This document shows positions 1-64,000 of a DNA stretch of 64,000 bases, piece after piece. This DNA comes from a virus (taxonomy: Duplodnaviria; Caudoviricetes). Numbering within the stretch: position 1 is the stretch's first letter; the number at the start of each line of letters is the position of its first letter. The notes below the pieces were generated by a model. It had not been told where the DNA came from. It did not search any database and saw only the letters and a list, made by a program, of their open reading frames with translations. The stretch lies in the IMG/VR virus record IMGVR_UViG_3300030104_005071, positions 1,343-65,342 of that record. One strand, written 5' to 3'. A program made the position numbers and the translations under genes.

Positions 1-312
1 CCGTTGACGAGACAACTCATCAAACTTCTTTTGATACCCACGGGCCCAGTTTTGGTACTTTGTTTCAAACCCGCGAAGCATCGAGCCACGCATATTTTCG
101 TCGAGGCTGTTGAACCACTGCTCTTGCTTCAAGCTTTCAAGCTCCCCGTTCCAATCAAAGACCTCTGGTGCGGCCTCCAAGGGTGCCTCATTACTTTCTG
201 CCTGTGCCGCTTCTACTGGCTCAGACGAAACCTCTGAGGGTTCTGACTCCGCAGATGTCTCCGCGACGTCAGTCTGCCCACCTTCAACAGCTTCGTTGTC
301 CTCTTCCCACAT
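1..312 (-). CDS. Probable capsid scaffolding protein, N-terminal part (runs off the window; not in ORF track)
   Basis: ATG at 312 just after the stop of the upstream gene. Open to position 1: MWEEDNEAVEGG...FDWNGELESL...WARGYQKKFDELSRQR. Acidic N-terminus plus an RGYxxK helix resembles phage scaffolds. Confidence 0.6.
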   Translation of the reverse strand, partial: MWEEDNEAVEGGQTDVAETSAESEPSEVSSEPVEAAQAESNEAPLEAAPEVFDWNGELESLKQEQWFNSLDENMRGSMLRGFETKYQNWARGYQKKFDELSRQR

Positions 313-314
313 AC

Positions 315-794
315 TTACATACCTTCTGGCGGCATCATGTCACCTGGAGGCATCCCCATTGGGCCCCCAGCCATTTGTTCTTCCGCAGGTGGCCCACCCA
401 TTGCACCGCCTTGACCACGGGCTGCGACCATCTCAAGCTGCATGAGAACGTCAAAATCTTCTGCAATCATATCGGCTAACTCTTGGGGCGTCTTGCCAGC
501 AAGGTTAGGAATTTCTTGTGCTGCATCGTATAGAGATTGGGCTCTTTCTTCTGTCGCACCAAGCTCTTCAGTAAGAGGCGAAAGGTCAATACCTTCAGTT
601 GCTTCAGCTTCTTCAAGCTCACCTTCTTGTTGCTCCATAGCACCAGCTTCAGCCATGTCAGCCCCTTCCATTGCGTTTGGTGCGTCGGGAGCGCCTTCAG
701 CCATAGCTTCTGCATCTGCTTGATCAAGCAGTTGCTTTAGTACGTCTTTTTGCTTTGCGTCTTCTTCGGGAGATACTGATTGTTCTTCGGCCAT
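315..794 (-). CDS. Acidic hypothetical protein of the head module
   Basis: 159 aa, E/A/M-rich, SD AGGA, co-oriented with portal. Confidence 0.7.
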   Translation of the reverse strand: MAEEQSVSPEEDAKQKDVLKQLLDQADAEAMAEGAPDAPNAMEGADMAEAGAMEQQEGELEEAEATEGIDLSPLTEELGATEERAQSLYDAAQEIPNLAGKTPQELADMIAEDFDVLMQLEMVAARGQGGAMGGPPAEEQMAGGPMGMPPGDMMPPEGM

Positions 795-812
795 GGAATC
801 ATCCTATTTACA

Positions 813-832
813 TAGCGGTAATATTACCACTA
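813..832. promoter_or_regulatory. Imperfect 20-bp palindrome TAGCGGTAATATTACCACTA overlapping an extended -10 (TGGTAATAT, minus strand)
   Basis: Seen in the intergenic gap upstream of ORF 794. Confidence 0.4.
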
Positions 833-838
833 AGGTTA

Positions 839-1093
839 TTATTTTTGTTGTGTGTATTCCTGAAAAAGATCAGGTCTCATTAGTTCAAAAGCAGGATTGA
901 CTCCGATTGAACGAATAAATTTATTTGGTACGGTAATTCTTTCTCCACTAGCTCTATCTTCAATTACCTTCGCATCTCTAAGCGTATCGTCTTTCACTTC
1001 TCGTAGTGATCGATTTTTCTGGCCCGAGATTAAATTCGCGTATTCAACAAGCTCTACGTCAGATAGTAGGCTTCTTTGACTTGGGTCAGGCAT
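839..1093 (-). CDS. Hypothetical protein
   Basis: 84 aa, SD AAGGAG. Confidence 0.65.
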   Translation of the reverse strand: MPDPSQRSLLSDVELVEYANLISGQKNRSLREVKDDTLRDAKVIEDRASGERITVPNKFIRSIGVNPAFELMRPDLFQEYTQQK

Positions 1094-1102
1094 AACAACT
1101 CC

Positions 1103-2590
1103 TTAGAATCTACGACCTGGCCGACCCATTGCTGGTTCGGGTTCAGGTGCCTGCTCTTTTTGTTCTGGAAGGACAGTAGTGTCTAAGCCACGAGACTTTC
1201 TAATCCCTGTGACGTGGTCAAATGCTTCTTTCGACAGCACATCTTGATTAAACAAGGCTGATGCTAAAGGATAGTCGTCTTCTGCAAGTCGAATACGTGT
1301 AGCCTCGTTTAACTCTCGTGAGTCTAAAGGCTTATCCAGTAAGCGAGAAGCGTTACCTAAAGTATTTGCGAGTGGGATGTCGAATGTTCCTGTTCCCGGC
1401 TCTTTTCCGATTCCAGTTTCAAACATCATTTCGTATGGTCCTGCTAAGGCCAGCATAGCCAAATCTGTTGGGTCTGGAATAACCGTAGCCGCCGCAGCAC
1501 CACTCTTAATTGCGCCTTTCATAAACTCGGGCCGTCTACGGACCAAGGTTTTCGCTACCTGGCGCTGGTCTAAATACCTCTTAGCGTTGTCTAAGCCCAT
1601 CTCGATTTTCTTACCGAAGTCATCTGCGACCATCTTTCGGTACTGATCTTCGAATTGAATTCGTTTTGCTTCGTCGTATCTAGGCTTATTGGCCTGACGA
1701 TTACGTTTATCCTTCTCATAAGCCTCGTCGAAAGCACGAACGTGTCGTTTCCCTGACTCTTGTGATACGTCATATTGTTTCATTCGAGCGGCCACTCTTT
1801 CGTCAAAAGAGCGCGAAGGATCATTGATAATTTTATCTAGTTCGCGCAATTCGTTAACGGCCTGGAAATCACTGGACTGAAAATTAATAAAATCTTCAAG
1901 ATAGGTACTCGGTTTTCCGTATTCTGTATTGAATCGAGCCATGCCTACTCTTCCTTCGGAACGACTCGTTCTATTAGGCGCTACTTCGTCTAAGATGTTG
2001 CCTAATGCGTCTATCCGTGCGGCCCTTTCTTTGGGGTCCATCGTTTTAACAACGTCTGGATTGTTGAGGTTTTCAAACTCTTGCATCAATGGCACGGTTC
2101 CCTCGGTAACGTAATCAAACAATTCCCCCAAATTCGGGTTCGACTTACCCGGCGTCTTCATGTGATCGCGAAAACGACTGCGGCCTTTGTAGTCCAATGG
2201 CTGATGTGCACCACTAGGCGCAAACTCAGGAACATACAAGTCTTGTGACTTTAACGCTGTCTGAACACGTCGTTTACCTGCGGAAGTTTCGCTTGCAGCC
2301 TGTCGTTGTTCGGGGCTACCAAACCCACCCTCTACCTCTGGAATGTCAGGGGGGTCTTGAGCGATAAAAGGTGACGGATCATCAACATCAGCTTCAAACA
2401 GAGCTTGTTGGAAGTCTAATTTTTGTTTGACCTTATCTGCGCCAAGTTTTGCGCCGTAGTATCCAGCGGCACCGGCAGAAGCACCGGCTGCACCAATCGC
2501 GGCAGCATCTGTAGCGTCCAGAGCTTGTGTCTGCTCCTTACGCTTCATCTCGTTGATTATTTCTTGTGGTTCGTTGTTGCCTTTTTGCAT
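1103..2590 (-). CDS. Hypothetical protein, possibly virion-associated
   Basis: 495 aa, charged helical with Gly/Ala hydrophobic patches; start overlaps upstream stop (TAATG). Confidence 0.7.
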   Translation of the reverse strand: MQKGNNEPQEIINEMKRKEQTQALDATDAAAIGAAGASAGAAGYYGAKLGADKVKQKLDFQQALFEADVDDPSPFIAQDPPDIPEVEGGFGSPEQRQAASETSAGKRRVQTALKSQDLYVPEFAPSGAHQPLDYKGRSRFRDHMKTPGKSNPNLGELFDYVTEGTVPLMQEFENLNNPDVVKTMDPKERAARIDALGNILDEVAPNRTSRSEGRVGMARFNTEYGKPSTYLEDFINFQSSDFQAVNELRELDKIINDPSRSFDERVAARMKQYDVSQESGKRHVRAFDEAYEKDKRNRQANKPRYDEAKRIQFEDQYRKMVADDFGKKIEMGLDNAKRYLDQRQVAKTLVRRRPEFMKGAIKSGAAAATVIPDPTDLAMLALAGPYEMMFETGIGKEPGTGTFDIPLANTLGNASRLLDKPLDSRELNEATRIRLAEDDYPLASALFNQDVLSKEAFDHVTGIRKSRGLDTTVLPEQKEQAPEPEPAMGRPGRRF

Positions 2591-3051
2591 TACTTATTTC
2601 CTACTAATTGTGCAGCACTTTTAGTTTCCTTGCGACCTTCAGCGGCAAGTCGCTTGTCATGAGTAGAGATCTCTTTGAGAATCTTATCATTCAAGCCCTT
2701 AGCTTTCTTCCGTTGCCAGCTACCGTGCCTGATTGTATCAAGTCTTTCAGCTTTTTGTGAGGCACTTTCGCCTTCAATGTTGATTCGTTTGTTCGGGAAT
2801 CGTTCTTGAATTGTAGCCATGCACCGATCGTAGTCTTCTTTGGTTTCGGCTTTGCCGAGAACGCCGAAGTCGACTGCGGCGAATGACCCTGGTCCTTGAC
2901 CATGGATAGCGTAACGTAGTCCGCGAAAACTCATTTTCCGTTTGCTGCCGCACTCAGGGCAGTCTGGTGGTCCTTCTGAGGTACGATAGAACACCTCGTA
3001 CTCAAAAAAGTCACACCCCGTACACTCGAGATTATTTTCTTTAAAGCTCAT
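2590..3051 (-). CDS. FmdB-like zinc-ribbon protein
   Basis: N-terminal CTGC...CPECGS then FxxxxxxIHG, typical of this family near phage portals. Confidence 0.65.
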   Translation of the reverse strand: MSFKENNLECTGCDFFEYEVFYRTSEGPPDCPECGSKRKMSFRGLRYAIHGQGPGSFAAVDFGVLGKAETKEDYDRCMATIQERFPNKRINIEGESASQKAERLDTIRHGSWQRKKAKGLNDKILKEISTHDKRLAAEGRKETKSAAQLVGNK

Positions 3052-3335
3052 CGTTTACGTCGCCCCCCAAGCGGTATCGTGTACTTAACAGAAGCAGACT
3101 TTTCGTCGCCTATTGGATCAACATCAAACTTTAATGACCCCGCTGATCCAAGATTAACCTTACCTTTGTAGATCTCTTTAAGAACGTCTTTTAGGGCTAG
3201 TTTTCGTTTCTTCAAAACTTCTGGAGCGATAGTGTTTTGAGTGTTGAACGGTTGAATAGTTTCTTCCGTTTCGTCCTCTTTTTCCTCGGTTTCTTCGTCC
3301 TCTTCCGCCTTTTTCTTTTTTTCTTCGTCGCTCAT
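3048..3335 (-). CDS. Hypothetical protein
   Basis: 95 aa, ATGA overlaps on both sides. Confidence 0.65.
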   Translation of the reverse strand: MSDEEKKKKAEEDEETEEKEDETEETIQPFNTQNTIAPEVLKKRKLALKDVLKEIYKGKVNLGSAGSLKFDVDPIGDEKSASVKYTIPLGGRRKR

Positions 3336-3547
3336 TTTTTCTTCCCTGATTTAATGGGGATTCGAAGATTCGTTGAAGCACTTAGTTGCTTACCGTTGGT
3401 GTACTCTTTTGGTAGCTTTGGTTCACCGGCAGGTAGGACATGAGTTGCTGGTGCTACTTCGACACCACGAATTTTCTTAAGCTTTTCGTGCAGAGTCGTT
3501 CGAAGTGCTTGCCGTTTTTGACCTGGACTAAAATCAGTAAGTTTCAT
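3332..3547 (-). CDS. Small basic hypothetical protein
   Basis: 71 aa, Lys-rich, ATGA-coupled. Confidence 0.6.
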   Translation of the reverse strand: MKLTDFSPGQKRQALRTTLHEKLKKIRGVEVAPATHVLPAGEPKLPKEYTNGKQLSASTNLRIPIKSGKKK

Positions 3548-3783
3548 CGTTTCTTTCCTTTGTGCAAACCGTGTTTGGCGTGTTGCTTTCCTTCTCGAGT
3601 AGCTTTTCTTTTAGCTCTTGTTGCCGCAGCTAATTTTGATCGTTTTGTTGCCTTAATGGTAGCTTCAGGAGCATAGACCTCACCAGTTGCTTTTGGTCCT
3701 TGAACACTGGGCTTACCAGAAGGTGTACGCCATTTTTGTTTTGTCCAAGTCTTTAGCGACTGCTGTGGTTTCTTCAAAGCCAT
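3544..3783 (-). CDS. Small basic protein, C-terminal half of a DUF5872-like family
   Basis: QQSLKTWTKQKWRT...YAPEATIK...KRKATREGKQ. Confidence 0.6.
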   Translation of the reverse strand: MALKKPQQSLKTWTKQKWRTPSGKPSVQGPKATGEVYAPEATIKATKRSKLAAATRAKRKATREGKQHAKHGLHKGKKR

Positions 3784-3968
3784 TAGTCTTTGTATCCCCC
3801 GCCAGCACGTTTGTAAGCGGCAGCAAGTAGTTGAGCTTTACGCGCTGACCATTGACCAGGTTTTCCACCCTTGCTTCCAGATTTAATCCGAGAGAATTGT
3901 TTCTTACGCATCGTAGGCTTGGTGTAATTACCTGCTTCGTTTACCTTACTTTTCTTTTTTTCGGCCAT
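3783..3968 (-). CDS. Small basic protein, N-terminal half of a DUF5872-like family
   Basis: NYTKPTMR...SKGGKPGQWSARKAQLLAAAYKRAGGGY; start moved to ATG 3968 (TAATG overlap). Confidence 0.65.
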   Translation of the reverse strand: MAEKKKSKVNEAGNYTKPTMRKKQFSRIKSGSKGGKPGQWSARKAQLLAAAYKRAGGGYKD

Positions 3969-4384
3969 TAGGCTGCTCCTGCCCAGATAATACAGACTCT
4001 TTGAGACGCACACTTAAAGTCCAAAGCAGAGCAGTATCCTAAGTCGCCCGCATTTACCGCAGCTTCGGGGTCACCTTCGTCTCCAATACCCATTTCAATG
4101 CACTCTTTCATACTGTCCGATGTGTCAAAAAAACTACAGTTACCGCAACGCATAGTCATTACGTTTTCGACGGTGTCATTGAAACGATCAGCATAACGTT
4201 GCCAGAATTCTTGATTGCCTCCTTCGGCATCAAGTCCAGGATTAGCTGGCCCGTACTCTTTCGTGTCCAGTGCATTTTGACGATTGTCTAAGTTTAGCTC
4301 TACGTTTTGAGTAGCTGCTGGGCAGGAGTCAGACTTCTGTGCTCCACGTCTCATTTCGTCCATCATGTCGTCGTATTCAGCCAT
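3968..4384 (-). CDS. Cys-rich conserved phage protein
   Basis: CPAATQ...YGPANP...RCGNCSFF...GYCSALDFKCASQRVC; start at ATG 4384. Confidence 0.65.
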   Translation of the reverse strand: MAEYDDMMDEMRRGAQKSDSCPAATQNVELNLDNRQNALDTKEYGPANPGLDAEGGNQEFWQRYADRFNDTVENVMTMRCGNCSFFDTSDSMKECIEMGIGDEGDPEAAVNAGDLGYCSALDFKCASQRVCIIWAGAA

Positions 4385-4692
4385 TACCATTTCACCTTGT
4401 CTGCCCAATACGCAGCACTCAATTTTCCTTTAGCAATGTTCTTGCGGTGTCGAGACTTAAAGCTTTTGCGTTTCTTCTTCATGCGATCAGACTCGCCCGA
4501 CTTTGGTTTACCTGCGGTGCTTGCGCCTTGCTCACCAAACCGAATCAACTTGAGTTGACTGCCTTCTTGAGCCAGCACGATGTGACTTTTTGTTGGGTGT
4601 TTAGGTGTACGTTTAGGTTTATTCACGCCTTCAAGGTTGTGTTTCTTGAGTAAGGACGCTTTACGTATCTTATCGCGTTTAGATAGTGCCAT
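4384..4692 (-). CDS. Small basic protein (DUF6321-like)
   Basis: NKPKRTPKHPTKSHIVLA...LIRFGEQG...RKSFKSRH...SAAYWADKVKW. Confidence 0.65.
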   Translation of the reverse strand: MALSKRDKIRKASLLKKHNLEGVNKPKRTPKHPTKSHIVLAQEGSQLKLIRFGEQGASTAGKPKSGESDRMKKKRKSFKSRHRKNIAKGKLSAAYWADKVKW

Positions 4693-6479
4693 TACGCGTC
4701 ACCGCTTCGAATGGGTGCGCCCCCACCCGCAGGTAATGCCGCTTCAGGTATAGGTATGTCGACGCCTGTTTTCTCTGCGATAGCATCTTTAAGTGCTTTG
4801 ACTTGTTCGACGGGCATACTTTCCATAGCGGCAGCTAATTCAGCAGCTTTCTGAGCCTCAATGAATGGTTTACCACCAGCAGCGCCACCCATTGCGGCTT
4901 GTTGTTCTGCTTGTATCATTGCTTGTTGCGCCTCTGCTTCTTCTTGAGCCATAGCTTCAAGCTCAGCTTCAGGGATAATGATTCGTCTTGAGAGACCCAT
5001 ACCCGATATGATTTCTTCGGTAAGTTTCCGCATATCGACATTTGGATTCTCTGCGAGGAATGGAATCATCTGAAGCAGACTTTCGATCATTACGCTTGGG
5101 TTCTTTCGAAGTGGGTTGTATGACACCATTTCGAAGTCCATTTGGACATCTCTTAAGTCTTTGTGCGCCAATTCCGACCAGCGACGATCACCCGCGATAC
5201 GAACGAGACGAGGTTCACGCATATACTTTTTACTGAGGTAAAAAGCTTTTCGCGCAACGTCTTCGATGGCGTCGTTAAGGTGTCCTTCTCTTGTAGCGAG
5301 TCGGGTTCGCATTTGGGCGTCAATGATTGCCATTTCTGTTGCGGTTCGAGCACCGACAACCTGTCCTCTGGCGGCTTCAGCAAGTGCTGAAATAAAAGCA
5401 GCATCGTCTTCCTGGCGGGCAACAAATTCTTGTACGCCTGCGGGGTTTTGTGGTTGGGGCATCTCGTAAAACAGAGTTGCCAATGTCCGTAAACTTTCAC
5501 TGTTTGATGGGTTGATACCGATAAAAGACCCGGCGCTAGCTTCTACCGCTTTGTTCAAGTCTTCTTCGGTGATTCGACCTGAGTCGTAGAGTACTCGGGG
5601 AATCTGAAGATACGTGATTTGCTTCATGTGAGTGAGCAGATCATTAATTGTTTCTTGTTGCTTAAGAACAAGTTGTACTTCGCTGAGACCCAAACAATCA
5701 ATACCCGACTGGTTGAGGCTGAACATTGAGTATGGAATGTAGTCAATCTTATCTTCGAACACCACAGCATCAGCTTGCTTGACGTAGTGTTGAATCAATC
5801 CGCGTTCACGATCGTAGTATTCATAGATTGTCACCCATTGAAACGCATCACGGACTTGTTGTGTGTTGCTTTGTTGGGTTCTGTCCATCAACCATTTTGG
5901 GTATCGATCAGGTTCGACACTTTCGACTAATTCAGCTTTGTACAGACCAGAACGGACTCGTTCTTTAAACTCAGCAAACGGAATAACTGTAGCTTCAATC
6001 CAATATCGAATGTCGTCTGGATCTCTTGCTGTAAGGTCGAAGAATACCGTAGACGGGTTTACGGCACGAATAATTGGTACATCTCGTTTTGCGTCCCAAC
6101 CAGTCTTAAAGATTCCGCGTTTACAAAGAACGGCGTCAATCAACGCCGTTGATGCTTTGCGTCGAAACTTGTTGTTTCTAAAGATGTACTCAAGTAGTCC
6201 AGTAATCGAGCCTGCGGCATCTTGCGATTTAGGTGTTCGTGCGACGGCAGCAACAGATGGGTTGGGTCCAAGTAGGGCGCTTACAGCGGTATCAGCAATT
6301 GCGTAGATTAAATTCTTCGAACACAGAAAAGCATCCATCCGAGAAGAACCGAGATCTGAATCTGAGCTATTAAAGAAATCGCCACGGTAGTATCTACGCG
6401 CCTTGTCAAACTGAGTCTTCTCAGACCGTTTGTAATAGTCGAGATGACGATCAATCAATTTTGATAGTTTGGATGACAT
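4692..6479 (-). CDS. Portal protein (P22/podovirus-like)
   Basis: 595 aa; GIFKTGWD, VFFD, TATE motif, Q/A-rich C-terminus; adjacent to TerL. Confidence 0.85.
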   Translation of the reverse strand: MSSKLSKLIDRHLDYYKRSEKTQFDKARRYYRGDFFNSSDSDLGSSRMDAFLCSKNLIYAIADTAVSALLGPNPSVAAVARTPKSQDAAGSITGLLEYIFRNNKFRRKASTALIDAVLCKRGIFKTGWDAKRDVPIIRAVNPSTVFFDLTARDPDDIRYWIEATVIPFAEFKERVRSGLYKAELVESVEPDRYPKWLMDRTQQSNTQQVRDAFQWVTIYEYYDRERGLIQHYVKQADAVVFEDKIDYIPYSMFSLNQSGIDCLGLSEVQLVLKQQETINDLLTHMKQITYLQIPRVLYDSGRITEEDLNKAVEASAGSFIGINPSNSESLRTLATLFYEMPQPQNPAGVQEFVARQEDDAAFISALAEAARGQVVGARTATEMAIIDAQMRTRLATREGHLNDAIEDVARKAFYLSKKYMREPRLVRIAGDRRWSELAHKDLRDVQMDFEMVSYNPLRKNPSVMIESLLQMIPFLAENPNVDMRKLTEEIISGMGLSRRIIIPEAELEAMAQEEAEAQQAMIQAEQQAAMGGAAGGKPFIEAQKAAELAAAMESMPVEQVKALKDAIAEKTGVDIPIPEAALPAGGGAPIRSGDA

Positions 6480-6500
6480 ACCTAAACCTTGTGTCGATTA

Positions 6501-6785
6501 CTAATCTTTCTTCGTACCGTCTTTGTTAAAGAATCCACGAACCACAGCAGACTGATCGTAGACTTTCTGAAACTTCTCTAACGCTTCGCCCTCAAGTGGT
6601 ATGCTAGTATCTCTCGCAGTCTTAGCTCCACCTTCTCTAATTTTGTCTTCGGCGTTTGCTAAAGGCTTAGCGTCTGCAACAACGTCACCTGTTTTGGGGG
6701 GTACTGTTTTCGGCTGAAAAGTGCTTCTGTCAGAATCCTTTTTAGCTGGCTCAGCCTTTGATTGTTGATCGTATGTGTTCGCCAT
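6501..6785 (-). CDS. Hypothetical protein
   Basis: 94 aa, SD GGAG, between TerL and portal. Confidence 0.6.
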   Translation of the reverse strand: MANTYDQQSKAEPAKKDSDRSTFQPKTVPPKTGDVVADAKPLANAEDKIREGGAKTARDTSIPLEGEALEKFQKVYDQSAVVRGFFNKDGTKKD

Positions 6786-6787
6786 TA

Positions 6788-8437
6788 CTATCTCCAAGTT
6801 TGTGATGCGGGTGAGAACGGAGAGATCGCACCCTGTCGTTTTTTCCGCTTGTGATCGTCAAGCTGCCTGATTGTAACTTGTCCGATAGTATATGTGTTAT
6901 CAGTTTCTTTTGCAGGCGCAGTAAATCGTCGTTTCGAAAGAATATCTGCTGCCATAACAGCGGTTCGTGCCCTATCGAAGTGGTGAAGTATTCCATCTTC
7001 ACCCCGTACACGCTTCTTTCTTGAACCATCGTAGTTGAGTAACTGATGTAGCGTTCCACGACTTTGTATCTTTATGTCTTTTTCGCGGAGCATTTGTACA
7101 AGTCGGGCTTCAGATTCCTGAATTCTTTTTTGTGTCGCGTACCAACCAGGATGATTGCGATCAGTCCACAACAGGTTCCGTGTGCCTTGATCTTTCAAGA
7201 TAGCAATACAGGCTGTTGCGTTAGACTCGACGGCCAATAACGCTTGGTTGTACCGTAGTTGAATCTGTTTAAGTCTTTGCGCAAACCTATCAGGCGTTTC
7301 TCGGTCTTCCCAGAATGCAACTTCTTTCCAGTCAATCGCGTCCCATACAGTGAGTGCTGACTTATCACCTGTGCTTCCAAAACCTGCTGGGTCAGCGGTA
7401 ATTAAATACTGACGCCCTGGCTTTGGCCCTTCAAACTCGTGGCACCCCCACGCAGACATTTCGGGGTCAGCCTTTGCCTCTGCCAACCAAGGCTTGAGCA
7501 CATCGGCAGGCATTACTGGGTTCGTTGTTCCCAACCACCCATCGTACGGGTCTGACGGGTATTTGCATGAAAACAGTCTCGAGTCACCAACAAACTCTGT
7601 ATTTAACCCCCGACGACGAAACGCAAGATTGTTCCTGTTCATCCCCTCGTGACGCTGCAAGTATTCTTTCTCCGTTACAGTAGGCTCAAAGTTTTCTACT
7701 ATTTCTTGGCAGCTATCGTCTTCCCACCACTCCAAGAACAAAGGATGAAACCTACTGGTTCCCTCTAAGGCTGACCGCCACATTTGCTCGTGATGAGATC
7801 CGGCTCTACCTGGCGTGGACTCAAGAATAACTTTTGCATTAGGACGTTTGTTTACTGTGGGGAAAATGTTGATTGCTGCTTTACGCTGCCATTGTGCTTC
7901 ACCGAATTCTGTGATGACAAGACGATCAATTGATCGACCAATTGCAGGAGATCTTCCGCCAGCCGTCAACACTTTAATTCCACCCCCGTGGATAAACTGC
8001 ATTTGTGTCGCACCTGCTTTCTTGCCTGGAGTCAAAGGCATCTTTACGTCATCGGGTAAACGGTTGTACGCAAACAAAATACGCTCAAAAATATCTTCTG
8101 CTGTATCTTGTCGCTCTGCGATCAAAAGACCTTTGACACCGCTAAGGTACATACAGTCTCTAAGTAAAAGCATAACTGAGACGGTTGTGATCTTAGCCTG
8201 ACGAAACTTGTTTACCATAAGCCAACGATTTTCGTCGTACGCTTTTAAGAGTTTCTTTTGCGTATGCGTAGGCTCCATGTAGCCTGTAGATTCATCTTCT
8301 CGGACAATTTGACACATTGAGACAAACGCATCGGGCGTAGCAAACATCGCTCGAATTTTGCCTTGATGTAGTCCTGGGGCTTCAGCAAACTTAGCGCCAC
8401 CAGTTTTAGTATCTTCAGTTTCTTTTTCATTAGCCAT
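6788..8437 (-). CDS. terL: Terminase large subunit
   Basis: KxRQ Walker A (KFRQAKITT), GRS, Walker B-like LVITE, coupling motif LESTP, RNase H-like ADPA, AVESN. Confidence 0.9.
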   Translation of the reverse strand: MANEKETEDTKTGGAKFAEAPGLHQGKIRAMFATPDAFVSMCQIVREDESTGYMEPTHTQKKLLKAYDENRWLMVNKFRQAKITTVSVMLLLRDCMYLSGVKGLLIAERQDTAEDIFERILFAYNRLPDDVKMPLTPGKKAGATQMQFIHGGGIKVLTAGGRSPAIGRSIDRLVITEFGEAQWQRKAAINIFPTVNKRPNAKVILESTPGRAGSHHEQMWRSALEGTSRFHPLFLEWWEDDSCQEIVENFEPTVTEKEYLQRHEGMNRNNLAFRRRGLNTEFVGDSRLFSCKYPSDPYDGWLGTTNPVMPADVLKPWLAEAKADPEMSAWGCHEFEGPKPGRQYLITADPAGFGSTGDKSALTVWDAIDWKEVAFWEDRETPDRFAQRLKQIQLRYNQALLAVESNATACIAILKDQGTRNLLWTDRNHPGWYATQKRIQESEARLVQMLREKDIKIQSRGTLHQLLNYDGSRKKRVRGEDGILHHFDRARTAVMAADILSKRRFTAPAKETDNTYTIGQVTIRQLDDHKRKKRQGAISPFSPASQTWR

Positions 8438-8514
8438 ACGGTAACTTTATCATGTAAAGACTTTTTCGACGAAAGTGTTTGCACTTTTAGTTTCGATAAT
8501 GTAAACCTTAAACA

Positions 8515-8573
8515 CGCACCTAATATGCGGTTGGGTAGCCTTATATGGTCCAGCGGAACGCACCAGGCAGGCG
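8515..8573 (+). promoter_or_regulatory. Structured 5' leader of the major capsid gene, downstream of promoter TTGCAC-N17-TAAACC
   Basis: Nested stems TGCG/CGCA, GTTGG/CCAGC, GCC/GGT. Confidence 0.45.
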
Positions 8574-8615
8574 GTAAATCGTTTATTTTCTTCAATTACT
8601 TTATGTGAGAACAAT

Positions 8616-9671
8616 ATGACTATCAGTACTGAACTACTGAATACTACGTTCGCGGATCTTCGCGGACCTCTTGTAAACTCGTTTGTTCGTAGCAATGAGC
8701 TGTTCGAAGCACTTAACTCGAAAGCACGTATGCCAATGGAAGGCGGAACAAAGATTGAACGTTCCTTTTCCGGTGGCGCTCCTGCTCGCGGTGTTGGTGT
8801 CTACGTCGGTGATGAGCTACTGAACATGACTCGTCGCCAACAAATTCGGAAGTTTGAGGTTGAGCCGCACCGTTTGGTTATGGCAATCAACATTCCCAAG
8901 CGTGAGCTTGCTCAAAACTCTGGTAAGTTGGCTATCATTCGTTTGATTGAGGAATATCCTCAGACATCAATGGAAGCTGCAAAGGCTGACCTTAACAAGT
9001 ACCTTCTTACTGGTGCGAGTCGCGGTCTTGCTTTTAACACTTCTGAGCTTCAAGGCTTCTTGACTCTTAATGGTCAATTTGCTTCAGGTATCGGAACCGG
9101 TGTTCTTAACGGACTTCTGGATTTCGAAGCGCCTGGATCACAAGTTGATGTTGTTCAGGGTGTGAAGAAGAGTAGTAGCTACTTCCACTTCAACCAGTAC
9201 AATGACATTGCGACTTGGACCAGTGAGGGTATGACGCAACTGCGTAAGACTTATCGTCAATGCTCTCACTACGCTGGCGGAATTGGTAAGGGTCCAGACA
9301 TGATTTTCATGGATGATGACACCTACACCAACTTCGAAGACCAACGAAGTGAAAACGTTCGCGTAACACTTGTCGATGACAAGGTTGACAAGAGCAACAC
9401 CCTTGGCCTTAGCCTGGGACTTGCTTCTGTTACATCTTCGATTGACTTGGATCGTTCAGACTTTACGGCTGCAACTGCTCCACGCGACGGTGTTACTTAC
9501 ATGCTCAACACGGATTATCTCGAATTCCCAATGCTTGAAGCTCCGAATGTCTCGGAATTCAAGGAGCGGGTCGGTGATCAAGACGTGGTGACTGCAATCT
9601 TTGCCATGCAAGGTAACCTGATCTGCACCAAGTTAGTGGCGCAGGGATGTGTTACTGGCGGCGCGGCTTAA
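8616..9671 (+). CDS. Major capsid protein
   Basis: 351 aa; NELFEAL...GGTKIERSF N-terminus and GNLIC...QG C-terminus; first gene of the virion operon. Confidence 0.85.
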   Translation: MTISTELLNTTFADLRGPLVNSFVRSNELFEALNSKARMPMEGGTKIERSFSGGAPARGVGVYVGDELLNMTRRQQIRKFEVEPHRLVMAINIPKRELAQNSGKLAIIRLIEEYPQTSMEAAKADLNKYLLTGASRGLAFNTSELQGFLTLNGQFASGIGTGVLNGLLDFEAPGSQVDVVQGVKKSSSYFHFNQYNDIATWTSEGMTQLRKTYRQCSHYAGGIGKGPDMIFMDDDTYTNFEDQRSENVRVTLVDDKVDKSNTLGLSLGLASVTSSIDLDRSDFTAATAPRDGVTYMLNTDYLEFPMLEAPNVSEFKERVGDQDVVTAIFAMQGNLICTKLVAQGCVTGGAA

Positions 9672-9682
9672 GGAGGTACATT

Positions 9683-10282
9683 ATGGCTGGATCATTTACT
9701 ACTGGCGGTGACGTTAAAGCTGGCGCTCTCGCACAATCAGGCTTCTCGTCTGTCCACTCTTCTGAAGTGTACCCTCTGGGTACTCGTCGGACGCAGATGG
9801 CTGATGAGGTAGAGTCGGGTAAGACGGGCGCTATTGATGCGGGTACTGGTAATTCTGGTGTAGACCGGGATAAAAACTTTGCTCTCCTTATCGGGGATCG
9901 TAAGTGGGTATTCATCAAGTGTGCAGGCGTTGCAATTAAGAAGGGTGACGTTGTTAGCCGAGATTCGGGTACAGCGTTTACTGGTCGTCCTGCGGCGTCT
10001 AATGCCATTCTCAAACCTAAGCTTCTTGGGGTGGCAGATAATGCCATTGCAGTTGGCGAGTATGGTTGGGTTATCACTCAAGGTTGCGCTGTTGTCCGTT
10101 CGGATGCAGCCGGGGGCGGCAAGGCAATTGCTGCTCACGCTCTGATTGATACTGATGGCGGTGCTGGCGCGGGTGAAGTTGCCCTTGCCGCTGGTTCAGA
10201 CTTGTCTGTTATCGGCGTCACGCTTGAGGCGGCTAATGCCACGTTAGCTGACTTTGTTCAGTGCTACGTTGATATTTCGTAG
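9683..10282 (+). CDS. Capsid decoration/cement protein
   Basis: SD AAGGAGG; YPLGTR...WVFIK...GVADNAIAVGEYGWV..QG; directly after MCP. Confidence 0.7.
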   Translation: MAGSFTTGGDVKAGALAQSGFSSVHSSEVYPLGTRRTQMADEVESGKTGAIDAGTGNSGVDRDKNFALLIGDRKWVFIKCAGVAIKKGDVVSRDSGTAFTGRPAASNAILKPKLLGVADNAIAVGEYGWVITQGCAVVRSDAAGGGKAIAAHALIDTDGGAGAGEVALAAGSDLSVIGVTLEAANATLADFVQCYVDIS

Positions 10283-10304
10283 CATTTGACTACGTGATAC
10301 ACTT

Positions 10305-10343
10305 AGGGGGCGTGGCTTTCGGGTCTCGCCCCCTTCGTCTTTT
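10305..10343 (+). terminator. Intrinsic terminator-like hairpin after the capsid genes
   Basis: AGGGGGCG...CGCCCCCT followed by TCGTCTTTT. Confidence 0.6.
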
Positions 10344-10352
10344 GGAGGCTCT

Positions 10353-12155
10353 GTGAACGTTTCTTTGGCTATGCTTCGTCGACAACTTTATGCCATGCGA
10401 GCTTGGGATTCGTCTGGTGAAACACAGGATCTACGTATTCGAGATTCTTTGAACGCAGCACTTGCGCGAATGGCTAGTGACGTTCCTCAAGCTTTGATTC
10501 CAGGTGAAGAGCATGTCGTGCTTAATCCTGATGTTGTTAGCACTGATTCAACTGTAGCTTCACGAGTTGTTTCTTTTAACAACGATAAGCGATTGCTTAA
10601 GTTTGTAGACACCGCAGGAAAGAGCATCGCAGATGCTGCAAGTTTGACAACATGGCGTCCGAAAGTAACGGGTGAGTGGGACGCAATTATGCATATCGAA
10701 GTAACGGATGCTGAAGGCCGTGTTCATCGACGCCAATGCTTAGAGTTTTTTACTTCTCAAGATACGACAGCCCAAGATCCAATTACACTCTACGCAGTTA
10801 CCCTTGATCGCCCGTTTAATTATTTAATCTCAGCAAACAATCAAGGTGTGGGCGCGTTAGAATTTAGGCTTCACCAACCTGAGTTTTTTGTCGACGCTGA
10901 TGTCATGGAGATTATGGAGCCTGCTCGCATTTTTGACAGTACGCGACAACAAGTTTGGAAGATAGATACCGCAGGTGCGGGTCGTCAGGACATGCTTGAT
11001 TTTGAAGGTACGTCTGCGGGTAGACCTTATCGCTGTTGGAGAGGTCGTCATTTTCAGCTACCGGCTCCTACGGAAGCCCCTAAGATAATGGAGGCTAATG
11101 CGACGGTTAAGACCGTAACTACCCAACAGAGAGAGCTTGATGATAATAATAACGGTAAAATGGTCGAGGTAACGGAAACGTACACTGAGCCGTTAGCTGA
11201 AGCGTATAAGTGGTCTGATACATTAGGTCTTCGTCGAGGTAGGTGGGCTGTTCGTTACACTTATGTGATGGGTAGGAAGGATGAAGAGTGGCAGTTGGCC
11301 CCATCGGTCACTCCAGGTTCAGACACAGAACAAGATAGTTCGTATGGTCTTACTTGGTCCTATAAAAAAGGTTCAGTGTTGACTGGCGAGAACCAATACT
11401 CGGGTATTCACGACCCTCAGTTTGAGAGTGCTCCGTCGCCAGTAACAATTTTTGAGCAGAAAAAGAGTGGTCCTGCGGGAGCAATGATTATTTCGTCGAC
11501 AAATATCGATGCGATGCAGGGTTTTGGTGACAGTGCTTACGAAAGATATGGTCGATCAGGTTACCGAATTCGTTACTATGTAGCTCATTTGGGTACAGAT
11601 GAACGAGGTATCGGTCAATTTAATGATGTTGAAACCAATCAGAGGTTTCATCTGTTGTGCGAGGTTGAACCGACATTTGATATGGTGACAACGTTGTCGA
11701 GTGCGGGTACGGTTGTTCCCCCGGCGATTCTGTCGCTTGGTGAGGGTGATACCACAGCCGCAAGGTTTGTTTGGACTGGTAAGGAGCTTTACGATTATCA
11801 TCGTCTTTTGCGCCACAGTACAGGTTACTATGCGTGGAAAGTTTTTCCCCACCAAGATGCTCGATATGAATTAGATTTTCGGGTACTGAGATTTCCGAAT
11901 AAGTATATTGATGATCAAGATACCGCTGCGATTCATCCTGAAGCAGTGCCGACGTTAATCGAATTGGCGTTGTATTATGTGAGTCTGGTTGACGGTAACG
12001 ACCAATTAAGTGCTCAAGCCCACATGGATCGATACCTACAATTGGTTCGAGTTTTCCGTGATCGATACGGTAATCCTGGAGGAATTGTCGAACCGACATC
12101 AATTTTAGGTTACTCTCACAGGCACCGTTACGGTACATTTAGTTCATCTGAATAA
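10353..12155 (+). CDS. Head-tail adaptor-like protein with large insertions
   Basis: Helical termini (LRRQL...LNAALAR; IHPEAVPTLIELALYY) typical of adaptors; position after MCP. Confidence 0.55.
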   Translation: MNVSLAMLRRQLYAMRAWDSSGETQDLRIRDSLNAALARMASDVPQALIPGEEHVVLNPDVVSTDSTVASRVVSFNNDKRLLKFVDTAGKSIADAASLTTWRPKVTGEWDAIMHIEVTDAEGRVHRRQCLEFFTSQDTTAQDPITLYAVTLDRPFNYLISANNQGVGALEFRLHQPEFFVDADVMEIMEPARIFDSTRQQVWKIDTAGAGRQDMLDFEGTSAGRPYRCWRGRHFQLPAPTEAPKIMEANATVKTVTTQQRELDDNNNGKMVEVTETYTEPLAEAYKWSDTLGLRRGRWAVRYTYVMGRKDEEWQLAPSVTPGSDTEQDSSYGLTWSYKKGSVLTGENQYSGIHDPQFESAPSPVTIFEQKKSGPAGAMIISSTNIDAMQGFGDSAYERYGRSGYRIRYYVAHLGTDERGIGQFNDVETNQRFHLLCEVEPTFDMVTTLSSAGTVVPPAILSLGEGDTTAARFVWTGKELYDYHRLLRHSTGYYAWKVFPHQDARYELDFRVLRFPNKYIDDQDTAAIHPEAVPTLIELALYYVSLVDGNDQLSAQAHMDRYLQLVRVFRDRYGNPGGIVEPTSILGYSHRHRYGTFSSSE

Positions 12156-12171
12156 TTAGATAGAGGTTTTT

Positions 12172-12666
12172 ATGAGTAAATTGTTTTATCCGACGCTAAC
12201 GTCCATTCCTCGCGTGAAAGTGGGTGACTTGATGTTTCGAATGACTCTTGTCAGTCAATATGAAGAAGCCATGGTGGTAAGTATCTTGAGTGCTGACAAG
12301 ACATCTGATCAGTGGAACGGTACGTTGATGACTAAGAACGGAATTGAGTTTGTTAATGGTGGCGTTGAGCATCGCTCGATTCATGATTGGATGCCTGTCG
12401 GTTGGGTCTTTGATGAGAGTAAGGTTGGTTGGATTCCACCTGAAGGTATTCTTAGGTCAGATGATGCAGAAGTTGAAGATCCTGTTGAGGCTGAAAGAGA
12501 AGCAGAAGTTGTAACTCTCGTGGTTCCGGCTCCTTGGGCAGAAGAGAAATACATGTCATGGCGTTCTCGAGTGATTAAATCTCAGCCTGCTTTGAAGGGA
12601 ACCGATGGAATCTATGATAAATTGTCTACAGCGTGGAAGCAGAAAGAGTATGCGATTACACTCTAA
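12172..12666 (+). CDS. Hypothetical protein
   Basis: 164 aa, SD GAGG. Confidence 0.65.
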   Translation: MSKLFYPTLTSIPRVKVGDLMFRMTLVSQYEEAMVVSILSADKTSDQWNGTLMTKNGIEFVNGGVEHRSIHDWMPVGWVFDESKVGWIPPEGILRSDDAEVEDPVEAEREAEVVTLVVPAPWAEEKYMSWRSRVIKSQPALKGTDGIYDKLSTAWKQKEYAITL

Positions 12667-12679
12667 ATGAGGTGATTCT

Positions 12680-15199
12680 GTGGGCGGTCCAACGGAGCAA
12701 CAAACTAATACGGTCTTCATTCCACCTGGAGAGGGTCGACAAGCTTTTGCTCCGTCACCGCTTGCATGGTTGGTGGAGAATATGGAAATTGGGGCCGATG
12801 GCACTCTGGAGAGTGTCGTCGGTCCATCTATTTTACGCATCAAACCTCAAGTTTTTGTATCTTCTAGCGTACCTCCACCTCCAGGATCTCCACCGCTTGA
12901 GACAGAGGTTGACGCGTCGAGTGGTTCAATTGATGCTTTGAAGCTGCCTGATTTTTCTCCCGATTACGGTTACAAGTCGGGTCTACCGTTTAGTATTTTT
13001 TCGGCCCCTCTATTACGTGGTGGGGCGAATACCTTACTGTATCGAATTGGCTCTAAATTGTATCGGTTTAACGGGGGTCAAAATGATGGTGATGACATAT
13101 TGTTGTCGGGTATTTCGATTAACCCTGAATCGCGTAATTTAGATCAATACGTAGTTTATGGTGATTCTATTGTTTTTTTCAACGGAATCGATCAACCTCA
13201 GATGATTTCTTATGATGGAATGGTGACTCCGTTAGGATTTGATCGTCCTGCTGCATCGCCTTCGGTGTCTTCTCCGAGTCAACCGGATTATGATGAGGTT
13301 ACTAATTATTACCCAAATTCAATGGGTTATAGTTGGCAAGGTAGAATCGGTACTCCCGGCGATGAGCTTTCAGGTCAGAAAGCAGCTTTGCTTTCGGGTG
13401 CTTGGTATTATTACTTTCAGTACGAGGACATTAACGGAAACCTGTCTGAGTTTTCGGTTCCTAGCGATCCTGGTACGGTACACACAAATCAAGCCGATCC
13501 TATTGTTATTTTTGGTGTAAACAGACCTACTAAGGCTGAAGAGTTTGCAGAATCAAACGCGACTCTTGTCTCATCCATGATCGGTGTGGCGAATGGATCG
13601 CTGGCTCCCAAGGGTATGCCTATGGGTGCTGAGATTGATGATCTGACTCGTCGTTTCTTGATTCGTTCACCGGGTGATTTACCTGAACACGCTGTTGCGA
13701 CGAGAATTTTTCGGACGGCGGATACGTTTCATAAAGACTCGACACCAAGATTTTTGGCTCGTGTTCCAGGCGGGAAGCAGTTTGTTTTTGACGATAACTA
13801 TTCTGACAGTGAGCTTGGATTTGAGTGGGATGAAACTGTTTCGGTTCCTGTGTTTAGGGCTGCTTGCGCCCATCAGGGTCGGTTAGTAATCGGTAATGTA
13901 GCGGGTGACCCAGGTATTGTTCGTCAGTCTCAGCCAGGGTTTCCAGGTACGTTTCTCAAGTCTGAGTATATCTACCCAGATAGTAACGGTTTAGAGATTA
14001 CGGCGTTGCATTCGCATAATGGTAACCTAATTGCGTTTACCGAATCTTCAATTTATTTAATCGGCGATGACTTCATGTCACCTCAACCATTGTCTACTGG
14101 CATTGGTTGTATCGCACCAAAATCTATCCAATCTATGCGTGACGGCTCATTAATTTGGTTAGCTTCAGATGGATTTTATTCGCTTGGTGCTAACGGCGCT
14201 CTGGCTAAAGTTAGTGCTCCGATAGAGAAGATTATCGAGCAGGAAGTTAATCAGAGTCAGTTTTTTCGTGCCGTCTCTGCCATTGATCCTGATTCGGGTG
14301 AATACCGTTGTGCTCTGGCGAAAAAGGGCGAGTCACGCAATAAATTGATTTTGTGTTTTGACACTCAGTATTGGCGGCGTGTTGATTATGGTATTCAAAT
14401 CGCGGATATGTGTGCCTTACGCGACCACACTAAAAAGGTTGTGTTTGTGGGAGCCGATCCCCGAGAAGATTTTGCTATGGTTGGTCTTCGGAGGTACTGC
14501 AACATTTCTCGTGTGTTTGTCATGGGATGCCAGTCAACGGATTACTTCGGCCCACCAAGACGGATTCGTTATCGATCTGCGTGGTTGAGGTCGGGTGATT
14601 TTGGTTTGGTGCCGACTAATGTACGGAATCTGTACGTTGGTATGATTGATTCCTGGGTAGGTACGGCGACGATTAGATTATTTCGTAATGGTTCTTGGGA
14701 ACCTATTGCAATCATGGACGATGTCTTACTTCATGGTCCCGATGATGAGTCAAATATTATCGTTGATGTTGCGGGTAAGGCTACGGTTGGTGATGCTCGT
14801 GCGCGTCACCCCCGCGTTTTTTGGCGTCAGATACCCGTGGACATACAGAACGCTAACTCTTGGGCGTTTGAGATTGAGCTTACTGGTAGTCCGTCTCCGA
14901 TATCATCTTCGGGTATTCGATCGAGTAGTAAGCCTATCGACATGGATAACCCGACACTATCGGCTCGAGAACTTTATTCGGATCGAAATTTATTAAGCGT
15001 TACGAAAGAGTATCATGAGTGGAAAAAGCTGTATGGCGCTAATAGTCACATGGATTTTTGGTCTGCGTTTGACAGAGTTAGATTTAGCGACAAAGACTGG
15101 GAGTTAGGTCGACTTCGAATTCATGCGTTTGCTTTTGATGTCAGTATCGCAACTAAGGGTACGCCTCTCGGACGTGTTCCTTACCGACAGGATAAATAA
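12680..15199 (+). CDS. Tail nozzle / P22 gp10-like beta-propeller protein
   Basis: HQGRLVIG, ITAL, LIAFTESSIY, GIGCIAPKSI, WLASDGFY motifs. Confidence 0.7.
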   Translation: MGGPTEQQTNTVFIPPGEGRQAFAPSPLAWLVENMEIGADGTLESVVGPSILRIKPQVFVSSSVPPPPGSPPLETEVDASSGSIDALKLPDFSPDYGYKSGLPFSIFSAPLLRGGANTLLYRIGSKLYRFNGGQNDGDDILLSGISINPESRNLDQYVVYGDSIVFFNGIDQPQMISYDGMVTPLGFDRPAASPSVSSPSQPDYDEVTNYYPNSMGYSWQGRIGTPGDELSGQKAALLSGAWYYYFQYEDINGNLSEFSVPSDPGTVHTNQADPIVIFGVNRPTKAEEFAESNATLVSSMIGVANGSLAPKGMPMGAEIDDLTRRFLIRSPGDLPEHAVATRIFRTADTFHKDSTPRFLARVPGGKQFVFDDNYSDSELGFEWDETVSVPVFRAACAHQGRLVIGNVAGDPGIVRQSQPGFPGTFLKSEYIYPDSNGLEITALHSHNGNLIAFTESSIYLIGDDFMSPQPLSTGIGCIAPKSIQSMRDGSLIWLASDGFYSLGANGALAKVSAPIEKIIEQEVNQSQFFRAVSAIDPDSGEYRCALAKKGESRNKLILCFDTQYWRRVDYGIQIADMCALRDHTKKVVFVGADPREDFAMVGLRRYCNISRVFVMGCQSTDYFGPPRRIRYRSAWLRSGDFGLVPTNVRNLYVGMIDSWVGTATIRLFRNGSWEPIAIMDDVLLHGPDDESNIIVDVAGKATVGDARARHPRVFWRQIPVDIQNANSWAFEIELTGSPSPISSSGIRSSSKPIDMDNPTLSARELYSDRNLLSVTKEYHEWKKLYGANSHMDFWSAFDRVRFSDKDWELGRLRIHAFAFDVSIATKGTPLGRVPYRQDK

Positions 15200-17811
15200 T
15201 GCCCCACATTTTCCCGAAAAGATTCCTTCGTACTCGTGACGTTGTTACCCCAGAAGGTTTGAATGGGGATTTGCATCCAACGTATGACGCTTTGTCGGGT
15301 CGACTTGATCGCACAAATTTCCACGCCGAAAACTTAAAAGGCAAAACTCGACCGCATCCAGATAGCTCCTTACCAGGCCCAACAGGTATGTGTATTTCTG
15401 AAGGCGCGTACTATAAGATTCACACGAATCAAATTGAGAGTAAGTATCGCTTTTACACAATTCGAACGTCAGATGATTACCTTAAGCAGCCAAAACGAGT
15501 ACCACCTAATTTTCTTAAGTTAGATGGAGCTACAACACGATGGACTCATGGTGGTACGGGTACGCCTTTTTATGACAGTCCGCCGTCTGTAATACCGAAT
15601 AATGGTGCATGGTCAACGCTACAAAACGAGGATTTGACGGGTCCGCAGCAGTTAACATTTACCACAGGTCAGTCTAAAATTTGGATCTCGGCTTACCTTC
15701 AGTATATTTGGCAGGGTTTTTATGAGGAAAAGTCACCGTATATTACCGGTGCGAGGCGGTGGAAGGGCATAGATAATTTAGGTATTCCTGAAGAGGGGGA
15801 TTCATGGCTGGAAAAAGAGGGTTCGGTCAATAATAAATTAGCTTTTGAAGAAGCTTCCGTCTTAAATTTTCTTGGTCCCGCAGAAATTCATGAGCATTTA
15901 GCCACGTCAGGTACGGAAAACAAAACCGAAAACATCATAGAGTCTTCAGAACAGTATTCATTTCCTTTGAACGAACGCACTTTGTTTCGGGAAAGATCTA
16001 GTCCCAATGCTTGTGGGTTTCATCATATATCAAAAGGTTTTTTCCCGTCGCTTGTTCAGTTTGCGATTCGTGTCGATGGTAAGATTATTGAAGAGACTAT
16101 TACAGGGAAAAAATTTCCGTTTGAAGAGTCGACCCACGGAATTAAAGTAACCGATAGTGTTCGAATAAAAGAAAGTGACGAGAAGGGAGAAACTGACGAG
16201 GATGAGTTGATTCGTGAATTCCTTCCTTTTTTCACAACTGAAAACACTGTTTTCGGTCAACGTTCGGCAACTGTTTCTTCGGCTTATGGAGATTCAGATG
16301 ACTGTCGCCCAGGTCAGAAACTAAAATCTAGTCGTGCTGTAAGCTGCGGTCCTGAAGTTATGCCTATTCGTATTGGTGCGGTGGTTCAGGTGCAACCGGG
16401 AACGCACACGATCGAGATCGTAGCTCGTAGGTTACAACGAAAGAAAGGTAAGTTTCTTGCGGGTGATTTCGTAGGCGTATTCTCTCGTCGCATTATTGCT
16501 TTTGATCTACCAATAAATCCTCAGAGAAACGATAGTGATTCGGGGCTTCTTTTTAGCGGTGCTTTTGGTTCTGATGGTCCGGTAGGTGATGACATTCACG
16601 CGTTTAAGACTGAAGATACTTTGACGGCAAAAAATATTACCGGCTCGCGAGAAAAATTAGCTGACTCAGTTAATAATTTGAAGGAAACTAATCTCGACAC
16701 TTCAGTTTTATCCAACGAGTATCTTCCAAGTAAGGTTACTTTTCATCGTTCAGTTATTATCAACCCTGATTTACATGTCGGCGAATATAATGGAGCATAC
16801 GAAGATCCTGAAAACAACTGTTGGGCGACTGCAATTTTTCCAGGGTTTGGCGGAAATCCTCGAATCGACAGCATTGTAGCTAATAGCGAAGATGGTTGGA
16901 TTCAACCTGGAAGTTGGTTGGCGTCAAATCGAGCAGGTTGGTATCAACTTAGAAAGGTTCCTGGGGGTACGCACTCTACTTCTGATGACGGCGACATATT
17001 AGGTATCAGAACATCTGATACAGCGTCAACATACACTGAAGGTTCAACTCTTCGACCTGGTGAAGTAGCACTTGTTATGATGGATGTAGAGCTTCGTGGT
17101 ATCGCCCCGATACATTCTTCAGAAGCTGATATGGTTTATGGTTCAGTTTCTTTAGGCTCTGACGGCTCAAAAATTGCGGACGAGTGGCGTAATTTTGGTA
17201 ACTGGTTGATGACTGAACGTTACCTTGATTTATTTGCTTTATTCGCGATTGGTTACAAACTTGATGGTGATTGGATTATCGGGTCACAGGCTACGCCTGC
17301 CTTAGTTAATTCGTACAATTGGACGAATCGATCAGCTTTCTACAACTCGGGCCCGAAAGCAAATATTCCTTTTGCGGCGACGATGGCAAAGTATAAAGCG
17401 CCGTGGGATGTTGACCCCGGTTGGGGTAGCTTTACTGAGGCAGAGAGAAAAGATTTATTTCTCAACGAGTATAATGGACAAACTCCGAGACTATGGGGTC
17501 AGGGAGGTAATGTTCATCGAAGTAACTTAGGCATTAATATTCCTATTGTACAAGTCATTGAAAATACGACGTCGACTACGCAGACGATCTCTGAATATGG
17601 TGGGTTTGTGTCTTCAATGGTTCCGAGTCATTGGACTCATGGTCACTCTCCCGACGATCAACGTAAAATTACCGTAGGTCCTACCGGAGCGTCGACCGCC
17701 TATACTTTACCAGGTCACTGGGCTTCACCCGTGGGAGGCCGTAAAATTCTTTCTGGCGTCAAAGTATGGTTTGGTAAATCTCGGTTAACCGTGATTAAAA
17801 CTTGGAAATGA
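15199..17811 (+). CDS. Tail structural protein with two related domains
   Basis: 870 aa, TAATG-coupled to the nozzle; shares motifs with the next gene. Confidence 0.6.
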   Translation: MPHIFPKRFLRTRDVVTPEGLNGDLHPTYDALSGRLDRTNFHAENLKGKTRPHPDSSLPGPTGMCISEGAYYKIHTNQIESKYRFYTIRTSDDYLKQPKRVPPNFLKLDGATTRWTHGGTGTPFYDSPPSVIPNNGAWSTLQNEDLTGPQQLTFTTGQSKIWISAYLQYIWQGFYEEKSPYITGARRWKGIDNLGIPEEGDSWLEKEGSVNNKLAFEEASVLNFLGPAEIHEHLATSGTENKTENIIESSEQYSFPLNERTLFRERSSPNACGFHHISKGFFPSLVQFAIRVDGKIIEETITGKKFPFEESTHGIKVTDSVRIKESDEKGETDEDELIREFLPFFTTENTVFGQRSATVSSAYGDSDDCRPGQKLKSSRAVSCGPEVMPIRIGAVVQVQPGTHTIEIVARRLQRKKGKFLAGDFVGVFSRRIIAFDLPINPQRNDSDSGLLFSGAFGSDGPVGDDIHAFKTEDTLTAKNITGSREKLADSVNNLKETNLDTSVLSNEYLPSKVTFHRSVIINPDLHVGEYNGAYEDPENNCWATAIFPGFGGNPRIDSIVANSEDGWIQPGSWLASNRAGWYQLRKVPGGTHSTSDDGDILGIRTSDTASTYTEGSTLRPGEVALVMMDVELRGIAPIHSSEADMVYGSVSLGSDGSKIADEWRNFGNWLMTERYLDLFALFAIGYKLDGDWIIGSQATPALVNSYNWTNRSAFYNSGPKANIPFAATMAKYKAPWDVDPGWGSFTEAERKDLFLNEYNGQTPRLWGQGGNVHRSNLGINIPIVQVIENTTSTTQTISEYGGFVSSMVPSHWTHGHSPDDQRKITVGPTGASTAYTLPGHWASPVGGRKILSGVKVWFGKSRLTVIKTWK

Positions 17812-17819
17812 GGTAACTA

Positions 17820-18845
17820 ATGCCCAGAATTACATTACCCCCACTACCTCGAAACGGCGACGATCTTTTACTACGTAAAGGTTTCAGCGACCCTGATGAC
17901 CACTATACACGATCTACGTACGCTAGATTAAGATCACCTGATCCTAACAGTGGTTTGATGTCGCAGGTAAACGGTCGTTTGGGCTTCAAAAACTTTAACG
18001 AAGCTACTGAGATTCAAGATTACCACATTCAACCTCGCCAAGCAGCTTTTTGCGGCTCTGAGGGTATGATGGGTACATCAACAATTTACGGTGACGGAGT
18101 TGCCGCAAATGCGCCTGGTTCAGAGGACGGCTACTTTACATTACCGGGTACTTCTTTTCGATGGTATCAACCATTCGATACTACGGTATCGTTAATGCAG
18201 TGGTCGTTTTTTATTAGCTTTAATACGTGGCGTGGAATTTATAAAGACATGGAAGGTGAGGTTCACGGAGAAGGTATCGAGACTCCGATTTATCTTCGAT
18301 GTCGATTAGATGATAATGTCGTAGACTCAACTACTAGACGTCTGGGCCAAAACTTTTTTCACCCTCAGTCACCCGGAGCGATTGATAAGGATAATCAAAC
18401 AGGTCCAGGCATAAGCACTCGCAAGTATCTTGAAGATACTTATGGTGGTAGTATGTTGGGGTTTCCTTCTGATTTAGACGAAGGTCTCGACGAGGACACT
18501 TCATGGTCTACGTATGAGTCTGCTTGGGATTTCTTAAGTCCAATTACAACAGCAAAGCCTGACACAAAGGGAAAAGATCAACGGGCTCGCGGCGGTAATC
18601 CTAAATACGTTCAAACTGAAGCTCATACGGGCGTTCATTTTGACTTTCATCATTCGACTTCGTTGAGTAAGGGGTTTCACGAAATAAGTGTTGAAGCATC
18701 AATCGGTCAACCCAAAGGTGCGGGTGTGTACCTACAAAACTTAGGGCGGACTGACGTTACAGGATTAACCGGTAGAGGTTATTTTAATCTTGTGGGTAAA
18801 CTTAGTCTTGGTATTCGTAACGCTCGAGTATTAAACTTGCTATAA
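17820..18845 (+). CDS. Tail structural protein
   Basis: 341 aa; GRLGFKNF and GFHEISV resemble motifs in 15199. Confidence 0.6.
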   Translation: MPRITLPPLPRNGDDLLLRKGFSDPDDHYTRSTYARLRSPDPNSGLMSQVNGRLGFKNFNEATEIQDYHIQPRQAAFCGSEGMMGTSTIYGDGVAANAPGSEDGYFTLPGTSFRWYQPFDTTVSLMQWSFFISFNTWRGIYKDMEGEVHGEGIETPIYLRCRLDDNVVDSTTRRLGQNFFHPQSPGAIDKDNQTGPGISTRKYLEDTYGGSMLGFPSDLDEGLDEDTSWSTYESAWDFLSPITTAKPDTKGKDQRARGGNPKYVQTEAHTGVHFDFHHSTSLSKGFHEISVEASIGQPKGAGVYLQNLGRTDVTGLTGRGYFNLVGKLSLGIRNARVLNLL

Positions 18846-18866
18846 TCGCAACTGTTTGAGGTTTAA

Positions 18867-19706
18867 ATGAACGTATTAATTCCAAAATTTAGCCCGCTTA
18901 CTTGGTTGGGTTTTGTTGCGTTTTACATTCTTTGCCTACTTGAAGGTGGTGAGCCGAATCCTGATTTTCTTCGTGCGGAGCTTCTTACTGCGGGTTTGTT
19001 GGCGGTTACTGCGGGAGCATCTATTTATGGTGCGGTGTCTGCGAATAATCGACAAAAAGATGCGTTGGCCCAACAAGAAAAAGCCATGCAGATGCAGAAA
19101 GAGGCCGAAGAGCGAAGGCGTAAGGATGTTCAAGAGGGTTTTGGTGATGAGCACAAAGCGGCATCTAAGCGTCTAAAAAAAGGCAAATATGGTATTAGTC
19201 GCGCCAAGAAACTAGAGGGTACTGAAGAAGCTGGTCGGGCATTGGCCGCAGCACAGAAAAGTACTCTGGCCGAGTATGAGCGTGGCGATGAGGGTCGTAT
19301 TTTTTCTGGTCGTCGAGAGGCTGCAAAGCGTGATTTTGCTCGTGCCGCCCTTGGTGACGCAGCCCAATATACATTGGGGCAAACAAGGCTCGGGGAAGAG
19401 ATAGCAGAAAACCAACGACAGCGCGACATTGGAATCAAACAAAACTACACTTCTATGTTGGCTGGATTACCCCCTTCGGGGCTACCTGGTATGGCTTCAT
19501 CTACCGCGCAGATGATGGCGGGCATGACCTCTCCGGGAGAGCGTGCGGCTCAACTGGGTATGCAGGGCATGACTGCGGCAGCACACATGGGTGCTTTTGA
19601 CAAGAAAACGCCTGCGGCAACACCTGCGGCTGACACTCCTATTGACACTGCCGTTGCGGCTGACGTGGGTGCTCCAGCAGCAACACCGGCACCAGCAGCA
19701 GCATAG
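18867..19706 (+). CDS. Probable ejection (internal virion) protein
   Basis: Hydrophobic N-terminus, AGASIYGA, Q/A/K coiled coil, G/M/A-rich tail. Confidence 0.55.
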   Translation: MNVLIPKFSPLTWLGFVAFYILCLLEGGEPNPDFLRAELLTAGLLAVTAGASIYGAVSANNRQKDALAQQEKAMQMQKEAEERRRKDVQEGFGDEHKAASKRLKKGKYGISRAKKLEGTEEAGRALAAAQKSTLAEYERGDEGRIFSGRREAAKRDFARAALGDAAQYTLGQTRLGEEIAENQRQRDIGIKQNYTSMLAGLPPSGLPGMASSTAQMMAGMTSPGERAAQLGMQGMTAAAHMGAFDKKTPAATPAADTPIDTAVAADVGAPAATPAPAAA

Positions 19707-19716
19707 AGGAATACTT

Positions 19717-22700
19717 ATGTCTACCTACAACATGGTTACGGTCGCAGCAGCGATTCAAAATCGTAAACGTCAGAACGAACTAAATGCAAAAGAGTTAGAG
19801 GCGTACGCTGTTTCAGCCGGGTTGCTTCAGCGATCTAAGGCAGTCGAAGGTATTGAGAGTAGACTTACTGCTGTACGCAAAGAAATGTACGTAATGAATG
19901 CGGACAAGCTGAAGCTCAAGCTTAAGTACTTTCAGGACAGAGATAATTTAGCCTACAAGATTCAAAAACTTAATCTTGAAGATCAGTGGAAACAAAGAGA
20001 CATTATTGCTCGGGAAATAACAGATCATGCGAAAACGCAGAAAAAACTGCTCGAGGGACTAAACGCCGAGGACAAGGAGGCTACCCGGCGATTAAACGGA
20101 CTATTCGAGGGGAAGGTAAAAACTAGTACGAATAGGGCTATTGCAAGATTCAAGTCTCTTACAGATTTAGATCTTTCAACGGACTCAAAAGATTTACTCA
20201 ATCCCGGCGTAAAAAAGGGTCACGCCAACTCGATGAAAATTTGGATGGATAAGATCAATGCCGAGGTTCCAGGCAATCTACAAATTTTCAACACGAGTGG
20301 GCCATCGGGTGCGATTCTAAATTTAGACGAGCTTAAAGACGCGGATAATCCAGACAATCCCCTGAGAAAAGCTGGTTTGAGTCGGGGATCAATTATCACT
20401 GCGTTTGAGCCCGCAGGCTCGAGTTTATTCGACCAGTACAACGAGCATCAAGAAAGTAGCTACAAAGCATTAGGAAAGGCTGAAGAGGCCATTAAGGATC
20501 TAGAGAGTAAAGCTGCTGCAATTCAGAATTCTAAAACTCCAGAAGAATTAAAAACTCATTTGGATATTCGAGATGATTTAATCAAGCACGATGAAGTCTT
20601 TACGAAAGGCTCGGGTATTGACACAGCAAATCTGAACCAACTTACAGAAGAGCTTGCGCTATATGAATCTGCTCAGCGGTCTGAGAAGCGATTAGAAAAA
20701 TTAGCCAACGAGCTTGTCCGAGAGCGACCAAGTGAGGCGGTTAAATTGCGCAATCAAATGGCTCGTCGTATGTCGAGTCCTTATATTCGTGCGTGGGCTC
20801 GGGACAATGGATTCGATGAGCTTGGTCACGTCACGGTAGAAGACGGTAAATACGACCCAGCGAGCTATATCCCTGGACGTGACGACATGGCGGTTGTACG
20901 TGCGTTTAACCGTCAGGCTGGTCGTGGTGCAGGTCGGTACGGCTTTAAGAGCATTGGAAGCGGTGACATTGTTCAGGTGACCGTTGATGGTTCTCCCGTT
21001 GTGGGTGAGCGGTTGAAGTATCATGCAGGTGATCCTGTAGGTACGGTGCGAGTGATGACGGAGACTGGTGAGGTCATCACGTTGGCTCCTGGAGATGTCG
21101 ATCAAGTTGTTGTGATTGAGCGTAGACCTGATCGTGTGTCTCCATTGGTTAACCGGGCAAAGGGCCGCGCTTATCGTATGCAAGACCAGATTAGAGCGGC
21201 TAGAGAGCGAGCGGGCGTATCCGTACCGGGCTCAGAAGATAATGCGTTTATATCGGAGCAAGGTAACTATGTGATAGATAGCGATACGGGTCGCTATATC
21301 GATGAGCTTGAGCATAATCAAAAGTTAGATGAATTTATTGAGAATGATACGATTCAAGGAAAGGTCGTTGACGGTAAGCAGTACTTAGTCAAACAAATTG
21401 ACGGTACAATGTTTGAGTTTGTGACGGCTGAAGACGGTACGTCACAGTTGATTCCTGTTGACATTGAAGACAAAAACTTACAGGCTCAGATTACAGCCGC
21501 ACCTGCTCGTCGCGTGATCGGATCGTTTGCTGTTGAAGGCCAAGACGAGCCAGAGCGTCGACTGTTGAAACGAACGGATACCGATGTTGCGGGTTTAGAC
21601 CTTATGTTTGAGCCTTTAATGGGCGAAGATGGCTACTCGGAGGAATCCGTAGCGTATTTTGAATCGGGCGAACAGCAGAAGCGGGCTGGCGTTTCGTTCG
21701 ATGAGTTGGGCTACAAGGAAACAGATCAAAAGTTTAGTCCACTTGCCGGTCAAACGTACAAGAACGAATACAGCGTTGGCGGTATGAAGTTTGTGGATCT
21801 GGACCAAGCTCCACCCTTACCACCTTCACCATCAGAGGGACTGACCGTACCGGGTAAACCCGCAGATCAGCCGACAGGTATGCCAGGTATTACTGAGCAG
21901 ATTGAAGAAGATGCAGCGAAGATGGGAGAACGCCCTGAAACACCAGAAGAAGTTTCAGGTCAACCAGTTGAACCAGAGCGTGTGGATAAGGGTGAAATAG
22001 AGGTTGACGAAGTTGCGATGCAATGGGACATGCAGGCAAAATTAAATGCAGCCAAAGGTGAGCCGCCCCCACCATTACCCGAAGGGTATGAGGTGGTTCA
22101 AGGTGAGGGTCTACGGAAGATCACGGAGCAACCAGAACCTACGCCGCAACAACCTCCACCACCGCCCGCAGACGAACTCGACACCTCCGAGCTTGATTTA
22201 GAAGCAATCACGGGAACGCCGCAACAGTCACCTGCCCCGACGCCAACCCCTACGCCGACTGTACCTACACTAATGTCCGACGATGAGTTGGAGGCTATCT
22301 CTGCCCCTGAGTCAGATGAGGACCGCAAGAAAAGAGAAGAAGAGCACGCTGCTCGAATGGCACAGCTTCAGGCTCTGGGTGCTCGGGTTCAGGCTCGTCT
22401 CGATGAGAAAAAAGACAAGGGTAAGGGTAAGACGACTGAGCTTCCTGCTGACGCAGCATCAATCTTAGAAGCAACACCTGAGAGTCAAGCGAAAGCTAAG
22501 AAAGAGGCTGAGAAAAAGAGCGGCAAATCCTTTAAACTATTGAATGAGCTACTTGTAGATAGATCAAAAGATTCAGGTAACATTCTTTTGTCGGATAAAT
22601 TTGATCTATATCTTGAAGCTTCTAAGGCAGAAGGTCTAACCGTACAGCAAGCGACTGAACGATTAAGAACTTCGATGTCGAATTTTGAAGACGAGTCTGG

Positions 22701-23286
22701 TAAGCCGGTCCCACTTAAATTGGTTGATGGTGAAGTTGTACGAGTTGAGCCACCTACAACCGACGAAGAAAAATCTCCAGAAGATCCGCTCGGCCAAAGA
22801 TTAGAAGAAGTTGACGAGGAAGACGAGGTTGCGGCACAGGTTAGTGAGGTCGTAGGCGATCCACCAGAGACTAAAGTTGCGCTTACGCCAGAGCAAGAAG
22901 CCGCAGAGAAAGCTGCCTCGATAGCACAATCGAAATCAGCCATAGAGGAAATGAAGGGTACTGACGCGGGTAGATTTACTTCGGCTGACGCCAAACGGAA
23001 AAGTGATGTTGCGGCGGCTACTTCAGCGTTGAGTTTCCTCGATGCTATGAGCGATGACAAAGATAAGGACGCGGATACGGTTCAAGCAGAAGGTGACATG
23101 CCAACTGCTGGCATAGTACCAGGAAAGACTACGGCGGAATCCGTTAAACAAATGGATGATATGCTGAAGCGAATGGAGAAGTTTAAGAAAGACGCTGATG
23201 CTAAGAGGGCGTCACAGCAAAGTTTTGAACAAGGGTTAGATACAATTGGCGATATTCAACCAAGCACACCATCTAACCTACCTTAG
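19717..23286 (+). CDS. Large internal virion/ejection protein
   Basis: About 1,189 aa from ATG 19717 (SD GAGGA); coiled-coil N-terminus, Pro/Glu-rich disordered C-half. Confidence 0.6.
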   Translation: MSTYNMVTVAAAIQNRKRQNELNAKELEAYAVSAGLLQRSKAVEGIESRLTAVRKEMYVMNADKLKLKLKYFQDRDNLAYKIQKLNLEDQWKQRDIIAREITDHAKTQKKLLEGLNAEDKEATRRLNGLFEGKVKTSTNRAIARFKSLTDLDLSTDSKDLLNPGVKKGHANSMKIWMDKINAEVPGNLQIFNTSGPSGAILNLDELKDADNPDNPLRKAGLSRGSIITAFEPAGSSLFDQYNEHQESSYKALGKAEEAIKDLESKAAAIQNSKTPEELKTHLDIRDDLIKHDEVFTKGSGIDTANLNQLTEELALYESAQRSEKRLEKLANELVRERPSEAVKLRNQMARRMSSPYIRAWARDNGFDELGHVTVEDGKYDPASYIPGRDDMAVVRAFNRQAGRGAGRYGFKSIGSGDIVQVTVDGSPVVGERLKYHAGDPVGTVRVMTETGEVITLAPGDVDQVVVIERRPDRVSPLVNRAKGRAYRMQDQIRAARERAGVSVPGSEDNAFISEQGNYVIDSDTGRYIDELEHNQKLDEFIENDTIQGKVVDGKQYLVKQIDGTMFEFVTAEDGTSQLIPVDIEDKNLQAQITAAPARRVIGSFAVEGQDEPERRLLKRTDTDVAGLDLMFEPLMGEDGYSEESVAYFESGEQQKRAGVSFDELGYKETDQKFSPLAGQTYKNEYSVGGMKFVDLDQAPPLPPSPSEGLTVPGKPADQPTGMPGITEQIEEDAAKMGERPETPEEVSGQPVEPERVDKGEIEVDEVAMQWDMQAKLNAAKGEPPPPLPEGYEVVQGEGLRKITEQPEPTPQQPPPPPADELDTSELDLEAITGTPQQSPAPTPTPTPTVPTLMSDDELEAISAPESDEDRKKREEEHAARMAQLQALGARVQARLDEKKDKGKGKTTELPADAASILEATPESQAKAKKEAEKKSGKSFKLLNELLVDRSKDSGNILLSDKFDLYLEASKAEGLTVQQATERLRTSMSNFEDESGKPVPLKLVDGEVVRVEPPTTDEEKSPEDPLGQRLEEVDEEDEVAAQVSEVVGDPPETKVALTPEQEAAEKAASIAQSKSAIEEMKGTDAGRFTSADAKRKSDVAAATSALSFLDAMSDDKDKDADTVQAEGDMPTAGIVPGKTTAESVKQMDDMLKRMEKFKKDADAKRASQQSFEQGLDTIGDIQPSTPSNLP

Positions 23287-23302
23287 ATAAAGGAATTTAA
23301 TC

Positions 23303-23719
23303 ATGGCTGCTGGAAACAACCCAACAGAGACTTCGTACCAAGAATATAAAGAAAACAAATTAAAAGAAGCTCAGGCGAAGAAAGATCATGAACCTTCGAC
23401 AACAGATAAAGGTACGGCAGCGAAGAAACTAAAGGAACGCCGGAAGAAGTTTAAGTTTAAACTACCTAAAGTTGAGGGGTTAGATGAAGACCGGTCTGAT
23501 GACGTGGCTTCTGCGATGTCTGTTTTTGCGGGTGGTACAGGTGGCTCAACTGGAGATTCGTCAGGTTCTCCGAGTGGTGCGAATCTGATGACTGTGGCGC
23601 AGGCGTTTCAAGATCGTAAAGACGAAAAAGAAGCTAGGGAGTTGGCACAAAAGAAAGCTCAAATACAAGCTGAAAGAGATGCAAAAATAGATGCCCTGCT
23701 GGATAAGTCATTAGCGTAA
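23303..23719 (+). CDS. Hypothetical protein
   Basis: 138 aa, SD AAGGA. Confidence 0.65.
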   Translation: MAAGNNPTETSYQEYKENKLKEAQAKKDHEPSTTDKGTAAKKLKERRKKFKFKLPKVEGLDEDRSDDVASAMSVFAGGTGGSTGDSSGSPSGANLMTVAQAFQDRKDEKEARELAQKKAQIQAERDAKIDALLDKSLA

Positions 23720-23737
23720 TAAGGTTTAGAGGTTTTT

Positions 23738-24865
23738 ATGTCGGGGCTTCCACCACCGCCAAAAGGATTGACTTGGTCATCGGCTAAAAGGTCAGTCAAC
23801 GTTGCGAAACAAGTACCCGTTGTTCCTGAAACCGACGTTAGTGGTAGTGCGGAAGTTGTCTCGGTTGGTGCGCCTAAAACACCGATTGAAGTTGAACCGT
23901 CGCCCCCTCCACCACCGCCGCCACCACCTCCCGTCCAGGAGCCTGAGCCTGTTGAAACAGCGACCGAGTCTACCGATGCGGCTCCGTATTTACCGCCACC
24001 GGTTTATTCTTCTGTAGGTGTGTTGGGTGGTCGAAAGACGTTTGGTTTTTTGCCTTCGATATTAAGCCCAAGCCAGTCTCTACCAGGCGTTAAATCGACT
24101 GAGCAGCATCAAAAAGATCTTGAACGGCAGAGACTTACAACGACTCCCGAAGAAAGGTTAGCTCTAAAACGACAAGAGTATTTACGTTCTCGTGGCGCAA
24201 CCAAAGCAAGTAAACTACGCGTTGAACCTACAGATCGATCAGATCTTGAAACATACGCACTTGCTTCTAGGTTGGGTTTACCTAATAATTACCCGACGTT
24301 TGAGATTGATTCAGAAAGTGGTATGCCAGTAATGCGGTTAAATCCTAGCGGTAAGGTTACGCCCGATAATCCTGAAGGTTTATTGGAGTTGGATCGGGGT
24401 CAATTTTTCGCGGGGTCGTATAGGACTAAAGAAGGTGAGAATTTCCCGTTAACGCCGAATCTTATACGTGTTGGTATCGCAAAAATCGATAGAAGTATAT
24501 CACCTCTAAAGCAAAAGATATTTGATATCGAGGATGAGTTGGGCGATGCTCAAAGAGTCATTGATGAAATGGATGAGATTAAAAATATTCCTCCTATGAT
24601 TGTCGGCCTGCGGTTTACTGAGTACAAAAACGAGAAACCGTTTACGCCCCAGCAGAAAAAATTGGTTCAAAAATATATTCGTGAACACGATCAAGGTGGT
24701 CGATATTACGATACAGTTAGTTTTGATCAAGACTATAATGATATGCTTGATCGAATTGAACAACTCAAAGCTGAAAAAGCTGCTTTTACTGAAGCGCGTA
24801 CACCCCGAGAAGCTGCTAAGGCTAGATTGGAATATCAGTTACACACATTGTTGAATCAGAAATAA
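23738..24865 (+). CDS. Hypothetical protein, Pro-rich N-terminus
   Basis: 375 aa, poly-Pro run, coiled-coil C-terminus. Confidence 0.65.
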   Translation: MSGLPPPPKGLTWSSAKRSVNVAKQVPVVPETDVSGSAEVVSVGAPKTPIEVEPSPPPPPPPPPPVQEPEPVETATESTDAAPYLPPPVYSSVGVLGGRKTFGFLPSILSPSQSLPGVKSTEQHQKDLERQRLTTTPEERLALKRQEYLRSRGATKASKLRVEPTDRSDLETYALASRLGLPNNYPTFEIDSESGMPVMRLNPSGKVTPDNPEGLLELDRGQFFAGSYRTKEGENFPLTPNLIRVGIAKIDRSISPLKQKIFDIEDELGDAQRVIDEMDEIKNIPPMIVGLRFTEYKNEKPFTPQQKKLVQKYIREHDQGGRYYDTVSFDQDYNDMLDRIEQLKAEKAAFTEARTPREAAKARLEYQLHTLLNQK

Positions 24866-24868
24866 TTT

Positions 24869-27800
24869 TTGGAGTCGAATACTGTCGTGGCTGAAACTGA
24901 CACACCTGTAGAACCTGATCTCTCTGAAGCAACCGAGAGTATGTTGTCTTTACCGGCAGAAGGTGAAGACACTGAAATCGAAGAAGACAACATTGATTTA
25001 AAGCCATACACGTTGGCAGAAACAATTCGGACGCAGCGTGATTTAGCTTTTGCCCCTGACATACCTAAAGAGCTACAGGGCAAATTTTTATCTGTACCTG
25101 AAATCGTAGAAGCTCATAGTCAGCGGCTCGGTATATCTAAACAAAGACTGAAGAGAGCGGCGGCGAATCAAGGTCTTGATTTGAGTGTTTTAATTACTGG
25201 AATCGGTAGTCAAGGTCGCGACGTTAATGACGTATTCAAAGAGCTAAAAGATTTGGGTACGGTTGCTTTTGACCCACCCGAAACTCGCACCGATAAGATG
25301 AAGGAGTTTCGTCGCGCACGAATGACGGATCAACGTCAAGTCGACATTAACAAAATTGCGAACGCAAAAATCGATGCAGGAAAGGTAAAGTTTAATTTTA
25401 GTCCTGAAGAGCTTGCGGTAACTCGACCTCAAAAGACCGTTGACTTTAAGAAGATTAAAGATCTATCTAAGCGTCAGGCCGCAGTCGCAGAAATTGTGTA
25501 TGACATGGGATCTGATACCGGTATGAGTCGTGATCAGATGGCGGCAATCTTAGCGAATGGAATTGCTGAAAGCCGACTTGATCCTTTTGCGGAGTCTCCT
25601 GGTAGTGAGGATTCGCACGGTATCTGGCAGTTTAATCGCGGAGGTTCAGGTGAAGGTGTCGGGTTTACTGTAGAGCAGCTTCAAGATCCTAAGTTTCAGA
25701 TGGAAAAAATCATTGCGGCCACAAAGGATCGTGATGAGCTTAAAGGATTTAGAGACACTAACGCTGATGCAAACGAGCTTACAAAGCAGTTTATGATCCA
25801 TTTTGAGAAACCTCAAAATCAATCAGAGACTAAGATCAAGCAACGCCAGTCTTATGTGGCTCAAGCACAAAGATTGCTAGATGAAGCCGAAAAGAATTCT
25901 CCGAAAGCCCAGCACATGGCTAAGGTCACAAAGGAAAAGAGCAAGCAGCTTAAGAGAATCGTTAACGAAGGTAGTCGGGTAAAGTTTCGGGTAGGCACTG
26001 ATAGAGAGGCCCCCGGCGGTGACGTTGCAAACGAGGTTGTTAAGCCTGGTTCAAAAGTCTACAAAGAGGTTGAAGACGAAGTTGAAATTCTTATCAATCC
26101 TGACAAGGCTCGTGAGAAGGGTGGTGACCCGAAACGTGCGAGGTTGATGCAGAATCTTTTGGCTAAATATCGTAGCGGTGACACATCAGACCAACTTCAT
26201 AATTTGTTTGAAGAGGGCGCTTTTTACGATCTGTATTCTTCAGCGGTAAACTATGACGTAGATCTCGCAGCAAGTAAATTGGGCATCGATCCGAATGAAT
26301 TTATGCTTAAAGCGAAAGATGCTCGATCGAAAGAAGGTCAAATTTGGAGGGAGATTCTACGCAGTAACCGTGACCAGGCAGCAAAGTTTCAGACACTAAA
26401 TAAGCTTGGTGTACCGGCGTTTGTGTCCTATGAGTTTATGGACCCAGACAACTGGATGGGTGAGCGTCGAACAGATTCAGACGACCCGTACTTGTCTCGT
26501 TGGTGGGACGCAACTTCGGGTAACCGTGTTGAGCTTGTGGGTTTGGACAAAGACAAAATTCCTGTGTTTCGGGCGCAGCATCATTTAGCTTCTTTTGCGG
26601 ACAAACTTGATTTGGTTTTGAGCATGGGGGCGGGAGCACTTGAGCGATCATTACGTGGACCGGAAGACGAATCTCTCGGGGAAGCAATAAAAGAAGGTTC
26701 AATTGAAGGCATCAAAAATGCACGGAACCTGACTAAGTTTATGCTCTCGACTGAGGCGGCAAGAAGTAACGGTATTTCAGCGTTGGCTTTGGGTATGGTT
26801 GGTTTTGGTGGGGATATTCTTACACCTGACCCCACAATTGGTCTTGCAATGGTTGCGTCTTCGACTCGGAAAGCGGCTAAAAAAATTGCTCCGTTACTGA
26901 ACAAAAGACACATTCCGAAAGCTTTAGATGACATGGACACCGTTGCGACGGAGATGATCGAGTCTCAAAAGTTAATCGTACGGGCCAAAGAAGAATTTGC
27001 CGCAGGTAATATTGAGGCGGGTCAGAATCTTTTAGATCAAGCCAAAGAAGCTGCTCTTAAAGCTGAACGTGCTGAGCGTAATATTAAAAGCAAGCTTCCA
27101 AAACTTATGGAAGAAGTAGATCGTACTGACGGTGGTCTTGCTCGTGAGATTGCGAGAGATACCCCAATTATTAAGGGTGGCAAAGAGTCTGATCAAGCTG
27201 CGAAAGAAATAGGGTTCTCTGACTTCGGTGTACGTAGAGATTTCGTTCATCCATCCTATAATCGAATCGAGGCTCGCGGCGGCGGTGATTCCCAGATTGT
27301 CAGACGTTCTGAATTCTTTGATGTCAGCACAAAAATTGACAATCTTAAGGATCTTGCGACACGGATAGAGGCAGGTGATGTGGGTAAAGCCTACACACCA
27401 GAAGTGCTTTCCGAGGCTCTTACACCGCTACAAAATACTTTTGCGACTATTCTTGCGGGTAGGGGTTTTTCAAAAGCCAAGAGCGCCAAGACACAATCAC
27501 CTGAAGTTACGGACTCATTAATTAGTTTCTTCGACTTTTTAGGTAGCACTCGAACGGCTGAAATGATGGTTGAGGAACCTGAAAAGTTTCGGGCGACGGC
27601 TATGGATATGTTCAACCGAATTCCAACGCTGCCACGCAAAACCGAAATCTTTGGTGATCTCGAAGGTGACATTACAAAGGCTCTCGACAAAGCAGCAAAA
27701 ATTGCAGCGCGTTCAGACAAGGCTACCGAAGCTGCTGATTTATCGAAGACGCTAGTCGATGTTACGGATGGTGTTGCCGGAATTGCAGAGTCTCGTGGCG

Positions 27801-30800
27801 CATCTCACGCCCTTGTTCGTGGCGCTATTGCCGGGGAACAAGGTGTCAAGATCAAACCTTCTATCCCTGACGTTGCAAGCCGCTACGACGAAATCGGCAA
27901 CGACAAGATCTCCTTCACAGCCCTGGACTTCCGCAACGAGCTTGAGACTGCATTCCCCGCCCTCCGAGGCGACTCCGCAATGCACATTGCCCGCTACCTC
28001 GATGCTCGCTTAAAAGCCATCCACCGCGAAACAAACGAACCCGTTGAAATTATCTTCGAGACCCGCGAATTCAAAGACATCATCCCTAACCTCAAACGTA
28101 AGCAGTTGGCAGAAACCGGTGAAGAAGCTGCTGATGTACAGTTTTCGAAAGTGCTTGATAGTGAAGGTCGAGACTACGGGTTTGAAAACATAACCACAAA
28201 AGAAATTCGAGATCTTATTGATGACTCTACGGATCTAGGTGCTGGTTTAGGCTTTAAGGTTGAAGATGGTGTCCTTTCAATTCGTGAAGTTGCCTTACCT
28301 GAAAATCTTCAGGGTAAAGGTATTGCGACAAAACTATACAAAGCTGCATTGCGCCGAGCAAAAGAAGCAGGCTTAAGTTTTACGAGTGATCAGAATCCAA
28401 CCCCTGAAGTAGCTAAGATCTATGAACGTTTGATGGAAGAAGGCATACCTATTGAGGTAAAGACTGTTCGTGAGAGCGGTCGATTCGTTACCCGGTATAC
28501 AATCTCAAGCGACAAACTGTCAAAAGTATCCGACGACTTACTTGAGTTTGTTGACGAAGCTAAGCAATTAGAAAATTACAAAAATCTTTGGTTACCTGAT
28601 TTTGTCGAGGACGGACAAAAAACTGTTCGTGCCATGGAAGAGGCAACTAACGTCGAAGACTTTATGCTCGAGATTAATCGGATATCTCGACATGAGCTTA
28701 ACCAAGATCAGATGAGCGCCGTCACTAAGTGGTTATCTTCGAAGGGTATTAAAGTTGGGTTTCGCGGCTCACGTTTTGTTGCCGATGATCCTGCTGCGAT
28801 ACAGCAAGCAGAGGAAACTTTTGCTCGGGCGTTCGCTGAATATGTTGATGGTCAACCACCACCAACAGAAAAGATCGAATCTGCTTTTGAGCGCGTGAAA
28901 GGTGCGTTGGTAGATCGATTTGCGTCAGCTAAGAATGCATCTGTTGACGGTGCTAAGTTTAATCCATCTGCTGAGATTGAAAAAGTTTTTGGTGACATGC
29001 TTGCAAATCAGCCTGCAAATTCTAAAAACGCACCAAAGATTTTTAGTATCATTAAGCGTGCTTTGATTGATGACTTACCGACAAACACGACACAAGAGTT
29101 TTTGGTTAGCATTGCAAAAGAGACAGACCGTATGGGTAATCCCATATCGGTAAAAGAATTAAAGCAACGAATGGTACAGCTAGTTGAGCAATATAAAAAA
29201 GCTGACCCGTTAGACAGAAAAGATATTCGAATCGAGCTTCCTGCACCTGTGTCTCTTGGCGGCTTATTGTCTCCCACAGGACCAAAACAATCGTTTACTC
29301 TGGAAGAATTTAGTCGGGGAGCACTAAACTACGCTCAACGTAAACGGTTAATCGATAATCCTGGGACGCGAAAGATTGCGTTAGAGAGTGATGTCTCTCC
29401 AATTAGAGAGCTTCAACCCACACAAATTATCGATCAGTATTTAAGTCAGTCTAACGTTGTAAAGAGGTTTATTGGCCGTACTTATTTAGGGTTTGACGCT
29501 CTCGAGGACATGCGGGATTTACCCCCAAAAGTCCGAGAAGCTATTATGGCCGGTACTCGTATGACACAGCAATCTATCGGTGATGCTGTTTCGCTGGTCT
29601 CTGATGGCGATTATTCTATGCTGCTACGGTACTTGACTGGTGATCCTACAGTTAAGCTGAGAACCGGTCGACAAGTATTCAGCGCGGGCCATGACTCTGT
29701 TTCTGATGGTTTCGAATCTTTCCGATCATACATTGAGAGTTTTGCTCTCGAAGACGCCATGGGCTACAATCGTTTGGTTGAATATTTTGAGACGGGTAAA
29801 ATTGGAAAGAAATCAGCAACCCAGTTTCCAGATGAAGTAGCGAAAGCAGCGAAGACACTTATTCTTAATTCAAAAGGAAACAGGCTACTTAAAGATATAT
29901 TTGGCTCACTTAAACCTGGTCATGTGATTGAAAGTGATTCAAACACGATTCGCCCTGAGCATTTAGAGATCATCGAGAACCTTTTTTACCACACGGGTAA
30001 AAGTCGACGGAAAAATGCTCAAGATGTTTTGACCCTATTCAGAGGTAGTTCGCGGCAGCAATTTGATTCGCTCTATAAAATGCTCGATGAAATGTATCCG
30101 ATGAAGACGGCGAAGGATCATCCTGTGGCTAATCGTGTAGCTGTTTTATTCTCGGCTCATGGTGCCGCGATGAAAGCTCGTAAGGAATGGGTTGATTTGG
30201 GTATTGCTGTTGACGCCAAAACAGCGGCTGATTTTAAGAAGTGGATTATTGGTGAGGGTTTAGACACGGACGCGGAAGCCGCGAAAGTAAAGCAAGCGTT
30301 TCAAGTTTTTGGTTACAACCCCAGGTTTATGGAAGCTCTGGAGTTAGACGGCTTTGGTGACGTTTGGGTTCCCGCAGCAGCCCGCAGAAAATTAGCTTTG
30401 GCTTTAGAGCAAGCAACTGATCCAACGATAAAATTAGATTTCGGTATGTTGGAGACAATTGGTCAAGGTTTACGGGAGGCGAATATGAGTGCTGCTGCTG
30501 CGGCGTTTACTTTCCGTTACCTCAAGACGAAGATGGTTCGCGGTCATTTCTTGTTGAAGTCTCGGTATTTCTGGATGAACACAATGGATCACTTCAATCA
30601 GATGAGCCAGATTGTTGGTTTTAGACCTGCATTTATCTCATCTGTGAGATTAGTTCCTCAGTCGCTTGTGACAAACCCTTGGGTTCAGACAGCGTTGGTA
30701 GGTATTCAGAAAGCAGGCAAGGACGATGTAGGTGAGGTGATGCGGGGTGCGTTGTCTGCTGCTGGTGATGAAGGCGCTCGGTGGGCTTCAGCGTTGATGC

Positions 30801-32641
30801 GGGCATCTAAGTGGAACGGTTCTCTTGATGCGATGATGGAAGGTAGGGATGGTTTCGTGCTCGCAGGCGGTGTTCCTTATGCCTACAAGGATCTAAAGCG
30901 TATTGGCGTTGAAGAAGGTTTGGCTGCTTCGTTCCAGACAACGGAGTTGGGTACAAAGATTCGACGAGTGGGCCAAATGTTTTTGAACAATTATGAGAAA
31001 AAAACAGGTCTGCGTCAATTGCTCGGGTACGCAGGCGCGGACATACCTCGCTGGTTCGCAAAGATGGCTGAAGATCTCGCTGAAGGTTGGAGTGAGCGCG
31101 AGCGTTTTGGTGCAATGCTTACGTTAGTCGAGATGGGTGTTGAGCCTCGGAAGGCTGCACGCTTAGCAATTGACGCCCTATACGACTACGCAGGGTCGAT
31201 GTCGAAGTTTGATCGGAATATGTTGGTTCAAATCTTCTTCCCGTTTTGGGCGTTCCAGAAAAACGCAAACCGTCAACTTGTTGATGTGTTGTTCAGTCCT
31301 CGAGGCGCGTACCGTTTGGGTGTCTTGCGTCGGTCGTACGAAAGACAGGGTGAGTTTTTCTCCGAGATGATGTACGAAGGCATGGTTGATCCGTTGGGCA
31401 TCAACGTTGACATGATGGATGACAATGAGCTTGAAGCGTATGACGCTTTGAAAACTTCGTTAGAAGATTACTATGGTGTTCCGATTGCTCAGTTACCGGA
31501 AAATCTAAGGCGTTCGATTCGTATGGCTGTCACGGGTAGGTCTAGCGTATACGAGAATGGCAAGCTTTATAAGATGGACGACGAGGCAAGGCGTGTTCAA
31601 GAATTGTCTTACGCTGACCCGAAAACGGGAAAAGTCATACCGCGATTCTACAAAGGAAGATATCCACGTTCGTTTGTTGAAAAGCCTTCACCCGCGACAA
31701 TGCCTAAGTGGACAGGATCTCGTGATGCAGGGCTAATTCCCTACGCCGTAAATGAGCAGAACAAAATTTGGAACGACTTAATGAATGCGACCGATGGAAC
31801 TAGTCGGACGTACACCGCAGTTATGTTTCCTGAGCAGAGCTACAAAGCTGCGGGTAATTTCTTTATGTACCTAACAGCTACGTATTTTCATCTGGGTCGA
31901 GAGATTGCCACGAAAGTCGGACCCGAATATTTTATGGACCCAATTGATGAGGGTAGCGAGACTTACTCATGGTCGTACCCAATGATGGAGCTTTTGCGGC
32001 CTGAGAGTGCGCTTTTTGTTTCTGACGCAGCGGGGGCTACAGGACTCGATAAGAATCCGATGCCTTATCAATTAGCCCCAACCGCAGCTAACTTTTTGCG
32101 TCGGTTGGATTGGGAAATTTTACCCGTAGACGCAAAAGAAGATCCATTTAAGATGCGGTTAAGTCACAGTGAGTTTAAGCGTCGGATGGCTGCTGGCGAC
32201 ATTGAAGCAATTCCTGAAGACCCGTACCTCAATGGTGAGACTTTACTACCTCAAAATAACTACTACCTACCAGGCGGTGTAGCAGCCTTTACAATGCAGC
32301 AATTGGTTCCAGGATTTGATCAAGTAAATACTATTCTTAAACAAATGGAAATGTCGCAGCCAGAAGAGCTTTCAGGTCTTCGTGGAGAGCTTCAAAGAGT
32401 CCTCCGAGTTTATGGTGTATTAGATACTCGAGATTTCTCACCGGAGAAAGTCGCTCGGAGTGGTGGTTATCAGAAGCTAGACGAAACTCGTGACCAGCAA
32501 TTGTTAGAGATTAAAAAGAAACAAAACTTAAAGTATTTGAACCTTGATGATTTTGCGCGGCAGGAAGATGCTCGGGCGAAAGAAACTTTAGAGCGTTTGA
32601 AAAAACAAGATCCAGGTGACATGGAGATCGACCTGGAGTAA
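24869..32641 (+). CDS. Giant ejection/polyvalent protein: tail lysozyme + GNAT + degenerate metallopeptidase-like + C-terminal LPD-like region
   Basis: AAILANGIAESRLDP...GIWQF (lysozyme); VALPENLQGKGIATKLY (GNAT motif A); EETFARAFAEY; YDY...FPFWAFQKN. True start may be GTG 24887. Confidence 0.75.
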   Translation: MESNTVVAETDTPVEPDLSEATESMLSLPAEGEDTEIEEDNIDLKPYTLAETIRTQRDLAFAPDIPKELQGKFLSVPEIVEAHSQRLGISKQRLKRAAANQGLDLSVLITGIGSQGRDVNDVFKELKDLGTVAFDPPETRTDKMKEFRRARMTDQRQVDINKIANAKIDAGKVKFNFSPEELAVTRPQKTVDFKKIKDLSKRQAAVAEIVYDMGSDTGMSRDQMAAILANGIAESRLDPFAESPGSEDSHGIWQFNRGGSGEGVGFTVEQLQDPKFQMEKIIAATKDRDELKGFRDTNADANELTKQFMIHFEKPQNQSETKIKQRQSYVAQAQRLLDEAEKNSPKAQHMAKVTKEKSKQLKRIVNEGSRVKFRVGTDREAPGGDVANEVVKPGSKVYKEVEDEVEILINPDKAREKGGDPKRARLMQNLLAKYRSGDTSDQLHNLFEEGAFYDLYSSAVNYDVDLAASKLGIDPNEFMLKAKDARSKEGQIWREILRSNRDQAAKFQTLNKLGVPAFVSYEFMDPDNWMGERRTDSDDPYLSRWWDATSGNRVELVGLDKDKIPVFRAQHHLASFADKLDLVLSMGAGALERSLRGPEDESLGEAIKEGSIEGIKNARNLTKFMLSTEAARSNGISALALGMVGFGGDILTPDPTIGLAMVASSTRKAAKKIAPLLNKRHIPKALDDMDTVATEMIESQKLIVRAKEEFAAGNIEAGQNLLDQAKEAALKAERAERNIKSKLPKLMEEVDRTDGGLAREIARDTPIIKGGKESDQAAKEIGFSDFGVRRDFVHPSYNRIEARGGGDSQIVRRSEFFDVSTKIDNLKDLATRIEAGDVGKAYTPEVLSEALTPLQNTFATILAGRGFSKAKSAKTQSPEVTDSLISFFDFLGSTRTAEMMVEEPEKFRATAMDMFNRIPTLPRKTEIFGDLEGDITKALDKAAKIAARSDKATEAADLSKTLVDVTDGVAGIAESRGASHALVRGAIAGEQGVKIKPSIPDVASRYDEIGNDKISFTALDFRNELETAFPALRGDSAMHIARYLDARLKAIHRETNEPVEIIFETREFKDIIPNLKRKQLAETGEEAADVQFSKVLDSEGRDYGFENITTKEIRDLIDDSTDLGAGLGFKVEDGVLSIREVALPENLQGKGIATKLYKAALRRAKEAGLSFTSDQNPTPEVAKIYERLMEEGIPIEVKTVRESGRFVTRYTISSDKLSKVSDDLLEFVDEAKQLENYKNLWLPDFVEDGQKTVRAMEEATNVEDFMLEINRISRHELNQDQMSAVTKWLSSKGIKVGFRGSRFVADDPAAIQQAEETFARAFAEYVDGQPPPTEKIESAFERVKGALVDRFASAKNASVDGAKFNPSAEIEKVFGDMLANQPANSKNAPKIFSIIKRALIDDLPTNTTQEFLVSIAKETDRMGNPISVKELKQRMVQLVEQYKKADPLDRKDIRIELPAPVSLGGLLSPTGPKQSFTLEEFSRGALNYAQRKRLIDNPGTRKIALESDVSPIRELQPTQIIDQYLSQSNVVKRFIGRTYLGFDALEDMRDLPPKVREAIMAGTRMTQQSIGDAVSLVSDGDYSMLLRYLTGDPTVKLRTGRQVFSAGHDSVSDGFESFRSYIESFALEDAMGYNRLVEYFETGKIGKKSATQFPDEVAKAAKTLILNSKGNRLLKDIFGSLKPGHVIESDSNTIRPEHLEIIENLFYHTGKSRRKNAQDVLTLFRGSSRQQFDSLYKMLDEMYPMKTAKDHPVANRVAVLFSAHGAAMKARKEWVDLGIAVDAKTAADFKKWIIGEGLDTDAEAAKVKQAFQVFGYNPRFMEALELDGFGDVWVPAAARRKLALALEQATDPTIKLDFGMLETIGQGLREANMSAAAAAFTFRYLKTKMVRGHFLLKSRYFWMNTMDHFNQMSQIVGFRPAFISSVRLVPQSLVTNPWVQTALVGIQKAGKDDVGEVMRGALSAAGDEGARWASALMRASKWNGSLDAMMEGRDGFVLAGGVPYAYKDLKRIGVEEGLAASFQTTELGTKIRRVGQMFLNNYEKKTGLRQLLGYAGADIPRWFAKMAEDLAEGWSERERFGAMLTLVEMGVEPRKAARLAIDALYDYAGSMSKFDRNMLVQIFFPFWAFQKNANRQLVDVLFSPRGAYRLGVLRRSYERQGEFFSEMMYEGMVDPLGINVDMMDDNELEAYDALKTSLEDYYGVPIAQLPENLRRSIRMAVTGRSSVYENGKLYKMDDEARRVQELSYADPKTGKVIPRFYKGRYPRSFVEKPSPATMPKWTGSRDAGLIPYAVNEQNKIWNDLMNATDGTSRTYTAVMFPEQSYKAAGNFFMYLTATYFHLGREIATKVGPEYFMDPIDEGSETYSWSYPMMELLRPESALFVSDAAGATGLDKNPMPYQLAPTAANFLRRLDWEILPVDAKEDPFKMRLSHSEFKRRMAAGDIEAIPEDPYLNGETLLPQNNYYLPGGVAAFTMQQLVPGFDQVNTILKQMEMSQPEELSGLRGELQRVLRVYGVLDTRDFSPEKVARSGGYQKLDETRDQQLLEIKKKQNLKYLNLDDFARQEDARAKETLERLKKQDPGDMEIDLE

Positions 32642-32683
32642 AAAAGTGTTACAATGGACGCAGCTTTGCGCCAGGAGCTATAG

Positions 32684-33115
32684 ATGATTAAGCAATTTAC
32701 GAAGTACGGGTATTCGTACAGTCACAATGACACGATAACTACCACGTACAATAATACAGGTTTTGCAATTACTTCTGATGCGACTAACTCTCCATCAGCG
32801 GCATCTTTTCCGAACGATTGTTATATTGATTCTATCGAGCTTGAAGGTTCTGGAGTCGCCGCAGGAGAAAATGTAACCCTTTATCTCGCACGAGATTCTG
32901 CTGGAGCCGTACCAATCACAACGGATGCACTTCCAGGTGCAACGCAAGCGCCTACACTTCGGACTGGTAGTACTGGCGGCTATTCTTTTGCTGTGGGCAA
33001 GGATTACCACTTCGACTCAAGTGTGACAAACAGCACTTCGGGCACGCTGTATTTGTTTGCCAAAACGGCGGCAGGTGCCATAACGGCCAACATTAGAGTC
33101 AACTGGAGGTCGTAA
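32684..33115 (+). CDS. Small beta-rich structural protein
   Basis: 143 aa, T/S/G-rich, SD AGGAG, preceded by TGTTACAAT. Confidence 0.6.
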   Translation: MIKQFTKYGYSYSHNDTITTTYNNTGFAITSDATNSPSAASFPNDCYIDSIELEGSGVAAGENVTLYLARDSAGAVPITTDALPGATQAPTLRTGSTGGYSFAVGKDYHFDSSVTNSTSGTLYLFAKTAAGAITANIRVNWRS

Positions 33116-35622
33116 TGGGTAGTAGCTCAAGCACGGTAGGAAATGTTTTTGATGCATCCGTTCAGGCTGACGCCGATGGAAAAGTCACAATTGAGGGTGA
33201 CTTAGACGTAAAGGGAACTACAACCAGTATTGAAACGGTAAACCTTAAGGTAGAAGATAAGCTGATTGAGCTTGGTAGCGGCGTTACCGGTTCACCAAGC
33301 GGTGACGGTGGCATTATTCTTGAACGTGGAAGCTCTGCGAACGCATCTTTGATCTGGGACGAAACTGCTGACCGATGGGTTGTCTCAACCACCACCGCCA
33401 CAGGTTCCAGTAGCGGTGACCTAACCCTTACTGATGCTGCCTTACAAGCTGCGGCTATTGTCGCCTCCGGTGATATCTCCACTACCGGCGATATTATTCT
33501 CGACGATGGTGGATCGCTAAAAGAGGCTGGAGGCACCGAAGCGTTCACATTTGACGGGTCGGGTAACGTAACCAAGATTGGTGTTGACACCCAAACTCCC
33601 GGTCACTTTCTCAAGTGGAACGGTTCGAAGTGGCTCGCGTCGGCAGTTACCGGACAAGTTGCAGGTTCCGTTGCGGCAGACGACATCAGCACGGGCGATG
33701 CCGCAGTTACTATCGCAACCAGCGCGGGTAACATTACGATTGATGCTCAAGGCAATGACACCGATATTATCTTTAAGGGTACGGACAACAATCAAGACAC
33801 TACGTTTTTGACACTGGACGGCTCCGAAGCAGGTAAAGCTACTTTCAACGCAGAAGTTGTTGCCCCTTCTCTTGACATCAGTGGTGATGTTGACGTTGAC
33901 GGGACACTCGAAGCCGATGCAATCACGGTGGGTGACGTTGCTCTCAACACTGTCATTGCTGGCGTCACAGTTACGAATGCGACGAACGCTACCAACGTTG
34001 CCGTCACGGATGAGTCTTCCGACACGACATGCTTTCCATTGTTTGCTACGGGCGCTACGGGTAATCAAGCGCCTAAAAGTGGTAGCAACTTAACGTTCAA
34101 CTCATCAAACGGTACGCTCGGCGCAACAGAGTTTTCGGGTGGTGGCTCGGCCATCACGGGGCTCGACGGCTCAAACATTGGATCTGGAACAGTCAACGCT
34201 GCGCGAATGGCTGCGGCTCAAACTGCGATTACATCGATCTCAAACAGCAGCCTTGTGGTTGGTCATGGCTCATCGCACGCAAACATCGATTTCAATACGG
34301 ACAATGAGATCAACTTTGATATTGATGGTACGGCCCAGATTGTTCTCAAAGATGGTGTTCTTGAGCCTGTAACAGATGCCGATGTCGATCTTGGTTCATC
34401 TGCCAAGCAGTTTAAGGACGGTTTCTTTCACGGCACTTTGGAAGCAGATGCGATTGAGGTTAACGGTACGGCGCTTGCTACAGTCATTGCCGGAACAACA
34501 GTTACGAACGCAACCAATTCGGCTCATGTGCTTGTCACAGACAATGAAAGTACGAATGAAGAAAACCTGATTACGTTTGTTGAGGGTGCCACTTCAAGTA
34601 CTGGTAACGTTGGCTTGGAGATGGACGGTCACCTGACCTACAATCCGAGCAGCGGTACAGTCACGGCTACGGTCTTCAAGGGTAACATCGATGCCGTCGA
34701 CGGAGACTTCGATGGCACACTTGAGGCTGACGCGATCACTGTGGGTGGCACCAACCTACTGACCGGGGGAGTCGTCACCTCTCTTGGAACCATTACTCAA
34801 GACACGGTGACGTTTACATCGTCGGCCCAACTTGACCCACTGGTAATCATTCAGAACACCGCAAATGATGCAGATGCTCCACGTCTTCGGTTTGTGAAAG
34901 ATAAGGGTGCTGCTGGTGCCGATGCAGATGGTTGCGGTGAGATTGAGTTTTACGGTGACGATGACCAACAACACAACATTATGTTTGCAAAGATTCGTGC
35001 AGAGGTAGCTGACGCATCAAATGATGCGGAAGGTGGACGCCTGATGCTTGGTGTTGCTACCGAAGATGGCGAGTTTCAGAACGGACTCGTAATCGAAGAC
35101 GGTAGCGAAGAGGATGAGATTGATGTCATCATCGGTAACGGAATCAACTCAGTAGTTACCGCAAACGGATACTCAAAAGCACTAAACGGTTTTCTTGTGC
35201 CAGAGCAAAGGTCTGTACACATTGAAACACCGATGCTGGCTACAGCCGATCACACAGCAACAGGCATCACAACATTGATGACCGCGAGCGAAAACATTGC
35301 TCAAGGTGATTTGGTTTACGTGTCGGGTAATGGAACGATTGGTAAAGCGGACGCAAACCTTATTGCTAAGGTGCCCGCGATTGGGTTGGCCGTGGCAGCT
35401 ATCAATCAAAACGCTGCTGGAGCCGTGCTGCTTCGCGGAATGTGGCGCGATGACTCTTACAATTTTACCGCTGGTAACCGCTTATTTCTTCACACAGACG
35501 GGACTGTGACGGCGACTGCCCCAAGCGGAAACAATGATGTCGCCCAAGCTGTGGGTGTAGCCCTTAGCGATGACGTTATCTACTTCAGCCCTGATATGAC
35601 TCTGGTGGAGATTACTGCTTAA
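33115..35622 (+). CDS. Tail fibre protein with internal repeats
   Basis: 835 aa, G/T/D/A-rich; VEDKLIELG N-terminal motif; 3x GTLEADAI; C-terminal cement-like domain. Confidence 0.75.
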   Translation: MGSSSSTVGNVFDASVQADADGKVTIEGDLDVKGTTTSIETVNLKVEDKLIELGSGVTGSPSGDGGIILERGSSANASLIWDETADRWVVSTTTATGSSSGDLTLTDAALQAAAIVASGDISTTGDIILDDGGSLKEAGGTEAFTFDGSGNVTKIGVDTQTPGHFLKWNGSKWLASAVTGQVAGSVAADDISTGDAAVTIATSAGNITIDAQGNDTDIIFKGTDNNQDTTFLTLDGSEAGKATFNAEVVAPSLDISGDVDVDGTLEADAITVGDVALNTVIAGVTVTNATNATNVAVTDESSDTTCFPLFATGATGNQAPKSGSNLTFNSSNGTLGATEFSGGGSAITGLDGSNIGSGTVNAARMAAAQTAITSISNSSLVVGHGSSHANIDFNTDNEINFDIDGTAQIVLKDGVLEPVTDADVDLGSSAKQFKDGFFHGTLEADAIEVNGTALATVIAGTTVTNATNSAHVLVTDNESTNEENLITFVEGATSSTGNVGLEMDGHLTYNPSSGTVTATVFKGNIDAVDGDFDGTLEADAITVGGTNLLTGGVVTSLGTITQDTVTFTSSAQLDPLVIIQNTANDADAPRLRFVKDKGAAGADADGCGEIEFYGDDDQQHNIMFAKIRAEVADASNDAEGGRLMLGVATEDGEFQNGLVIEDGSEEDEIDVIIGNGINSVVTANGYSKALNGFLVPEQRSVHIETPMLATADHTATGITTLMTASENIAQGDLVYVSGNGTIGKADANLIAKVPAIGLAVAAINQNAAGAVLLRGMWRDDSYNFTAGNRLFLHTDGTVTATAPSGNNDVAQAVGVALSDDVIYFSPDMTLVEITA

Positions 35623-36758
35623 TGGGTGACATTAGCCAAATAAACGATGTCGCTGCGGCGAATATCAGCCAGGTTAATGATGTTGCTAAGGCAAACATTA
35701 GTGAGGTGAACGATCAGGGTGTCGCCGCTTCTGGTCCTTCACGGTTGTTTATTGGTTTGGCCGATGCTCGTGTCGGTCAGGTTCCTATCGCAGATGTCGA
35801 TGACGTAAATGATTGGAACGCCAATGTTTATTACGCACGAAATAACGATACTTGGGATCTCACAGACATTGCAGTCGGAAAAGATGGCAGTGGAAATAAG
35901 ATGTACGCAGCCGTAATTAACGCTAACAACCCAGAAATTATCTACGCCAGTGAGTCTGATTTTTTAGCTAAAAACCAGTGGACAGAGGTCAACCTTACAC
36001 TCAAGCAGCGCACACTTCTTTGGGGTAACGATGTTTGGGTCTCCACAGGAAACATGACAGCGAGTGTTCAACACATCTATCGAAGTACAAATGGGTCAAC
36101 CTGGAGCGAGGTTGATATTTCTGGGCTTGGTAATATTAGCTCTCTCTATGCAAACGGTATCTACGCTCTCACATCAAACGGAAACGGTACGTGGTACATG
36201 GCGTGTAAGGGGGAGATTTACAAGAGCACTGATAATGCGTCTTCATGGTCTCTTGAGCACACGGTAAGTAGTGTTGGCGACAGAATCTGGGATTTAGTTA
36301 TTACCAACAACACTCTAGTGTGCCTGTATCAATCTGGGGGGCCTAAGCTGATCAGTGCGGCACTTAGTGATACTACTGACTGGAGCAGTGCTGTAAGTGT
36401 TACAGGTACAGACAACCTTTCTCTTGGGTCCACAGCCAAACGTATGGCTGCTGGAAATGGGAGAGTTGTTGTTATCGACACTTCCAGGTCAGTAGGTTTT
36501 GATGTAAGCGGCAAAACCATTACTGCGCAGACCGATAGACTAACCCTCCCCGACGAAGGAAACCTAAACTGCATTTGCACCGATGGTGCAGGAACCTTTT
36601 GGACGGGCAGTGATGGCGGAAATACTGGAACCGATGGCGGTGACATTTGTCGTAGCAACGATAATGGTGCGTCGTGGACTCGAACCGTTCATGGCATCGA
36701 CGGAAATCAGACACGCAAGGTCGAAGGTATCGGCGTTGACCTTTATCTACCACTTTAA
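35622..36758 (+). CDS. Beta-propeller (BNR/Asp-box) receptor-binding-like protein
   Basis: YRSTNGSTW, YKSTDNASSW, RSNDNGASW; N-terminal 3x 11-aa (D/N)ISx(I/V)ND repeat. Confidence 0.7.
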   Translation: MGDISQINDVAAANISQVNDVAKANISEVNDQGVAASGPSRLFIGLADARVGQVPIADVDDVNDWNANVYYARNNDTWDLTDIAVGKDGSGNKMYAAVINANNPEIIYASESDFLAKNQWTEVNLTLKQRTLLWGNDVWVSTGNMTASVQHIYRSTNGSTWSEVDISGLGNISSLYANGIYALTSNGNGTWYMACKGEIYKSTDNASSWSLEHTVSSVGDRIWDLVITNNTLVCLYQSGGPKLISAALSDTTDWSSAVSVTGTDNLSLGSTAKRMAAGNGRVVVIDTSRSVGFDVSGKTITAQTDRLTLPDEGNLNCICTDGAGTFWTGSDGGNTGTDGGDICRSNDNGASWTRTVHGIDGNQTRKVEGIGVDLYLPL

Positions 36759-36764
36759 GGAAAT

Positions 36765-37160
36765 GTGATGAGTACTTATTTGAAAACAGCTAATTTAGAC
36801 AGCAGCATTTTATCTTACAAGATTGTGGAAGATATTCGATTGGATCAAACAGCGATTACTGATGTAACTCAGAGTGATGGTACGCTTTATTCGATCGAGA
36901 TCGACGCAAGTGCGGCAAATCAAAATCAAACTCAGTATTTGAAGCTCAAATTGCAGACGGGTGACGTTACTGTAGGAACAACACCCCCGGATATAATGAT
37001 TGAGTGTGTTGCTCAGCAAATAACTACTGTTAACTTTCCTAGCGGCGTAGCATTCACTACTTTGTCTGCGTGGTTGACGAGCAGTAATGCCGACGCGGCT
37101 ACGACAAACACAGAAGCAGCGGCTGGACGATACACAATTGTTAGATTCGTGACTAACTAG
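36765..37160 (+). CDS. Small beta-sandwich structural protein, paralog A
   Basis: DV...GTLYSIEID...FPSG. Confidence 0.65.
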   Translation: MMSTYLKTANLDSSILSYKIVEDIRLDQTAITDVTQSDGTLYSIEIDASAANQNQTQYLKLKLQTGDVTVGTTPPDIMIECVAQQITTVNFPSGVAFTTLSAWLTSSNADAATTNTEAAAGRYTIVRFVTN

Positions 37161-37168
37161 GAGAAATT

Positions 37169-37561
37169 ATGTCATTAACAAAGGGAACAATTCCTCAGAG
37201 GTTAGCTGAAACTTTAATCCTCGATAAAACTGCGGACTCAACGCCGTCCAATAACGTTTTCGTGGGGGTAACTTTAGCGAATAAAATTTACTCCGTTAAA
37301 ATTGATAACTCTGGAATTAATGCTGTGTCTTACGTGAAGGGACAGTTTGCGACTACGTATACAACCAACAACAGTCCAATTGTTCGCTGGTATGCGCCAG
37401 CAAATTCGATCGTTGAGTACGTATTTCCAAAAGGTTGGCCTACTGGTGGCATGAGTACAGGATTTAGCTTTATTGGTACGTCGACAGACGCTAGTACAGG
37501 TACTCAAGCAGATCCAATTTCACCGGGTATTCTCAAAGTAACTCTTCTCGCAGGAACATAA
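37169..37561 (+). CDS. Small beta-sandwich structural protein, paralog B
   Basis: NNV...IYSVKIDN...YVFPKG. Confidence 0.65.
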   Translation: MSLTKGTIPQRLAETLILDKTADSTPSNNVFVGVTLANKIYSVKIDNSGINAVSYVKGQFATTYTTNNSPIVRWYAPANSIVEYVFPKGWPTGGMSTGFSFIGTSTDASTGTQADPISPGILKVTLLAGT

Positions 37562-37562
37562 G

Positions 37563-37754
37563 ATGAAAAATTTTATCAACTCTCTTTTTTGCTCGCAAAA
37601 ACGAGTATCTTGGCGTCGACTTGCCGTGCTCGCTCTGGGCACCGGATTGTTGGCCGCTGGTCTTCTTAATTCTGAGCAATGGCTTTATCTTAGCCTTGCT
37701 TATATCGCTGGTGATTCTGCCGAAAAAGCGATGAGTGCGATCGCAAAGAAGTAG
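37563..37754 (+). CDS. Small two-TM membrane protein (holin-like)
   Basis: SWRRLAVLALGTGLLAAG...QWLYLSLAYIAG. Confidence 0.55.
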   Translation: MKNFINSLFCSQKRVSWRRLAVLALGTGLLAAGLLNSEQWLYLSLAYIAGDSAEKAMSAIAKK

Positions 37755-37761
37755 GTGACGT

Positions 37762-38121
37762 GTGGCGATAGCTTTATCTAGCACAGGGTTTCAAGATGCC
37801 GTTGATTATAAAGTAATCGTCTGCACAGGGATTGATGCGATAACAGCCCAAACAAACGTGGCGAATACTTCGGGCACTTTGTATGGGATGATTATTGATT
37901 CAACAAATTCCTCGGATAATGTGACTCTCCACATATACGACTCCCAAGTTTCGTCTGTGGGTCAGCTTGCGGTCAAAGGAAAAGCTTCGTCGATTAAAAC
38001 GTATTCGATTCCTCAAGGCTTTGCTTTTACTGAGTTAAAGTTTTACGTGAGCAAACTGAGTACAGCGGCGGATAATACAGCTTTTGCCGGAAGCGTTGAT
38101 ATTCGTTTAATCTGTGGGTAA
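37762..38121 (+). CDS. Small beta-sandwich structural protein, paralog C
   Basis: NV...GTLYGMIID...YSIPQG. Confidence 0.65.
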   Translation: MAIALSSTGFQDAVDYKVIVCTGIDAITAQTNVANTSGTLYGMIIDSTNSSDNVTLHIYDSQVSSVGQLAVKGKASSIKTYSIPQGFAFTELKFYVSKLSTAADNTAFAGSVDIRLICG

Positions 38122-38126
38122 AAGTC

Positions 38127-38507
38127 ATGGCAGTAACTAAAACAACTACGATTACATCTCTTGGAGGTAACCTCGTTGTTGACTTTACTGCGGACGCCAC
38201 GTCTGAGAACAACGTTACGGGCAATACTTCAGGTTCTTTCTACCTAATTGAGATCGATAACACAGCAAACTCGAATAGTTTAGCATACGTAAAAATACGG
38301 GATGCGGCATCGGCCACGCCGAATAATGCGAGCACAGGCATTCCTACGTGGCAGTTTGTTGCCCCTAAAGCGAGCAAAATTACGTACACTTTTCCTGAAG
38401 GTCAGGATTATGTCGCAGGTTTAAGTATGTGGTGCACTACAAATCCCGCACACCAAAACACAAGCTCGCCAGGTAGTGCTGTAGTAGTAAAAATTATCTC
38501 GTCGTAG
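38127..38507 (+). CDS. Small beta-sandwich structural protein, paralog D
   Basis: NNV...GSFYLIEIDN...YTFPEG. Confidence 0.65.
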   Translation: MAVTKTTTITSLGGNLVVDFTADATSENNVTGNTSGSFYLIEIDNTANSNSLAYVKIRDAASATPNNASTGIPTWQFVAPKASKITYTFPEGQDYVAGLSMWCTTNPAHQNTSSPGSAVVVKIISS

Positions 38508-38515
38508 GAAACAGG

Positions 38516-38911
38516 ATGGCTAAAATGGACCCCGTAACACTTACCGTAATCGCAGTTGTCGCATCTCTTGGTATGGGCTTCGGTGCTGGTTGGGGCCTTA
38601 AGCCCGACGCAGGCACAAAGGCTATTGAGGCGCAAACAGAGGCTATTAAGGAATTGAACAGCGGTAACCAGGCGCTCGTCGACAAGGTGCAAGAAGTTGC
38701 CGTAGAAGAAGCAAAAAGAGAGACCGTAATCGCGGATAAACTTACGGATATGCCACCCCCCTGCGTCAAAGAAGTCGGCGGAGATCCTATGTCATTGCAA
38801 TGTATGTGGGCTCTATGTATTAGAACGGGTGAAACAGATAAGCAACGATGTGAGCCGTCTAAGTTGACGGATAAGCTACTCGGGTCTTATAGTTATTCTG
38901 AGTCGCATTAA
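38516..38911 (+). CDS. Membrane-anchored coiled-coil protein, spanin-like
   Basis: N-terminal TM, coiled coil, four C-terminal Cys; in lysis region. Confidence 0.45.
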   Translation: MAKMDPVTLTVIAVVASLGMGFGAGWGLKPDAGTKAIEAQTEAIKELNSGNQALVDKVQEVAVEEAKRETVIADKLTDMPPPCVKEVGGDPMSLQCMWALCIRTGETDKQRCEPSKLTDKLLGSYSYSESH

Positions 38912-38922
38912 TAGGGGGTATA

Positions 38923-39213
38923 ATGGATCTCAAAGATATGGTTGTACCTGGAATTACAATTGTATTCGCCGCAGGTATTTCGTTTGCTTCTTTTGAGTCT
39001 GCTGCATCTGATGTGGATGACATTGAAAAACGCGTCACGGTTCTTGAGTCAGGGTCTGGGAAACAAGAGGTGGTCGATGTCAAGATTGAAGGCATTGAAA
39101 ACCGTCTTGAAAAGATGGAAGACCTCATGGCTAAGATGCTTGAAGTGCAGCAACAGCAAGCCATTAACCAAGCCAAGATTTGCCAAGCTACCAACGCAGA
39201 ATGTAGTCCGTAA
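38923..39213 (+). CDS. Single-TM coiled-coil protein of the lysis region
   Basis: TM followed by heptads (IEKRVTVLE, IENRLEKME). Confidence 0.55.
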   Translation: MDLKDMVVPGITIVFAAGISFASFESAASDVDDIEKRVTVLESGSGKQEVVDVKIEGIENRLEKMEDLMAKMLEVQQQQAINQAKICQATNAECSP

Positions 39214-39214
39214 T

Positions 39215-39790
39215 ATGCGTCCGTTCCTTCTCGATTATGTTGAGTCGTTAGGACATGCTGTATTTGAATCAGGTGACTATAATCTGAACATTATTGGTAT
39301 TCGCAGCAAGGATCACAAGGCCAATAGCTTTGATGACCGCATTTGTGTCGTGTTTAGGGACGAACAAGGCTGGATTACCCGCACTTGGGAATGTACTACT
39401 GAGCCTGGTAAGTACTGGCTTGAGAACCCTACTCGCGTAGAAGGCACTGCTATACTTGTTCCCGGTCAGTACCGATCTGTTTGGAAGATCGACAAGCACC
39501 AGGGAAAGTACGATGCGCTCTGCCAAAGGAACGGCCCGGTCAAGACTTACAGGGACAGCAATAAAGACGACATTGTTGATCTTGATGTACAGTCTATTAC
39601 TGAAGGCTATTATGGAATCAATATCCACAAAGCTGGATCAGCATCGACGCAAGTAGACAAGTGGTCTGCTGGGTGTCAGGTTTTTAGTCACAGTAAGGAC
39701 TTTGAAGAGTTTATGTCTATCTGCTACGCGGCAAGGGGGAAGTGGGGTAACAGCTTTACCTATACGCTGATTGATGAACCGGAGCTTTAA
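39215..39790 (+). CDS. Putative endolysin with YkuD/L,D-transpeptidase-like His...Cys motif
   Basis: NIIGIR...FDD...TTEPG...GINIHKAG...WSAGCQV; start moved to ATG 39215. Confidence 0.65.
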   Translation: MRPFLLDYVESLGHAVFESGDYNLNIIGIRSKDHKANSFDDRICVVFRDEQGWITRTWECTTEPGKYWLENPTRVEGTAILVPGQYRSVWKIDKHQGKYDALCQRNGPVKTYRDSNKDDIVDLDVQSITEGYYGINIHKAGSASTQVDKWSAGCQVFSHSKDFEEFMSICYAARGKWGNSFTYTLIDEPEL

Positions 39791-40095
39791 TGGAAGCATT
39801 AATCGATTCATTATTAGCTGATGGTCATTTAGGAATCTTTGCTGCTTTTCTAATCTATCAATTTGTCACGATGCAAAAGCGCCTCGATAAGTTGGTAGAA
39901 GGGTTTCAAGAACAACTAGACGACATTCGAAAGGAGTATGACGAGCGATCTGAAAAGATGCGTGAGCGATATGATAAAGTCATCAAAGAGTACAGAGATA
40001 CAAATGATTCTCAGTCCAAAGACTTTTTGATTACTCGAACAAAAGTACACAACGACATTGTTTCGAAGCTCGATCGTTTGTTGGAAAAAGCCTAA
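39790..40095 (+). CDS. Holin-like protein (single TM plus coiled coil)
   Basis: GHLGIFAAFLIYQF followed by a charged helix; coupled to the endolysin. Confidence 0.5.
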   Translation: MEALIDSLLADGHLGIFAAFLIYQFVTMQKRLDKLVEGFQEQLDDIRKEYDERSEKMRERYDKVIKEYRDTNDSQSKDFLITRTKVHNDIVSKLDRLLEKA

Positions 40096-40162
40096 CCCCC
40101 CACCCACATCGTTACGCCCCTGTCCAGGGGGATAGCATGAGCGATTCCTACCGGGTGGGGGG
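40096..40162 (+). terminator. Long GC-rich hairpin between convergent operons
   Basis: CCCCCCACCC/GGGTGGGGGG outer stem, ATCGTT/AGCGAT, CCCCT/AGGGG. Confidence 0.5.
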
Positions 40163-40166
40163 CCCG

Positions 40167-40478
40167 CTATTCTTCGTCATAAATAATTACACGATAAGAT
40201 AAGTCTAACTCTTCGTGTTCTTGAAGCATGTTGCAACCCATCGCAACAAAAAGAAAAAATGATTTCTCGTCCATATCTTTTGGTTTGGAATTTGTTGAAG
40301 TAGAGCAGCCCAAAGATGCTCGAATATCGTAAACCGAGCACACACCGATGGCTCTACCTTGGGCGTCAACGGAATCAATTAAGTAGTCGCAACGACCAGT
40401 TTCATCGTGAGGTAACTTAGAATCAATAATATCTAAGTGACGGCAACAAGCACCGCACATGGTACACGGAAACTTCAT
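40167..40478 (-). CDS. YkgJ-family CxxCxxCC cysteine-cluster protein
   Basis: FPCTMCGACCR...GRCDYL...CSVYDIR...C. Confidence 0.75.
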   Translation of the reverse strand: MKFPCTMCGACCRHLDIIDSKLPHDETGRCDYLIDSVDAQGRAIGVCSVYDIRASLGCSTSTNSKPKDMDEKSFFLFVAMGCNMLQEHEELDLSYRVIIYDEE

Positions 40479-40738
40479 TAGGCTTCAGGAATATCGTGAT
40501 AGAACAAGTCAGCCGTGCGGTCTAAAAGATTCTCAGATGCCTCTGCGGGGTCATCACCGATGCCAACTGCAATACGCACACCACAAATAAATAGAGCGAA
40601 GCCACCATCAACTGTGCCGACTTCGACATCGTCGTAACCTAGATCTTCTAGGGCCAGTATTAATTGTGCGCCGTTAATCACTACAGTATTGTGAATCTCT
40701 AGTTCTGCGTTGAAACTCATAACCGCATTGTAACTCAT
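40478..40738 (-). CDS. Hypothetical acidic protein
   Basis: 86 aa from ATG 40738 (ATGA overlap). Confidence 0.55.
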   Translation of the reverse strand: MSYNAVMSFNAELEIHNTVVINGAQLILALEDLGYDDVEVGTVDGGFALFICGVRIAVGIGDDPAEASENLLDRTADLFYHDIPEA

Positions 40739-41043
40739 CTCTTCGCCCATCTCCCTGGACCAGTCCGCGCATTTATACGTACACGCTCGCCAAGATCTAC
40801 TAAACAGGCAACCCAAGCCTCGTAACGAACGGGTTCGTTAAATGATTTTTTTGTCGAAGACGAAAAAGCTTCAGATAATCCCTTCACAATTCTCATTGTC
40901 GGCAATCGTTGACCTGATTCGATTCGACTAATCTCTGCTTGAGTTAATCCAGACTCCCTGGCAAGGTCTGCCTGACTCCAATTTCTTGAGTCTCGATACT
41001 TTGCTATTGTCTTTGAAAATTGATTTACTAATTCAGGTGCCAT
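40735..41043 (-). CDS. XRE-family HTH transcriptional regulator
   Basis: WSQADLARESGLTQAEISRIESGQRLPT; SD GGAG before ATG 41043. Confidence 0.85.
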   Translation of the reverse strand: MAPELVNQFSKTIAKYRDSRNWSQADLARESGLTQAEISRIESGQRLPTMRIVKGLSEAFSSSTKKSFNEPVRYEAWVACLVDLGERVRINARTGPGRWAKR

Positions 41044-41100
41044 CACTACTCCAATAACCGTTACGGTAGCACGATTAAACAGATAAATCAAGTAATAGTC

Positions 41101-41129
41101 TTGACGTAACGGTAAGTATACTATAAGCT
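41101..41129 (+). promoter_or_regulatory. Sigma70-type promoter for the replication operon, overlapping a divergent -10 (TATACT)
   Basis: TTGACG-N17-TAAGCT. Confidence 0.55.
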
Positions 41130-41147
41130 CCAATCAAAGAGGTCCAA

Positions 41148-43076
41148 ATGACAGGCCAACCCGAATTAGAATACGTAATAAAGACATTCCAGAACGATGA
41201 GCAATTCATGGGCGAAGTTGAATCTTTGATTCCTGGTTGCATGGTTTACCTACGTCAAGGTAGCTCTCGTTGGGCGCGACTTAAAAACGCTAACCCCGAT
41301 TACCTAAGCAATCGAGAAGAGTGGTTTATTAGAGCGCCACTTCACGGGGCATGGTTAGTCGAACGAATGTTGAACGCATCAGGTGTTCGCTATTGGTGTC
41401 AGGCAACTTCTGGTTCTATGCTTGTGCAGCCTTGGTCCAACAACGAAATAAAAAGAAGCGAGCTTGAGTCCGAAGGTAAAAGACTCATTGGTAAAGCCAT
41501 AAACAGAAGAGAGATACGAAGCTACGTTGCAGATATTGCCACCCCGTACCAGTTTATGGGTGTCGCGTGGGCACATTCTCGACCATACGTCATGAATGTT
41601 TGGGCTTGCGGTTCAGGTAAGACTTTAGGTGCTTTGATGTCCGCAACATCGCGTGAGGGCGACATTGTCGTCGTTTGCCCCGCGAAGGCTCGTCATGTTT
41701 GGTGGAGTCAGGTCCAGGAATACACAAACATTAAGCCATTCAGGGTTAAACCAAAGGCTGAGATTAGGAAAAAAGACCAGACTTTCGAAGACTACGAACA
41801 TGCTTGCCGAGAAACGGGGCAACGAAAGTTTGTTATCGTCGGCGCAGAATCTATTGCTGATAACGTAGACTTAATCAAAGCGATCGAGCCGTCTGTTGTA
41901 ATCTTTGATGAGATTCATACGCATGGCAACAGCAAAAGGTGGAAGGCTGTACACAACGTAAACGGCACCATTCGTTTCGAGAAACGTAAGACGACTGCCA
42001 GCAACAACCCCAACTCAAAAGTTAATCGCCACGCACGCGCAGTATCCATCATGGAGGTGTCGCGCATCGCCAGCATTCAACTGCGCATTGGCTTGACAGC
42101 AACGCCGCTCGACGACGGTCGACCCCGACGCCTATGGTCACAACTGGACTTACTTGCTCCTGGCGGCTTCTCCCACAGCTACTCCAACTTTGCGCACCGT
42201 TACTGTTCCGCACGACCTGGAACCTACGGTGGTCTCGAAGATGGAGGTTCGTCCAACATTGAAGAGTTAAAGGCCCGTTGCTCCTTTCTTGTCCATGAGG
42301 TTCCTTACAGCGAATCACATTCAAGTTTGCCTAGCACGCGGGTCCAGGTTGATTATCTGACAAACTCTGAGTTGAATCGTGCCGATAGGTTTAGCGACGA
42401 CCAAACGTTTACTCAGGCGGTGCGACAAATAAACCGTGAAGTGGGTAAAACCAATGACGGAAGAGAGCGCGTCGTTGAGGTGCGTCTTGCCGAGGCATGT
42501 AGCCGTAAACGTAAGTATGTGATTGAGGAAGCTATTGAGGGTCTAAAGGGCGGAGGTAAGGTGGTTATCTTCACCGCTCGTAGGCGAGAGACGGAGTTGT
42601 GGGCACATCAATTGCGTAATCAGTTGTCGAAGGGTGATGAGGCGCAGAAGGGTGTGCCCGTATGGATGGCTCATGGTGGCGTATCGGAAACAGAGCGCGA
42701 CGAAATGGTTGATGCGTTCCGTAATAGCGACACTGCGTGTTGTCTGGTGGCTACAGGGCAGAGTGTGGGTACTGGTGTAGACGGTATGCAGACTGCAAAC
42801 CTGGCTATTTTTGCGATGCTCCCTTGGAAGCCTGGTGACTTTGTCCAGTGGAAGGGTAGGTTCGACCGACTTGGTGGAAGTCCTACTTTGTTGAAGGTTG
42901 TTGTGGCTCAAGGCACCTATGACGAGCGAGTCGTACAGATTCTCGTTGATAAGTTTGGGCCGATTGAAACGTTCTTGAAAGCCGATGAGCTTGATGGATT
43001 GAGTGAAAAGCTTCTTGGTATGGAAGATGAAGAGGCGCTTGTAAGTAGCATTATTAGCAAGCTGGAAGTAGCATGA
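41148..43076 (+). CDS. SNF2/SF2 helicase
   Basis: CGSGKT, VVCP, FDEIH, LTATP, GTGVDG, QWKGRFDRLG. Confidence 0.85.
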   Translation: MTGQPELEYVIKTFQNDEQFMGEVESLIPGCMVYLRQGSSRWARLKNANPDYLSNREEWFIRAPLHGAWLVERMLNASGVRYWCQATSGSMLVQPWSNNEIKRSELESEGKRLIGKAINRREIRSYVADIATPYQFMGVAWAHSRPYVMNVWACGSGKTLGALMSATSREGDIVVVCPAKARHVWWSQVQEYTNIKPFRVKPKAEIRKKDQTFEDYEHACRETGQRKFVIVGAESIADNVDLIKAIEPSVVIFDEIHTHGNSKRWKAVHNVNGTIRFEKRKTTASNNPNSKVNRHARAVSIMEVSRIASIQLRIGLTATPLDDGRPRRLWSQLDLLAPGGFSHSYSNFAHRYCSARPGTYGGLEDGGSSNIEELKARCSFLVHEVPYSESHSSLPSTRVQVDYLTNSELNRADRFSDDQTFTQAVRQINREVGKTNDGRERVVEVRLAEACSRKRKYVIEEAIEGLKGGGKVVIFTARRRETELWAHQLRNQLSKGDEAQKGVPVWMAHGGVSETERDEMVDAFRNSDTACCLVATGQSVGTGVDGMQTANLAIFAMLPWKPGDFVQWKGRFDRLGGSPTLLKVVVAQGTYDERVVQILVDKFGPIETFLKADELDGLSEKLLGMEDEEALVSSIISKLEVA

Positions 43077-43618
43077 TTAAAGTCGAGTTTATTTGCGACG
43101 GCTGCGGGAAGTCCGAGACACAAGAATTTAAGGGTGTTTTTAGGTACATACCAATCACACCTCCTTGTTGGAATCGAGCTGCCGGTGTTCTCCGGTGTCC
43201 GAAATGTTTAAAGGCTAAGCGAGCTAAGAAAGATAGAACACACGCTGATCCGTTTTGGGTTTGTTCTGCTTGTTTTAGCACTGTAACTAACTCAACAAAG
43301 AAGAACGGATCACGTCACGTACAGCGTTTTAGAGACGAATTAAAAAGTCCGTACGCGCATATAAAAGAGTTTGATCGATGGCCTGGATCTAGGTGCAAAC
43401 CACCAAGAGACATATTTTTTTACGGGCCGTTTAAAGACCGACAAGTAATCGATAAGATTATTTTTGAGGCTGTGCAGTGTCACATTAACAAACGTGAATC
43501 GAGAGGTTTTTCTCGGCGGGCTGATTGGACTGAAAAGCAAACCGCTGCATTACGAAAAGACCTTCATAGTTTACTCCTACAAAAAACTGATAACAGCAAG
43601 ACCAAAGAGAGGTGTTAG
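43073..43618 (+). CDS. Cys-rich (zinc-finger) basic protein
   Basis: CDGC, CPKC, CSAC. Confidence 0.6.
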   Translation: MIKVEFICDGCGKSETQEFKGVFRYIPITPPCWNRAAGVLRCPKCLKAKRAKKDRTHADPFWVCSACFSTVTNSTKKNGSRHVQRFRDELKSPYAHIKEFDRWPGSRCKPPRDIFFYGPFKDRQVIDKIIFEAVQCHINKRESRGFSRRADWTEKQTAALRKDLHSLLLQKTDNSKTKERC

Positions 43619-43619
43619 C

Positions 43620-43808
43620 GTGAGCGAGTTTGAACGTATGTGCCGATTGGTGCATGTAGTCTACGAAGACATGATTGATGAGCATGAGCCTTATTTTGAC
43701 GGGGATATTCGGAAAGACGATTGGAGTGAGGGGCTTCGAAATGATTTTCTCGAGCGAGTAGTCGAGTTGCTTCAGATTAAAATTAATGAATTTATGGGCG
43801 CGGCGTGA
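43620..43808 (+). CDS. Small hypothetical protein
   Basis: GTG 43620 with SD GAGG, 62 aa, GTGA overlap with the next gene. Confidence 0.55.
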   Translation: MSEFERMCRLVHVVYEDMIDEHEPYFDGDIRKDDWSEGLRNDFLERVVELLQIKINEFMGAA

Positions 43809-44794
43809 GAAAGATTCTTATCGACGCAGGTCGATCATCTCGTGGGTGGTCTCGTATCGGAACCTTTTCTCGGTGTCCGCAGTTGTTTGCCTACGGCCAA
43901 CGGCTCAACTTAGAAATGATCCCCGCTCACGCCTTGACTCGCGGTAGCATGGGCCACGTCATCCAGGCGCATCAACATGCAATCTGGGGAGCAGCTTCGG
44001 CTGAAGGTGTTTGGGTCGATGAGACATGGCACGATGACCCCACTGTGTTTCTCGATCCTGAAGAAGCCGTACAGATGTGGTGCGGCACCAATGGTGGGCA
44101 TGAGCACCTTGATAGAATGCTTGAAACCTTTGAGCGATACATGGCTCAGCATCCTGAACCTCCAGGCAACGTAATAAAAGTCGAGTACCCAGTAACTGCG
44201 GTGCTGGGGAACAAGGATAATCAATGGGGGTTATGGGTTGTTCACTTAGACGATACTAATTTCGACCGCCGTACGTCAAAGGTAAAGGCTTGGGATGGCG
44301 GAATCATTGAGCCTACTCCGTTGAATTGTCCTGGTCACCCCGAATCTGGTGAAGCCTTGGTACTCACACGACGCCTCGACATGGTGACGAAAGAGAGGGG
44401 TGGCCGTACGTTTATATGGGATCACAAACACCAGGCACGGGTACAAGCCAACAAGAGTGTCGATGGTTACGCAATTGATGGTGGGTTTGCCGCATTTAGA
44501 ATCATGGGTAAGCAGATGTACGGCAGTAACTTCGGTGGTCTCGGCCTTAATTTGATTCAGACACAGTCACCCTGGCGCGTAGCTCGGCCAATGGTTCCGG
44601 CGACACCACACAGGGACGCGCACTTTGCTCAGATGCTTTGGCGTGAAGAACATAGACTGGCGCGACTTGAGGTAGACTCGCCAACCTTTTGGGACTGGCC
44701 TAAAGTGCAGCATGAAACCTCATGCATCGGGCGGTATGGAGCTTGTCCTGGTATTAAGTTTTGCTTCTACGGCGATGCCGCGAAAACAATTTAG
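43805..44794 (+). CDS. PD-(D/E)xK nuclease, Cas4/AddB-like
   Basis: SRIGTFSRCP, GSMGH, VEYP, RLD...IWDHK, C-terminal CIGRYGACPGIKFC (4-Cys staple). Confidence 0.75.
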   Translation: MRKILIDAGRSSRGWSRIGTFSRCPQLFAYGQRLNLEMIPAHALTRGSMGHVIQAHQHAIWGAASAEGVWVDETWHDDPTVFLDPEEAVQMWCGTNGGHEHLDRMLETFERYMAQHPEPPGNVIKVEYPVTAVLGNKDNQWGLWVVHLDDTNFDRRTSKVKAWDGGIIEPTPLNCPGHPESGEALVLTRRLDMVTKERGGRTFIWDHKHQARVQANKSVDGYAIDGGFAAFRIMGKQMYGSNFGGLGLNLIQTQSPWRVARPMVPATPHRDAHFAQMLWREEHRLARLEVDSPTFWDWPKVQHETSCIGRYGACPGIKFCFYGDAAKTI

Positions 44795-44802
44795 GAGAGA
44801 CA

Positions 44803-45780
44803 ATGATTGAAGACAACGAACATCCTAGTGTGATGATTACCGTTTACGGTAAACCCAAACAGAAGAAAACGAGTGATGCATTAGCTGCATTTCCAAGAGC
44901 GTTGTTCTTGGGTGTGCCTTCAGCGATCACATTGGTTGCACAGAACGAGTTGGGTTTTACTCCATCGGTTCATTCGGATTCGCCTAAGAACCTGACCGAG
45001 CTTGTCAGTATGCTCAAAAGCTTTACTGAGTTAGATCCGGCTGAGTACGACGCATTGGTAATCGACGACACAAGTCACTTGTGCCAGCGTTCAATGGTTG
45101 AGTGGCAAGAGAGTGCGCCGATGGGACGAAGCGGGAAGAAAGATAAATTCTACCCGTACCAACAATTAAGTCAGCACCTACTTGAGATTGCACATACAGC
45201 ACGGTACTTAAACGTTCACCTGCTTATGAATTTTCACGAACGTACACCAGGAACAAACGCTGAAGGACGGTTCTGCCCCGGCGGCCCAGATGTACCATCT
45301 CGGAACCAAGTAGAAACGTTACCGTCATGGTGTGACATCAATGTCCGTTCAATGCTTGACCCAACATACCCAGATCCCTGGTTCCCAAGCATCTATTATT
45401 GCGACCCAACAAACCCTGAATGGGTGACGGGAGATCGAACCGGTACATGTTCTGCAAAGACACCGGGCAACTTGCGCGAGATTTTACGTGCCAGTAAGAG
45501 CAACTATCACTTGAGCCGACTTCCCGGTCTGGAATGGCAAGATGAGGTTGCAGAATCTGTAGCAAACGCTATGATTGAGGGTGCTGCTGTTCAGGATGCT
45601 ATCCAGTCAGCAGTGTCAGGTCGGACTGACAATCGGTTGCATCTTCGTTGGGCGTGCCAGGATGGCATTGCGCGTGGCGTTTTGAGGCAGCAGAGTACCC
45701 AGTCTCTTTTTGATTTCTCGGAACCTGAAACAAACAAAGCTTCATCTCCGAGTCTTCCACCACCACCACCAACTAACTAA
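44803..45780 (+). CDS. AAA_24/Sak4-like ATPase (recombinase)
   Basis: ITVYGKPKQKKTS, LVIDDTS, NFHE; between nuclease and SSB. Confidence 0.7.
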   Translation: MIEDNEHPSVMITVYGKPKQKKTSDALAAFPRALFLGVPSAITLVAQNELGFTPSVHSDSPKNLTELVSMLKSFTELDPAEYDALVIDDTSHLCQRSMVEWQESAPMGRSGKKDKFYPYQQLSQHLLEIAHTARYLNVHLLMNFHERTPGTNAEGRFCPGGPDVPSRNQVETLPSWCDINVRSMLDPTYPDPWFPSIYYCDPTNPEWVTGDRTGTCSAKTPGNLREILRASKSNYHLSRLPGLEWQDEVAESVANAMIEGAAVQDAIQSAVSGRTDNRLHLRWACQDGIARGVLRQQSTQSLFDFSEPETNKASSPSLPPPPPTN

Positions 45781-45796
45781 ACAAAAAGGAGTCATT

Positions 45797-46372
45797 ATGA
45801 CTATCAAAGTAGCAGGCAACGCGTTTCAAGGTATCAGTGCTCTTGGGTCTTCCGTACCCGAGGCAGGATTTTACGAGGTCAGTATCGTAAATCTCGAGCG
45901 TACTGGAAACGACAAGCCCACAACTCGTCGGGTTTACGTTCAATTCGAAAACGGATTTAAGATGTTTTCGTTCCTTAGCGTTCCATTCGACGACAATGGA
46001 AACATTCTCTCGGATCTAAGTGAGAAGCAAGTCCGTGGTCGCATGGCCGTCTTGCGTTCTATTCTTGAGTCGCTTGGCTACAGTGCCGCTGACATTGAGG
46101 GTGCCACTGAGATCAACACTGCCTGGTTCCTGACCAGCCAGAACCAAGGCCGCAAGGCTTTCGTTGAGTTTGTTCCTGGGCAGAAGGGTGTTCAGGGTTC
46201 TTACAACGAAATCGGAAAGTGGCTTACTAAGCAACAATTCGATGCGCTTAAGAAGTCTACAAACGTAGCCAGCACCAACAGTGCGCCTGCCGTGTCTAAC
46301 GGAGCACCCGTACCACCGGCTGGAGTTTCTTTGCCTCCACCTGCAAGCGCGGCTCAAGGCATCGTTAGCTAA
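45797..46372 (+). CDS. Probable single-stranded DNA-binding protein (DUF669-like)
   Basis: VPEAGFYEVSI...YNEIGKW; follows the Sak4-like gene; SD AAGGAG. Confidence 0.6.
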   Translation: MTIKVAGNAFQGISALGSSVPEAGFYEVSIVNLERTGNDKPTTRRVYVQFENGFKMFSFLSVPFDDNGNILSDLSEKQVRGRMAVLRSILESLGYSAADIEGATEINTAWFLTSQNQGRKAFVEFVPGQKGVQGSYNEIGKWLTKQQFDALKKSTNVASTNSAPAVSNGAPVPPAGVSLPPPASAAQGIVS

Positions 46373-46393
46373 ACATAGACCAGGGAACCACCT

Positions 46394-49195
46394 GTGTCCC
46401 AAAGACCCGAGCAGGAAGGCATGTCGGGGGTCGAGATAGATGCCTTACTTTCTATGAATAAGAATCCAAAACAATGTGGTGCCCGTTGCGATGAGTGTCC
46501 TCTCGGACCCAACGGCGCACTACAGAAAGATGAATGGCGTCCCGTCACTGGAGAGTTTCATCCAGGAGCAAAGATACTTGCACTGGGTGAAGCTCCACGC
46601 GCCGAAGATGTAAACAACGGTCGACCCATAATGGGTAGTGCTGCATCTGAGTGGGCCAGGTTTTTGAGTGCCGCAGGTATGAATCGATCGCACGTAGACT
46701 TGGATAACGTCATTGCCTGCAAGCCCCCTGGTAAGGAGGGTGGCGCGTGGAATCGAATGGAGAAGTCGCTCGATCGCCTCAACAAGAAGCGTGTGGCGCA
46801 GGGGAAAGATCCATTACCCCATCCGGCTGAGTGCTGTAAGCCTCGCTTGGAATCTGTACTAAACAAGTACGACAACTTCATTGCCTTCGGTAAGACTGCA
46901 ACACGGGCCTTATCGAATCAATCGTCGAGCATACACGCCATGCGTGGTGGTCCAATGTACATCGACGACAACTGGGTGTGGTCTTCTGAACCGACAACTA
47001 AGAAGATGTTGGCTACGTTCTCACCTCACTACGTAACGAGAGCCCCTAATTGGAGGCCCGTTATTGAGGCCGACATATCCAAAGCTAAGAGATGGTTCGA
47101 CAACACACTGCGATGGATTGAACCTGAGTCACAGATGAACCCAACGCCTGAAGAGCTTGAGGCTTTTCTGGCACAGCCCGCACCATTCTGGGCTTACGAC
47201 GTTGAGACTGACGGCATCGAACCCCTTGAGTGCAACCTACGCACCATTGCAATTGCCATCCCCGATCTGGACGCCGAGGGCAAAGCTGCACGCTCCAACC
47301 CTATACACGTTTCAAAAGCTATCGGAGTTGGTCTACTCTCCACCGATGGCGTTACTCGCATCTACCCACCAGAAGACGAACGTCGCATTCGTGACATACT
47401 CTGCACCGCATTCACAGACGGTCGCGTTTGGGTGGGCCACAACGCAGGCTACTACGATCGTATGGTGGTTGAGACGCAGTTTGGAGTCACACCAGAACCG
47501 CTTGTAGACACGCTCTTTCATGCCAGGTTTAGGTCACCTGACCTACCCAAAGGACTGAAGACGATTGGATCGGTGCTTACAGATGTCGAACGTTGGGAGA
47601 CAACAGAAAAGGGTACGAAGATATCTACTGGTAGTCAAGATGACACAGAGCTTCTGAAGTACAACATCATCGATACAGTAGTGAACGCTCGAATTACGGT
47701 GCCGTTGATTGACGCAGCAGTGGAGGTCGGTGCTTTCAATGAATTGAATCGTGGGCTTAGGCCAAGTCACTGGCCTATTGAGAGGCCGTGGAATCTAAAC
47801 GAAATAGACCACGCAACTCAAGAGATGTGCGTGGGTATGCACAAAGCAGGTATTTGGATCGACCAGGAGCTACGTAGTTCACTTGAGTGTGAGTACGAGA
47901 TATCTGTGAAGCGTAGACGTAAAGAGCTACAGAAACATGTAGACGCGGGTTTCAATCCTGGGAGCGTGGATCAGATTCGCAAGCTTCTTTACGATGATTG
48001 GAATCTGGGGATTCCGGCGTCGATGAGTGCCAATGAGTTTTATACCGAGACAGGTGCTCCAGGTACAGGTGACGCAGTAATACGCGGGCACCTTGCATCG
48101 GGTCAAATGAGTGAGCGCCAAGAAACATTTTTGAAGCAACTCCGGTTGTATCGTAGAGAGAAGAATAAGATTTTAGGTACTGTGTTGGTTCCGTTGAGAC
48201 GTAGAAGTCAAGACTCAGATAAAGGATTGGTTCCTGAGGATGGTCGCGTAAGGTCCACTTGGAATGCTCACGTTACCAGTGTCGGAAGACTATCAAGCTC
48301 TGGTCCTAATCTCCAGAACATCGGCAATCGAAAGGGTCAGGGAAGATTAAAGTCTATCTTTGCTGCCCCTCCAGGACGCATACTGGTGGGTGCTGACTTA
48401 GATCAAGCACACCTACGAATCACTGCTTGTTACTGGCAGATACCTCGACTGCTCGAATGTTTTGACACGGGTAAAGATCCTCACAATCTACTGGCTTACG
48501 ACATATTTGGTAACGATTTTAAGAATGCGAGTGGTTGGGGGCCAGATGGTTTTAGTCTAGATCGTAAGCCTACAGGTGGTGAAGCCAAAGCTATGCGTGA
48601 TGTCATGAAGACATTTCGATACGCGTCAATTTATTGGGCTGACCCGATGACTGTATGGCAAGTGTTGACAAGCACAGAGACCGATGACGGTCGAATGCCA
48701 TACCTAAAGTTTGAGCCAAGAGAGGTCAGACATTTTCACAATAAGTGGCTGAAAGCTGAGCCTGAATGGATGGACGCTTGGAACGATATGCGAGGCTTGT
48801 ATAGTCGTCAGAAGTTTATGGAAGAGCCGATATTTAATCGACGCTCAGGCCCATTGTCTGACGGTAAGAAGAATGAAGTGGTTAACTTTCCGATTCTTGC
48901 GGCTGAATCTTCAATCATGAGACTCGCAGAACAAGCTGTGATCGGTGAGTTTCCGTTTGATTTTGCAGGTCGAGGTACTGGTATGATCCATCAATGCCAC
49001 GACTCGATTGCAGTAGAGATACCCTTACCAGAAAACTTATCACCAGATTGGAAACCCGTTAAGGGAGAGCCATTACCCCCAGAGTTGGAAGTCGCGAGAC
49101 GCACTGTTGAAGAGTGTATGACCGTGACTATCCCTGGCTGGGATGTTAGGATGACCGCAGAGGCTGAAGTCGGACGCAGCCTTAAAGACATATAG
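46394..49195 (+). CDS. polA: Family A DNA polymerase with N-terminal family-4 UDG-like domain and 3'-5' exonuclease (start may be 46421 or 46454)
   Basis: GEAP/Fe-S Cys; Exo I YDVET, Exo II GHNAGYYD, Exo III YNIID; GRLSSSGPNLQN; motifs A ADLDQAHLR, B RDVMKTFRY, C HDS. Confidence 0.9.
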   Translation: MSQRPEQEGMSGVEIDALLSMNKNPKQCGARCDECPLGPNGALQKDEWRPVTGEFHPGAKILALGEAPRAEDVNNGRPIMGSAASEWARFLSAAGMNRSHVDLDNVIACKPPGKEGGAWNRMEKSLDRLNKKRVAQGKDPLPHPAECCKPRLESVLNKYDNFIAFGKTATRALSNQSSSIHAMRGGPMYIDDNWVWSSEPTTKKMLATFSPHYVTRAPNWRPVIEADISKAKRWFDNTLRWIEPESQMNPTPEELEAFLAQPAPFWAYDVETDGIEPLECNLRTIAIAIPDLDAEGKAARSNPIHVSKAIGVGLLSTDGVTRIYPPEDERRIRDILCTAFTDGRVWVGHNAGYYDRMVVETQFGVTPEPLVDTLFHARFRSPDLPKGLKTIGSVLTDVERWETTEKGTKISTGSQDDTELLKYNIIDTVVNARITVPLIDAAVEVGAFNELNRGLRPSHWPIERPWNLNEIDHATQEMCVGMHKAGIWIDQELRSSLECEYEISVKRRRKELQKHVDAGFNPGSVDQIRKLLYDDWNLGIPASMSANEFYTETGAPGTGDAVIRGHLASGQMSERQETFLKQLRLYRREKNKILGTVLVPLRRRSQDSDKGLVPEDGRVRSTWNAHVTSVGRLSSSGPNLQNIGNRKGQGRLKSIFAAPPGRILVGADLDQAHLRITACYWQIPRLLECFDTGKDPHNLLAYDIFGNDFKNASGWGPDGFSLDRKPTGGEAKAMRDVMKTFRYASIYWADPMTVWQVLTSTETDDGRMPYLKFEPREVRHFHNKWLKAEPEWMDAWNDMRGLYSRQKFMEEPIFNRRSGPLSDGKKNEVVNFPILAAESSIMRLAEQAVIGEFPFDFAGRGTGMIHQCHDSIAVEIPLPENLSPDWKPVKGEPLPPELEVARRTVEECMTVTIPGWDVRMTAEAEVGRSLKDI

Positions 49196-49203
49196 GAGAG
49201 GAA

Positions 49204-49635
49204 ATGGAAACATCTAAATGGTTTCTGGCTCATTCTAAACAGGATGGGCTGGAAGATATTGAGCAGTGGTGCGTGAAGATCGGTAGGTCTTTGGTCCAGG
49301 ATGGCTGGGAAACTAAAGTCATTTCGGGTCGAGACGACTACGAGATTCGTGCAGCGGCATTGGGAGGTTGGAAAGCCTGGTGCCGTGACGTACCACATGG
49401 GAAAGACTTTCAGGGTAATCCAATGTTTCACGGGGTAATCATACCTGTGTATTCAGATAACGAAAACCCAACTGTCGGAAAAGCCACAGCAGATATTGTA
49501 GATGGCTTTATATCTGCGGGTAAGCACGTTTATACATGGTGTCCCGCAGATGAAGTATTCCAAAAAGTATCTTCAATTGAAGTCTTACCAGAACAAGACT
49601 ACCTTGCATGGGCACGGTTAGACTTTAGTTGTTGA
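49204..49635 (+). CDS. NDT/TIR-like flavodoxin-fold protein
   Basis: WFLAHS first strand; VGKATADIVDGFISAGKHVY resembles GTxxExxxAxxxGKPV. Confidence 0.45.
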   Translation: METSKWFLAHSKQDGLEDIEQWCVKIGRSLVQDGWETKVISGRDDYEIRAAALGGWKAWCRDVPHGKDFQGNPMFHGVIIPVYSDNENPTVGKATADIVDGFISAGKHVYTWCPADEVFQKVSSIEVLPEQDYLAWARLDFSC

Positions 49636-49660
49636 CACAGTGGTAAGACTGGTATAACTT
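49632..49660 (+). promoter_or_regulatory. Sigma70-type promoter
   Basis: TTGACA-N17-TAACTT upstream of SD TAGGAGG. Confidence 0.55.
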
Positions 49661-49691
49661 AACTTTGAATCAAGCGTAACTAGGAGGTTCT

Positions 49692-51701
49692 ATGTCTACG
49701 CGACCATACGTCGAGCACGTCTACAGTAATCTGAAGTCGCCTCGAACCAACGGAGATGCATGGGGCATCGACCTTGGACCCAAAACCCTACTTGTGGGGT
49801 CGAACACAAGCCACAAAAGCAGCGTGGTACAATCTATTGAGCTTGCAATTGCAGGATCTGCCGATGATGTAATCGGTCGTAGTATAGTATCCGATGCAGC
49901 TTTACTTTTAACACTTGCACCAGGAGATGAGCTTGGGGTTACGGCACGACTTAGTGATGGCTCTACGGCAAACTACAACGCACGTAGGGAAGAAGGTAAA
50001 GTCAAGCGCCCTCAACATGATGGTCCAGGCTCGGATAGTTTGGTCCACCGCTCAGTTGCAGCGGCGTTGTCAGGATCAGCAACAACAGCACGTAAAGCCT
50101 TCCTGGAATGGTCAGGTGACAACGTTACCCGTGACGATGTCTTACTCAGTCTACCAGAAGAGTTACATAATAAATACGCAGACATCGCAAAGCATCGAGG
50201 TAAGAACCTGAACGAGACAAAGACTCTCATTGAGGTTTTGAATTACGCAAACTCCAGATCGCGTGAGTTATCAAAAGAGGTCAAGGGTGCGGAGCTTATT
50301 CTTGAAAGCATCGGTGACTCGCTTGAGGCAAAACCTTCGGACGGTGATCTCGATAAGATGCGGTTCGCTGTAGCTGAAGCAAAAGAGATCTTAGATGTTT
50401 CGATTGCTCAATCAAACGGTGGGCTCACTCTTGAAGCTAAGCAAAAGAAAGTAGTCGAGCTTACAGAGAAACGGGATGCCTGGATTGATTACAAAGCACA
50501 GGCAGAGCTTTCAATCAGAGATCTAAAGTCTCAACTACCGCACAAGGGTGAGAACGTTGACGGTGCTATTGCGATTGTTGATGTCGCTGTAAAGCATGAG
50601 CTAGACGTTTGCCCCGTCTGTAGTTCAAGTGTCGGCTTGGCTCACCTGAAAAATTGCCAAAGCTTCTACCAAGAACAAAGCAATACATGGGAAACGCAAT
50701 CTCAGAAGTTGCTTGAGTCAATCAAAGCTGCGGAAGAAAGATCCGCAGGTTGTGACAACAACATTGTTGCCCTTGACCATGAGCTTCGAGAGATTGAAGA
50801 CACGGCGCTAACTAAAGTAGACTCTCGCGCATTACCTGTTTCCGAAGCACAGTATCGTTTGGAAGCTGCAATGAGTGCTCTGGGTAAGATGGAAACTGTG
50901 AACGATCGCTGGTCTGATTTGACTGGTGCTCAAGAACGGATTCAATCTTTCCGAGTCGATCAGGAAAACTATCGGTCACTTCGAATTGCTTGTGAGCGTT
51001 CAATTGGATTCTTGCTCTCAGAACAAGCACGTACGTTTAGTCAGTTGGTTCAACGCTTCTTACCCGATGCATGGAAATTCAAGATTGAATTGGTAGACGG
51101 TGAACGCGAAGTATTCCGTATGGGCTTTGAGCGTAACGGTAGGCTGCACTGTGCTTTGTCAGGTGCCGAATGGGCAACGGTTATCACGGCTGTCAGTATG
51201 GCTGTGACGTCTCAAATGAATAAGGACAAGCCAGCCATTCTCATTCCGTACGATAGAGCCTGGGACACACGAACGCTATCCGCTGTGATGCGTGGGTTCC
51301 TTAGCTTTGACGGGCAAGTTGTTATCGCCAGTACGGTAAGACCTATGGGTCGACCGCCAAAGGGTTGGACGATCATCGATATGGATGAGGTCAGCAAAAC
51401 TTGGGTGGAAGGTGAGAAGAAACCCGAAGAGCCTGAGCCGAAGAAGAAGCGTGTGAAGAAAACTCCTGAGCGTAGAAAAGTACGCAACGAAGGTGGACTA
51501 AGTGTCATTAGTCGAAGCGCACGTAAACTTCAGGAGATGGGCTACGCAATCTCTGATGTGCTCACGATGAGCAAGGAAACGGCGCAACATCTAATCAGCA
51601 ACAACATCCAGCCTGAGCTTGTTGAAATCCAATCTGATGGTGGATTCAAGATAATCAAAGCTGAAAATGTGTTGCCGATCTCGTTGCCACCGAGTCCGTA
51701 G
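49692..51701 (+). CDS. Rad50/SbcC-like ABC ATPase with zinc hook
   Basis: LLVGSNTSHKS, coiled coils flanking CPVC, signature LSGAE, Walker B-like LIPYDRAWD. Confidence 0.75.
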   Translation: MSTRPYVEHVYSNLKSPRTNGDAWGIDLGPKTLLVGSNTSHKSSVVQSIELAIAGSADDVIGRSIVSDAALLLTLAPGDELGVTARLSDGSTANYNARREEGKVKRPQHDGPGSDSLVHRSVAAALSGSATTARKAFLEWSGDNVTRDDVLLSLPEELHNKYADIAKHRGKNLNETKTLIEVLNYANSRSRELSKEVKGAELILESIGDSLEAKPSDGDLDKMRFAVAEAKEILDVSIAQSNGGLTLEAKQKKVVELTEKRDAWIDYKAQAELSIRDLKSQLPHKGENVDGAIAIVDVAVKHELDVCPVCSSSVGLAHLKNCQSFYQEQSNTWETQSQKLLESIKAAEERSAGCDNNIVALDHELREIEDTALTKVDSRALPVSEAQYRLEAAMSALGKMETVNDRWSDLTGAQERIQSFRVDQENYRSLRIACERSIGFLLSEQARTFSQLVQRFLPDAWKFKIELVDGEREVFRMGFERNGRLHCALSGAEWATVITAVSMAVTSQMNKDKPAILIPYDRAWDTRTLSAVMRGFLSFDGQVVIASTVRPMGRPPKGWTIIDMDEVSKTWVEGEKKPEEPEPKKKRVKKTPERRKVRNEGGLSVISRSARKLQEMGYAISDVLTMSKETAQHLISNNIQPELVEIQSDGGFKIIKAENVLPISLPPSP

Positions 51702-51705
51702 TAGG

Positions 51706-51788
51706 TGCTTGGAGCGGGAATCGAACCCGCACGGCTAGTCGCCGGGAGATTTTAAGTCTCCTGTGTCTACCGATTCCACCACCCAAGC
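51706..51788 (-). tRNA. trnL: tRNA-Leu (anticodon TAA)
   Basis: GCTTGGG/TCCAAGC acceptor, GGAGA-CTTAAAA-TCTCC anticodon arm, long variable arm, GGTTCGATTCC; followed by CCT (CCA incomplete). Confidence 0.92.
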
Positions 51789-51812
51789 AAGGAGGCTGAG
51801 CACATTGAGTGC

Positions 51813-52166
51813 TCAGTCGACTTGTAACTTCACTACCTTGTAGCTGTGTACCTGGTGGAACCCGTAACCATCTACGAAATAAATCTGAGGCATCCGAGCA
51901 CCTGTAGAAACCGTAGGTGCAGACTCAATAATCTTTATCGCTTCGTTGAAATCCTTGTCACCTTTGAAAGTAAAAGTCTTTTCGCCTGAGTTGCTGTGTA
52001 AGTACACGCGTCGGAATACTGCTTTCTCTGGTGCCTTTGGTTCAGGCGCAGCCTTCTTTGCGGGTGCTTTCTTAGGGGCAGCTTTCTTTGGTGCGGCCTT
52101 CTTCTTTGCAGGTGCTTTCTTTTTAGCGGCAGCTTTCGGTGCCGCAGTTTTCTTCGGTGTCGGCAT
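51813..52166 (-). CDS. Histone H1-like Lys/Ala/Pro-rich protein with small globular C-domain
   Basis: KKTAAPKAAAKKKAPAKKKAAPKKAAPKKAPAKK; SD AGGAGG before ATG 52166. Confidence 0.75.
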   Translation of the reverse strand: MPTPKKTAAPKAAAKKKAPAKKKAAPKKAAPKKAPAKKAAPEPKAPEKAVFRRVYLHSNSGEKTFTFKGDKDFNEAIKIIESAPTVSTGARMPQIYFVDGYGFHQVHSYKVVKLQVD

Positions 52167-52342
52167 GAGTCCTCCTATTGCCTTACAGGTAAGTATAACA
52201 GGGTGTGACAATTCGTGGTTTGACACGGGGTGGTGTGGCCCGATAGTCTTGTTGGGTTGGTGGGTTGCGCCAGTTAAATTCATCTCGTTCTGAGGTGAAT
52301 TGTTTTTGTTTGGAATTGATGTTGTTTATGTAGGTGGTTCAC

Positions 52343-54472
52343 ATGGAAGCAGATGGCACGGTGGGGATGGAGAGCCCCGAAGGCCAAAGCAGAAACCCTG
52401 AAAGTGGTTCTGTTGTTGATCGGGCAGTTGAAATAATTCGTGGTTTAGTTGAGCGTTTAAACAATGGTGGTCGACCAGAACATCGAGCCGCCTGGGATTC
52501 AATGCATGATCCCGAAACCATCAACACCTTAGCTGAAGCCTGGTTACAGGATGAGGGTCGGCTGATCACAAGTATCGCCCTCATTGAAATGGTTCCGAGA
52601 CAGGTTCAACGCGCAAGACAATTTAGGCGCACGATACAAACTCTTGCGAATGAAGTCCAAAGACGCAGGTCTGATCAGATCCTTGCGGATCTCGAAGAAC
52701 AGTTGGGCGAACTACCCACGCTTGAGACCATGCTGGACGGTGGCGCTCCACCACCAGAGGTTGTCACTCGTCAGGTGCTATCAACGCTTCGGGCTCCACG
52801 AGGTTTCGAAGTTGACTTCAACGGCGTTTACCGATTGACCGCACAAGTTGACGGCACTATCTCACGCACACGTATCGCCCTGGCTCCAATCTTCATCGCA
52901 GGGCGAACCATTGATGTTGTTAGCGGTGAAGCTAAACGTCTACTTGTTTGGCGTGGCGCAAGTGGTTGGCGATCACGGGTGGTCAACCGAAGAACCATTG
53001 TTGATGCCTCAAAGATTATTGCGTTGTCGAATCTAGATGCTCCCGTAAGCACGAACAATACACTGCACATGGTGTCATACCTGGCAGAGTTTGATGCTGA
53101 GAACGCGCATAGGTTTCCGGTGGTTCAATCAGCTTCGTCGATGGGTTGGCAACCTAATGGTGGATTCCTATTACCTGACATGTATTACTCAACAGATCAA
53201 AACGTGGGGCAAGACTTTGCACTGACGCCACCTTCAGGTCTTGAGACGTTGTCTGGTGGGTGGAAACCCAAAGGTACTTGGGGTGAATGGATAAGTGCGA
53301 TGCAGTTGGTCGAAGACTTTCCATACATGTTTATTGCTGTGTATGCGAGTGCCGCTGCACCATTACTGGAGGTGCTTCACATTCCAGGTTTTGTACTAGA
53401 CTTTAGCGGTGAGACCAGTGGCGGAAAGACAACGGCATTGAGATTTGCAGCTTCAGTTTGGGGTCGCCCTGCTGAGTCGTATCCTACTGCTATGTATTCG
53501 TGGGACGCAACTAAGGTATGGATTGAGCGTACCAGTGGGTTTCTAAAGAACCTTCCATTGGTCCTGGACGAAACTAAGCGAGCACGACACCCGCGAATTG
53601 TACGCGATGTGATCTATGACTTTTGCCAAGGCCAGGGTCGCGGTCGAGGTTCAGTCGAAGGAACCCGGCACACTGAGTCTTGGCGTTCTGTTTTGATTAG
53701 TAGCGGTGAGGGTGCGGCAACGTCGTTCTCTCAGGATGCAGGGACACGCGCCCGAGTCTTGTCGTTAAAGGGTAAGCCGTTGGGAGACGACGTTGTTGTG
53801 GGTTCGGCTGCTAGTGAGGAAGCACAGGCGCTGTTGGCTAAGAGCTATGGACATCTGGGGCGACACGTTGTGCAGTACCTGGTGGCGAACCGAGAGCGTT
53901 ATTCGGATATTCGTGCGGTGTTTCAGGCGTCGAGGCAGAAGTATTCAGAGCTTGCTCAGAGTGCTGTGTCGCGTAGACATGCAGGTCACTTGGCTGTGCT
54001 CGAAGTGGCGGCGAGTATTGTACACAGTCTTGGTGTGCCGACACCTACAGTTGATCCGTTCACATGTTTGCTGGAGTCACAGGAGCAGGCGGGGCACGAT
54101 GCAGACAGACCGTTATCTGCACTGCAAGATTTCCTGACTTGGTGTGCGACACACCAGAAAAGGTTTTGGGGTCGAGGCGAAAAGGATCGAGAAGGCAACA
54201 CAAAAGCACCACCGCAAGGTTGGGTTGGCGCTTGGGAAGACAAGAACGATTGGGATTCTATCGCAGTGACAACCACTGGATTCAACGCATTGATGAAAGA
54301 CTTAGGCCACGACCCCGACGAGATCATTACTCGCTGGAAGGACCGTGGCTGGTTGAGGTTGGGTGGAGGGAGTAAGCGCCCCAGGAGCAGAGTGATCCGC
54401 GTCGATGGGGCACCTACTCGATGCTATTGTATTGATCGGAACGCAGCCGATATGGCTATTGAATCCGAGTGA
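52343..54472 (+). CDS. DUF927/Cch-like replicative helicase
   Basis: MGWQ, YASAAAPLL, GETSGGKTT, SVWGRP, LPLVLDE, GQGRGR, W..VLISSGE, G..AR; C-terminal winged helix. Confidence 0.8.
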   Translation: MEADGTVGMESPEGQSRNPESGSVVDRAVEIIRGLVERLNNGGRPEHRAAWDSMHDPETINTLAEAWLQDEGRLITSIALIEMVPRQVQRARQFRRTIQTLANEVQRRRSDQILADLEEQLGELPTLETMLDGGAPPPEVVTRQVLSTLRAPRGFEVDFNGVYRLTAQVDGTISRTRIALAPIFIAGRTIDVVSGEAKRLLVWRGASGWRSRVVNRRTIVDASKIIALSNLDAPVSTNNTLHMVSYLAEFDAENAHRFPVVQSASSMGWQPNGGFLLPDMYYSTDQNVGQDFALTPPSGLETLSGGWKPKGTWGEWISAMQLVEDFPYMFIAVYASAAAPLLEVLHIPGFVLDFSGETSGGKTTALRFAASVWGRPAESYPTAMYSWDATKVWIERTSGFLKNLPLVLDETKRARHPRIVRDVIYDFCQGQGRGRGSVEGTRHTESWRSVLISSGEGAATSFSQDAGTRARVLSLKGKPLGDDVVVGSAASEEAQALLAKSYGHLGRHVVQYLVANRERYSDIRAVFQASRQKYSELAQSAVSRRHAGHLAVLEVAASIVHSLGVPTPTVDPFTCLLESQEQAGHDADRPLSALQDFLTWCATHQKRFWGRGEKDREGNTKAPPQGWVGAWEDKNDWDSIAVTTTGFNALMKDLGHDPDEIITRWKDRGWLRLGGGSKRPRSRVIRVDGAPTRCYCIDRNAADMAIESE

Positions 54473-54476
54473 TCGG

Positions 54477-54848
54477 CTAACCAGATGACTTTAAGTCCAT
54501 CCACTTGACCAGTCCTCGGACGTGATCGGGTGTCATGTATTGAAAGACAGCGAATGCCCACAGCACATCGAAGTCAAACTCCAGATCAAACTTGTCTGTA
54601 AATAACGAATGGATTGCTTTGCATCGTTCGTGGCTCGGTACTGATTTACCTTTCAACCAACGACCGATCTCCACACCAGACGCGTGAACCCGATCGTGGT
54701 CTGATAAGAATTCATTCAACATGCGAGAAAACTCACGGTTCGACACAATCCGATCCTCATCCACAAAAGCTTTGCGTCTTGCCTGGAAAAGTAAATTCTC
54801 AAATGCAAATGCGAATGGATAGTCGTCACGGTTTAGATCTTGAGTCAT
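54477..54848 (-). CDS. HTH DNA-binding protein
   Basis: SNREFSRML...SGVEIGRWLKGKSVPS. Confidence 0.6.
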   Translation of the reverse strand: MTQDLNRDDYPFAFAFENLLFQARRKAFVDEDRIVSNREFSRMLNEFLSDHDRVHASGVEIGRWLKGKSVPSHERCKAIHSLFTDKFDLEFDFDVLWAFAVFQYMTPDHVRGLVKWMDLKSSG

Positions 54849-55051
54849 TATTCACCTTCCCTTAGAATACGGAGACGACGCTTGGCTGCACGCTCAGCGC
54901 CATGTTTTGAGGTGTACGTGTTCTTGTACAGTATCTTGATTGCCGGGGCAGAAAGCCCGACATCATGATCCTCGTAGACTATGAGTGACCAGCATTTGTG
55001 TACGCCGTCACGCGGAGCACCATCGATCATTGTAATGAAGTAGTCGTACAT
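54848..55051 (-). CDS. Hypothetical protein
   Basis: 67 aa, TAATG-coupled. Confidence 0.6.
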   Translation of the reverse strand: MYDYFITMIDGAPRDGVHKCWSLIVYEDHDVGLSAPAIKILYKNTYTSKHGAERAAKRRLRILREGE

Positions 55052-55290
55052 TACTGACCCCCCAACGCAATGACCTGGGCTTTGACGATCGCCGCTGTCA
55101 CATCATCGTCTGCTGCCAACTCTTCACAAGCATCACACTCACCGCCCCAGTCACCGCCAACGATGTTGTCACAGTCTTCGTTGATACAAACTACGCACGC
55201 ACATTCGTCGCTGCCACTAAGGTGGTATCTCTGATCACATTCACTACACGTCCTATACCCGACGTTCCAGGCCATTCGGTCCCAGTCCAT
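55051..55290 (-). CDS. Small Cys-rich protein
   Basis: Multiple CxxC-like pairs; SD AGGAG. Confidence 0.6.
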   Translation of the reverse strand: MDWDRMAWNVGYRTCSECDQRYHLSGSDECACVVCINEDCDNIVGGDWGGECDACEELAADDDVTAAIVKAQVIALGGQ

Positions 55291-55336
55291 ATTCTCTCCT
55301 GTTGTTTAAAGATGTGTGTCACTGCGACACTCTATG

Positions 55337-55365
55337 TTTTTACCGCAAATTGAATGTCGCGTCAA
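55337..55365 (-). promoter_or_regulatory. Early promoter TTGACG-N12-TGCGG-TAAAAA
   Basis: Shares TGCGG before the -10 with promoters at 55550 and 61364. Confidence 0.55.
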
Positions 55366-55444
55366 GGAATAATTCGACACTACCTGTAGTGTATGATGTC
55401 GTTGGAGCACCTACAGAGTCGCGTAATCTATTTGAGAATCGCAA

Positions 55445-55518
55445 TAAAAAGCACCCGACCAGTGGAGAGGTACTGATCGGGCGCAAGTTTTTGTTCGGAC
55501 TGACCTCGGCGGTCGATC
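55445..55518 (-). ncRNA. Candidate small RNA (~75 nt) with anti-SD terminator loop
   Basis: Own promoter, no ORF, 13-bp hairpin with two G-U pairs only in the minus orientation, loop ACCTCTCC, U-run. Confidence 0.55.
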
Positions 55519-55520
55519 AA

Positions 55521-55550
55521 AGTTTAACCGCACTACATGTAGTGTGTCAA
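55521..55550 (-). promoter_or_regulatory. Promoter TTGACA-N12-TGCGG-TTAAAC containing the palindrome CACTACATGTAGTG
   Basis: Direct reading of the reverse complement. Confidence 0.6.
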
Positions 55551-55639
55551 ACCTTGGCGTCCACTACCAAAAATCCCTGCTCCCATGCAGATGTTTGTGG
55601 CGGCTCGAGTGGTCGACATAGGTGTGCCCCGAAGGATAT

Positions 55640-55666
55640 CAAAGGAAGCGGGGCCGAAGCCCCTTT
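55640..55666 (-). terminator. Hairpin GGGGC-TTCG-GCCCC after ORF 55669
   Basis: UUCG tetraloop, weak U-tract. Confidence 0.45.
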
Positions 55667-55668
55667 GG

Positions 55669-55893
55669 TTATGGTGTTGTTGGATCTACCTCCATGATGA
55701 TTTCCCCGTTGTGCATCAAGGCTTCGTGAGCAGTTGTGGTTTCGCCCTGTATTAGTTCGGTGAAGCGCCATTGTTTGGCTGTGGTGGGTGCACCGGCAAC
55801 TTCGAGGATTTCATTTGTGGACCACTCACGAGGATCGAAGTTTTGATCTTCGTCAGTGAGGTGTACGGTTAGTTGGATTGCCCAGGTTTTCAT
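55669..55893 (-). CDS. Hypothetical protein
   Basis: 74 aa from ATG 55893. Confidence 0.5.
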   Translation of the reverse strand: MKTWAIQLTVHLTDEDQNFDPREWSTNEILEVAGAPTTAKQWRFTELIQGETTTAHEALMHNGEIIMEVDPTTP

Positions 55894-55906
55894 AGTGTTT
55901 CCGTTG

Positions 55907-55987
55907 TTATTGAACGATGTAGGCACAGCCGTGCCAGAATAGAACGAACCAGACAAAGGCAGTTGCAAAGTCATACATGTCGTACAT
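55907..55987 (-). CDS. 26-aa hydrophobic micro-protein (not in ORF track)
   Basis: MYDMYDFATAFVWFVLFWHGCAYIVQ; TGATG-coupled; fills the gap. Confidence 0.5.
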   Translation of the reverse strand: MYDMYDFATAFVWFVLFWHGCAYIVQ

Positions 55988-56133
55988 CAGAATGGAACCT
56001 CGTTGTAGTTGGTTTTGGTGATCCATGTTTCTGACGCAAGGAAGAAGCCTGGTCCGGCCTCGTCGTCGGATAGCATTTGGGGGATGACCCGTAGTAGTTC
56101 GTTGAGTTCAGCTAATGTTATAGGTACTGTCAT
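55987..56133 (-). CDS. Small hypothetical protein
   Basis: 48 aa, TAATG-coupled, ends EVPF. Confidence 0.5.
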   Translation of the reverse strand: MTVPITLAELNELLRVIPQMLSDDEAGPGFFLASETWITKTNYNEVPF

Positions 56134-56828
56134 TAATGTTGTAAGAATCCGATTATCGGAACCCCCTCGTGTGTTGTTGCATCGCAGAGACCGCACGTAT
56201 TGCAGTCACGGCGTCCGACCTGGGCTGGGCATAATACAACTTTGCGCCCTTCGGGCGTTGTGTATTGTTCGCCGGACCATTCAGGCAGGTTTCGCAGTTG
56301 TGGTTTGTTTGCGCCTGGAGCTTTGCGGTCTGTGATGGTGACGGCTACGCGCCATCCGGCATCGACTGCGGTGTCGGCTTCGGCGAGGTTGTCGCATGAC
56401 GCCATTGCGAGGCCACGTAGGTGTCGGCCTTTGGTTGCGAAGAAGTGCGTGTAAGCTAAGACGCCCTTTAATCCAGAGGCTTTGGCTTTGTGGTGCCACA
56501 AGGCGACCGTGTTCCTGTCAAATACGTTGGGGTCACCGCCCACTGCTGCACGTATGTAACGGGCTGCACGACGCGCGTTGGCTAAAGCGTAGTCGAGCGT
56601 GTACTCGTCGGGGTGCCGACGCTCCCGTACACGCATTGACTGATGGGCACCCTGCGTTTGGCCCTGCCAATAGTAACAACCACCTCCCTTCCCAGTCTCT
56701 GGATCTTTACGACGCCACTTGCACCCAGTGCACGACGCTTCAGTTTGTTCTTTGGTTTCGCCAACATACCCTTGTGGTATATTGCCTGTTTTTGCATTGC
56801 CCGATGTGGGCCGCCATAACATTTTCAT
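56133..56828 (-). CDS. Cys-rich Fe-S/radical-SAM-like phage protein (gp88/DUF7227-like)
   Basis: SGNAKTG, SCTGC...CY, R...GD, YTH, ASCD, CPAQ...CNTCGLC...F.H. Confidence 0.6.
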   Translation of the reverse strand: MKMLWRPTSGNAKTGNIPQGYVGETKEQTEASCTGCKWRRKDPETGKGGGCYYWQGQTQGAHQSMRVRERRHPDEYTLDYALANARRAARYIRAAVGGDPNVFDRNTVALWHHKAKASGLKGVLAYTHFFATKGRHLRGLAMASCDNLAEADTAVDAGWRVAVTITDRKAPGANKPQLRNLPEWSGEQYTTPEGRKVVLCPAQVGRRDCNTCGLCDATTHEGVPIIGFLQH

Positions 56829-56832
56829 TGTA

Positions 56833-57219
56833 CTACCCGGAGCAGATGTCGTGGTAACGAACGCGTGGTTGAGCGGATTTTGTTTTGTCGCAGTACTCGA
56901 TTTCAAACAAAGCGTAATCGGATTCACGGACAGGTATTTGGGTTGACGCGTCGACGAACGTGCTGTGTTTGTATGGGTTGTATGTCACTCGGGCGGTACT
57001 TAAGCGATTGACGTCGAGATCGACGTGACGCAACTGGTAACCACGGGCAAAGGCGTGTACGTTTTTGCGTTTGTCGCGTCGAACCCGAGCCTGACCGCCT
57101 GGTTGCACGACCCATTTGACATTTTCCAATGCGAAACAGTCGACGTGATCAACCACTTTGCCGTTGTGGCGTACGCTGAAAAGTTTGCGCGTGAGGTTCC
57201 AATAGATTTCTACTTTCAT
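56833..57219 (-). CDS. Conserved phage hypothetical protein
   Basis: YWNL...FSVR...GQARVRRDKRKNVHAF..G...VTYNPY. Confidence 0.65.
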   Translation of the reverse strand: MKVEIYWNLTRKLFSVRHNGKVVDHVDCFALENVKWVVQPGGQARVRRDKRKNVHAFARGYQLRHVDLDVNRLSTARVTYNPYKHSTFVDASTQIPVRESDYALFEIEYCDKTKSAQPRVRYHDICSG

Positions 57220-57377
57220 TTTATGTCTCTGAGGCAGTTGAGCCAGTGGTCGTGTTTGGTTGTGATGAGGTAGGTCCACAGTACGTCGACCTCGTGTTGC
57301 AGGTTGTCGCAGTCGTCGTCGATCAGTTCGTCGATGACCTCAACCTGGTCCAGAATTTTAGATAGGATTTGTTCCAT
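57216..57377 (-). CDS. Small hypothetical protein (not in ORF track)
   Basis: MEQILSKILDQ...; coupled on both sides. Confidence 0.5.
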   Translation of the reverse strand: MEQILSKILDQVEVIDELIDDDCDNLQHEVDVLWTYLITTKHDHWLNCLRDIK

Positions 57378-57532
57378 CACTTACTTCCATCGTCATTGAA
57401 TTCTTCTGTTTTTAGAAGTGCGGCTCGTAGAAGATTCCAATCGATATCATTCATGGTTCCTCCGTCTTCGGATGCAATTAGTACGTGCTCGATTACAGAA
57501 CGTAGGTATAAAATAGTTTGTGGTGGTGTCAT
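57377..57532 (-). CDS. Small hypothetical protein (not in ORF track)
   Basis: MTPPQTILYLRS...; TAATG and TGATG coupling. Confidence 0.5.
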   Translation of the reverse strand: MTPPQTILYLRSVIEHVLIASEDGGTMNDIDWNLLRAALLKTEEFNDDGSK

Positions 57533-57768
57533 TATTGATCTCTTTTGGTATTGATTAGGGCGGACACGTCGTCGTATGTCGGGCGTCCTCGACCGTTAGT
57601 GTGCCAAGGATCACCGAGATTTAAACAGGCTCCGTGTTCATCGAAGATATCGAAGAACGAATCAGGGTCATCGGCTAACTCTTTGCCTTGCCAAGACAGA
57701 GTTACAAAGTAGTACTGACCGTTGATTATGTATCGGGCGATAGTTTCAGTATGACAGTTTCCCATCAC
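57532..57768 (-). CDS. Hypothetical protein
   Basis: FFDIFDEHGACLNLGDPW; SD GGAGG. Confidence 0.6.
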   Translation of the reverse strand: MMGNCHTETIARYIINGQYYFVTLSWQGKELADDPDSFFDIFDEHGACLNLGDPWHTNGRGRPTYDDVSALINTKRDQ

Positions 57769-58148
57769 TCACCTCCCTTGGTTGGTATGATTACAGTGGA
57801 AACCCATTGGCCGTTAAGAGGTAGACCCACAATTGATTTCATGTCCACGGTCCATACATCGGCACAATCTTTGGAGCACCATCCGTCCGCGTTCGACCAG
57901 AAAAGGTATGCTTTACCAGAGTCGTCGAACTCATCGAGATGGCTACCACTGAGCATTCGTTTGTGACGAATCATCCAACGCTTGACCGGTGTGGCTCGAT
58001 GCGACTGGCACCCTGCACCTTCAATGCAGTACCACTCTCCATAGCCAGTACCACAACGGCGCATAGCTTCTACCATTACGTATCTGTCACCTTCTCTTCC
58101 GCAGTTTGCACATTGAAATTTGTCGTTCATATTAAACAAATTAGACAT
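57765..58148 (-). CDS. Hypothetical protein
   Basis: CANC; LFWSNADGW motif. Confidence 0.6.
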   Translation of the reverse strand: MSNLFNMNDKFQCANCGREGDRYVMVEAMRRCGTGYGEWYCIEGAGCQSHRATPVKRWMIRHKRMLSGSHLDEFDDSGKAYLFWSNADGWCSKDCADVWTVDMKSIVGLPLNGQWVSTVIIPTKGGE

Positions 58149-58384
58149 TATTTACCGTCCTTACATTCGTGGGGAGCATCGATGTGGTGTGACTCGTCGC
58201 AGTGTACGCATGTGGCCTGATCATCATTGCGGAACATGTTTAAGACACCATGCGCGTTACACATTACGCGGTTCAATGAGCCATCATCGTCGCCATCGTA
58301 TAGGTTTGGGTCGGATTCAAGGTAGTTGACCAGGAGTTGTAGAGCGTCGTACGCGCGTTGCAATTTGTAGATGTTGGTTTTCAT
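58148..58384 (-). CDS. Hypothetical protein
   Basis: 78 aa from ATG 58384, C-terminal CVHC. Confidence 0.5.
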   Translation of the reverse strand: MKTNIYKLQRAYDALQLLVNYLESDPNLYDGDDDGSLNRVMCNAHGVLNMFRNDDQATCVHCDESHHIDAPHECKDGK

Positions 58385-58395
58385 TATGCTGTCCG

Positions 58396-58767
58396 CTATT
58401 GATTGGGATCGGGGTTGAAACATGGCTCGGGTTTGCCGTAGCCATGCCAGTCGAGCACACGATCCCGCCAGTTTTTTGAGTACTCGGTGGTGGGTGCGTC
58501 GACCTGGGCCAGTAGTGATAGTGGGCACTCATGGTGACATGGGCCCATTGATTCATCGATCGGTTTATATCCCCAGTCACCACCGTAAGATGACAGTTTG
58601 AACAGGCAGATAAACGATGGGCCTTGCTGGGGTTGAATGGCAAACCACAGGTGACGCCCATAGTTAGTGGCTTTACGGTCGATGAGCGTAAAACCGCCTG
58701 TGCTGTATTGGTTGACGAGGTCGTCGACTACGTCCTGGCGGCTGTAGTATCCAGAGAATGTACCCAT
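58396..58767 (-). CDS. DUF6927-like protein
   Basis: WGYKPIDESMGP...CPLSLL...WRDRV. Confidence 0.65.
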   Translation of the reverse strand: MGTFSGYYSRQDVVDDLVNQYSTGGFTLIDRKATNYGRHLWFAIQPQQGPSFICLFKLSSYGGDWGYKPIDESMGPCHHECPLSLLAQVDAPTTEYSKNWRDRVLDWHGYGKPEPCFNPDPNQ

Positions 58768-58913
58768 TGTGTGCTCCTGTTGGTTAAAGAAGGGGCGGTG
58801 CAGGTCGTCGTGCTGTGCGTAAGCGATTCACGTGGAACCCAAACGGCTCATGCATCCTGATTTGCTAACGGTGCCGCCACACCGTGGGGTTTTGATCAGT
58901 TCCCAATACTGAA

Positions 58914-59828
58914 TTACTTGGCTTCGCCGACGTCAATGTATTCGCGTACTTCCAGATTGAATTCAGGAATGTATGCGTCTTGGGCTGAGCCACCGGAGAT
59001 GGCGATTGCCTTGGTGGCGTGATCAATTCCAGCGTAATGCTTGAATCGATTGATCGGTGCGGTGCGCTGACCGGTAGCCGTGACTGCTTGGTAAGCGGAG
59101 AACAAGTTGTTTCCGCCGTGGTCGTCATGTAGCTCGCCGTTATGGCACGCGTCCCAATACTTGAGACCAGCGGACATCTCGTTGATCTTCAGAAGACGAC
59201 GACCAGTTAGGACGCCGAGGTAAGCGAAGAACAAATCGTTGGTCATTGGAATGTCGCGCCATTCCTCGATCATGCGTACGCGTTCAAGCACTGGGGTAAT
59301 TGAATCGTTAGTCAATTCGTCTAACATGCGACCGAGTGTCGGGAACACATTGGTTGTGTGCTTTGCGCTGATCATGTGATCGGCAGAGAAACAACCGTTC
59401 GCGCAGATGAACGGTGCATGCCCGATGCCTGCCTGGTTGGATATGCTCTTGTCATAGCTGGAACGAAGTGCCAGTGTGAGAGCAAGTCCAGGTATCTCGG
59501 ATTCGAATCCGATCATACCGAATAGCTGTGTGCCGGATTTGTTGAGGGCGTATGTCTCGAACGATGGATCACGGTCGAGCACGGTAGCCATTGAGTCACG
59601 AGCGCCATCGATGAACGATGCGTAAGGTACGGGTTGGTACGATACGTTGCCCGAGCTTTCACGGTACGTAGTATCGGGAACTTCGATCTGACATACATCA
59701 TCGTATGTTGCACGGTATGCGTCAGGTGCGCCGATCAAACAGATCTGCTTGGATTTGATTTCAGGTGGTGGAGCTACCCGAGCACGGGCGAGCGAGGTGT
59801 TAAGACGTTCGATTGATTGAGGTTGCAT
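58914..59828 (-). CDS. DUF932-like protein
   Basis: YQPVPY, LRSSYDKS, ICANG, KHT, NLFSAYQAVT. Confidence 0.65.
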   Translation of the reverse strand: MQPQSIERLNTSLARARVAPPPEIKSKQICLIGAPDAYRATYDDVCQIEVPDTTYRESSGNVSYQPVPYASFIDGARDSMATVLDRDPSFETYALNKSGTQLFGMIGFESEIPGLALTLALRSSYDKSISNQAGIGHAPFICANGCFSADHMISAKHTTNVFPTLGRMLDELTNDSITPVLERVRMIEEWRDIPMTNDLFFAYLGVLTGRRLLKINEMSAGLKYWDACHNGELHDDHGGNNLFSAYQAVTATGQRTAPINRFKHYAGIDHATKAIAISGGSAQDAYIPEFNLEVREYIDVGEAK

Positions 59829-60100
59829 TAGTCTCTCCTGGGTGGTGGGGATGATGACGGTTGATTGACATCGAAGTTGATTGAGAATGGATTGTGTGGT
59901 TGCTGTTCGGCAGCGTCTTGGATGACCATGCGAATCACGGACATCAAGCCGTCCAGGCGAAGCTGCTCTTCTTCGGAACAGTTTAGATATTCGGCCTGGT
60001 TTTTAGCGTGGGGATTGAGGTTGCATATTGCTCGGGCCCGTGCGGTGTCTGCAACTGCACGGCGATATGCTTCGAGGTTGTCATTGATCATGTGAAACAT
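59828..60100 (-). CDS. Hypothetical protein
   Basis: About 90 aa, helical. Confidence 0.5.
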   Translation of the reverse strand: MFHMINDNLEAYRRAVADTARARAICNLNPHAKNQAEYLNCSEEEQLRLDGLMSVIRMVIQDAAEQQPHNPFSINFDVNQPSSSPPPRRD

Positions 60101-60419
60101 GGTGAGCCCTTTCGATGTGGATGAATATGTCTTCAATCGTACAAAGGTTATTGTCGATTGCTTGTTGGAGGATTTCGCGATGACTTAATGTTTCGTCGTA
60201 GGTAGCGAATTCCCGGATATCAAATTGATGTACCGAGGTGGGGTCGCCCCATGAATCGAGACCGTCGTAGTTTAGGGTGTACCAATAAGTCAGACGGTTG
60301 TCTGACTCATGGTTTTTGTAGCAGTGGTACACGCGGATCGTTTGGTGAATGGGTGTTGGACCAATCTTGTAGCAGACGAATGCTAACTCTGGGTTGATCC
60401 ATTCCGTACGCCAAGGCAT
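60081..60419 (-). CDS. Hypothetical protein
   Basis: VYHCYK...YWY...FDIRE. Confidence 0.6.
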   Translation of the reverse strand: MPWRTEWINPELAFVCYKIGPTPIHQTIRVYHCYKNHESDNRLTYWYTLNYDGLDSWGDPTSVHQFDIREFATYDETLSHREILQQAIDNNLCTIEDIFIHIERAHHVSHDQ

Positions 60420-60643
60420 TAGCTGGGCTCTTCATCGCGGGTTGCAAGAACCTCACGACTTTCTTTGATGAGCCACTTGAGTTCATCGTGAGTGAGGCTG
60501 ATGAGCCAAGGCACATCGACAGTTATTTGAGCTTCGCAATCGAAGTCCTGGACTTCGCATGAGACGTACTCGTCTTGTACTGTGATGTCGACATTGGCTG
60601 CATCGACGTAGACTTCTTGTGTCCATTGTATCTGAGTGATCAT
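60419..60643 (-). CDS. Small acidic hypothetical protein
   Basis: 74 aa, SD AGGA. Confidence 0.55.
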   Translation of the reverse strand: MITQIQWTQEVYVDAANVDITVQDEYVSCEVQDFDCEAQITVDVPWLISLTHDELKWLIKESREVLATRDEEPS

Positions 60644-60652
60644 GATTAAATC

Positions 60653-60859
60653 CTAATGTGCGCGGAAGTTGTAATAGAATCGAGGCGAGTGATTGAAATC
60701 GAGCGTCCCGCGCTGACCATCTGATCGACGCGTGACGATAACGAGTGGTGCCAAGAAGCTTTCAACAGAGAAGTCACGTTGAAGTTCGGTGGTGTTCCAT
60801 ACATCACCATGAATGTCTGTTAGCTTTTGGCGTTCGGTTGCTTTGTCGAGAAGCATCAT
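60653..60859 (-). CDS. Conserved small hypothetical protein
   Basis: VWNTTELQRDF.V..F.AP.V.V.R.SDG..G.L.F.HSPR.Y. Confidence 0.65.
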   Translation of the reverse strand: MMLLDKATERQKLTDIHGDVWNTTELQRDFSVESFLAPLVIVTRRSDGQRGTLDFNHSPRFYYNFRAH

Positions 60860-61305
60860 TCACCTCCTGTTACGAGCCTGAGACCTTTCTCAGTTTCGAG
60901 GTTGTCGTAGACATCGATGTCCTCAAGAGTGACGAGGCCGTCAAATTTGGTACTGCCTGAACGTGCAATCTCACGGTAGGGCATGATGTCATTGAGCCGT
61001 TGTTCGAATTTAGACTGGCCGTTCTTGACCTCGAATCGACCTTTACGAATGTCGTCCAGGTCGGTGAGCAACCGGTCATACGTGACATCGTTGATGCGGT
61101 CGAGTAGATATCGAACGATGTGAGCAGAGCCTCCATCGTTACGACGATTGCTGACGCCGGGTTCACCTTTCTTGAGTTGTCCCTCAATGGTGACGGTCAT
61201 CTTGATTGGGTATGTACCCGCGTCAAGATCGTTGGTAAGTGCGTCAGCGTTCTTACCGTTGTTGAATTTACGAAGGGTTTCTAAGTACATTGCTGGAACC
61301 TGCAT
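60856..61305 (-). CDS. Hypothetical protein
   Basis: 149 aa, strong leader CTTTAAACAACAGGAG. Confidence 0.65.
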   Translation of the reverse strand: MQVPAMYLETLRKFNNGKNADALTNDLDAGTYPIKMTVTIEGQLKKGEPGVSNRRNDGGSAHIVRYLLDRINDVTYDRLLTDLDDIRKGRFEVKNGQSKFEQRLNDIMPYREIARSGSTKFDGLVTLEDIDVYDNLETEKGLRLVTGGE

Positions 61306-61335
61306 GGTTTCTCCTGTTGTTTAAAGTACTGGGTT

Positions 61336-61364
61336 AGTATACCGCAGTGGTATAATGATGTAAA
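61336..61364 (-). promoter_or_regulatory. Early promoter TTTACA-N12-TGCGG-TATACT
   Basis: Direct reading of the reverse complement. Confidence 0.6.
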
Positions 61365-61377
61365 GAGTAATTTGAGA

Positions 61378-61716
61378 TTACCACCAAGATGTGTAGTAAA
61401 TCTTTTTGTTGGAGTCGAGAGCTTTGCGAGCGACGTGTATGAAGTCCCAAGTGTCGACCATTTGTTGTTCGGTTGTGTGTCCGAAAAAGAATCCAGTTGT
61501 TTCTGGAAGACCTTCAAGTTTTACTGCGGTTTCCAAAGTGTTGATGTCATCTTCGGAAAGATATAAACGTTCGCAGTTAAATTCGGCTGTGTTTCCTCGT
61601 GCATAGAATAGTGCGGCCATGAAGCCTTCGAGGTTGGCGTGTTTACGGAAGTAGTAAAGTTCTGTGTCTTCCTGGTCGGGTGGTTCTTCAGCGAATAGAT
61701 ATTGATCAAGTCCCAT
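61378..61716 (-). CDS. Conserved phage hypothetical protein (MGLD...RK family)
   Basis: MGLDQY...YFRKH..L.G...FNC...LPETTGFFFG...YTSWW. Confidence 0.7.
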   Translation of the reverse strand: MGLDQYLFAEEPPDQEDTELYYFRKHANLEGFMAALFYARGNTAEFNCERLYLSEDDINTLETAVKLEGLPETTGFFFGHTTEQQMVDTWDFIHVARKALDSNKKIYYTSWW

Positions 61717-61761
61717 TGGTATCTCCTATTGGGTGTGTGGTTGATAGGTCCGATATGAGGA

Positions 61762-61923
61762 TCAGATTAAGTAGACGTCGAGCAAGTGACCCCACTGATC
61801 GCCGACTTGCTTTTGTACAAGGTGCACTGCAACCGCTGCATTCTCTGCGTCGATCTCTTTGTACCGTGGACGGCCTTCTTCGACGGTTGCATAAATGACG
61901 TGGTATTTTCTCGCTGGTGCCAT
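61762..61923 (-). CDS. Small hypothetical protein
   Basis: 53 aa, SD GGAG before ATG 61923. Confidence 0.55.
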   Translation of the reverse strand: MAPARKYHVIYATVEEGRPRYKEIDAENAAVAVHLVQKQVGDQWGHLLDVYLI

Positions 61924-62004
61924 GTTGTCTCCAAGGATGACTGCGCAACACACACCTCATAAGCATCACGGGACGCTGATAGTATCTGTGTCGTTGGGGT
62001 TGGC

Positions 62005-62357
62005 TGTAACGTTACGACCTGGTGTTACGCGAGAACGCAGGTTGTACCGTGTGTATAGAGTTTAGAGTTGGTTAGCGTAACACTCTGTAACGCTTGGTGT
62101 GTTACGCTATATGGTAGGTTGAACCAACTGAATGACCAGGTGTAACACTGTAACACCGATTTGGTGGATAGCATATACATATAGGATTGTGATGTGTGTC
62201 AATGGGTAATTGAATTACTCACTTAACAACTTTACTCACGCGCTACGTATATGTAGTAGAAAAAGAGTGTTACAGTGTTACACTTTAATATAGTATAGAT
62301 AGAACCTATGATATGCCGTAACACTGGGAGTGTTACACTGTGTTACAGAGTGTTACA
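62005..62357. repeat. Iteron-like array of (T/C)GTAACAC / GTGTTAC(A/G) octamers around an AT-rich core; putative replication origin or packaging site
   Basis: About 14 copies; TGTAACACTGTAACAC (62141-62156) inverted against GTGTTACAGTGTTACA (62267-62282); three copies at 10-bp spacing (62330, 62340, 62350). Confidence 0.75.
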
Positions 62358-62394
62358 GGTTGTTGAATAAAGAAGTGTGGGGTAATGTGGGTAT

Positions 62395-62934
62395 ATGGAA
62401 GACGATGTTGAGTTGCCCCGTGTGCCCGTTCCTGCTGCCGAAGGGTTGCAGGTGATACCGCGTACTGTGGTTCCAGCCGGTGAGGCTGAAGTGGTTGCTA
62501 TGCTTGCTGAACAAGCACGGTTCGATGGTAACGATCGGATGCGTGATGTAGCTAAACAGCTTTTAGGAGCTGGGTATACAGTAGCTACTGCTGCAAGACG
62601 TTTAGGAATCCGCCCAACAACTGTGTGGGGCTGGTCAAAAGAACCTGACTTTGTAGAGATTATCCAAGCTGGAGCCGAAAGGCGCAAGGATATACTTGGT
62701 GAAGGTTTACAGGAGGCTGCGGAAGCAGCACTTAGTGCGCTACTTGAAGTTGCAACTGATGTTGGAGCGCAACCTCGTGATAGAGTTAAAGCTTCAGAAG
62801 CTATTTTAGATCGATGTGGTATTACTCCCCAGTCTGAATCCTCAGAAACTCGGGTAGGTGTTACAGTAGATGTAGACTTTGATGAGAGATTAGCCAGGAT
62901 TGTTGCAGCGAGTGCATCATCGGGCTCTAAGTAG
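62395..62934 (+). CDS. Probable terminase small subunit (HTH)
   Basis: GYTVATAARRLGIRPTTVWGWSKEPDF...RVKASEAILDRCG. Confidence 0.7.
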   Translation: MEDDVELPRVPVPAAEGLQVIPRTVVPAGEAEVVAMLAEQARFDGNDRMRDVAKQLLGAGYTVATAARRLGIRPTTVWGWSKEPDFVEIIQAGAERRKDILGEGLQEAAEAALSALLEVATDVGAQPRDRVKASEAILDRCGITPQSESSETRVGVTVDVDFDERLARIVAASASSGSK

Positions 62935-62954
62935 TTGATTTCAAAGGAGAAATC

Positions 62955-63299
62955 ATGCACGGCAGCGCACCTAAACTATTGATCATTGCAAAACGCGAAG
63001 CTTTGGGCGATGAGATGGCTGACTTTAGCGGCGATTCGTACATCGACGCTAAGAAAAAAGCGATGAGTAGTGACGATCCACCGGATACAAAGTATTCGGA
63101 AGATCATCACGAGGCAATGAAGCAAATGGCTGACGAGTTGTACAAAGCATCTAAGCTGCACGCTGGTCAAGCAGATAAGCTGATGGAGATCTGCGAAGAA
63201 ATGTATAACGAGTCAGGCGATAAGGATGAATCGAAAGATGATAAGCCGCACAAGTCGTACGGCGATCATAATCCTTACGGATCACACAAGAACTATTAG
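62955..63299 (+). CDS. Hypothetical protein
   Basis: 114 aa, SD AAGGAG; ELYKASKLHAGQADKL. Confidence 0.65.
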   Translation: MHGSAPKLLIIAKREALGDEMADFSGDSYIDAKKKAMSSDDPPDTKYSEDHHEAMKQMADELYKASKLHAGQADKLMEICEEMYNESGDKDESKDDKPHKSYGDHNPYGSHKNY

Positions 63300-63302
63300 T
63301 AG

Positions 63303-63392
63303 TTAATCTCTGCGTGGATCTAACGCAGTGAAGTACGCTGCTGTAAAGAGTGTTGTGAGAATCATTAGTAGGGATACGTGAAAGAAAAACAT
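63303..63392 (-). CDS. 29-aa single-TM micro-protein (not in ORF track)
   Basis: MFFFHVSLLMILTTLFTAAYFTALDPRRD; SD AGGAG. Confidence 0.55.
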   Translation of the reverse strand: MFFFHVSLLMILTTLFTAAYFTALDPRRD

Positions 63393-63400
63393 GTTGTCTC

Positions 63401-63664
63401 CTAGAATGGTTTGAACGCGTCGTGAAGATCTATGCCCATTGCAGATACTTCTTCTCGAATCCTTTCGACCCGTCTCTCATGCAGAGCTATCAACTCCCCA
63501 CCCTCGTAGTCTTCGGGGGCGTTGAGCTTGGCGTCGTCTAGCCTAAGCAGAGCGTCGTAGTAACGTTGTCTTTTGGCTCGTCGGTCGAGCCAAGGAAAGA
63601 GGAAGAAGATGATTGCTGCATTGGTTGTAAGCATGAAGATGATGAGTGAGTAGAACCCGTCCAT
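63401..63664 (-). CDS. Single-TM hypothetical protein
   Basis: ATG 63664 with SD AAGGAG; N-terminal TM. Confidence 0.6.
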   Translation of the reverse strand: MDGFYSLIIFMLTTNAAIIFFLFPWLDRRAKRQRYYDALLRLDDAKLNAPEDYEGGELIALHERRVERIREEVSAMGIDLHDAFKPF

Positions 63665-63701
63665 GACGTTCTCCTTAAGGTTGAGGGGTTTCCCCCACGG
63701 C

Positions 63702-63989
63702 CTAAGCCGTGAGGGTTGTATCGATTTGGATGTCGCTGACTTCACCCACGTTGGTCATCCTTCCCCAGATATCGACGTAGTCGTCTGTGGGATTGTTGGA
63801 TACCTCTTTGACCTTCTTGACCCAGTGAGGTCCAACGTTGTTGGATGATGGTCGTCCTTCCCATTCTTTGACACCGAAGTGTCGGTCTGAGAAGAAGATT
63901 GGTTCGTTGTGCCAAGTCTCCTGAAGTCCGATTGAGAAGGTAGACATCTCATCGTTGATCCAAGGTCGCATGTGCCGTGGCATCTTCAT
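63702..63989 (-). CDS. Hypothetical protein
   Basis: 95 aa at the window edge. Confidence 0.5.
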   Translation of the reverse strand: MKMPRHMRPWINDEMSTFSIGLQETWHNEPIFFSDRHFGVKEWEGRPSSNNVGPHWVKKVKEVSNNPTDDYVDIWGRMTNVGEVSDIQIDTTLTA

Positions 63990-64000
63990 CGCGATGCGTC

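What the first reader, a model, noticed from the sequence alone, without database searches (positions are those of the whole stretch)
48392..49010. Family A DNA polymerase with a remodelled nucleotide-binding pocket (steric-gate Glu->His plus other substitutions)
Seen: motif A reads ADLDQAHLR instead of (A)DYSQIELR. The His codon CAC (48410-12) is two changes from a Glu codon, so a single read error is unlikely. Motif B reads RDVMKTFRYASIYW instead of RxxAKxxN(F/Y)GxxYG. The NxPxQ motif reads NFPIL (48884-98). The catalytic Asp of motifs A and C (CHDS), the motif B Arg/Lys/Tyr, GRLSS and all three Exo motifs are intact. Established: in Klenow, E710 is the steric gate excluding rNTPs and contacts Y766; Q849 reads the template minor groove; Tyr at 762 is the T7-type residue. 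Inference: this is an active polymerase whose sugar/base-selecting residues changed together, consistent with rNTP use, self-priming or a modified-nucleotide genome.
Basis: partly seen in the sequence, partly recalled or inferred. Interest (0 to 1): 0.82.

Follow-up and report, generated by a model that had tools for sequence, protein, structure and literature searches.

The report
Marine phage DNA polymerase, histidine steric gate
An uncultivated marine phage lineage replicates with a family A DNA polymerase in which the glutamate that normally keeps RNA building blocks out is always a histidine, a natural exception that has not been tested at the bench.

Summary
ORF 46394-49195 (+, 933 aa) is a fusion of a uracil-DNA-glycosylase-like domain, a 3'-5' exonuclease and a family A polymerase. 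It is the only polymerase I found in a 65-kb uncultivated marine podovirus.

- **Changed residues:** Klenow E710 is His673, I709 is Ala672 and Q849 is Leu835.
- **Kept residues:** both catalytic Asp, the O-helix Arg/Lys/Tyr/Tyr and the exonuclease residues are intact.
- **Fixed across the lineage:** His is present in 121 of 121 aligned proteins and 101 of 101 viral contigs (CAC 85, CAT 16). Leu is present in 92 of 92 loci, with four codons.
- **Selection:** synonymous sites are saturated, and dN/dS is 0.02-0.04 in the two pairs where it could be computed.
- **References:** all six reference PolAs, phage N4 included, have Glu and Gln.
- **Modified DNA:** no known base-modification or dNTP-pathway gene was found in five genomes of the lineage. 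The phage also encodes a primase-helicase.

Best reading: an active, primer-dependent, dNTP-using replicase in which His acts as the steric gate, as it does in PolD. Altered sugar or minor-groove selectivity is not excluded and needs biochemistry. I rate it a new variant of a known kind.

The parts
46394..49195 (+). UDG-like / 3'-5' exonuclease / family A DNA polymerase fusion gene, 933 aa, GTG start
   Evidence: ORF. Pfam PF00476 E=1.4e-28, PF03167 E=3.2e-08, PF01612 weak. phrog_17 E=1.9e-67. AF2 model pLDDT 85, pTM 0.79. Foldseek best match is E. coli Pol I 8oo6_A, TM 0.80 on the target.
46550..47050 (+). Family-4 UDG-like domain (aa 53-219), with invariant Cys32, Cys35, Cys109 and Cys147/148 nearby. 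The motif-B His position is Ser210 in this protein.
   Evidence: Pfam stretch 53-219. PDB family-4 UDG hits 1ui0, 1vk2, 4zbx. Column counts: E66 in 106 of 121; position 210 is H in 94 and S in 16 of 121.
47150..47713 (+). 3'-5' exonuclease domain with Exo I (D269, E271), Exo II (N350, D355) and Exo III (Y423, D427)
   Evidence: All six residues are 121 of 121 in the clade alignment. Exo I aligns to Klenow.
48281..48289 (+). TGR motif, read V630-G631-R632. The Thr/Ser of other PolAs is Val or Pro in this clade.
   Evidence: references T, T, S, T, S, T. (V 85, P 36; R632 121 of 121).
48392..48418 (+). Motif A, ADLDQAHLR: catalytic D668 (=D705), A672 (=I709), H673 (=E710, steric gate; codon CAC 48410-48412)
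48596..48637 (+). Motif B / O-helix, RDVMKTFRYASIYW: R735, K739, Y743 (B3, =F762), Y747 (=Y766)
   Evidence: alignment. Predicted helix 729-745. R735, K739, R742, Y743 and Y747 are 121 of 121.
48884..48898 (+). Motif 6, NFPIL: N831 (=N845), P833 (=P847), L835 (=Q849; codon 48896-48898)
   Evidence: L835 is 121 of 121. Leu in 92 of 92 loci, with four codons.
48995..49006 (+). Motif C, CHDS: H869 (=H881), D870 (=D882), S871 (=E883)
   Evidence: All 121 of 121. E883 is also not kept in N4, Opt-155, vir526 or ctLwi270.
41148..43076 (+). SNF2/DEAD-type helicase of the replication module
   Evidence: phrog_62 E=5.4e-50. PF00271 and PF00176.
43805..44794 (+). PD-(D/E)XK exonuclease
   Evidence: phrog_1218. 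PF12705.
44761..45780 (+). Sak4-like ssDNA annealing ATPase
   Evidence: phrog_124. PF13479.
45797..46372 (+). Conserved 191-aa protein directly upstream of the polymerase. No family match; an SSB-like role is only a guess from its position.
   Evidence: No Pfam or PHROG hit. Found in 80 of 103 related loci.
49204..49635 (+). Conserved 143-aa protein directly downstream of the polymerase, unknown function
   Evidence: No Pfam or PHROG hit. Found in 76 of 103 related loci, next to the polymerase in all 76.
52334..54472 (+). Primase-helicase (DUF927 plus Cch HTH)
   Evidence: phrog_8841 E=3.6e-94. PF06048 E=1.5e-41.

Best explanation
The gene encodes the replicative DNA polymerase of an uncultivated marine podovirus lineage. 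It is a three-domain enzyme: a family-4 UDG-like domain, a proofreading exonuclease and a Klenow-fold polymerase.

Its nucleotide pocket carries three lineage-wide substitutions at positions kept in every reference PolA compared:
- E710 to His673. This is the floor under C2' of the incoming sugar and the partner of Tyr766.
- I709 to Ala672, the neighbouring residue.

Shown: the substitutions, their invariance, purifying selection, intact catalytic and proofreading residues, and the Klenow-like fold. No second polymerase turned up in the scans I ran, which left some ORFs under 100 aa and bases 1-1342 of the record unscanned.

Inferred: the enzyme is active, primer-dependent and uses ordinary dNTPs. 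The imidazole of His673 takes over the steric-gate role, clashing with a 2'-OH as His931 does in PolD, and can still hydrogen-bond Tyr747. Ala672 makes room for the bulkier ring. Leu835 gives up one minor-groove check, which the active exonuclease can compensate.

The pocket loses negative charge (Glu to His, and Ser at the E883 position). This might tighten dNTP binding in phages that mostly carry no nucleotide-supply genes of their own. That last point is speculation.
For: Identity and fold.

Residue equivalences to Klenow.

Invariance across relatives:
- H673, A672, L835, D668, D870, R735, K739, Y743 and Y747 are 121 of 121 in an alignment of the query plus 120 clusters at 55-88% identity.
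- His in 101 of 101 IMG/VR loci matching G-A-D-L-D-Q-A-x-L-R, with both His codons used (85 CAC, 16 CAT).
- Leu in 92 of 92 held loci matching V-V-N-[FY]-P-[IV]-x-A-A-E, with four codons.
- The most divergent member found, L078 at about 42% identity, also has His and Leu.

Selection on the polymerase domain, 8 pairs: pS 0.70-0.91 against pN 0.05-0.24. dN/dS was 0.023 and 0.040 in the 2 pairs where dS could be computed; the other 6 were saturated.

Proofreading residues are invariant.

Relatives carry inteins inside motif B and Exo II. Inteins are typically found at essential sites; that generalisation is recalled, not tested here.

The phage has its own primase-helicase, helicase, exonuclease and annealing protein.

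No known base-modification pathway: 0 of 5 genomes for PF00303, PF02511, PF00692, PF00383, PF00709 and PF01702.

Precedent for a histidine steric gate: PolD H931 blocks rNTPs and H931A abolishes discrimination; a His is also proposed for family C (PMC7708050, abstract and passages read).
Against: - In Klenow, E710A and E710Q are mutators with poor closed-complex formation and low incorporation rates. E710 and Y766 are described there as universally conserved in family A (PMC3715850, passages read). A non-Glu gate may therefore change fidelity or specificity more than I assume.
The His-Tyr contact and the C2' clash are inferred.
- No biochemical data exist for any member.
- About 87% of PHROG families and many ORFs here have no known function, so an unknown modification pathway cannot be excluded.
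- The nearest Glu-bearing relatives I could read are only 22-33% identical. I did not see where and how the switch arose.
Confidence: 0.6

Rival explanations
1. Relaxed or altered sugar selectivity. The His/Ala/Leu pocket lets the enzyme incorporate ribonucleotides or other 2'-substituted nucleotides, or copy RNA-containing templates, as part of the phage's replication.
For: The changed residues are exactly those that face the sugar C2' (E710, I709) and the minor groove (Q849). Klenow E710A accommodates a complementary rNTP about 2-fold better (PMC3715850, passages). From recall, not from a call: Taq I614 and E615 substitutions give rNTP incorporation.
Against: His is as bulky as Glu and is the working steric gate of PolD (PMC7708050). 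Tyr743 and Tyr747, which help position the sugar, are invariant. The genome assembles like ordinary DNA from many metagenomes (101 contigs). Nothing in the gene content points to RNA-containing genomes.
Confidence: 0.12
2. Adaptation to a modified-base genome. The polymerase is tuned to a non-canonical dNTP or to a template with a modified minor groove, as DpoZ is for 2-aminoadenine or the SP15-like UDG-PolAs are for 5hmU-derived bases.
For: UDG-PolA fusions of SPO1, SP-10, SP-15 and YerA41 belong to phages with T-modified DNA (PMC10201439 and PMC13697223, passages and section 15 read). Most clade members keep the UDG motif residues: E66 in 106 of 121 and His210 in 94 of 121. Loss of the Q849 minor-groove contact would tolerate a changed minor groove.
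Against: ThyA-like, ThyX, dUTPase, dCMP deaminase, PurZ-like and TGT/DpdA families are 0 of 5 in this genome and four CheckV-complete relatives, with positive controls ringing. No such family appeared in 49 window ORFs. Known T modifications sit in the major groove, not where the changes are. This protein's own UDG motif-B His is Ser.
Confidence: 0.08
3. Charge remodelling for dNTP-poor hosts. The same canonical chemistry, but Glu to His (with Arg742 and Ser871) makes the pocket less negative and lowers Km for dNTPs, in phages that bring no nucleotide-supply genes.
For: RNR is present in only 1 of 5 genomes and the other dNTP-pathway families in 0 of 5. H673, R742 and S871 are invariant. The relatives come from marine metagenomes, including Tara samples.
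Against: Purely inferential. Arg at 761 and Ser at 883 also occur in an unrelated UDG-PolA phage that keeps Glu (ctLwi270). The host is unknown.
Confidence: 0.15
4. Inactive or non-replicative polymerase-like protein, or a sequencing or assembly error.
For: A residue described as universally conserved is missing (PMC3715850).
Against: Both catalytic Asp, the O-helix residues and the exonuclease residues are invariant. Purifying selection is strong. It is the only polymerase found in the genome. The same residue is seen in 101 independent contigs with two synonymous codons.
Confidence: 0.02

Closest known systems
N4-like UDG-PolA (cluster #17 of Czernecki et al. 2023, PMC10201439; phage N4 gp39)
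   Same: An N-terminal family-4 UDG-like domain fused to exonuclease and PolA, 800-950 aa, in a podovirus. The replication module has the same gene kinds: helicase, exonuclease, Sak4-like protein, primase. In this particular protein the UDG motif-B His is lost, as the paper describes for N4-like enzymes.
   Different: N4 gp39 has Glu at the gate (DFASLEDRI), Phe at B3 and Gln in motif 6. Only 33% identity over 189 residues, E=7e-15. Most clade members keep the UDG His (94 of 121). The gene order differs. No N4-type virion RNA polymerase was detected: the 2590-aa protein matches only tail lysozyme and GNAT.
SPO1-like and SP15-like UDG-PolAs of phages with T-modified DNA (Missoury et al. 2026, PMC13697223)
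   Same: The UDG-exo-PolA architecture. UDG motif residues are kept in most of the clade.
   Different: Those enzymes are 1150-1300 aa with two large inserts and a C-terminal domain, and their phages carry 5hmU-pathway genes, PolX and ligase (paper, abstract and section 15). Here the protein is 933 aa, no ThyA-like, dUTPase or deaminase family was found (0 of 5 genomes), and no ligase or PolX family appeared in the 49 window ORFs scanned with Pfam. The paper refers to E710 as the steric gate of E. coli Pol I; it gives no His variant in the text I read.
Canonical Pol I / Klenow, Taq, Bst, T7 gp5
   Same: The fold: Foldseek E=7.9e-26, TM 0.80 on 8oo6_A. Also D705, D882, R754, K758, Y766, N845, H881, R668 and the DEDDy exonuclease residues. 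Tyr at B3, as in T7.
   Different: E710 to His, I709 to Ala, Q849 to Leu, Thr of TGR to Val or Pro. Clade-specific insertions lie between motifs A and B and after the O-helix. An added UDG-like domain.
Family D DNA polymerase steric gate His931 (Zatopek et al. 2020, PMC7708050)
   Same: A histidine next to the 2' position of the incoming nucleotide that excludes rNTPs and helps bind dNTPs. This is the functional analogy I propose.
   Different: An unrelated fold (two-barrel). The analogy is by mechanism only and was not tested here.

Membership tests
Family A DNA polymerase (Pfam PF00476, Klenow fold) | Profile match above the curated cut-off, and a Klenow-like fold | tested here: met
   PF00476 100.3 bits against a cut-off of 34.3. 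Foldseek to E. coli Pol I E=7.9e-26, TMt 0.80.
Family A DNA polymerase (Pfam PF00476, Klenow fold) | Catalytic Asp of motifs A and C; O-helix Arg, Lys, aromatic B3 and Tyr | tested here: met
   D668, D870, R735, K739, Y743 and Y747 align to D705, D882, R754, K758, F762 and Y766. All are 121 of 121.
Family A DNA polymerase (Pfam PF00476, Klenow fold) | Steric-gate Glu (position A2, Klenow E710), described as universally conserved | tested here: not met
   His673. His in 121 of 121 proteins and 101 of 101 loci. The 6 of 6 references have Glu.
Family A DNA polymerase (Pfam PF00476, Klenow fold) | Motif 6 Gln (Klenow Q849), minor-groove contact | tested here: not met
   Leu835. Leu in 121 of 121 proteins and 92 of 92 loci. 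References have Gln: 5 in the same column, and N4 one column off with the same N-to-Q spacing.
N4-like UDG-PolA (Czernecki cluster #17) | [quoted passage not shown] | tested here: met
   PF03167 at aa 53-219. PDB family-4 UDG hits.
N4-like UDG-PolA (Czernecki cluster #17) | UDG catalytic residues lost or deleted | tested here: inconclusive
   The window protein has Ser at the motif-B His position, but 94 of 121 clade members keep His and 106 of 121 keep the motif-A Glu. The motif names for family 4 are partly recalled.
N4-like UDG-PolA (Czernecki cluster #17) | Phe at B3 and sequence clustering with N4 gp39 | tested here: not met
   B3 is Tyr in 121 of 121, while N4 has Phe. BLASTP to gp39 covers only 189 aa at 33%. 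No CLANS-type clustering was done, and the paper's supplementary lists were closed.
SP15-like / SPO1-like UDG-PolA of T-modified phages | Large inserts 1 and 2 plus a C-terminal domain, 1150-1300 aa | tested here: not met
   933 aa; clade members are 900-950 aa apart from those carrying inteins. The inserts were not mapped residue by residue against YerA41 or phiLo, because I held no sequence for them.
SP15-like / SPO1-like UDG-PolA of T-modified phages | Genome carries the 5hmU/T-modification pathway (ThyA homolog, dUTPase, deaminase), PolX and ligase | tested here: not met
   PF00303, PF00692 and PF00383 are 0 of 5 genomes. No ligase or PolX family appeared among 49 window ORFs scanned with Pfam.
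DpoZ (2-aminoadenine PolA) | Co-occurrence with PurZ (adenylosuccinate-synthetase homolog) | tested here: not met
   PF00709 is 0 of 5 genomes, with the control ringing in 14 of 14.

The most novel reading that the evidence does not exclude
An abundant, globally distributed marine phage lineage replicates with a natural family A polymerase whose sugar and minor-groove selectivity has really changed. It might incorporate or tolerate ribonucleotides, 2'-substituted nucleotides or minor-groove-modified purines. If so, its virion DNA would not be ordinary DNA, and the pathway that makes the substrate would lie among the many unannotated genes.
Probability: 0.12. Interest if true: 0.9.

Novelty: new variant of a known kind. 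Interest (0 to 1): 0.62.

Why it matters
The steric-gate glutamate and its hydrogen bond to Tyr766 are treated in the polymerase literature as invariant in family A. In Klenow, replacing the glutamate cripples fidelity and closure.

Here is a whole natural lineage that has replaced it with histidine. I counted at least 120 protein clusters and 101 viral contigs, mostly marine. Two neighbouring changes come with it, and strong purifying selection is maintained.

- It gives enzymologists a ready-made natural experiment on how family A polymerases select the sugar and check the minor groove.
- It may be a useful scaffold for polymerase engineering.
- Surveys of viral PolA diversity that score only position 762 should also score position 710.
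- If the selectivity is really altered, it would point to a new kind of phage genome chemistry in the ocean.

Tried and rejected
- **Wider homolog search.** The search of protein representatives would have shown the nearest relatives outside the clade and whether His occurs elsewhere. I therefore could not see the sister lineage. A BFVD structure hit at 30% identity (A0A516L7M2) is a lead, but I could not read it.
- **Walking outward.** A second word-based search from the 55%-identical member P0120 returned essentially the same clade.
- **Cellular genomes.** The scan of genome contigs found only two phage contigs binned in one MAG, plus the ordinary Pol I of Marinobacter. In that gene, GADLDQAH is a chance antisense reading, and the real motif A there is ADYSQIELR. 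No host could be inferred.
- **Naming the phage.** tblastn of the large terminase and the major capsid protein against GenBank phages gave only 22-26% identity.
- **ESM Atlas.** It returned only generic UDG-PolA viral clusters.
- **Literature for a His gate in family A.** Searches listed nothing on it by title. A search for E710H, E615H, E480H, E658H, E895H or E2335H found 0 papers. Subscription journals are not covered, and figures and supplements were not visible. That includes the motif logos and cluster lists of PMC10201439, so I could not check that all 19 published clusters show Glu at A2.
- **Rejected readings.** Sequencing error and pseudogene are rejected on invariance, synonymous codon variation and selection. 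Self-priming has no support, because the phage encodes a primase-helicase.
- **Side-chain geometry.** I could not examine it in the AF2 model, because coordinates are not returned.


Full report
**What is there.** The window is bases 1343-65342 of a 65,342-base IMG/VR virus record that CheckV rates 92% complete. ORF 46394-49195 on the + strand gives a 933-aa protein. It matches Pfam DNA_pol_A (aa 497-879, E=1.4e-28), UDG (aa 53-219, E=3.2e-08) and, weakly, the 3'-5' exonuclease family. It also matches PHROG 17, 'DNA polymerase' (E=1.9e-67). An AlphaFold2 model built on 44 relatives has mean pLDDT 85 and pTM 0.79. Motif A scores 91-94 and motif B 87-89. Foldseek places the model on E. coli Pol I (8oo6_A, E=7.9e-26, TM 0.80 on the target) and other Klenow-fold enzymes.

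- phmmer, and a profile of the family, align VGADLDQAHLRI to Klenow VSADYSQIELRI. So D668 = D705 and H673 = E710.
- The profile also aligns NfPiL to NaPmQ and QCHDS to QVHDE, though that stretch scores weakly.
- I fetched E. coli polA, T7 gene 5, N4 gp39 and three UDG-PolA phages (Serratia Opt-155, vir526, ctLwi270). I checked the E. coli numbering and aligned the references with the query and five relatives.
- All six references have Glu at the gate, and only this lineage has His.
- The O-helix register is R735/K739/Y743/Y747 = R754/K758/F762/Y766.
- Gln849 is present in the references. Five lie in the same column, and N4 is one column off with the same Asn-to-Gln spacing. It is Leu835 here.
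- The residue before the gate, a large hydrophobic in 6 of 6 references (I, L, L, M, L, L), is Ala672.
- The Thr/Ser of the TGR motif is Val.
- Ser at the E883 position is also not special, because N4, Opt-155, vir526 and ctLwi270 lack that Glu as well.

**It is a lineage trait under selection.** A search of 5.8 billion clustered proteins gave 258 hits. The best 120, at 55-88% identity, are almost all about 900-950-aa UDG-PolA proteins from marine and other metagenomes, and several sit on 63-74-kb contigs.
- In the alignment of the query plus these 120, the following are 121 of 121: D668, A672, H673, R735, K739, R742, Y743, Y747, N831, P833, L835 and C868-H-D-S871.
- W748 is not fixed (W 83, A 26, G 11, K 1).
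- The exonuclease residues D269, E271, N350, D355, Y423 and D427 are also 121 of 121.
- As a direct test for revertants, I scanned IMG/VR for G-A-D-L-D-Q-A-x-L-R with the gate codon left free. There were 101 loci, all His, with CAC 85 and CAT 16.
- The same test on V-V-N-[FY]-P-[IV]-x-A-A-E gave 90 IMG/VR stretches. Among all the loci I then held, 92 matched. All were Leu, with four codons: CTC 45, CTT 33, CTG 13, TTG 1.
- I compared the polymerase domain in eight pairs. Synonymous differences are near saturation (pS 0.70-0.91), while non-synonymous ones are few (pN 0.05-0.24).
- dN/dS is 0.023 and 0.040 in the two pairs where dS could be computed. The other six pairs were saturated.
- The most divergent member I found is L078, on a 94-kb contig, with about 42% identity over the C-terminal 567 residues. 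It still reads GADLDQAHLR and NNPIL.

**Context.**
- The phage has a portal, large terminase, major capsid protein and internal-virion-like proteins. It also has a 2590-aa protein with tail-lysozyme and GNAT domains.
- Its replication module has an SNF2/DEAD helicase, a PD-(D/E)XK exonuclease, a Sak4-like ATPase, the polymerase, an SbcC-like protein and a DUF927 primase-helicase. Phage N4 has the same kinds of genes in a different order.
- The polymerase is flanked by a 191-aa protein and a 143-aa protein of unknown function. These recur in 80 and 76 of 103 related loci, and the 143-aa gene is next to the polymerase in all 76.
- I found no other polymerase.
- No cultured relative exists in the GenBank phage set. 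The polymerase reaches at most 25% identity, the terminase at most 25%, and the capsid protein has a single hit at 26%.
- The host is unknown. The only hits in 185,579 species genomes are two phage contigs binned in one MAG, and a chance antisense match inside an ordinary Marinobacter polA.

**Does the genome suggest unusual DNA?**
- I scanned 49 window ORFs with Pfam and 21 with PHROGs. No nucleotide-metabolism or base-modification family appeared.
- I then searched this genome and four relatives rated 100% complete (G001-G004), six frames, for specific families.
- Thymidylate-synthase-like (PF00303), ThyX (PF02511), dUTPase (PF00692), dCMP deaminase (PF00383), adenylosuccinate-synthetase/PurZ-like (PF00709) and TGT/DpdA (PF01702) are each 0 of 5. 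The control genomes rang in every search.
- Ribonucleotide reductase is present in 1 of 5.
- So none of the known pre-replicative routes to 5hmU-type, Z-type or 7-deazaguanine DNA is present. Unknown genes remain numerous.

**What is known.**
- Czernecki et al. 2023 (PMC10201439; I read passages, not figures or supplements) sort PolAs into 19 clusters. They call position A2 the steric gate and state strict conservation of the crucial residues. They describe N4-like UDG-PolAs (cluster #17, inactive UDG, Phe at B3) and mention unclustered UDG-PolAs such as SPO1, SP-10 and SP-15.
- Missoury et al. 2026 (PMC13697223; abstract, section 15 and passages read) define the SP15-like group. These are 1150-1300-aa enzymes with an active UDG and large inserts, from phages with T-modified DNA that also carry PolX and ligase.
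- Hohlbein et al. 2013 (PMC3715850, passages) call E710 and Y766 universally conserved in family A. They show that E710A and E710Q are mutators that close poorly.
- Zatopek et al. 2020 (PMC7708050, abstract and passages) show that PolD uses His931 as its steric gate, and that a His is proposed for family C.
- In Nasko et al. 2018 (PMC6302109) my term search found no occurrence of '710', 'E710' or 'steric'. In the 2026 T7 preprint (10.64898/2026.05.20.726624) the passages I read discuss position 762/526 and mention Glu710/Glu480 only as the conserved steric gate.
- I found no report of a natural His at A2. The searches cover only open-access text.

**Interpretation.** The enzyme is, with high probability, the working replicase of these phages. 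The reasons are that it is the only polymerase I found, the catalytic and proofreading residues are invariant, selection is strong, and relatives carry inteins exactly in motif B and Exo II.
- The three fixed changes cluster on the sugar and minor-groove face of the nascent and terminal base pairs.
- The most economical mechanism is that His673 replaces Glu710 as the residue under C2'. It would exclude a 2'-OH by bulk, as in PolD, and pair with Tyr747.
- Ala672 would make room for the ring. The loss of the Gln849 contact would be tolerated because proofreading is intact.
- I put this at 0.6.
- The geometry is inferred, not seen, and the Klenow mutant data warn that the gate residue affects fidelity and closure.
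- A real change in substrate range stays open at roughly 0.1 each for ribo- or 2'-modified nucleotides and for a modified-base genome.
- A charge-based tuning of dNTP affinity is a further possibility.

**Verdict.** Interest is 0.62, because a polymerase specialist would be surprised and the question can be tested directly with one recombinant protein.

Noticed in passing
relatives P0098, P0099, P0113 (insertion after query residue 746) and P0101 (after residue 349): Insertions of about 310 and 371 aa sit inside the polymerase of some relatives. One lies in the O-helix between Tyr743 and Tyr747, carries an HNH domain (PF13392) and ends in ...HNC. The other lies inside Exo II (VGH|N) and starts with CLHTGT. 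They look like inteins at the two most conserved sites.
   Followed up: partly
L078:2533-6267 (- strand), contig of 93,919 bases (G004): In the most divergent His-bearing relative, the polymerase is in two ORFs: 403 aa (UDG plus Exo I/II) and 617 aa (Exo III plus pol). About 670 nt lie between them. This could be a split gene, an intron or a mobile insertion. This genome is also the only one of five with a ribonucleotide reductase.
   Followed up: no
window 46394-47050 (aa 1-219): The UDG-like domain keeps four invariant Cys, consistent with a family-4 Fe-S cluster. This protein reads GEAPR and has Ser at the motif-B His position (SPH). By contrast, 94 of 121 relatives have His-Pro there. The glycosylase may be active in most of the lineage but not in this subgroup.
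   Followed up: partly
window 24869-32641 (+): A 2590-aa ORF with a phage tail lysozyme domain (aa 206-333) and a weak GNAT acetyltransferase match (aa 1124-1170). No RNA polymerase family was detected, so it does not look like an N4-type virion RNA polymerase on this evidence.
   Followed up: partly
window 54477-64000, mostly - strand: A block of small minus-strand ORFs, probably early genes, almost all without family matches. Exceptions are DUF7227 (56133-56927), a Phage_L5_gp82-family protein (56833-57279) and a weak DUF932 match (58914-59828). An HTH_3 regulator lies at 40735-41133 (-), just upstream of the replication module and on the opposite strand.
   Followed up: no
L110, L111 (contigs of 70,027 and 28,763 bases in one MAG labelled Myxococcaceae): Two contigs carrying this polymerase type (58% and 61% identity) are binned in a bacterial MAG. 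The 70-kb one has the size of a whole phage genome, so this is probably a binning artefact rather than a host signal.
   Followed up: no
L006 / OL539452.1 31348-34343: The UDG-PolA of Serratia phage Opt-155 (canonical DYSQMELRI) overlaps a dCMP deaminase gene directly upstream. That arrangement is reminiscent of phages with modified pyrimidines.
   Followed up: no
L112:2929-3963 (- strand of Marinobacter polA): The peptide GADLDQAH occurs by chance in the antisense frame of an ordinary bacterial polA. This shows that the peptide-pattern scan alone can mislead.
   Followed up: yes

Follow-up and report, generated by a model that had tools for sequence, protein, structure and literature searches.

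The window (the whole stretch of phage DNA analysed here, 64,000 nucleotides) carries on its minus strand a compact unit that is best explained as an independently transcribed non-coding small RNA (sRNA), which would pair in trans, through an invariant core, with the mRNA of a Sak4-like gene. We give this explanation a probability of about 55%. The RNA would be some 68 nt long, running from roughly position 55514 to 55447, and would be driven by a sigma-70-like promoter with a palindromic operator in its spacer. Its predicted parts are a 5' hairpin, the invariant core, a linker and a strong intrinsic terminator with a C/U-rich loop, and the core would act as the seed for a hairpin-presented site in the Sak4-like single-strand-annealing gene. 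As judged from sequence comparison, the unit very likely represents a new sRNA family in a clade of uncultured phages of 65-75 kb, and the sRNA probably base-pairs with the recombinase mRNA.

Architecture of the candidate sRNA unit

The original prediction described a minus-strand promoter TTGACA-N17-TTAAAC followed by a GACC-GCCGA-GGTC hairpin, an A-rich linker, a 13-bp stem and TTTTT, and all of these elements were found where it had placed them. The -35 element of the putative promoter (P1), TTGACA, lies at 55545-55550. A perfect 14-bp palindrome, CACTACATGTAGTG (55531-55544), fills the spacer and is a likely operator (O1). The -10 region (55521-55527) can be read as TTAAAC (55527-55522) after a 17-nt spacer or, as in our promoter scan, as TAAACT after N18, with 10/12 matches; the predicted RNA start is at about 55514-55517. 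The promoter match by itself was not above chance (10 sites in the scan against 13.6 expected), and the weight we give to P1 comes from its retention in relatives and not from the quality of the match. TTGAC with a 17-nt spacer was present in 23 of 27 distinct family members (the promoter of one of them, L003, being read by eye from the alignment), with a -10-like hexamer ending 6-8 nt before the 5' hairpin. The spacer palindrome is kept, or nearly so, in the location-A short-form relatives. With this likely operator in its spacer, P1 is probably under the control of a phage regulator, which would bind at O1.

Folding together with the family alignment placed the 5' hairpin (H1), GACC-GCCGA-GGUC, at 55502-55514 on the minus strand, and the alignment placed the invariant core GUCAGUCCGA, the proposed seed, at 55495-55504, overlapping the H1 3' arm. 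Part of the core is thus occupied by that arm, which counts against a seed role. The core is followed by an A-rich single-stranded linker, ACAAAAACUU (DNA: ACAAAAACTT; 55485-55494), by the 13-bp terminator hairpin with stem GCGCCCGATCAGT/ACTGGTCGGGTGC (55451-55484) and 8-nt loop ACCUCUCC (DNA: ACCTCTCC; 55464-55471), and by the tract UUUUU at the predicted RNA end (55446-55450). The two irregularities in the stem pair as G-U and U-G on the minus strand only, as had been claimed for them. The unit folded at -31.9 kcal/mol (z = -4.4), a stability reached by none of 200 shuffled sequences, and its terminator ranked at the top, with the most base pairs (13), of 22 terminator-like sites at 50000-64000. 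A 13-bp hairpin followed by U5 has the form of an intrinsic terminator and could end a short discrete RNA. A search for RNA sequencing runs containing 53000-58000 listed none.

The claim that the unit holds no open reading frame (ORF) needs rewording. Mechanical ORFs do overlap it (minus strand, 30-48 aa; plus strand, 131 aa); what stands is that these frames are not kept, the flanks and reading frames around the unit differing among relatives. We rejected a small protein encoded in the unit, since indels were not multiples of three and an entire hairpin is inserted in the long forms.

Ahead of P1 on the minus strand, and after the stop of the upstream gene at 55669, two terminator-like hairpins were seen in the sequence and by the terminator scan: GGGGCUUCGGCCCC at 55650-55663, and UCUGCAUGGGAGCAGG with a U-run at 55568-55591. 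Because of them, transcription from upstream would mostly be stopped ahead of the sRNA unit in this phage. Beyond the terminator, a second operator-like palindrome, CACTACAGGTAGTG (55378-55391, minus strand), is accompanied by a second candidate promoter of the same build as P1, TTGACG (55360-55365), N17, TAAAAA (55337-55342), which reads into genes 55290-54477. The pattern TTGAC-N15-SGKTW occurs at these two places only in the window, and the layout of the second promoter recurs in L063 directly ahead of the homologue of the 123-aa protein (54477-54848).

Covariation in the alignment supports the predicted helix of the terminator in both forms of the family. In the 11 short forms, 100% of the cells of the terminator helix were paired and 6 of the 13 pairs were changed on both sides, a score reached by none of 500 shuffles; in the long forms 87.7% were paired and 5 pairs were changed on both sides. 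H1 is invariant in all 11 short forms, and its fourth pair, C-G, is replaced by U-A in L007 and L008 and by U-G in L013 and L118. At the position of the linker, the long-form relatives carry a G+C-rich hairpin that pairs with diverse sequences (GGGG/CCCC, GCGGG/CCCGC, GGGCUU/AAGCCC, GUCC/GGAC). On the other strand the A-rich linker of the short forms is a U-run after a hairpin and could serve a two-way terminator. A pseudoknot between the long-form linker (CGAAA) and the loop (UUUCG) was rejected, as the short forms, L007/L008 and L017 are unable to form the pairing.

The unit defines a family in uncultured phages

We found 27 distinct members of the family. Blastn of the 471-nt intergenic stretch gave similarity limited to the segment from the -35 element through the terminator (query positions 169-278), with unrelated flanks. 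This block, the constant distance from the promoter to H1 in 23/27 members and the covarying terminator helix bear out the original view of a stand-alone non-coding unit. Members were present at 12 of the 36 primase loci, at 3 of 11 and 20 of 80 DUF7227 loci, and at 3 of the 80 Sak4 loci; many of the loci are truncated. A pattern search of viral contigs with AGGTCAGTCCGA...GCGCCCG gave six stretches; L041 and L042 were rejected as members, being chance pattern matches within coding sequence.

The form of the unit is kept across three gene contexts. It lies ahead of same-strand genes in the window and L063, it adjoins a convergent 112-aa gene in L002, L003, L016, L066, L077 and L085, and in G010 and G011 it is carried at a second genome location. 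In most relatives the unit directly follows the DUF7227 gene and adjoins the stop codon of the convergent gene. The promoter of the long-form relatives overlies the end of the upstream DUF7227 gene, whose operon would share its terminator with the RNA.

Known families gave no match. When the whole window was scanned with Rfam 15, tRNA alone passed the gathering score, and permissive scans of the unit and of the L016 long form gave only sub-threshold, terminator-driven matches, the best of which was STnc310 on the opposite strand (25.6 bits against a gathering score of 40). A hammerhead core, suggested by the resemblance of AGUCCGAAAC, had no Rfam match, and a CRISPR-repeat mimic was rejected because the 13-bp stem is too long. 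Among GenBank phages there was no DNA match to the unit, and across 12 kb only tRNA matched; the best GenBank phage protein matches were 22-29% identical, with no cultured relative on record. A scan of GTDB genomes with the DUF7227 protein found no relatives, and a loose DNA pattern scan of the same genomes gave more than 120 chance matches, mostly in high-G+C genomes, with none of the 92 loci examined having both hairpin and terminator.

A conserved complementary site in the Sak4-like gene

The core is the most conserved part of the RNA, identical in 25 of the 27 distinct members; in L013 and L118 it reads GUCAAUUCGA. Its exact complement, UCGGACUGAC, is found at 45621-45630 on the plus strand, in a gene (44803-45780) whose annotation as Sak4-like held up (phrog_124, E = 1.2e-10; Pfam AAA_24). 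The gene lies about 10 kb from the sRNA unit and on the other strand. The proposed target site covers codons 272-275 of 325, GG[T CGG ACT GAC], about 170 nt ahead of the next cistron (start at 45797), and falls within a small hairpin, across its loop and 3' arm.

Synonymous positions are frozen at this site. In 30 distinct genes that keep the site, it forms the longest invariant run, of 11 nt, the next being 5 nt. Only 4 of the 167 amino-acid-invariant codons in these genes are codon-invariant, and three of those four are GGT CGG ACT; the invariant helicase motif RIGLTAT, as a control, was free to vary at synonymous positions. Across 44 homologues of at least 76% identity, the exact 10-mer was present in 34 and a 9/10 match in one, while nine had 3-7 mismatches. 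The site occurred in all 12 contigs with a canonical RNA beside DUF7227 and primase, and in none of seven others (L013, whose core is changed; the L004 contig, with no core 10-mer; G012-G014, with no exact core; G010 and G011). As the contigs are related, 12 against 7 amounts to few independent events; the tree required a minimum of 3-4 changes, one gain together with losses nested within sets of close relatives.

The minimum-energy fold of the dimer used the duplex of core and site in three of four genomes, the exception being G001, at a net energy from -7.7 to -10.9 kcal/mol, compared with about -5 when the sites were shuffled. In L007 (G002) one end pair was lost in the dimer fold, yet 12 consecutive sRNA positions were paired and not 10; by hand reading, the linker GAUUU, which L008 also has, gives three extra pairs, two of them wobbles. 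When targets were ranked with duplexfold, the site came 4th and 3rd in two genomes, but in another two only about 244th and 560th. Matches of 10 nt are not in themselves rare: the window offers 43 stretches of 9 nt or more that are complementary to the 72-nt RNA, 11 of them reaching at least 10 nt.

G010 and G011 have the same core at the other location, and their Sak4 site has drifted by 3-4 mismatches. Retention of the core despite a drifted site means that something else must also hold it, and that the link to Sak4 is not universal. Outside these two genomes, the sequences combine a conserved core with a conserved complementary site, as a seed would require. Core and site are both altered in L013, without compensation, and a search for a compensating site for its changed core gave none below 1-2 mismatches. 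Two further complementary sites were noted. One, in the helicase gene, is exact only in L289/L290 and L298/L301 and varies elsewhere; it was rejected as occasional or chance. The other, of 9 nt and upstream of Sak4 in G010 and G011, is confined to those two close relatives.

With the site deep in the coding region, pairing would be unable to block initiation. The likely effect in vivo would be altered cleavage or stability of the mRNA of the replication/recombination operon, in either direction. A further, weaker contact may form between the CUCUCC loop and the GGAGAG ribosome-binding site (RBS) of the Sak4-like gene.

Alternative explanations

The original prediction had assigned the effector role to the terminator loop, as an anti-Shine-Dalgarno sequence that blocks the GGAGAG(G) RBSs of selected phage or host genes, and this we now regard as unlikely. 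The expectation that the loop would be conserved was borne out: its 8 nt expose a pyrimidine-rich motif that is kept while the closing pair varies, as CUCUCC in 10 of the 11 distinct short forms, as ACUU(U/C)C in all 16 long forms (loops ACUUUCG, ACUUUCC or ACUUCCG) and as CUYYCS in 26/27 terminator loops family-wide. L085 lacks it in the terminator loop, but its H1 loop reads UCUCCC. Pairing of C-rich loops with Shine-Dalgarno sequences is a known mechanism (S. aureus RNAIII, RsaE). GGAGAG does precede the starts at 44803, 49204 and 55290, as proposed, and also that at 59828, although the 49204 gene, called NDT/TIR-like, matched nothing in Pfam or PHROGs. The RBS of the Sak4-like gene (44794-44799, plus strand) is GGAGAG, complementary to CUCUCC, in 5/5 short-form phages, and a 143-aa gene has GGAGAG in the window and in G001. 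However, GGAGA is the commonest Shine-Dalgarno form of this phage (20 starts), so that about five GGAGAG would be expected by chance against the four seen; the Sak4-like RBS is not above chance alone, and in five genomes GGAGAG at starts was not commoner than the other hexamers counted. Pairing would reach six base pairs at most, the loop is less conserved than the core, and the long-form loops CUUUCG and CUUCCG are not complementary to the GGAGAA that the same gene has in 5/5 long-form phages. We thus found neither RBS complementarity above chance nor covariation of loop and RBS, and the seed function of the loop was not supported in the form proposed. The loop may make a secondary contact, given its conserved motif and the Sak4-like GGAGAG in 5/5 short-form phages. 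An RNA with two seeds, whose core would clamp the Sak4-like coding region while the loop binds its GGAGAG RBS and, beyond that gene, competes with ribosomes as a decoy anti-Shine-Dalgarno sequence for GGAG-type phage and host sites, appears improbable; if true, it would be an operator-controlled switch over recombination and translation together. In this two-seed view, the upper stem and loop, GAUCAGUACCUCUCC, resemble the 3' end of 16S rRNA.

The 10-mer might instead be a signal at the level of DNA, a phage or host protein binding the GGTCAGTCCGA duplex just inside the sRNA unit and in the Sak4-like gene, with RNA complementarity as a by-product. In all genomes examined the two copies share a DNA strand, and a motif acting in DNA would yield the identical co-occurrence; loss of the binding protein would also explain the joint loss of site and RNA, and in G010 and G011 the motif is retained by the RNA gene while Sak4 lacks it. 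We nevertheless hold this to be quite unlikely, as the motif, unlike typical operators or iterons, lacks symmetry and occurs just once at either place, with only two conserved copies per genome, and has a fixed place in a putative transcript with conserved promoter, hairpins and terminator. Changes in the hairpin arm by the Sak4 site are also of kinds compatible with RNA pairing (G-U from an A-to-G change; G-C to U-A in L137). That the unit, with no function of its own as an RNA, is nothing but a terminator acting in part in both directions, or else the untranslated 3' end of the operon upstream, would fit its hairpin and U tract, which form a textbook intrinsic terminator, its position in most relatives after the DUF7227 gene and beside a convergent stop codon, and the other-strand U-run of the short-form linker; the model also matches the other strand weakly (27.7 and 20.5 bits). 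This explanation, in the form of a hairpin acting solely for upstream genes, had been named as one that would overturn the original prediction. It is very improbable, since it leaves unexplained a promoter 6-8 nt before H1 in 23/27 members and the conservation of H1, core and loop motif; moreover, the window already has its two hairpins upstream of the unit and no convergent gene near, and the G-U pairs favour one strand. Lastly, the unit could be a cis-acting leader, a short terminated transcript read through into 55290-54477 when an antiterminator acts, in the style of lambdoid late promoters, or by way of a put-like RNA. In the window and L063, genes of the same strand do lie downstream of the promoter, the short RNA and its strong terminator. 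Most relatives, however, have no same-strand gene downstream, the unit facing the end of a convergent gene; the downstream genes of the window have their own promoter-like site and operator, and no Rfam leader or antitermination family matched, which makes a leader extremely improbable.

Discussion

We therefore return to an sRNA that would act in trans on the Sak4-like mRNA through its core. To our knowledge, phage sRNAs with known targets are few, and nearly all come from model coliphages and prophages. The family described here, with 27 distinct members from uncultured phages, is recognisable by sequence alone, and its candidate target was flagged by synonymous positions frozen over the 10 bases complementary to the core and drifting in lineages without the RNA at that place. 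If the pairing is real, it would mean that a phage operon for recombination and replication is controlled at the level of RNA, and would offer a route from metagenomes to sRNA-target pairs through frozen synonymous sites that match conserved intergenic cores. Otherwise, the shared 10-mer would still be a conserved signal in need of an explanation.

Two phage-borne sRNAs found experimentally provide a comparison: the lambda sRNA LPR1/PreS, which is phage-encoded and regulates E. coli host genes in trans (bioRxiv 10.1101/2024.10.31.621285), and a prophage trans-acting sRNA that regulates host genes in E. coli (PMC13502914). They share with the present unit a short RNA carried by a phage and base pairing with mRNA in trans; they differ in that our RNA is a prediction, and that its best candidate target is the mRNA of the phage's own recombinase. 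We found no relation of the unit to those phage sRNAs by sequence or in Rfam.

Lambda OOP, some 70-80 nt long, has a promoter and an intrinsic terminator to itself, and its pairing partner is the 3' portion of a coding region of the phage, not an RBS. The unit is like OOP in predicted size, in its putative promoter and its terminator, and in a candidate target within a phage coding region. OOP, however, is cis-antisense and overlaps its target fully, whereas the two genes considered here lie about 10 kb from each other and have 10 nt in common. The only opposite-strand overlap of the RNA in the window is with an unconserved mechanical ORF (55302-55697, plus strand), and in relatives the RNA would end at the convergent gene, not within it. 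In C4 of P1 and P7 and in Sar of P22, exposed segments pair with phage mRNA and control a regulatory or replication-related gene, C4 being processed from the transcript that it regulates. These RNAs correspond to the RBS-blocking idea of the original prediction, and RBS complementarity here was not above chance; in the Rfam scans of the unit and the L016 long form, the listed matches (E up to 10) did not include C4. In Gram-positive bacteria, RNAIII (in its terminator hairpin) and RsaE have pyrimidine-rich loops able to pair with Shine-Dalgarno sequences. Their motif is UCCC, compared with CUCUCC or CUUUCS in the unit, for which we saw no RBS enrichment or covariation.

DapZ and MicL are 3'-end sRNAs with an internal promoter. 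The long-form relatives resemble them, with a promoter over the end of the DUF7227 gene and a terminator in common with the operon; the unit of the window differs, two terminator-like hairpins separating it from the upstream gene. Among enterobacterial sRNAs, MicC on ompD, which leads to decay, and SgrS on pldB/yigL, which protects a downstream cistron, use a seed of about 10 nt deep in coding sequence and act through RNase cleavage or protection. The pairing proposed here, predicted from sequence alone, would be of this kind, with a seed of about 10 nt deep in a coding region and no block of initiation.

Anatomy of the unit and its source phage

The candidate small RNA gene is encoded on the minus strand, in the gap separating a 101-aa ORF, whose stop is at 55669, from a 79-aa ORF starting at 55290. 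Two terminator-like hairpins (55663-55650 and 55591-55568, minus strand) precede its promoter, which consists of a -35 TTGACA (55550-55545), a 17-nt spacer containing the perfect palindrome CACTACATGTAGTG (55544-55531), and TTAAAC in the -10 region (55527-55522). Downstream of the 5' hairpin GACC-GCCGA-GGUC (55514-55502) come AGUCCGA and the linker ACAAAAACUU, which is A-rich, then a 13-bp hairpin (55484-55451) that carries the loop ACCUCUCC, and finally UUUUU (55450-55446), all on the minus strand. Only on this strand do both irregular stem positions form G-U pairs, and with every part located the anatomy given in the original prediction proved correct. The predicted fold of the sRNA (-31.9 kcal/mol, z -4.4) was equalled by 0 of 200 shuffles; the promoter match by itself was not above chance (10 sites in 14 kb versus 13.6 expected).

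The sequence at 55568-55591 (minus strand) is a small conserved element, CCGCAUGGGCAC(C/A)GGGAUUUUUCG, with a short stem, a loop beginning CAUGGG and a U-run. The window has one copy, ahead of the sRNA promoter, and the contigs of the related loci L004-L006 have two tandem copies, exactly at the place without the sRNA. It is located in L045 and L048 at about 4005-4090 and in L054 at about 590-670, and could be either a weak terminator or a further small RNA element.

The source record, from an uncultured phage encoding its own polymerase, helicases, primase/helicase, portal and terminase, is 65,342 nt long, estimated to be 92% complete, and carries the unit once. No DNA relatives of the window were found among 50,697 GenBank phage records, and the closest GenBank phage proteins to its primase/helicase are 22-29% identical. 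Within the 12-kb stretch 50000-62000, a tRNA-Leu gene (anticodon UAA; 51704-51788, minus strand) alone matches GenBank phage DNA (87.5% to Pseudomonas jumbo-phage tRNAs). A 2590-aa ORF (24869-32641, plus strand) lies in the structural module.

A family of predicted small RNA genes in related phages

Using the window's primase/helicase as query, we collected 36 related viral loci. When these were compared by blastn with the 471-nt intergenic stretch, the match was confined to query positions 169-278, from the -35 to the terminator, and alignment showed that the sequences flanking the unit are unrelated between the window and its relatives. A covariance model built from five close copies of the unit gave weak matches in more distant relatives, at the same place. 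Once read, these were a longer form of the sRNA, with the same promoter, 5' hairpin and GGUCAGUCCGA, followed by a G+C-rich middle hairpin in place of the A-rich linker and then by the terminator hairpin. The neighbouring gene, DUF7227 (Pfam), identified 11 further viral loci and 80 metagenome loci. The sRNA was carried by 12/36 primase loci, 3/11 and 20/80 DUF7227 viral and metagenome loci, and 3/80 Sak4 loci, many of the loci being truncated. Distinct family sequences number 27 (11 short and 16 long). No Rfam family reached threshold in the whole window, nor did one when the short and long forms were scanned permissively, and nothing resembling the unit was found in the GTDB genomes searched.

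Two loci, L028 (12566-12636) and L020 (12783-12859), carry divergent small units made up of a TTGAC promoter, a hairpin and a terminator, 3' of the primase gene and on the opposite strand. Neither has the AGUCCGA core, L020 reading GUCAGUCAGU, and the Sak4 site described below is likewise absent from their phages.

A promoter at a fixed distance, covariation of the helix and three different gene contexts argue against the hairpin being just a terminator. In 23/27 distinct members (L003 being read by eye), TTGAC is followed after a 17-nt spacer by a T(A/T)nnn(A/C) hexamer that ends 6-8 nt 5' of the 5' hairpin's first G; the exceptions have weaker -35 hexamers (L007, L008) or other spacing (L013, L118). 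Covariation in related phages, proposed as a check on the original prediction, was found in the terminator helix of both forms. In the short forms (n=11) every cell is paired and 6 of the 13 pairs are changed on both sides, a score reached by 0 of 500 shuffles. The long forms (n=15) have 87.7% of cells paired and 5 pairs changed on both sides in an alignment biased towards the structure by having been fitted to the model; slid controls were only 24-41% paired. A U-G pair in 9/11 short forms would be a mismatch if read on the opposite strand, in the 5' hairpin C-G at the fourth pair is replaced by U-A (L007, L008) or U-G (L013, L118), and the long-form middle hairpin keeps its pairing despite unrelated sequences. 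As to context, the window and L063 have the unit ahead of genes on its own strand; in six loci (L002, L003, L016, L066, L077, L085) it directly adjoins the stop codon of a 112-aa gene that converges on it; and in two genomes (G010, G011) it lies at a different place, again adjoining the convergent 112-aa gene. Judged from its sequence, the unit is a real, conserved, predicted small RNA gene of a new family.

The window holds the convergent-gene pair away from the unit, at 62395-63299 (plus strand). It comprises a terminase-small-subunit-like gene (phrog_2538, E 3.6e-07) and a 114-aa gene, and forms a plus-strand island amid a minus-strand gene cluster; in most relatives its counterpart adjoins the sRNA and converges on it.

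The promoter-spacer palindrome recurs with one mismatch as CACTACAGGTAGTG (55391-55378; 14 bp, like CACTACATGTAGTG), 12 nt upstream of TTGACG-N17-TAAAAA, a second promoter built in the same way. TTGAC-N15-SGKTW occurs just twice in the window, at these two promoters, and L063 has the same arrangement directly 5' of a homologue of the window's 123-aa protein (54477-54848). With a palindrome at each of two tandem promoters, the arrangement resembles a switch with two operators that may serve the 123-aa protein, which we infer to control both promoters. This protein had no match in Pfam or PHROGs and is helix-turn-helix-like by eye only.

The terminator loop and ribosome-binding sites

The proposal that the loop blocks selected GGAGAG(G) ribosome-binding sites was not supported. 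Four of the window's starts have GGAGAG ahead of them (44803, 49204, 55290 and 59828), and since GGAGA precedes 20 starts, about 5 such sites are expected by chance. The loop's complement showed no excess at starts in five genomes relative to the other hexamers counted. The loop sequence itself is evidently constrained across the family: CUCUCC, with a variable closing pair, is found in 10/11 short forms and ACUU(U/C)C in 16/16 long forms. The sole short form without CUCUCC in the terminator loop, L085 (3599-3670), has a 5' hairpin loop reading UCUCCC, as if the motif had moved. The ribosome-binding site of the Sak4-like gene (44803-45780, plus strand) is GGAGAG in 5/5 short-form phages and GGAGAA in 5/5 long-form phages, and long-form loops do not match GGAGAA. 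Contact between the loop and a ribosome-binding site is possible, at best as a secondary contact.

An invariant core and its complement in the Sak4-like gene

The most conserved stretch of the family, GUCAGUCCGA (55504-55495), is identical in 25/27 members. The Sak4-like single-strand-annealing gene (phrog_124; AAA_24, Pfam) contains the exact complement of this stretch, UCGGACUGAC, at plus-strand positions 45621-45630, within codons GG[T CGG ACT GAC]. The sRNA has 11 complementary 10-nt matches in the window, so a single match carries little weight. We therefore turn to conservation among 81 Sak4-like genes (the window's and those of 80 loci). For the 44 with at least 76% identity to the protein of the window, the 10-mer is exact in 34, matched at 9/10 in 1 and off by 3-7 mismatches in 9; the other 37, which are more distant, all show 3-9 mismatches. 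In the 30 distinct site-keeping genes only 4 of 167 amino-acid-invariant codons are codon-invariant, three of them being GGT, CGG and ACT. The longest invariant run is 11 nt (GGTCGGACTGA) and the next longest 5 nt; as a control, synonymous positions of the invariant helicase motif RIGLTAT vary freely across the same set of loci. In the nine close genes that lack the site, this part of the Sak4-like gene has no comparable invariant run. The site is predicted to fall in a small hairpin, covering its loop and 3' arm, and dimer folding used the core-site duplex in 3/4 genomes (net -7.7 to -10.9 kcal/mol; about -5 with the site letters shuffled).

The site also co-occurs with the sRNA. In all 12 contigs where both could be read (window, L002, L003, L007, L008, L010, L011, L012, L014, L015, L016, L017), a canonical sRNA lies beside DUF7227 and the primase and the site is kept (9/10 in L007). 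The site is missing in 7/7 others: L013, where the core is GUCAAUUCGA; the L004 contig, 22 kb of which contain no core 10-mer; G012, G013 and G014, with no exact core; and G010 and G011. On the protein tree the state must change at least 3-4 times, and one clade with loss of the site is nested among the window's nearest relatives.

Two further features were observed. In the long forms L007 and L008 the linker after the core is GAUUU, not GAAAC, which by hand reading against the L137/L324 sites adds U-A, U-G and U-G pairs with AGG just 5' of the Sak4 site; in L007 these make up for an end pair that the GAC-to-GAA change removes, and the dimer fold of its genome (G002) pairs 12 consecutive sRNA positions there. 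A second exact core complement, ATC GGA CTG ACA, occurs in the helicase motif RIGLTAT in two lineages only (L289/L290 and L298/L301); the window's helicase (41148-43076) reads ATT GGC TTG ACA there, near 42090.

Discussion

Most likely the sRNA works by way of its invariant core, which would pair with the recombinase (Sak4-like) mRNA. Several observations stand against this pairing. G010 and G011 have an sRNA with the same core and have lost the site, so the core must be fixed for another reason, perhaps a host target. In L013 the core and site changes are not compensatory, and a search for a new site matching its changed core found none. The energy ranking of the site is inconsistent across genomes, and the G001 dimer fold ignores it. 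As both 10-mers are on the same DNA strand, a DNA-binding factor could give the same pattern, and the contigs, being related, are not independent observations. A search for RNA sequencing runs containing the stretch 53000-58000 listed none. Core pairing with the recombinase mRNA is still the reading we prefer, and we assign the new family, known from sequence alone, to a known kind of regulator, the phage-encoded trans-acting sRNAs.
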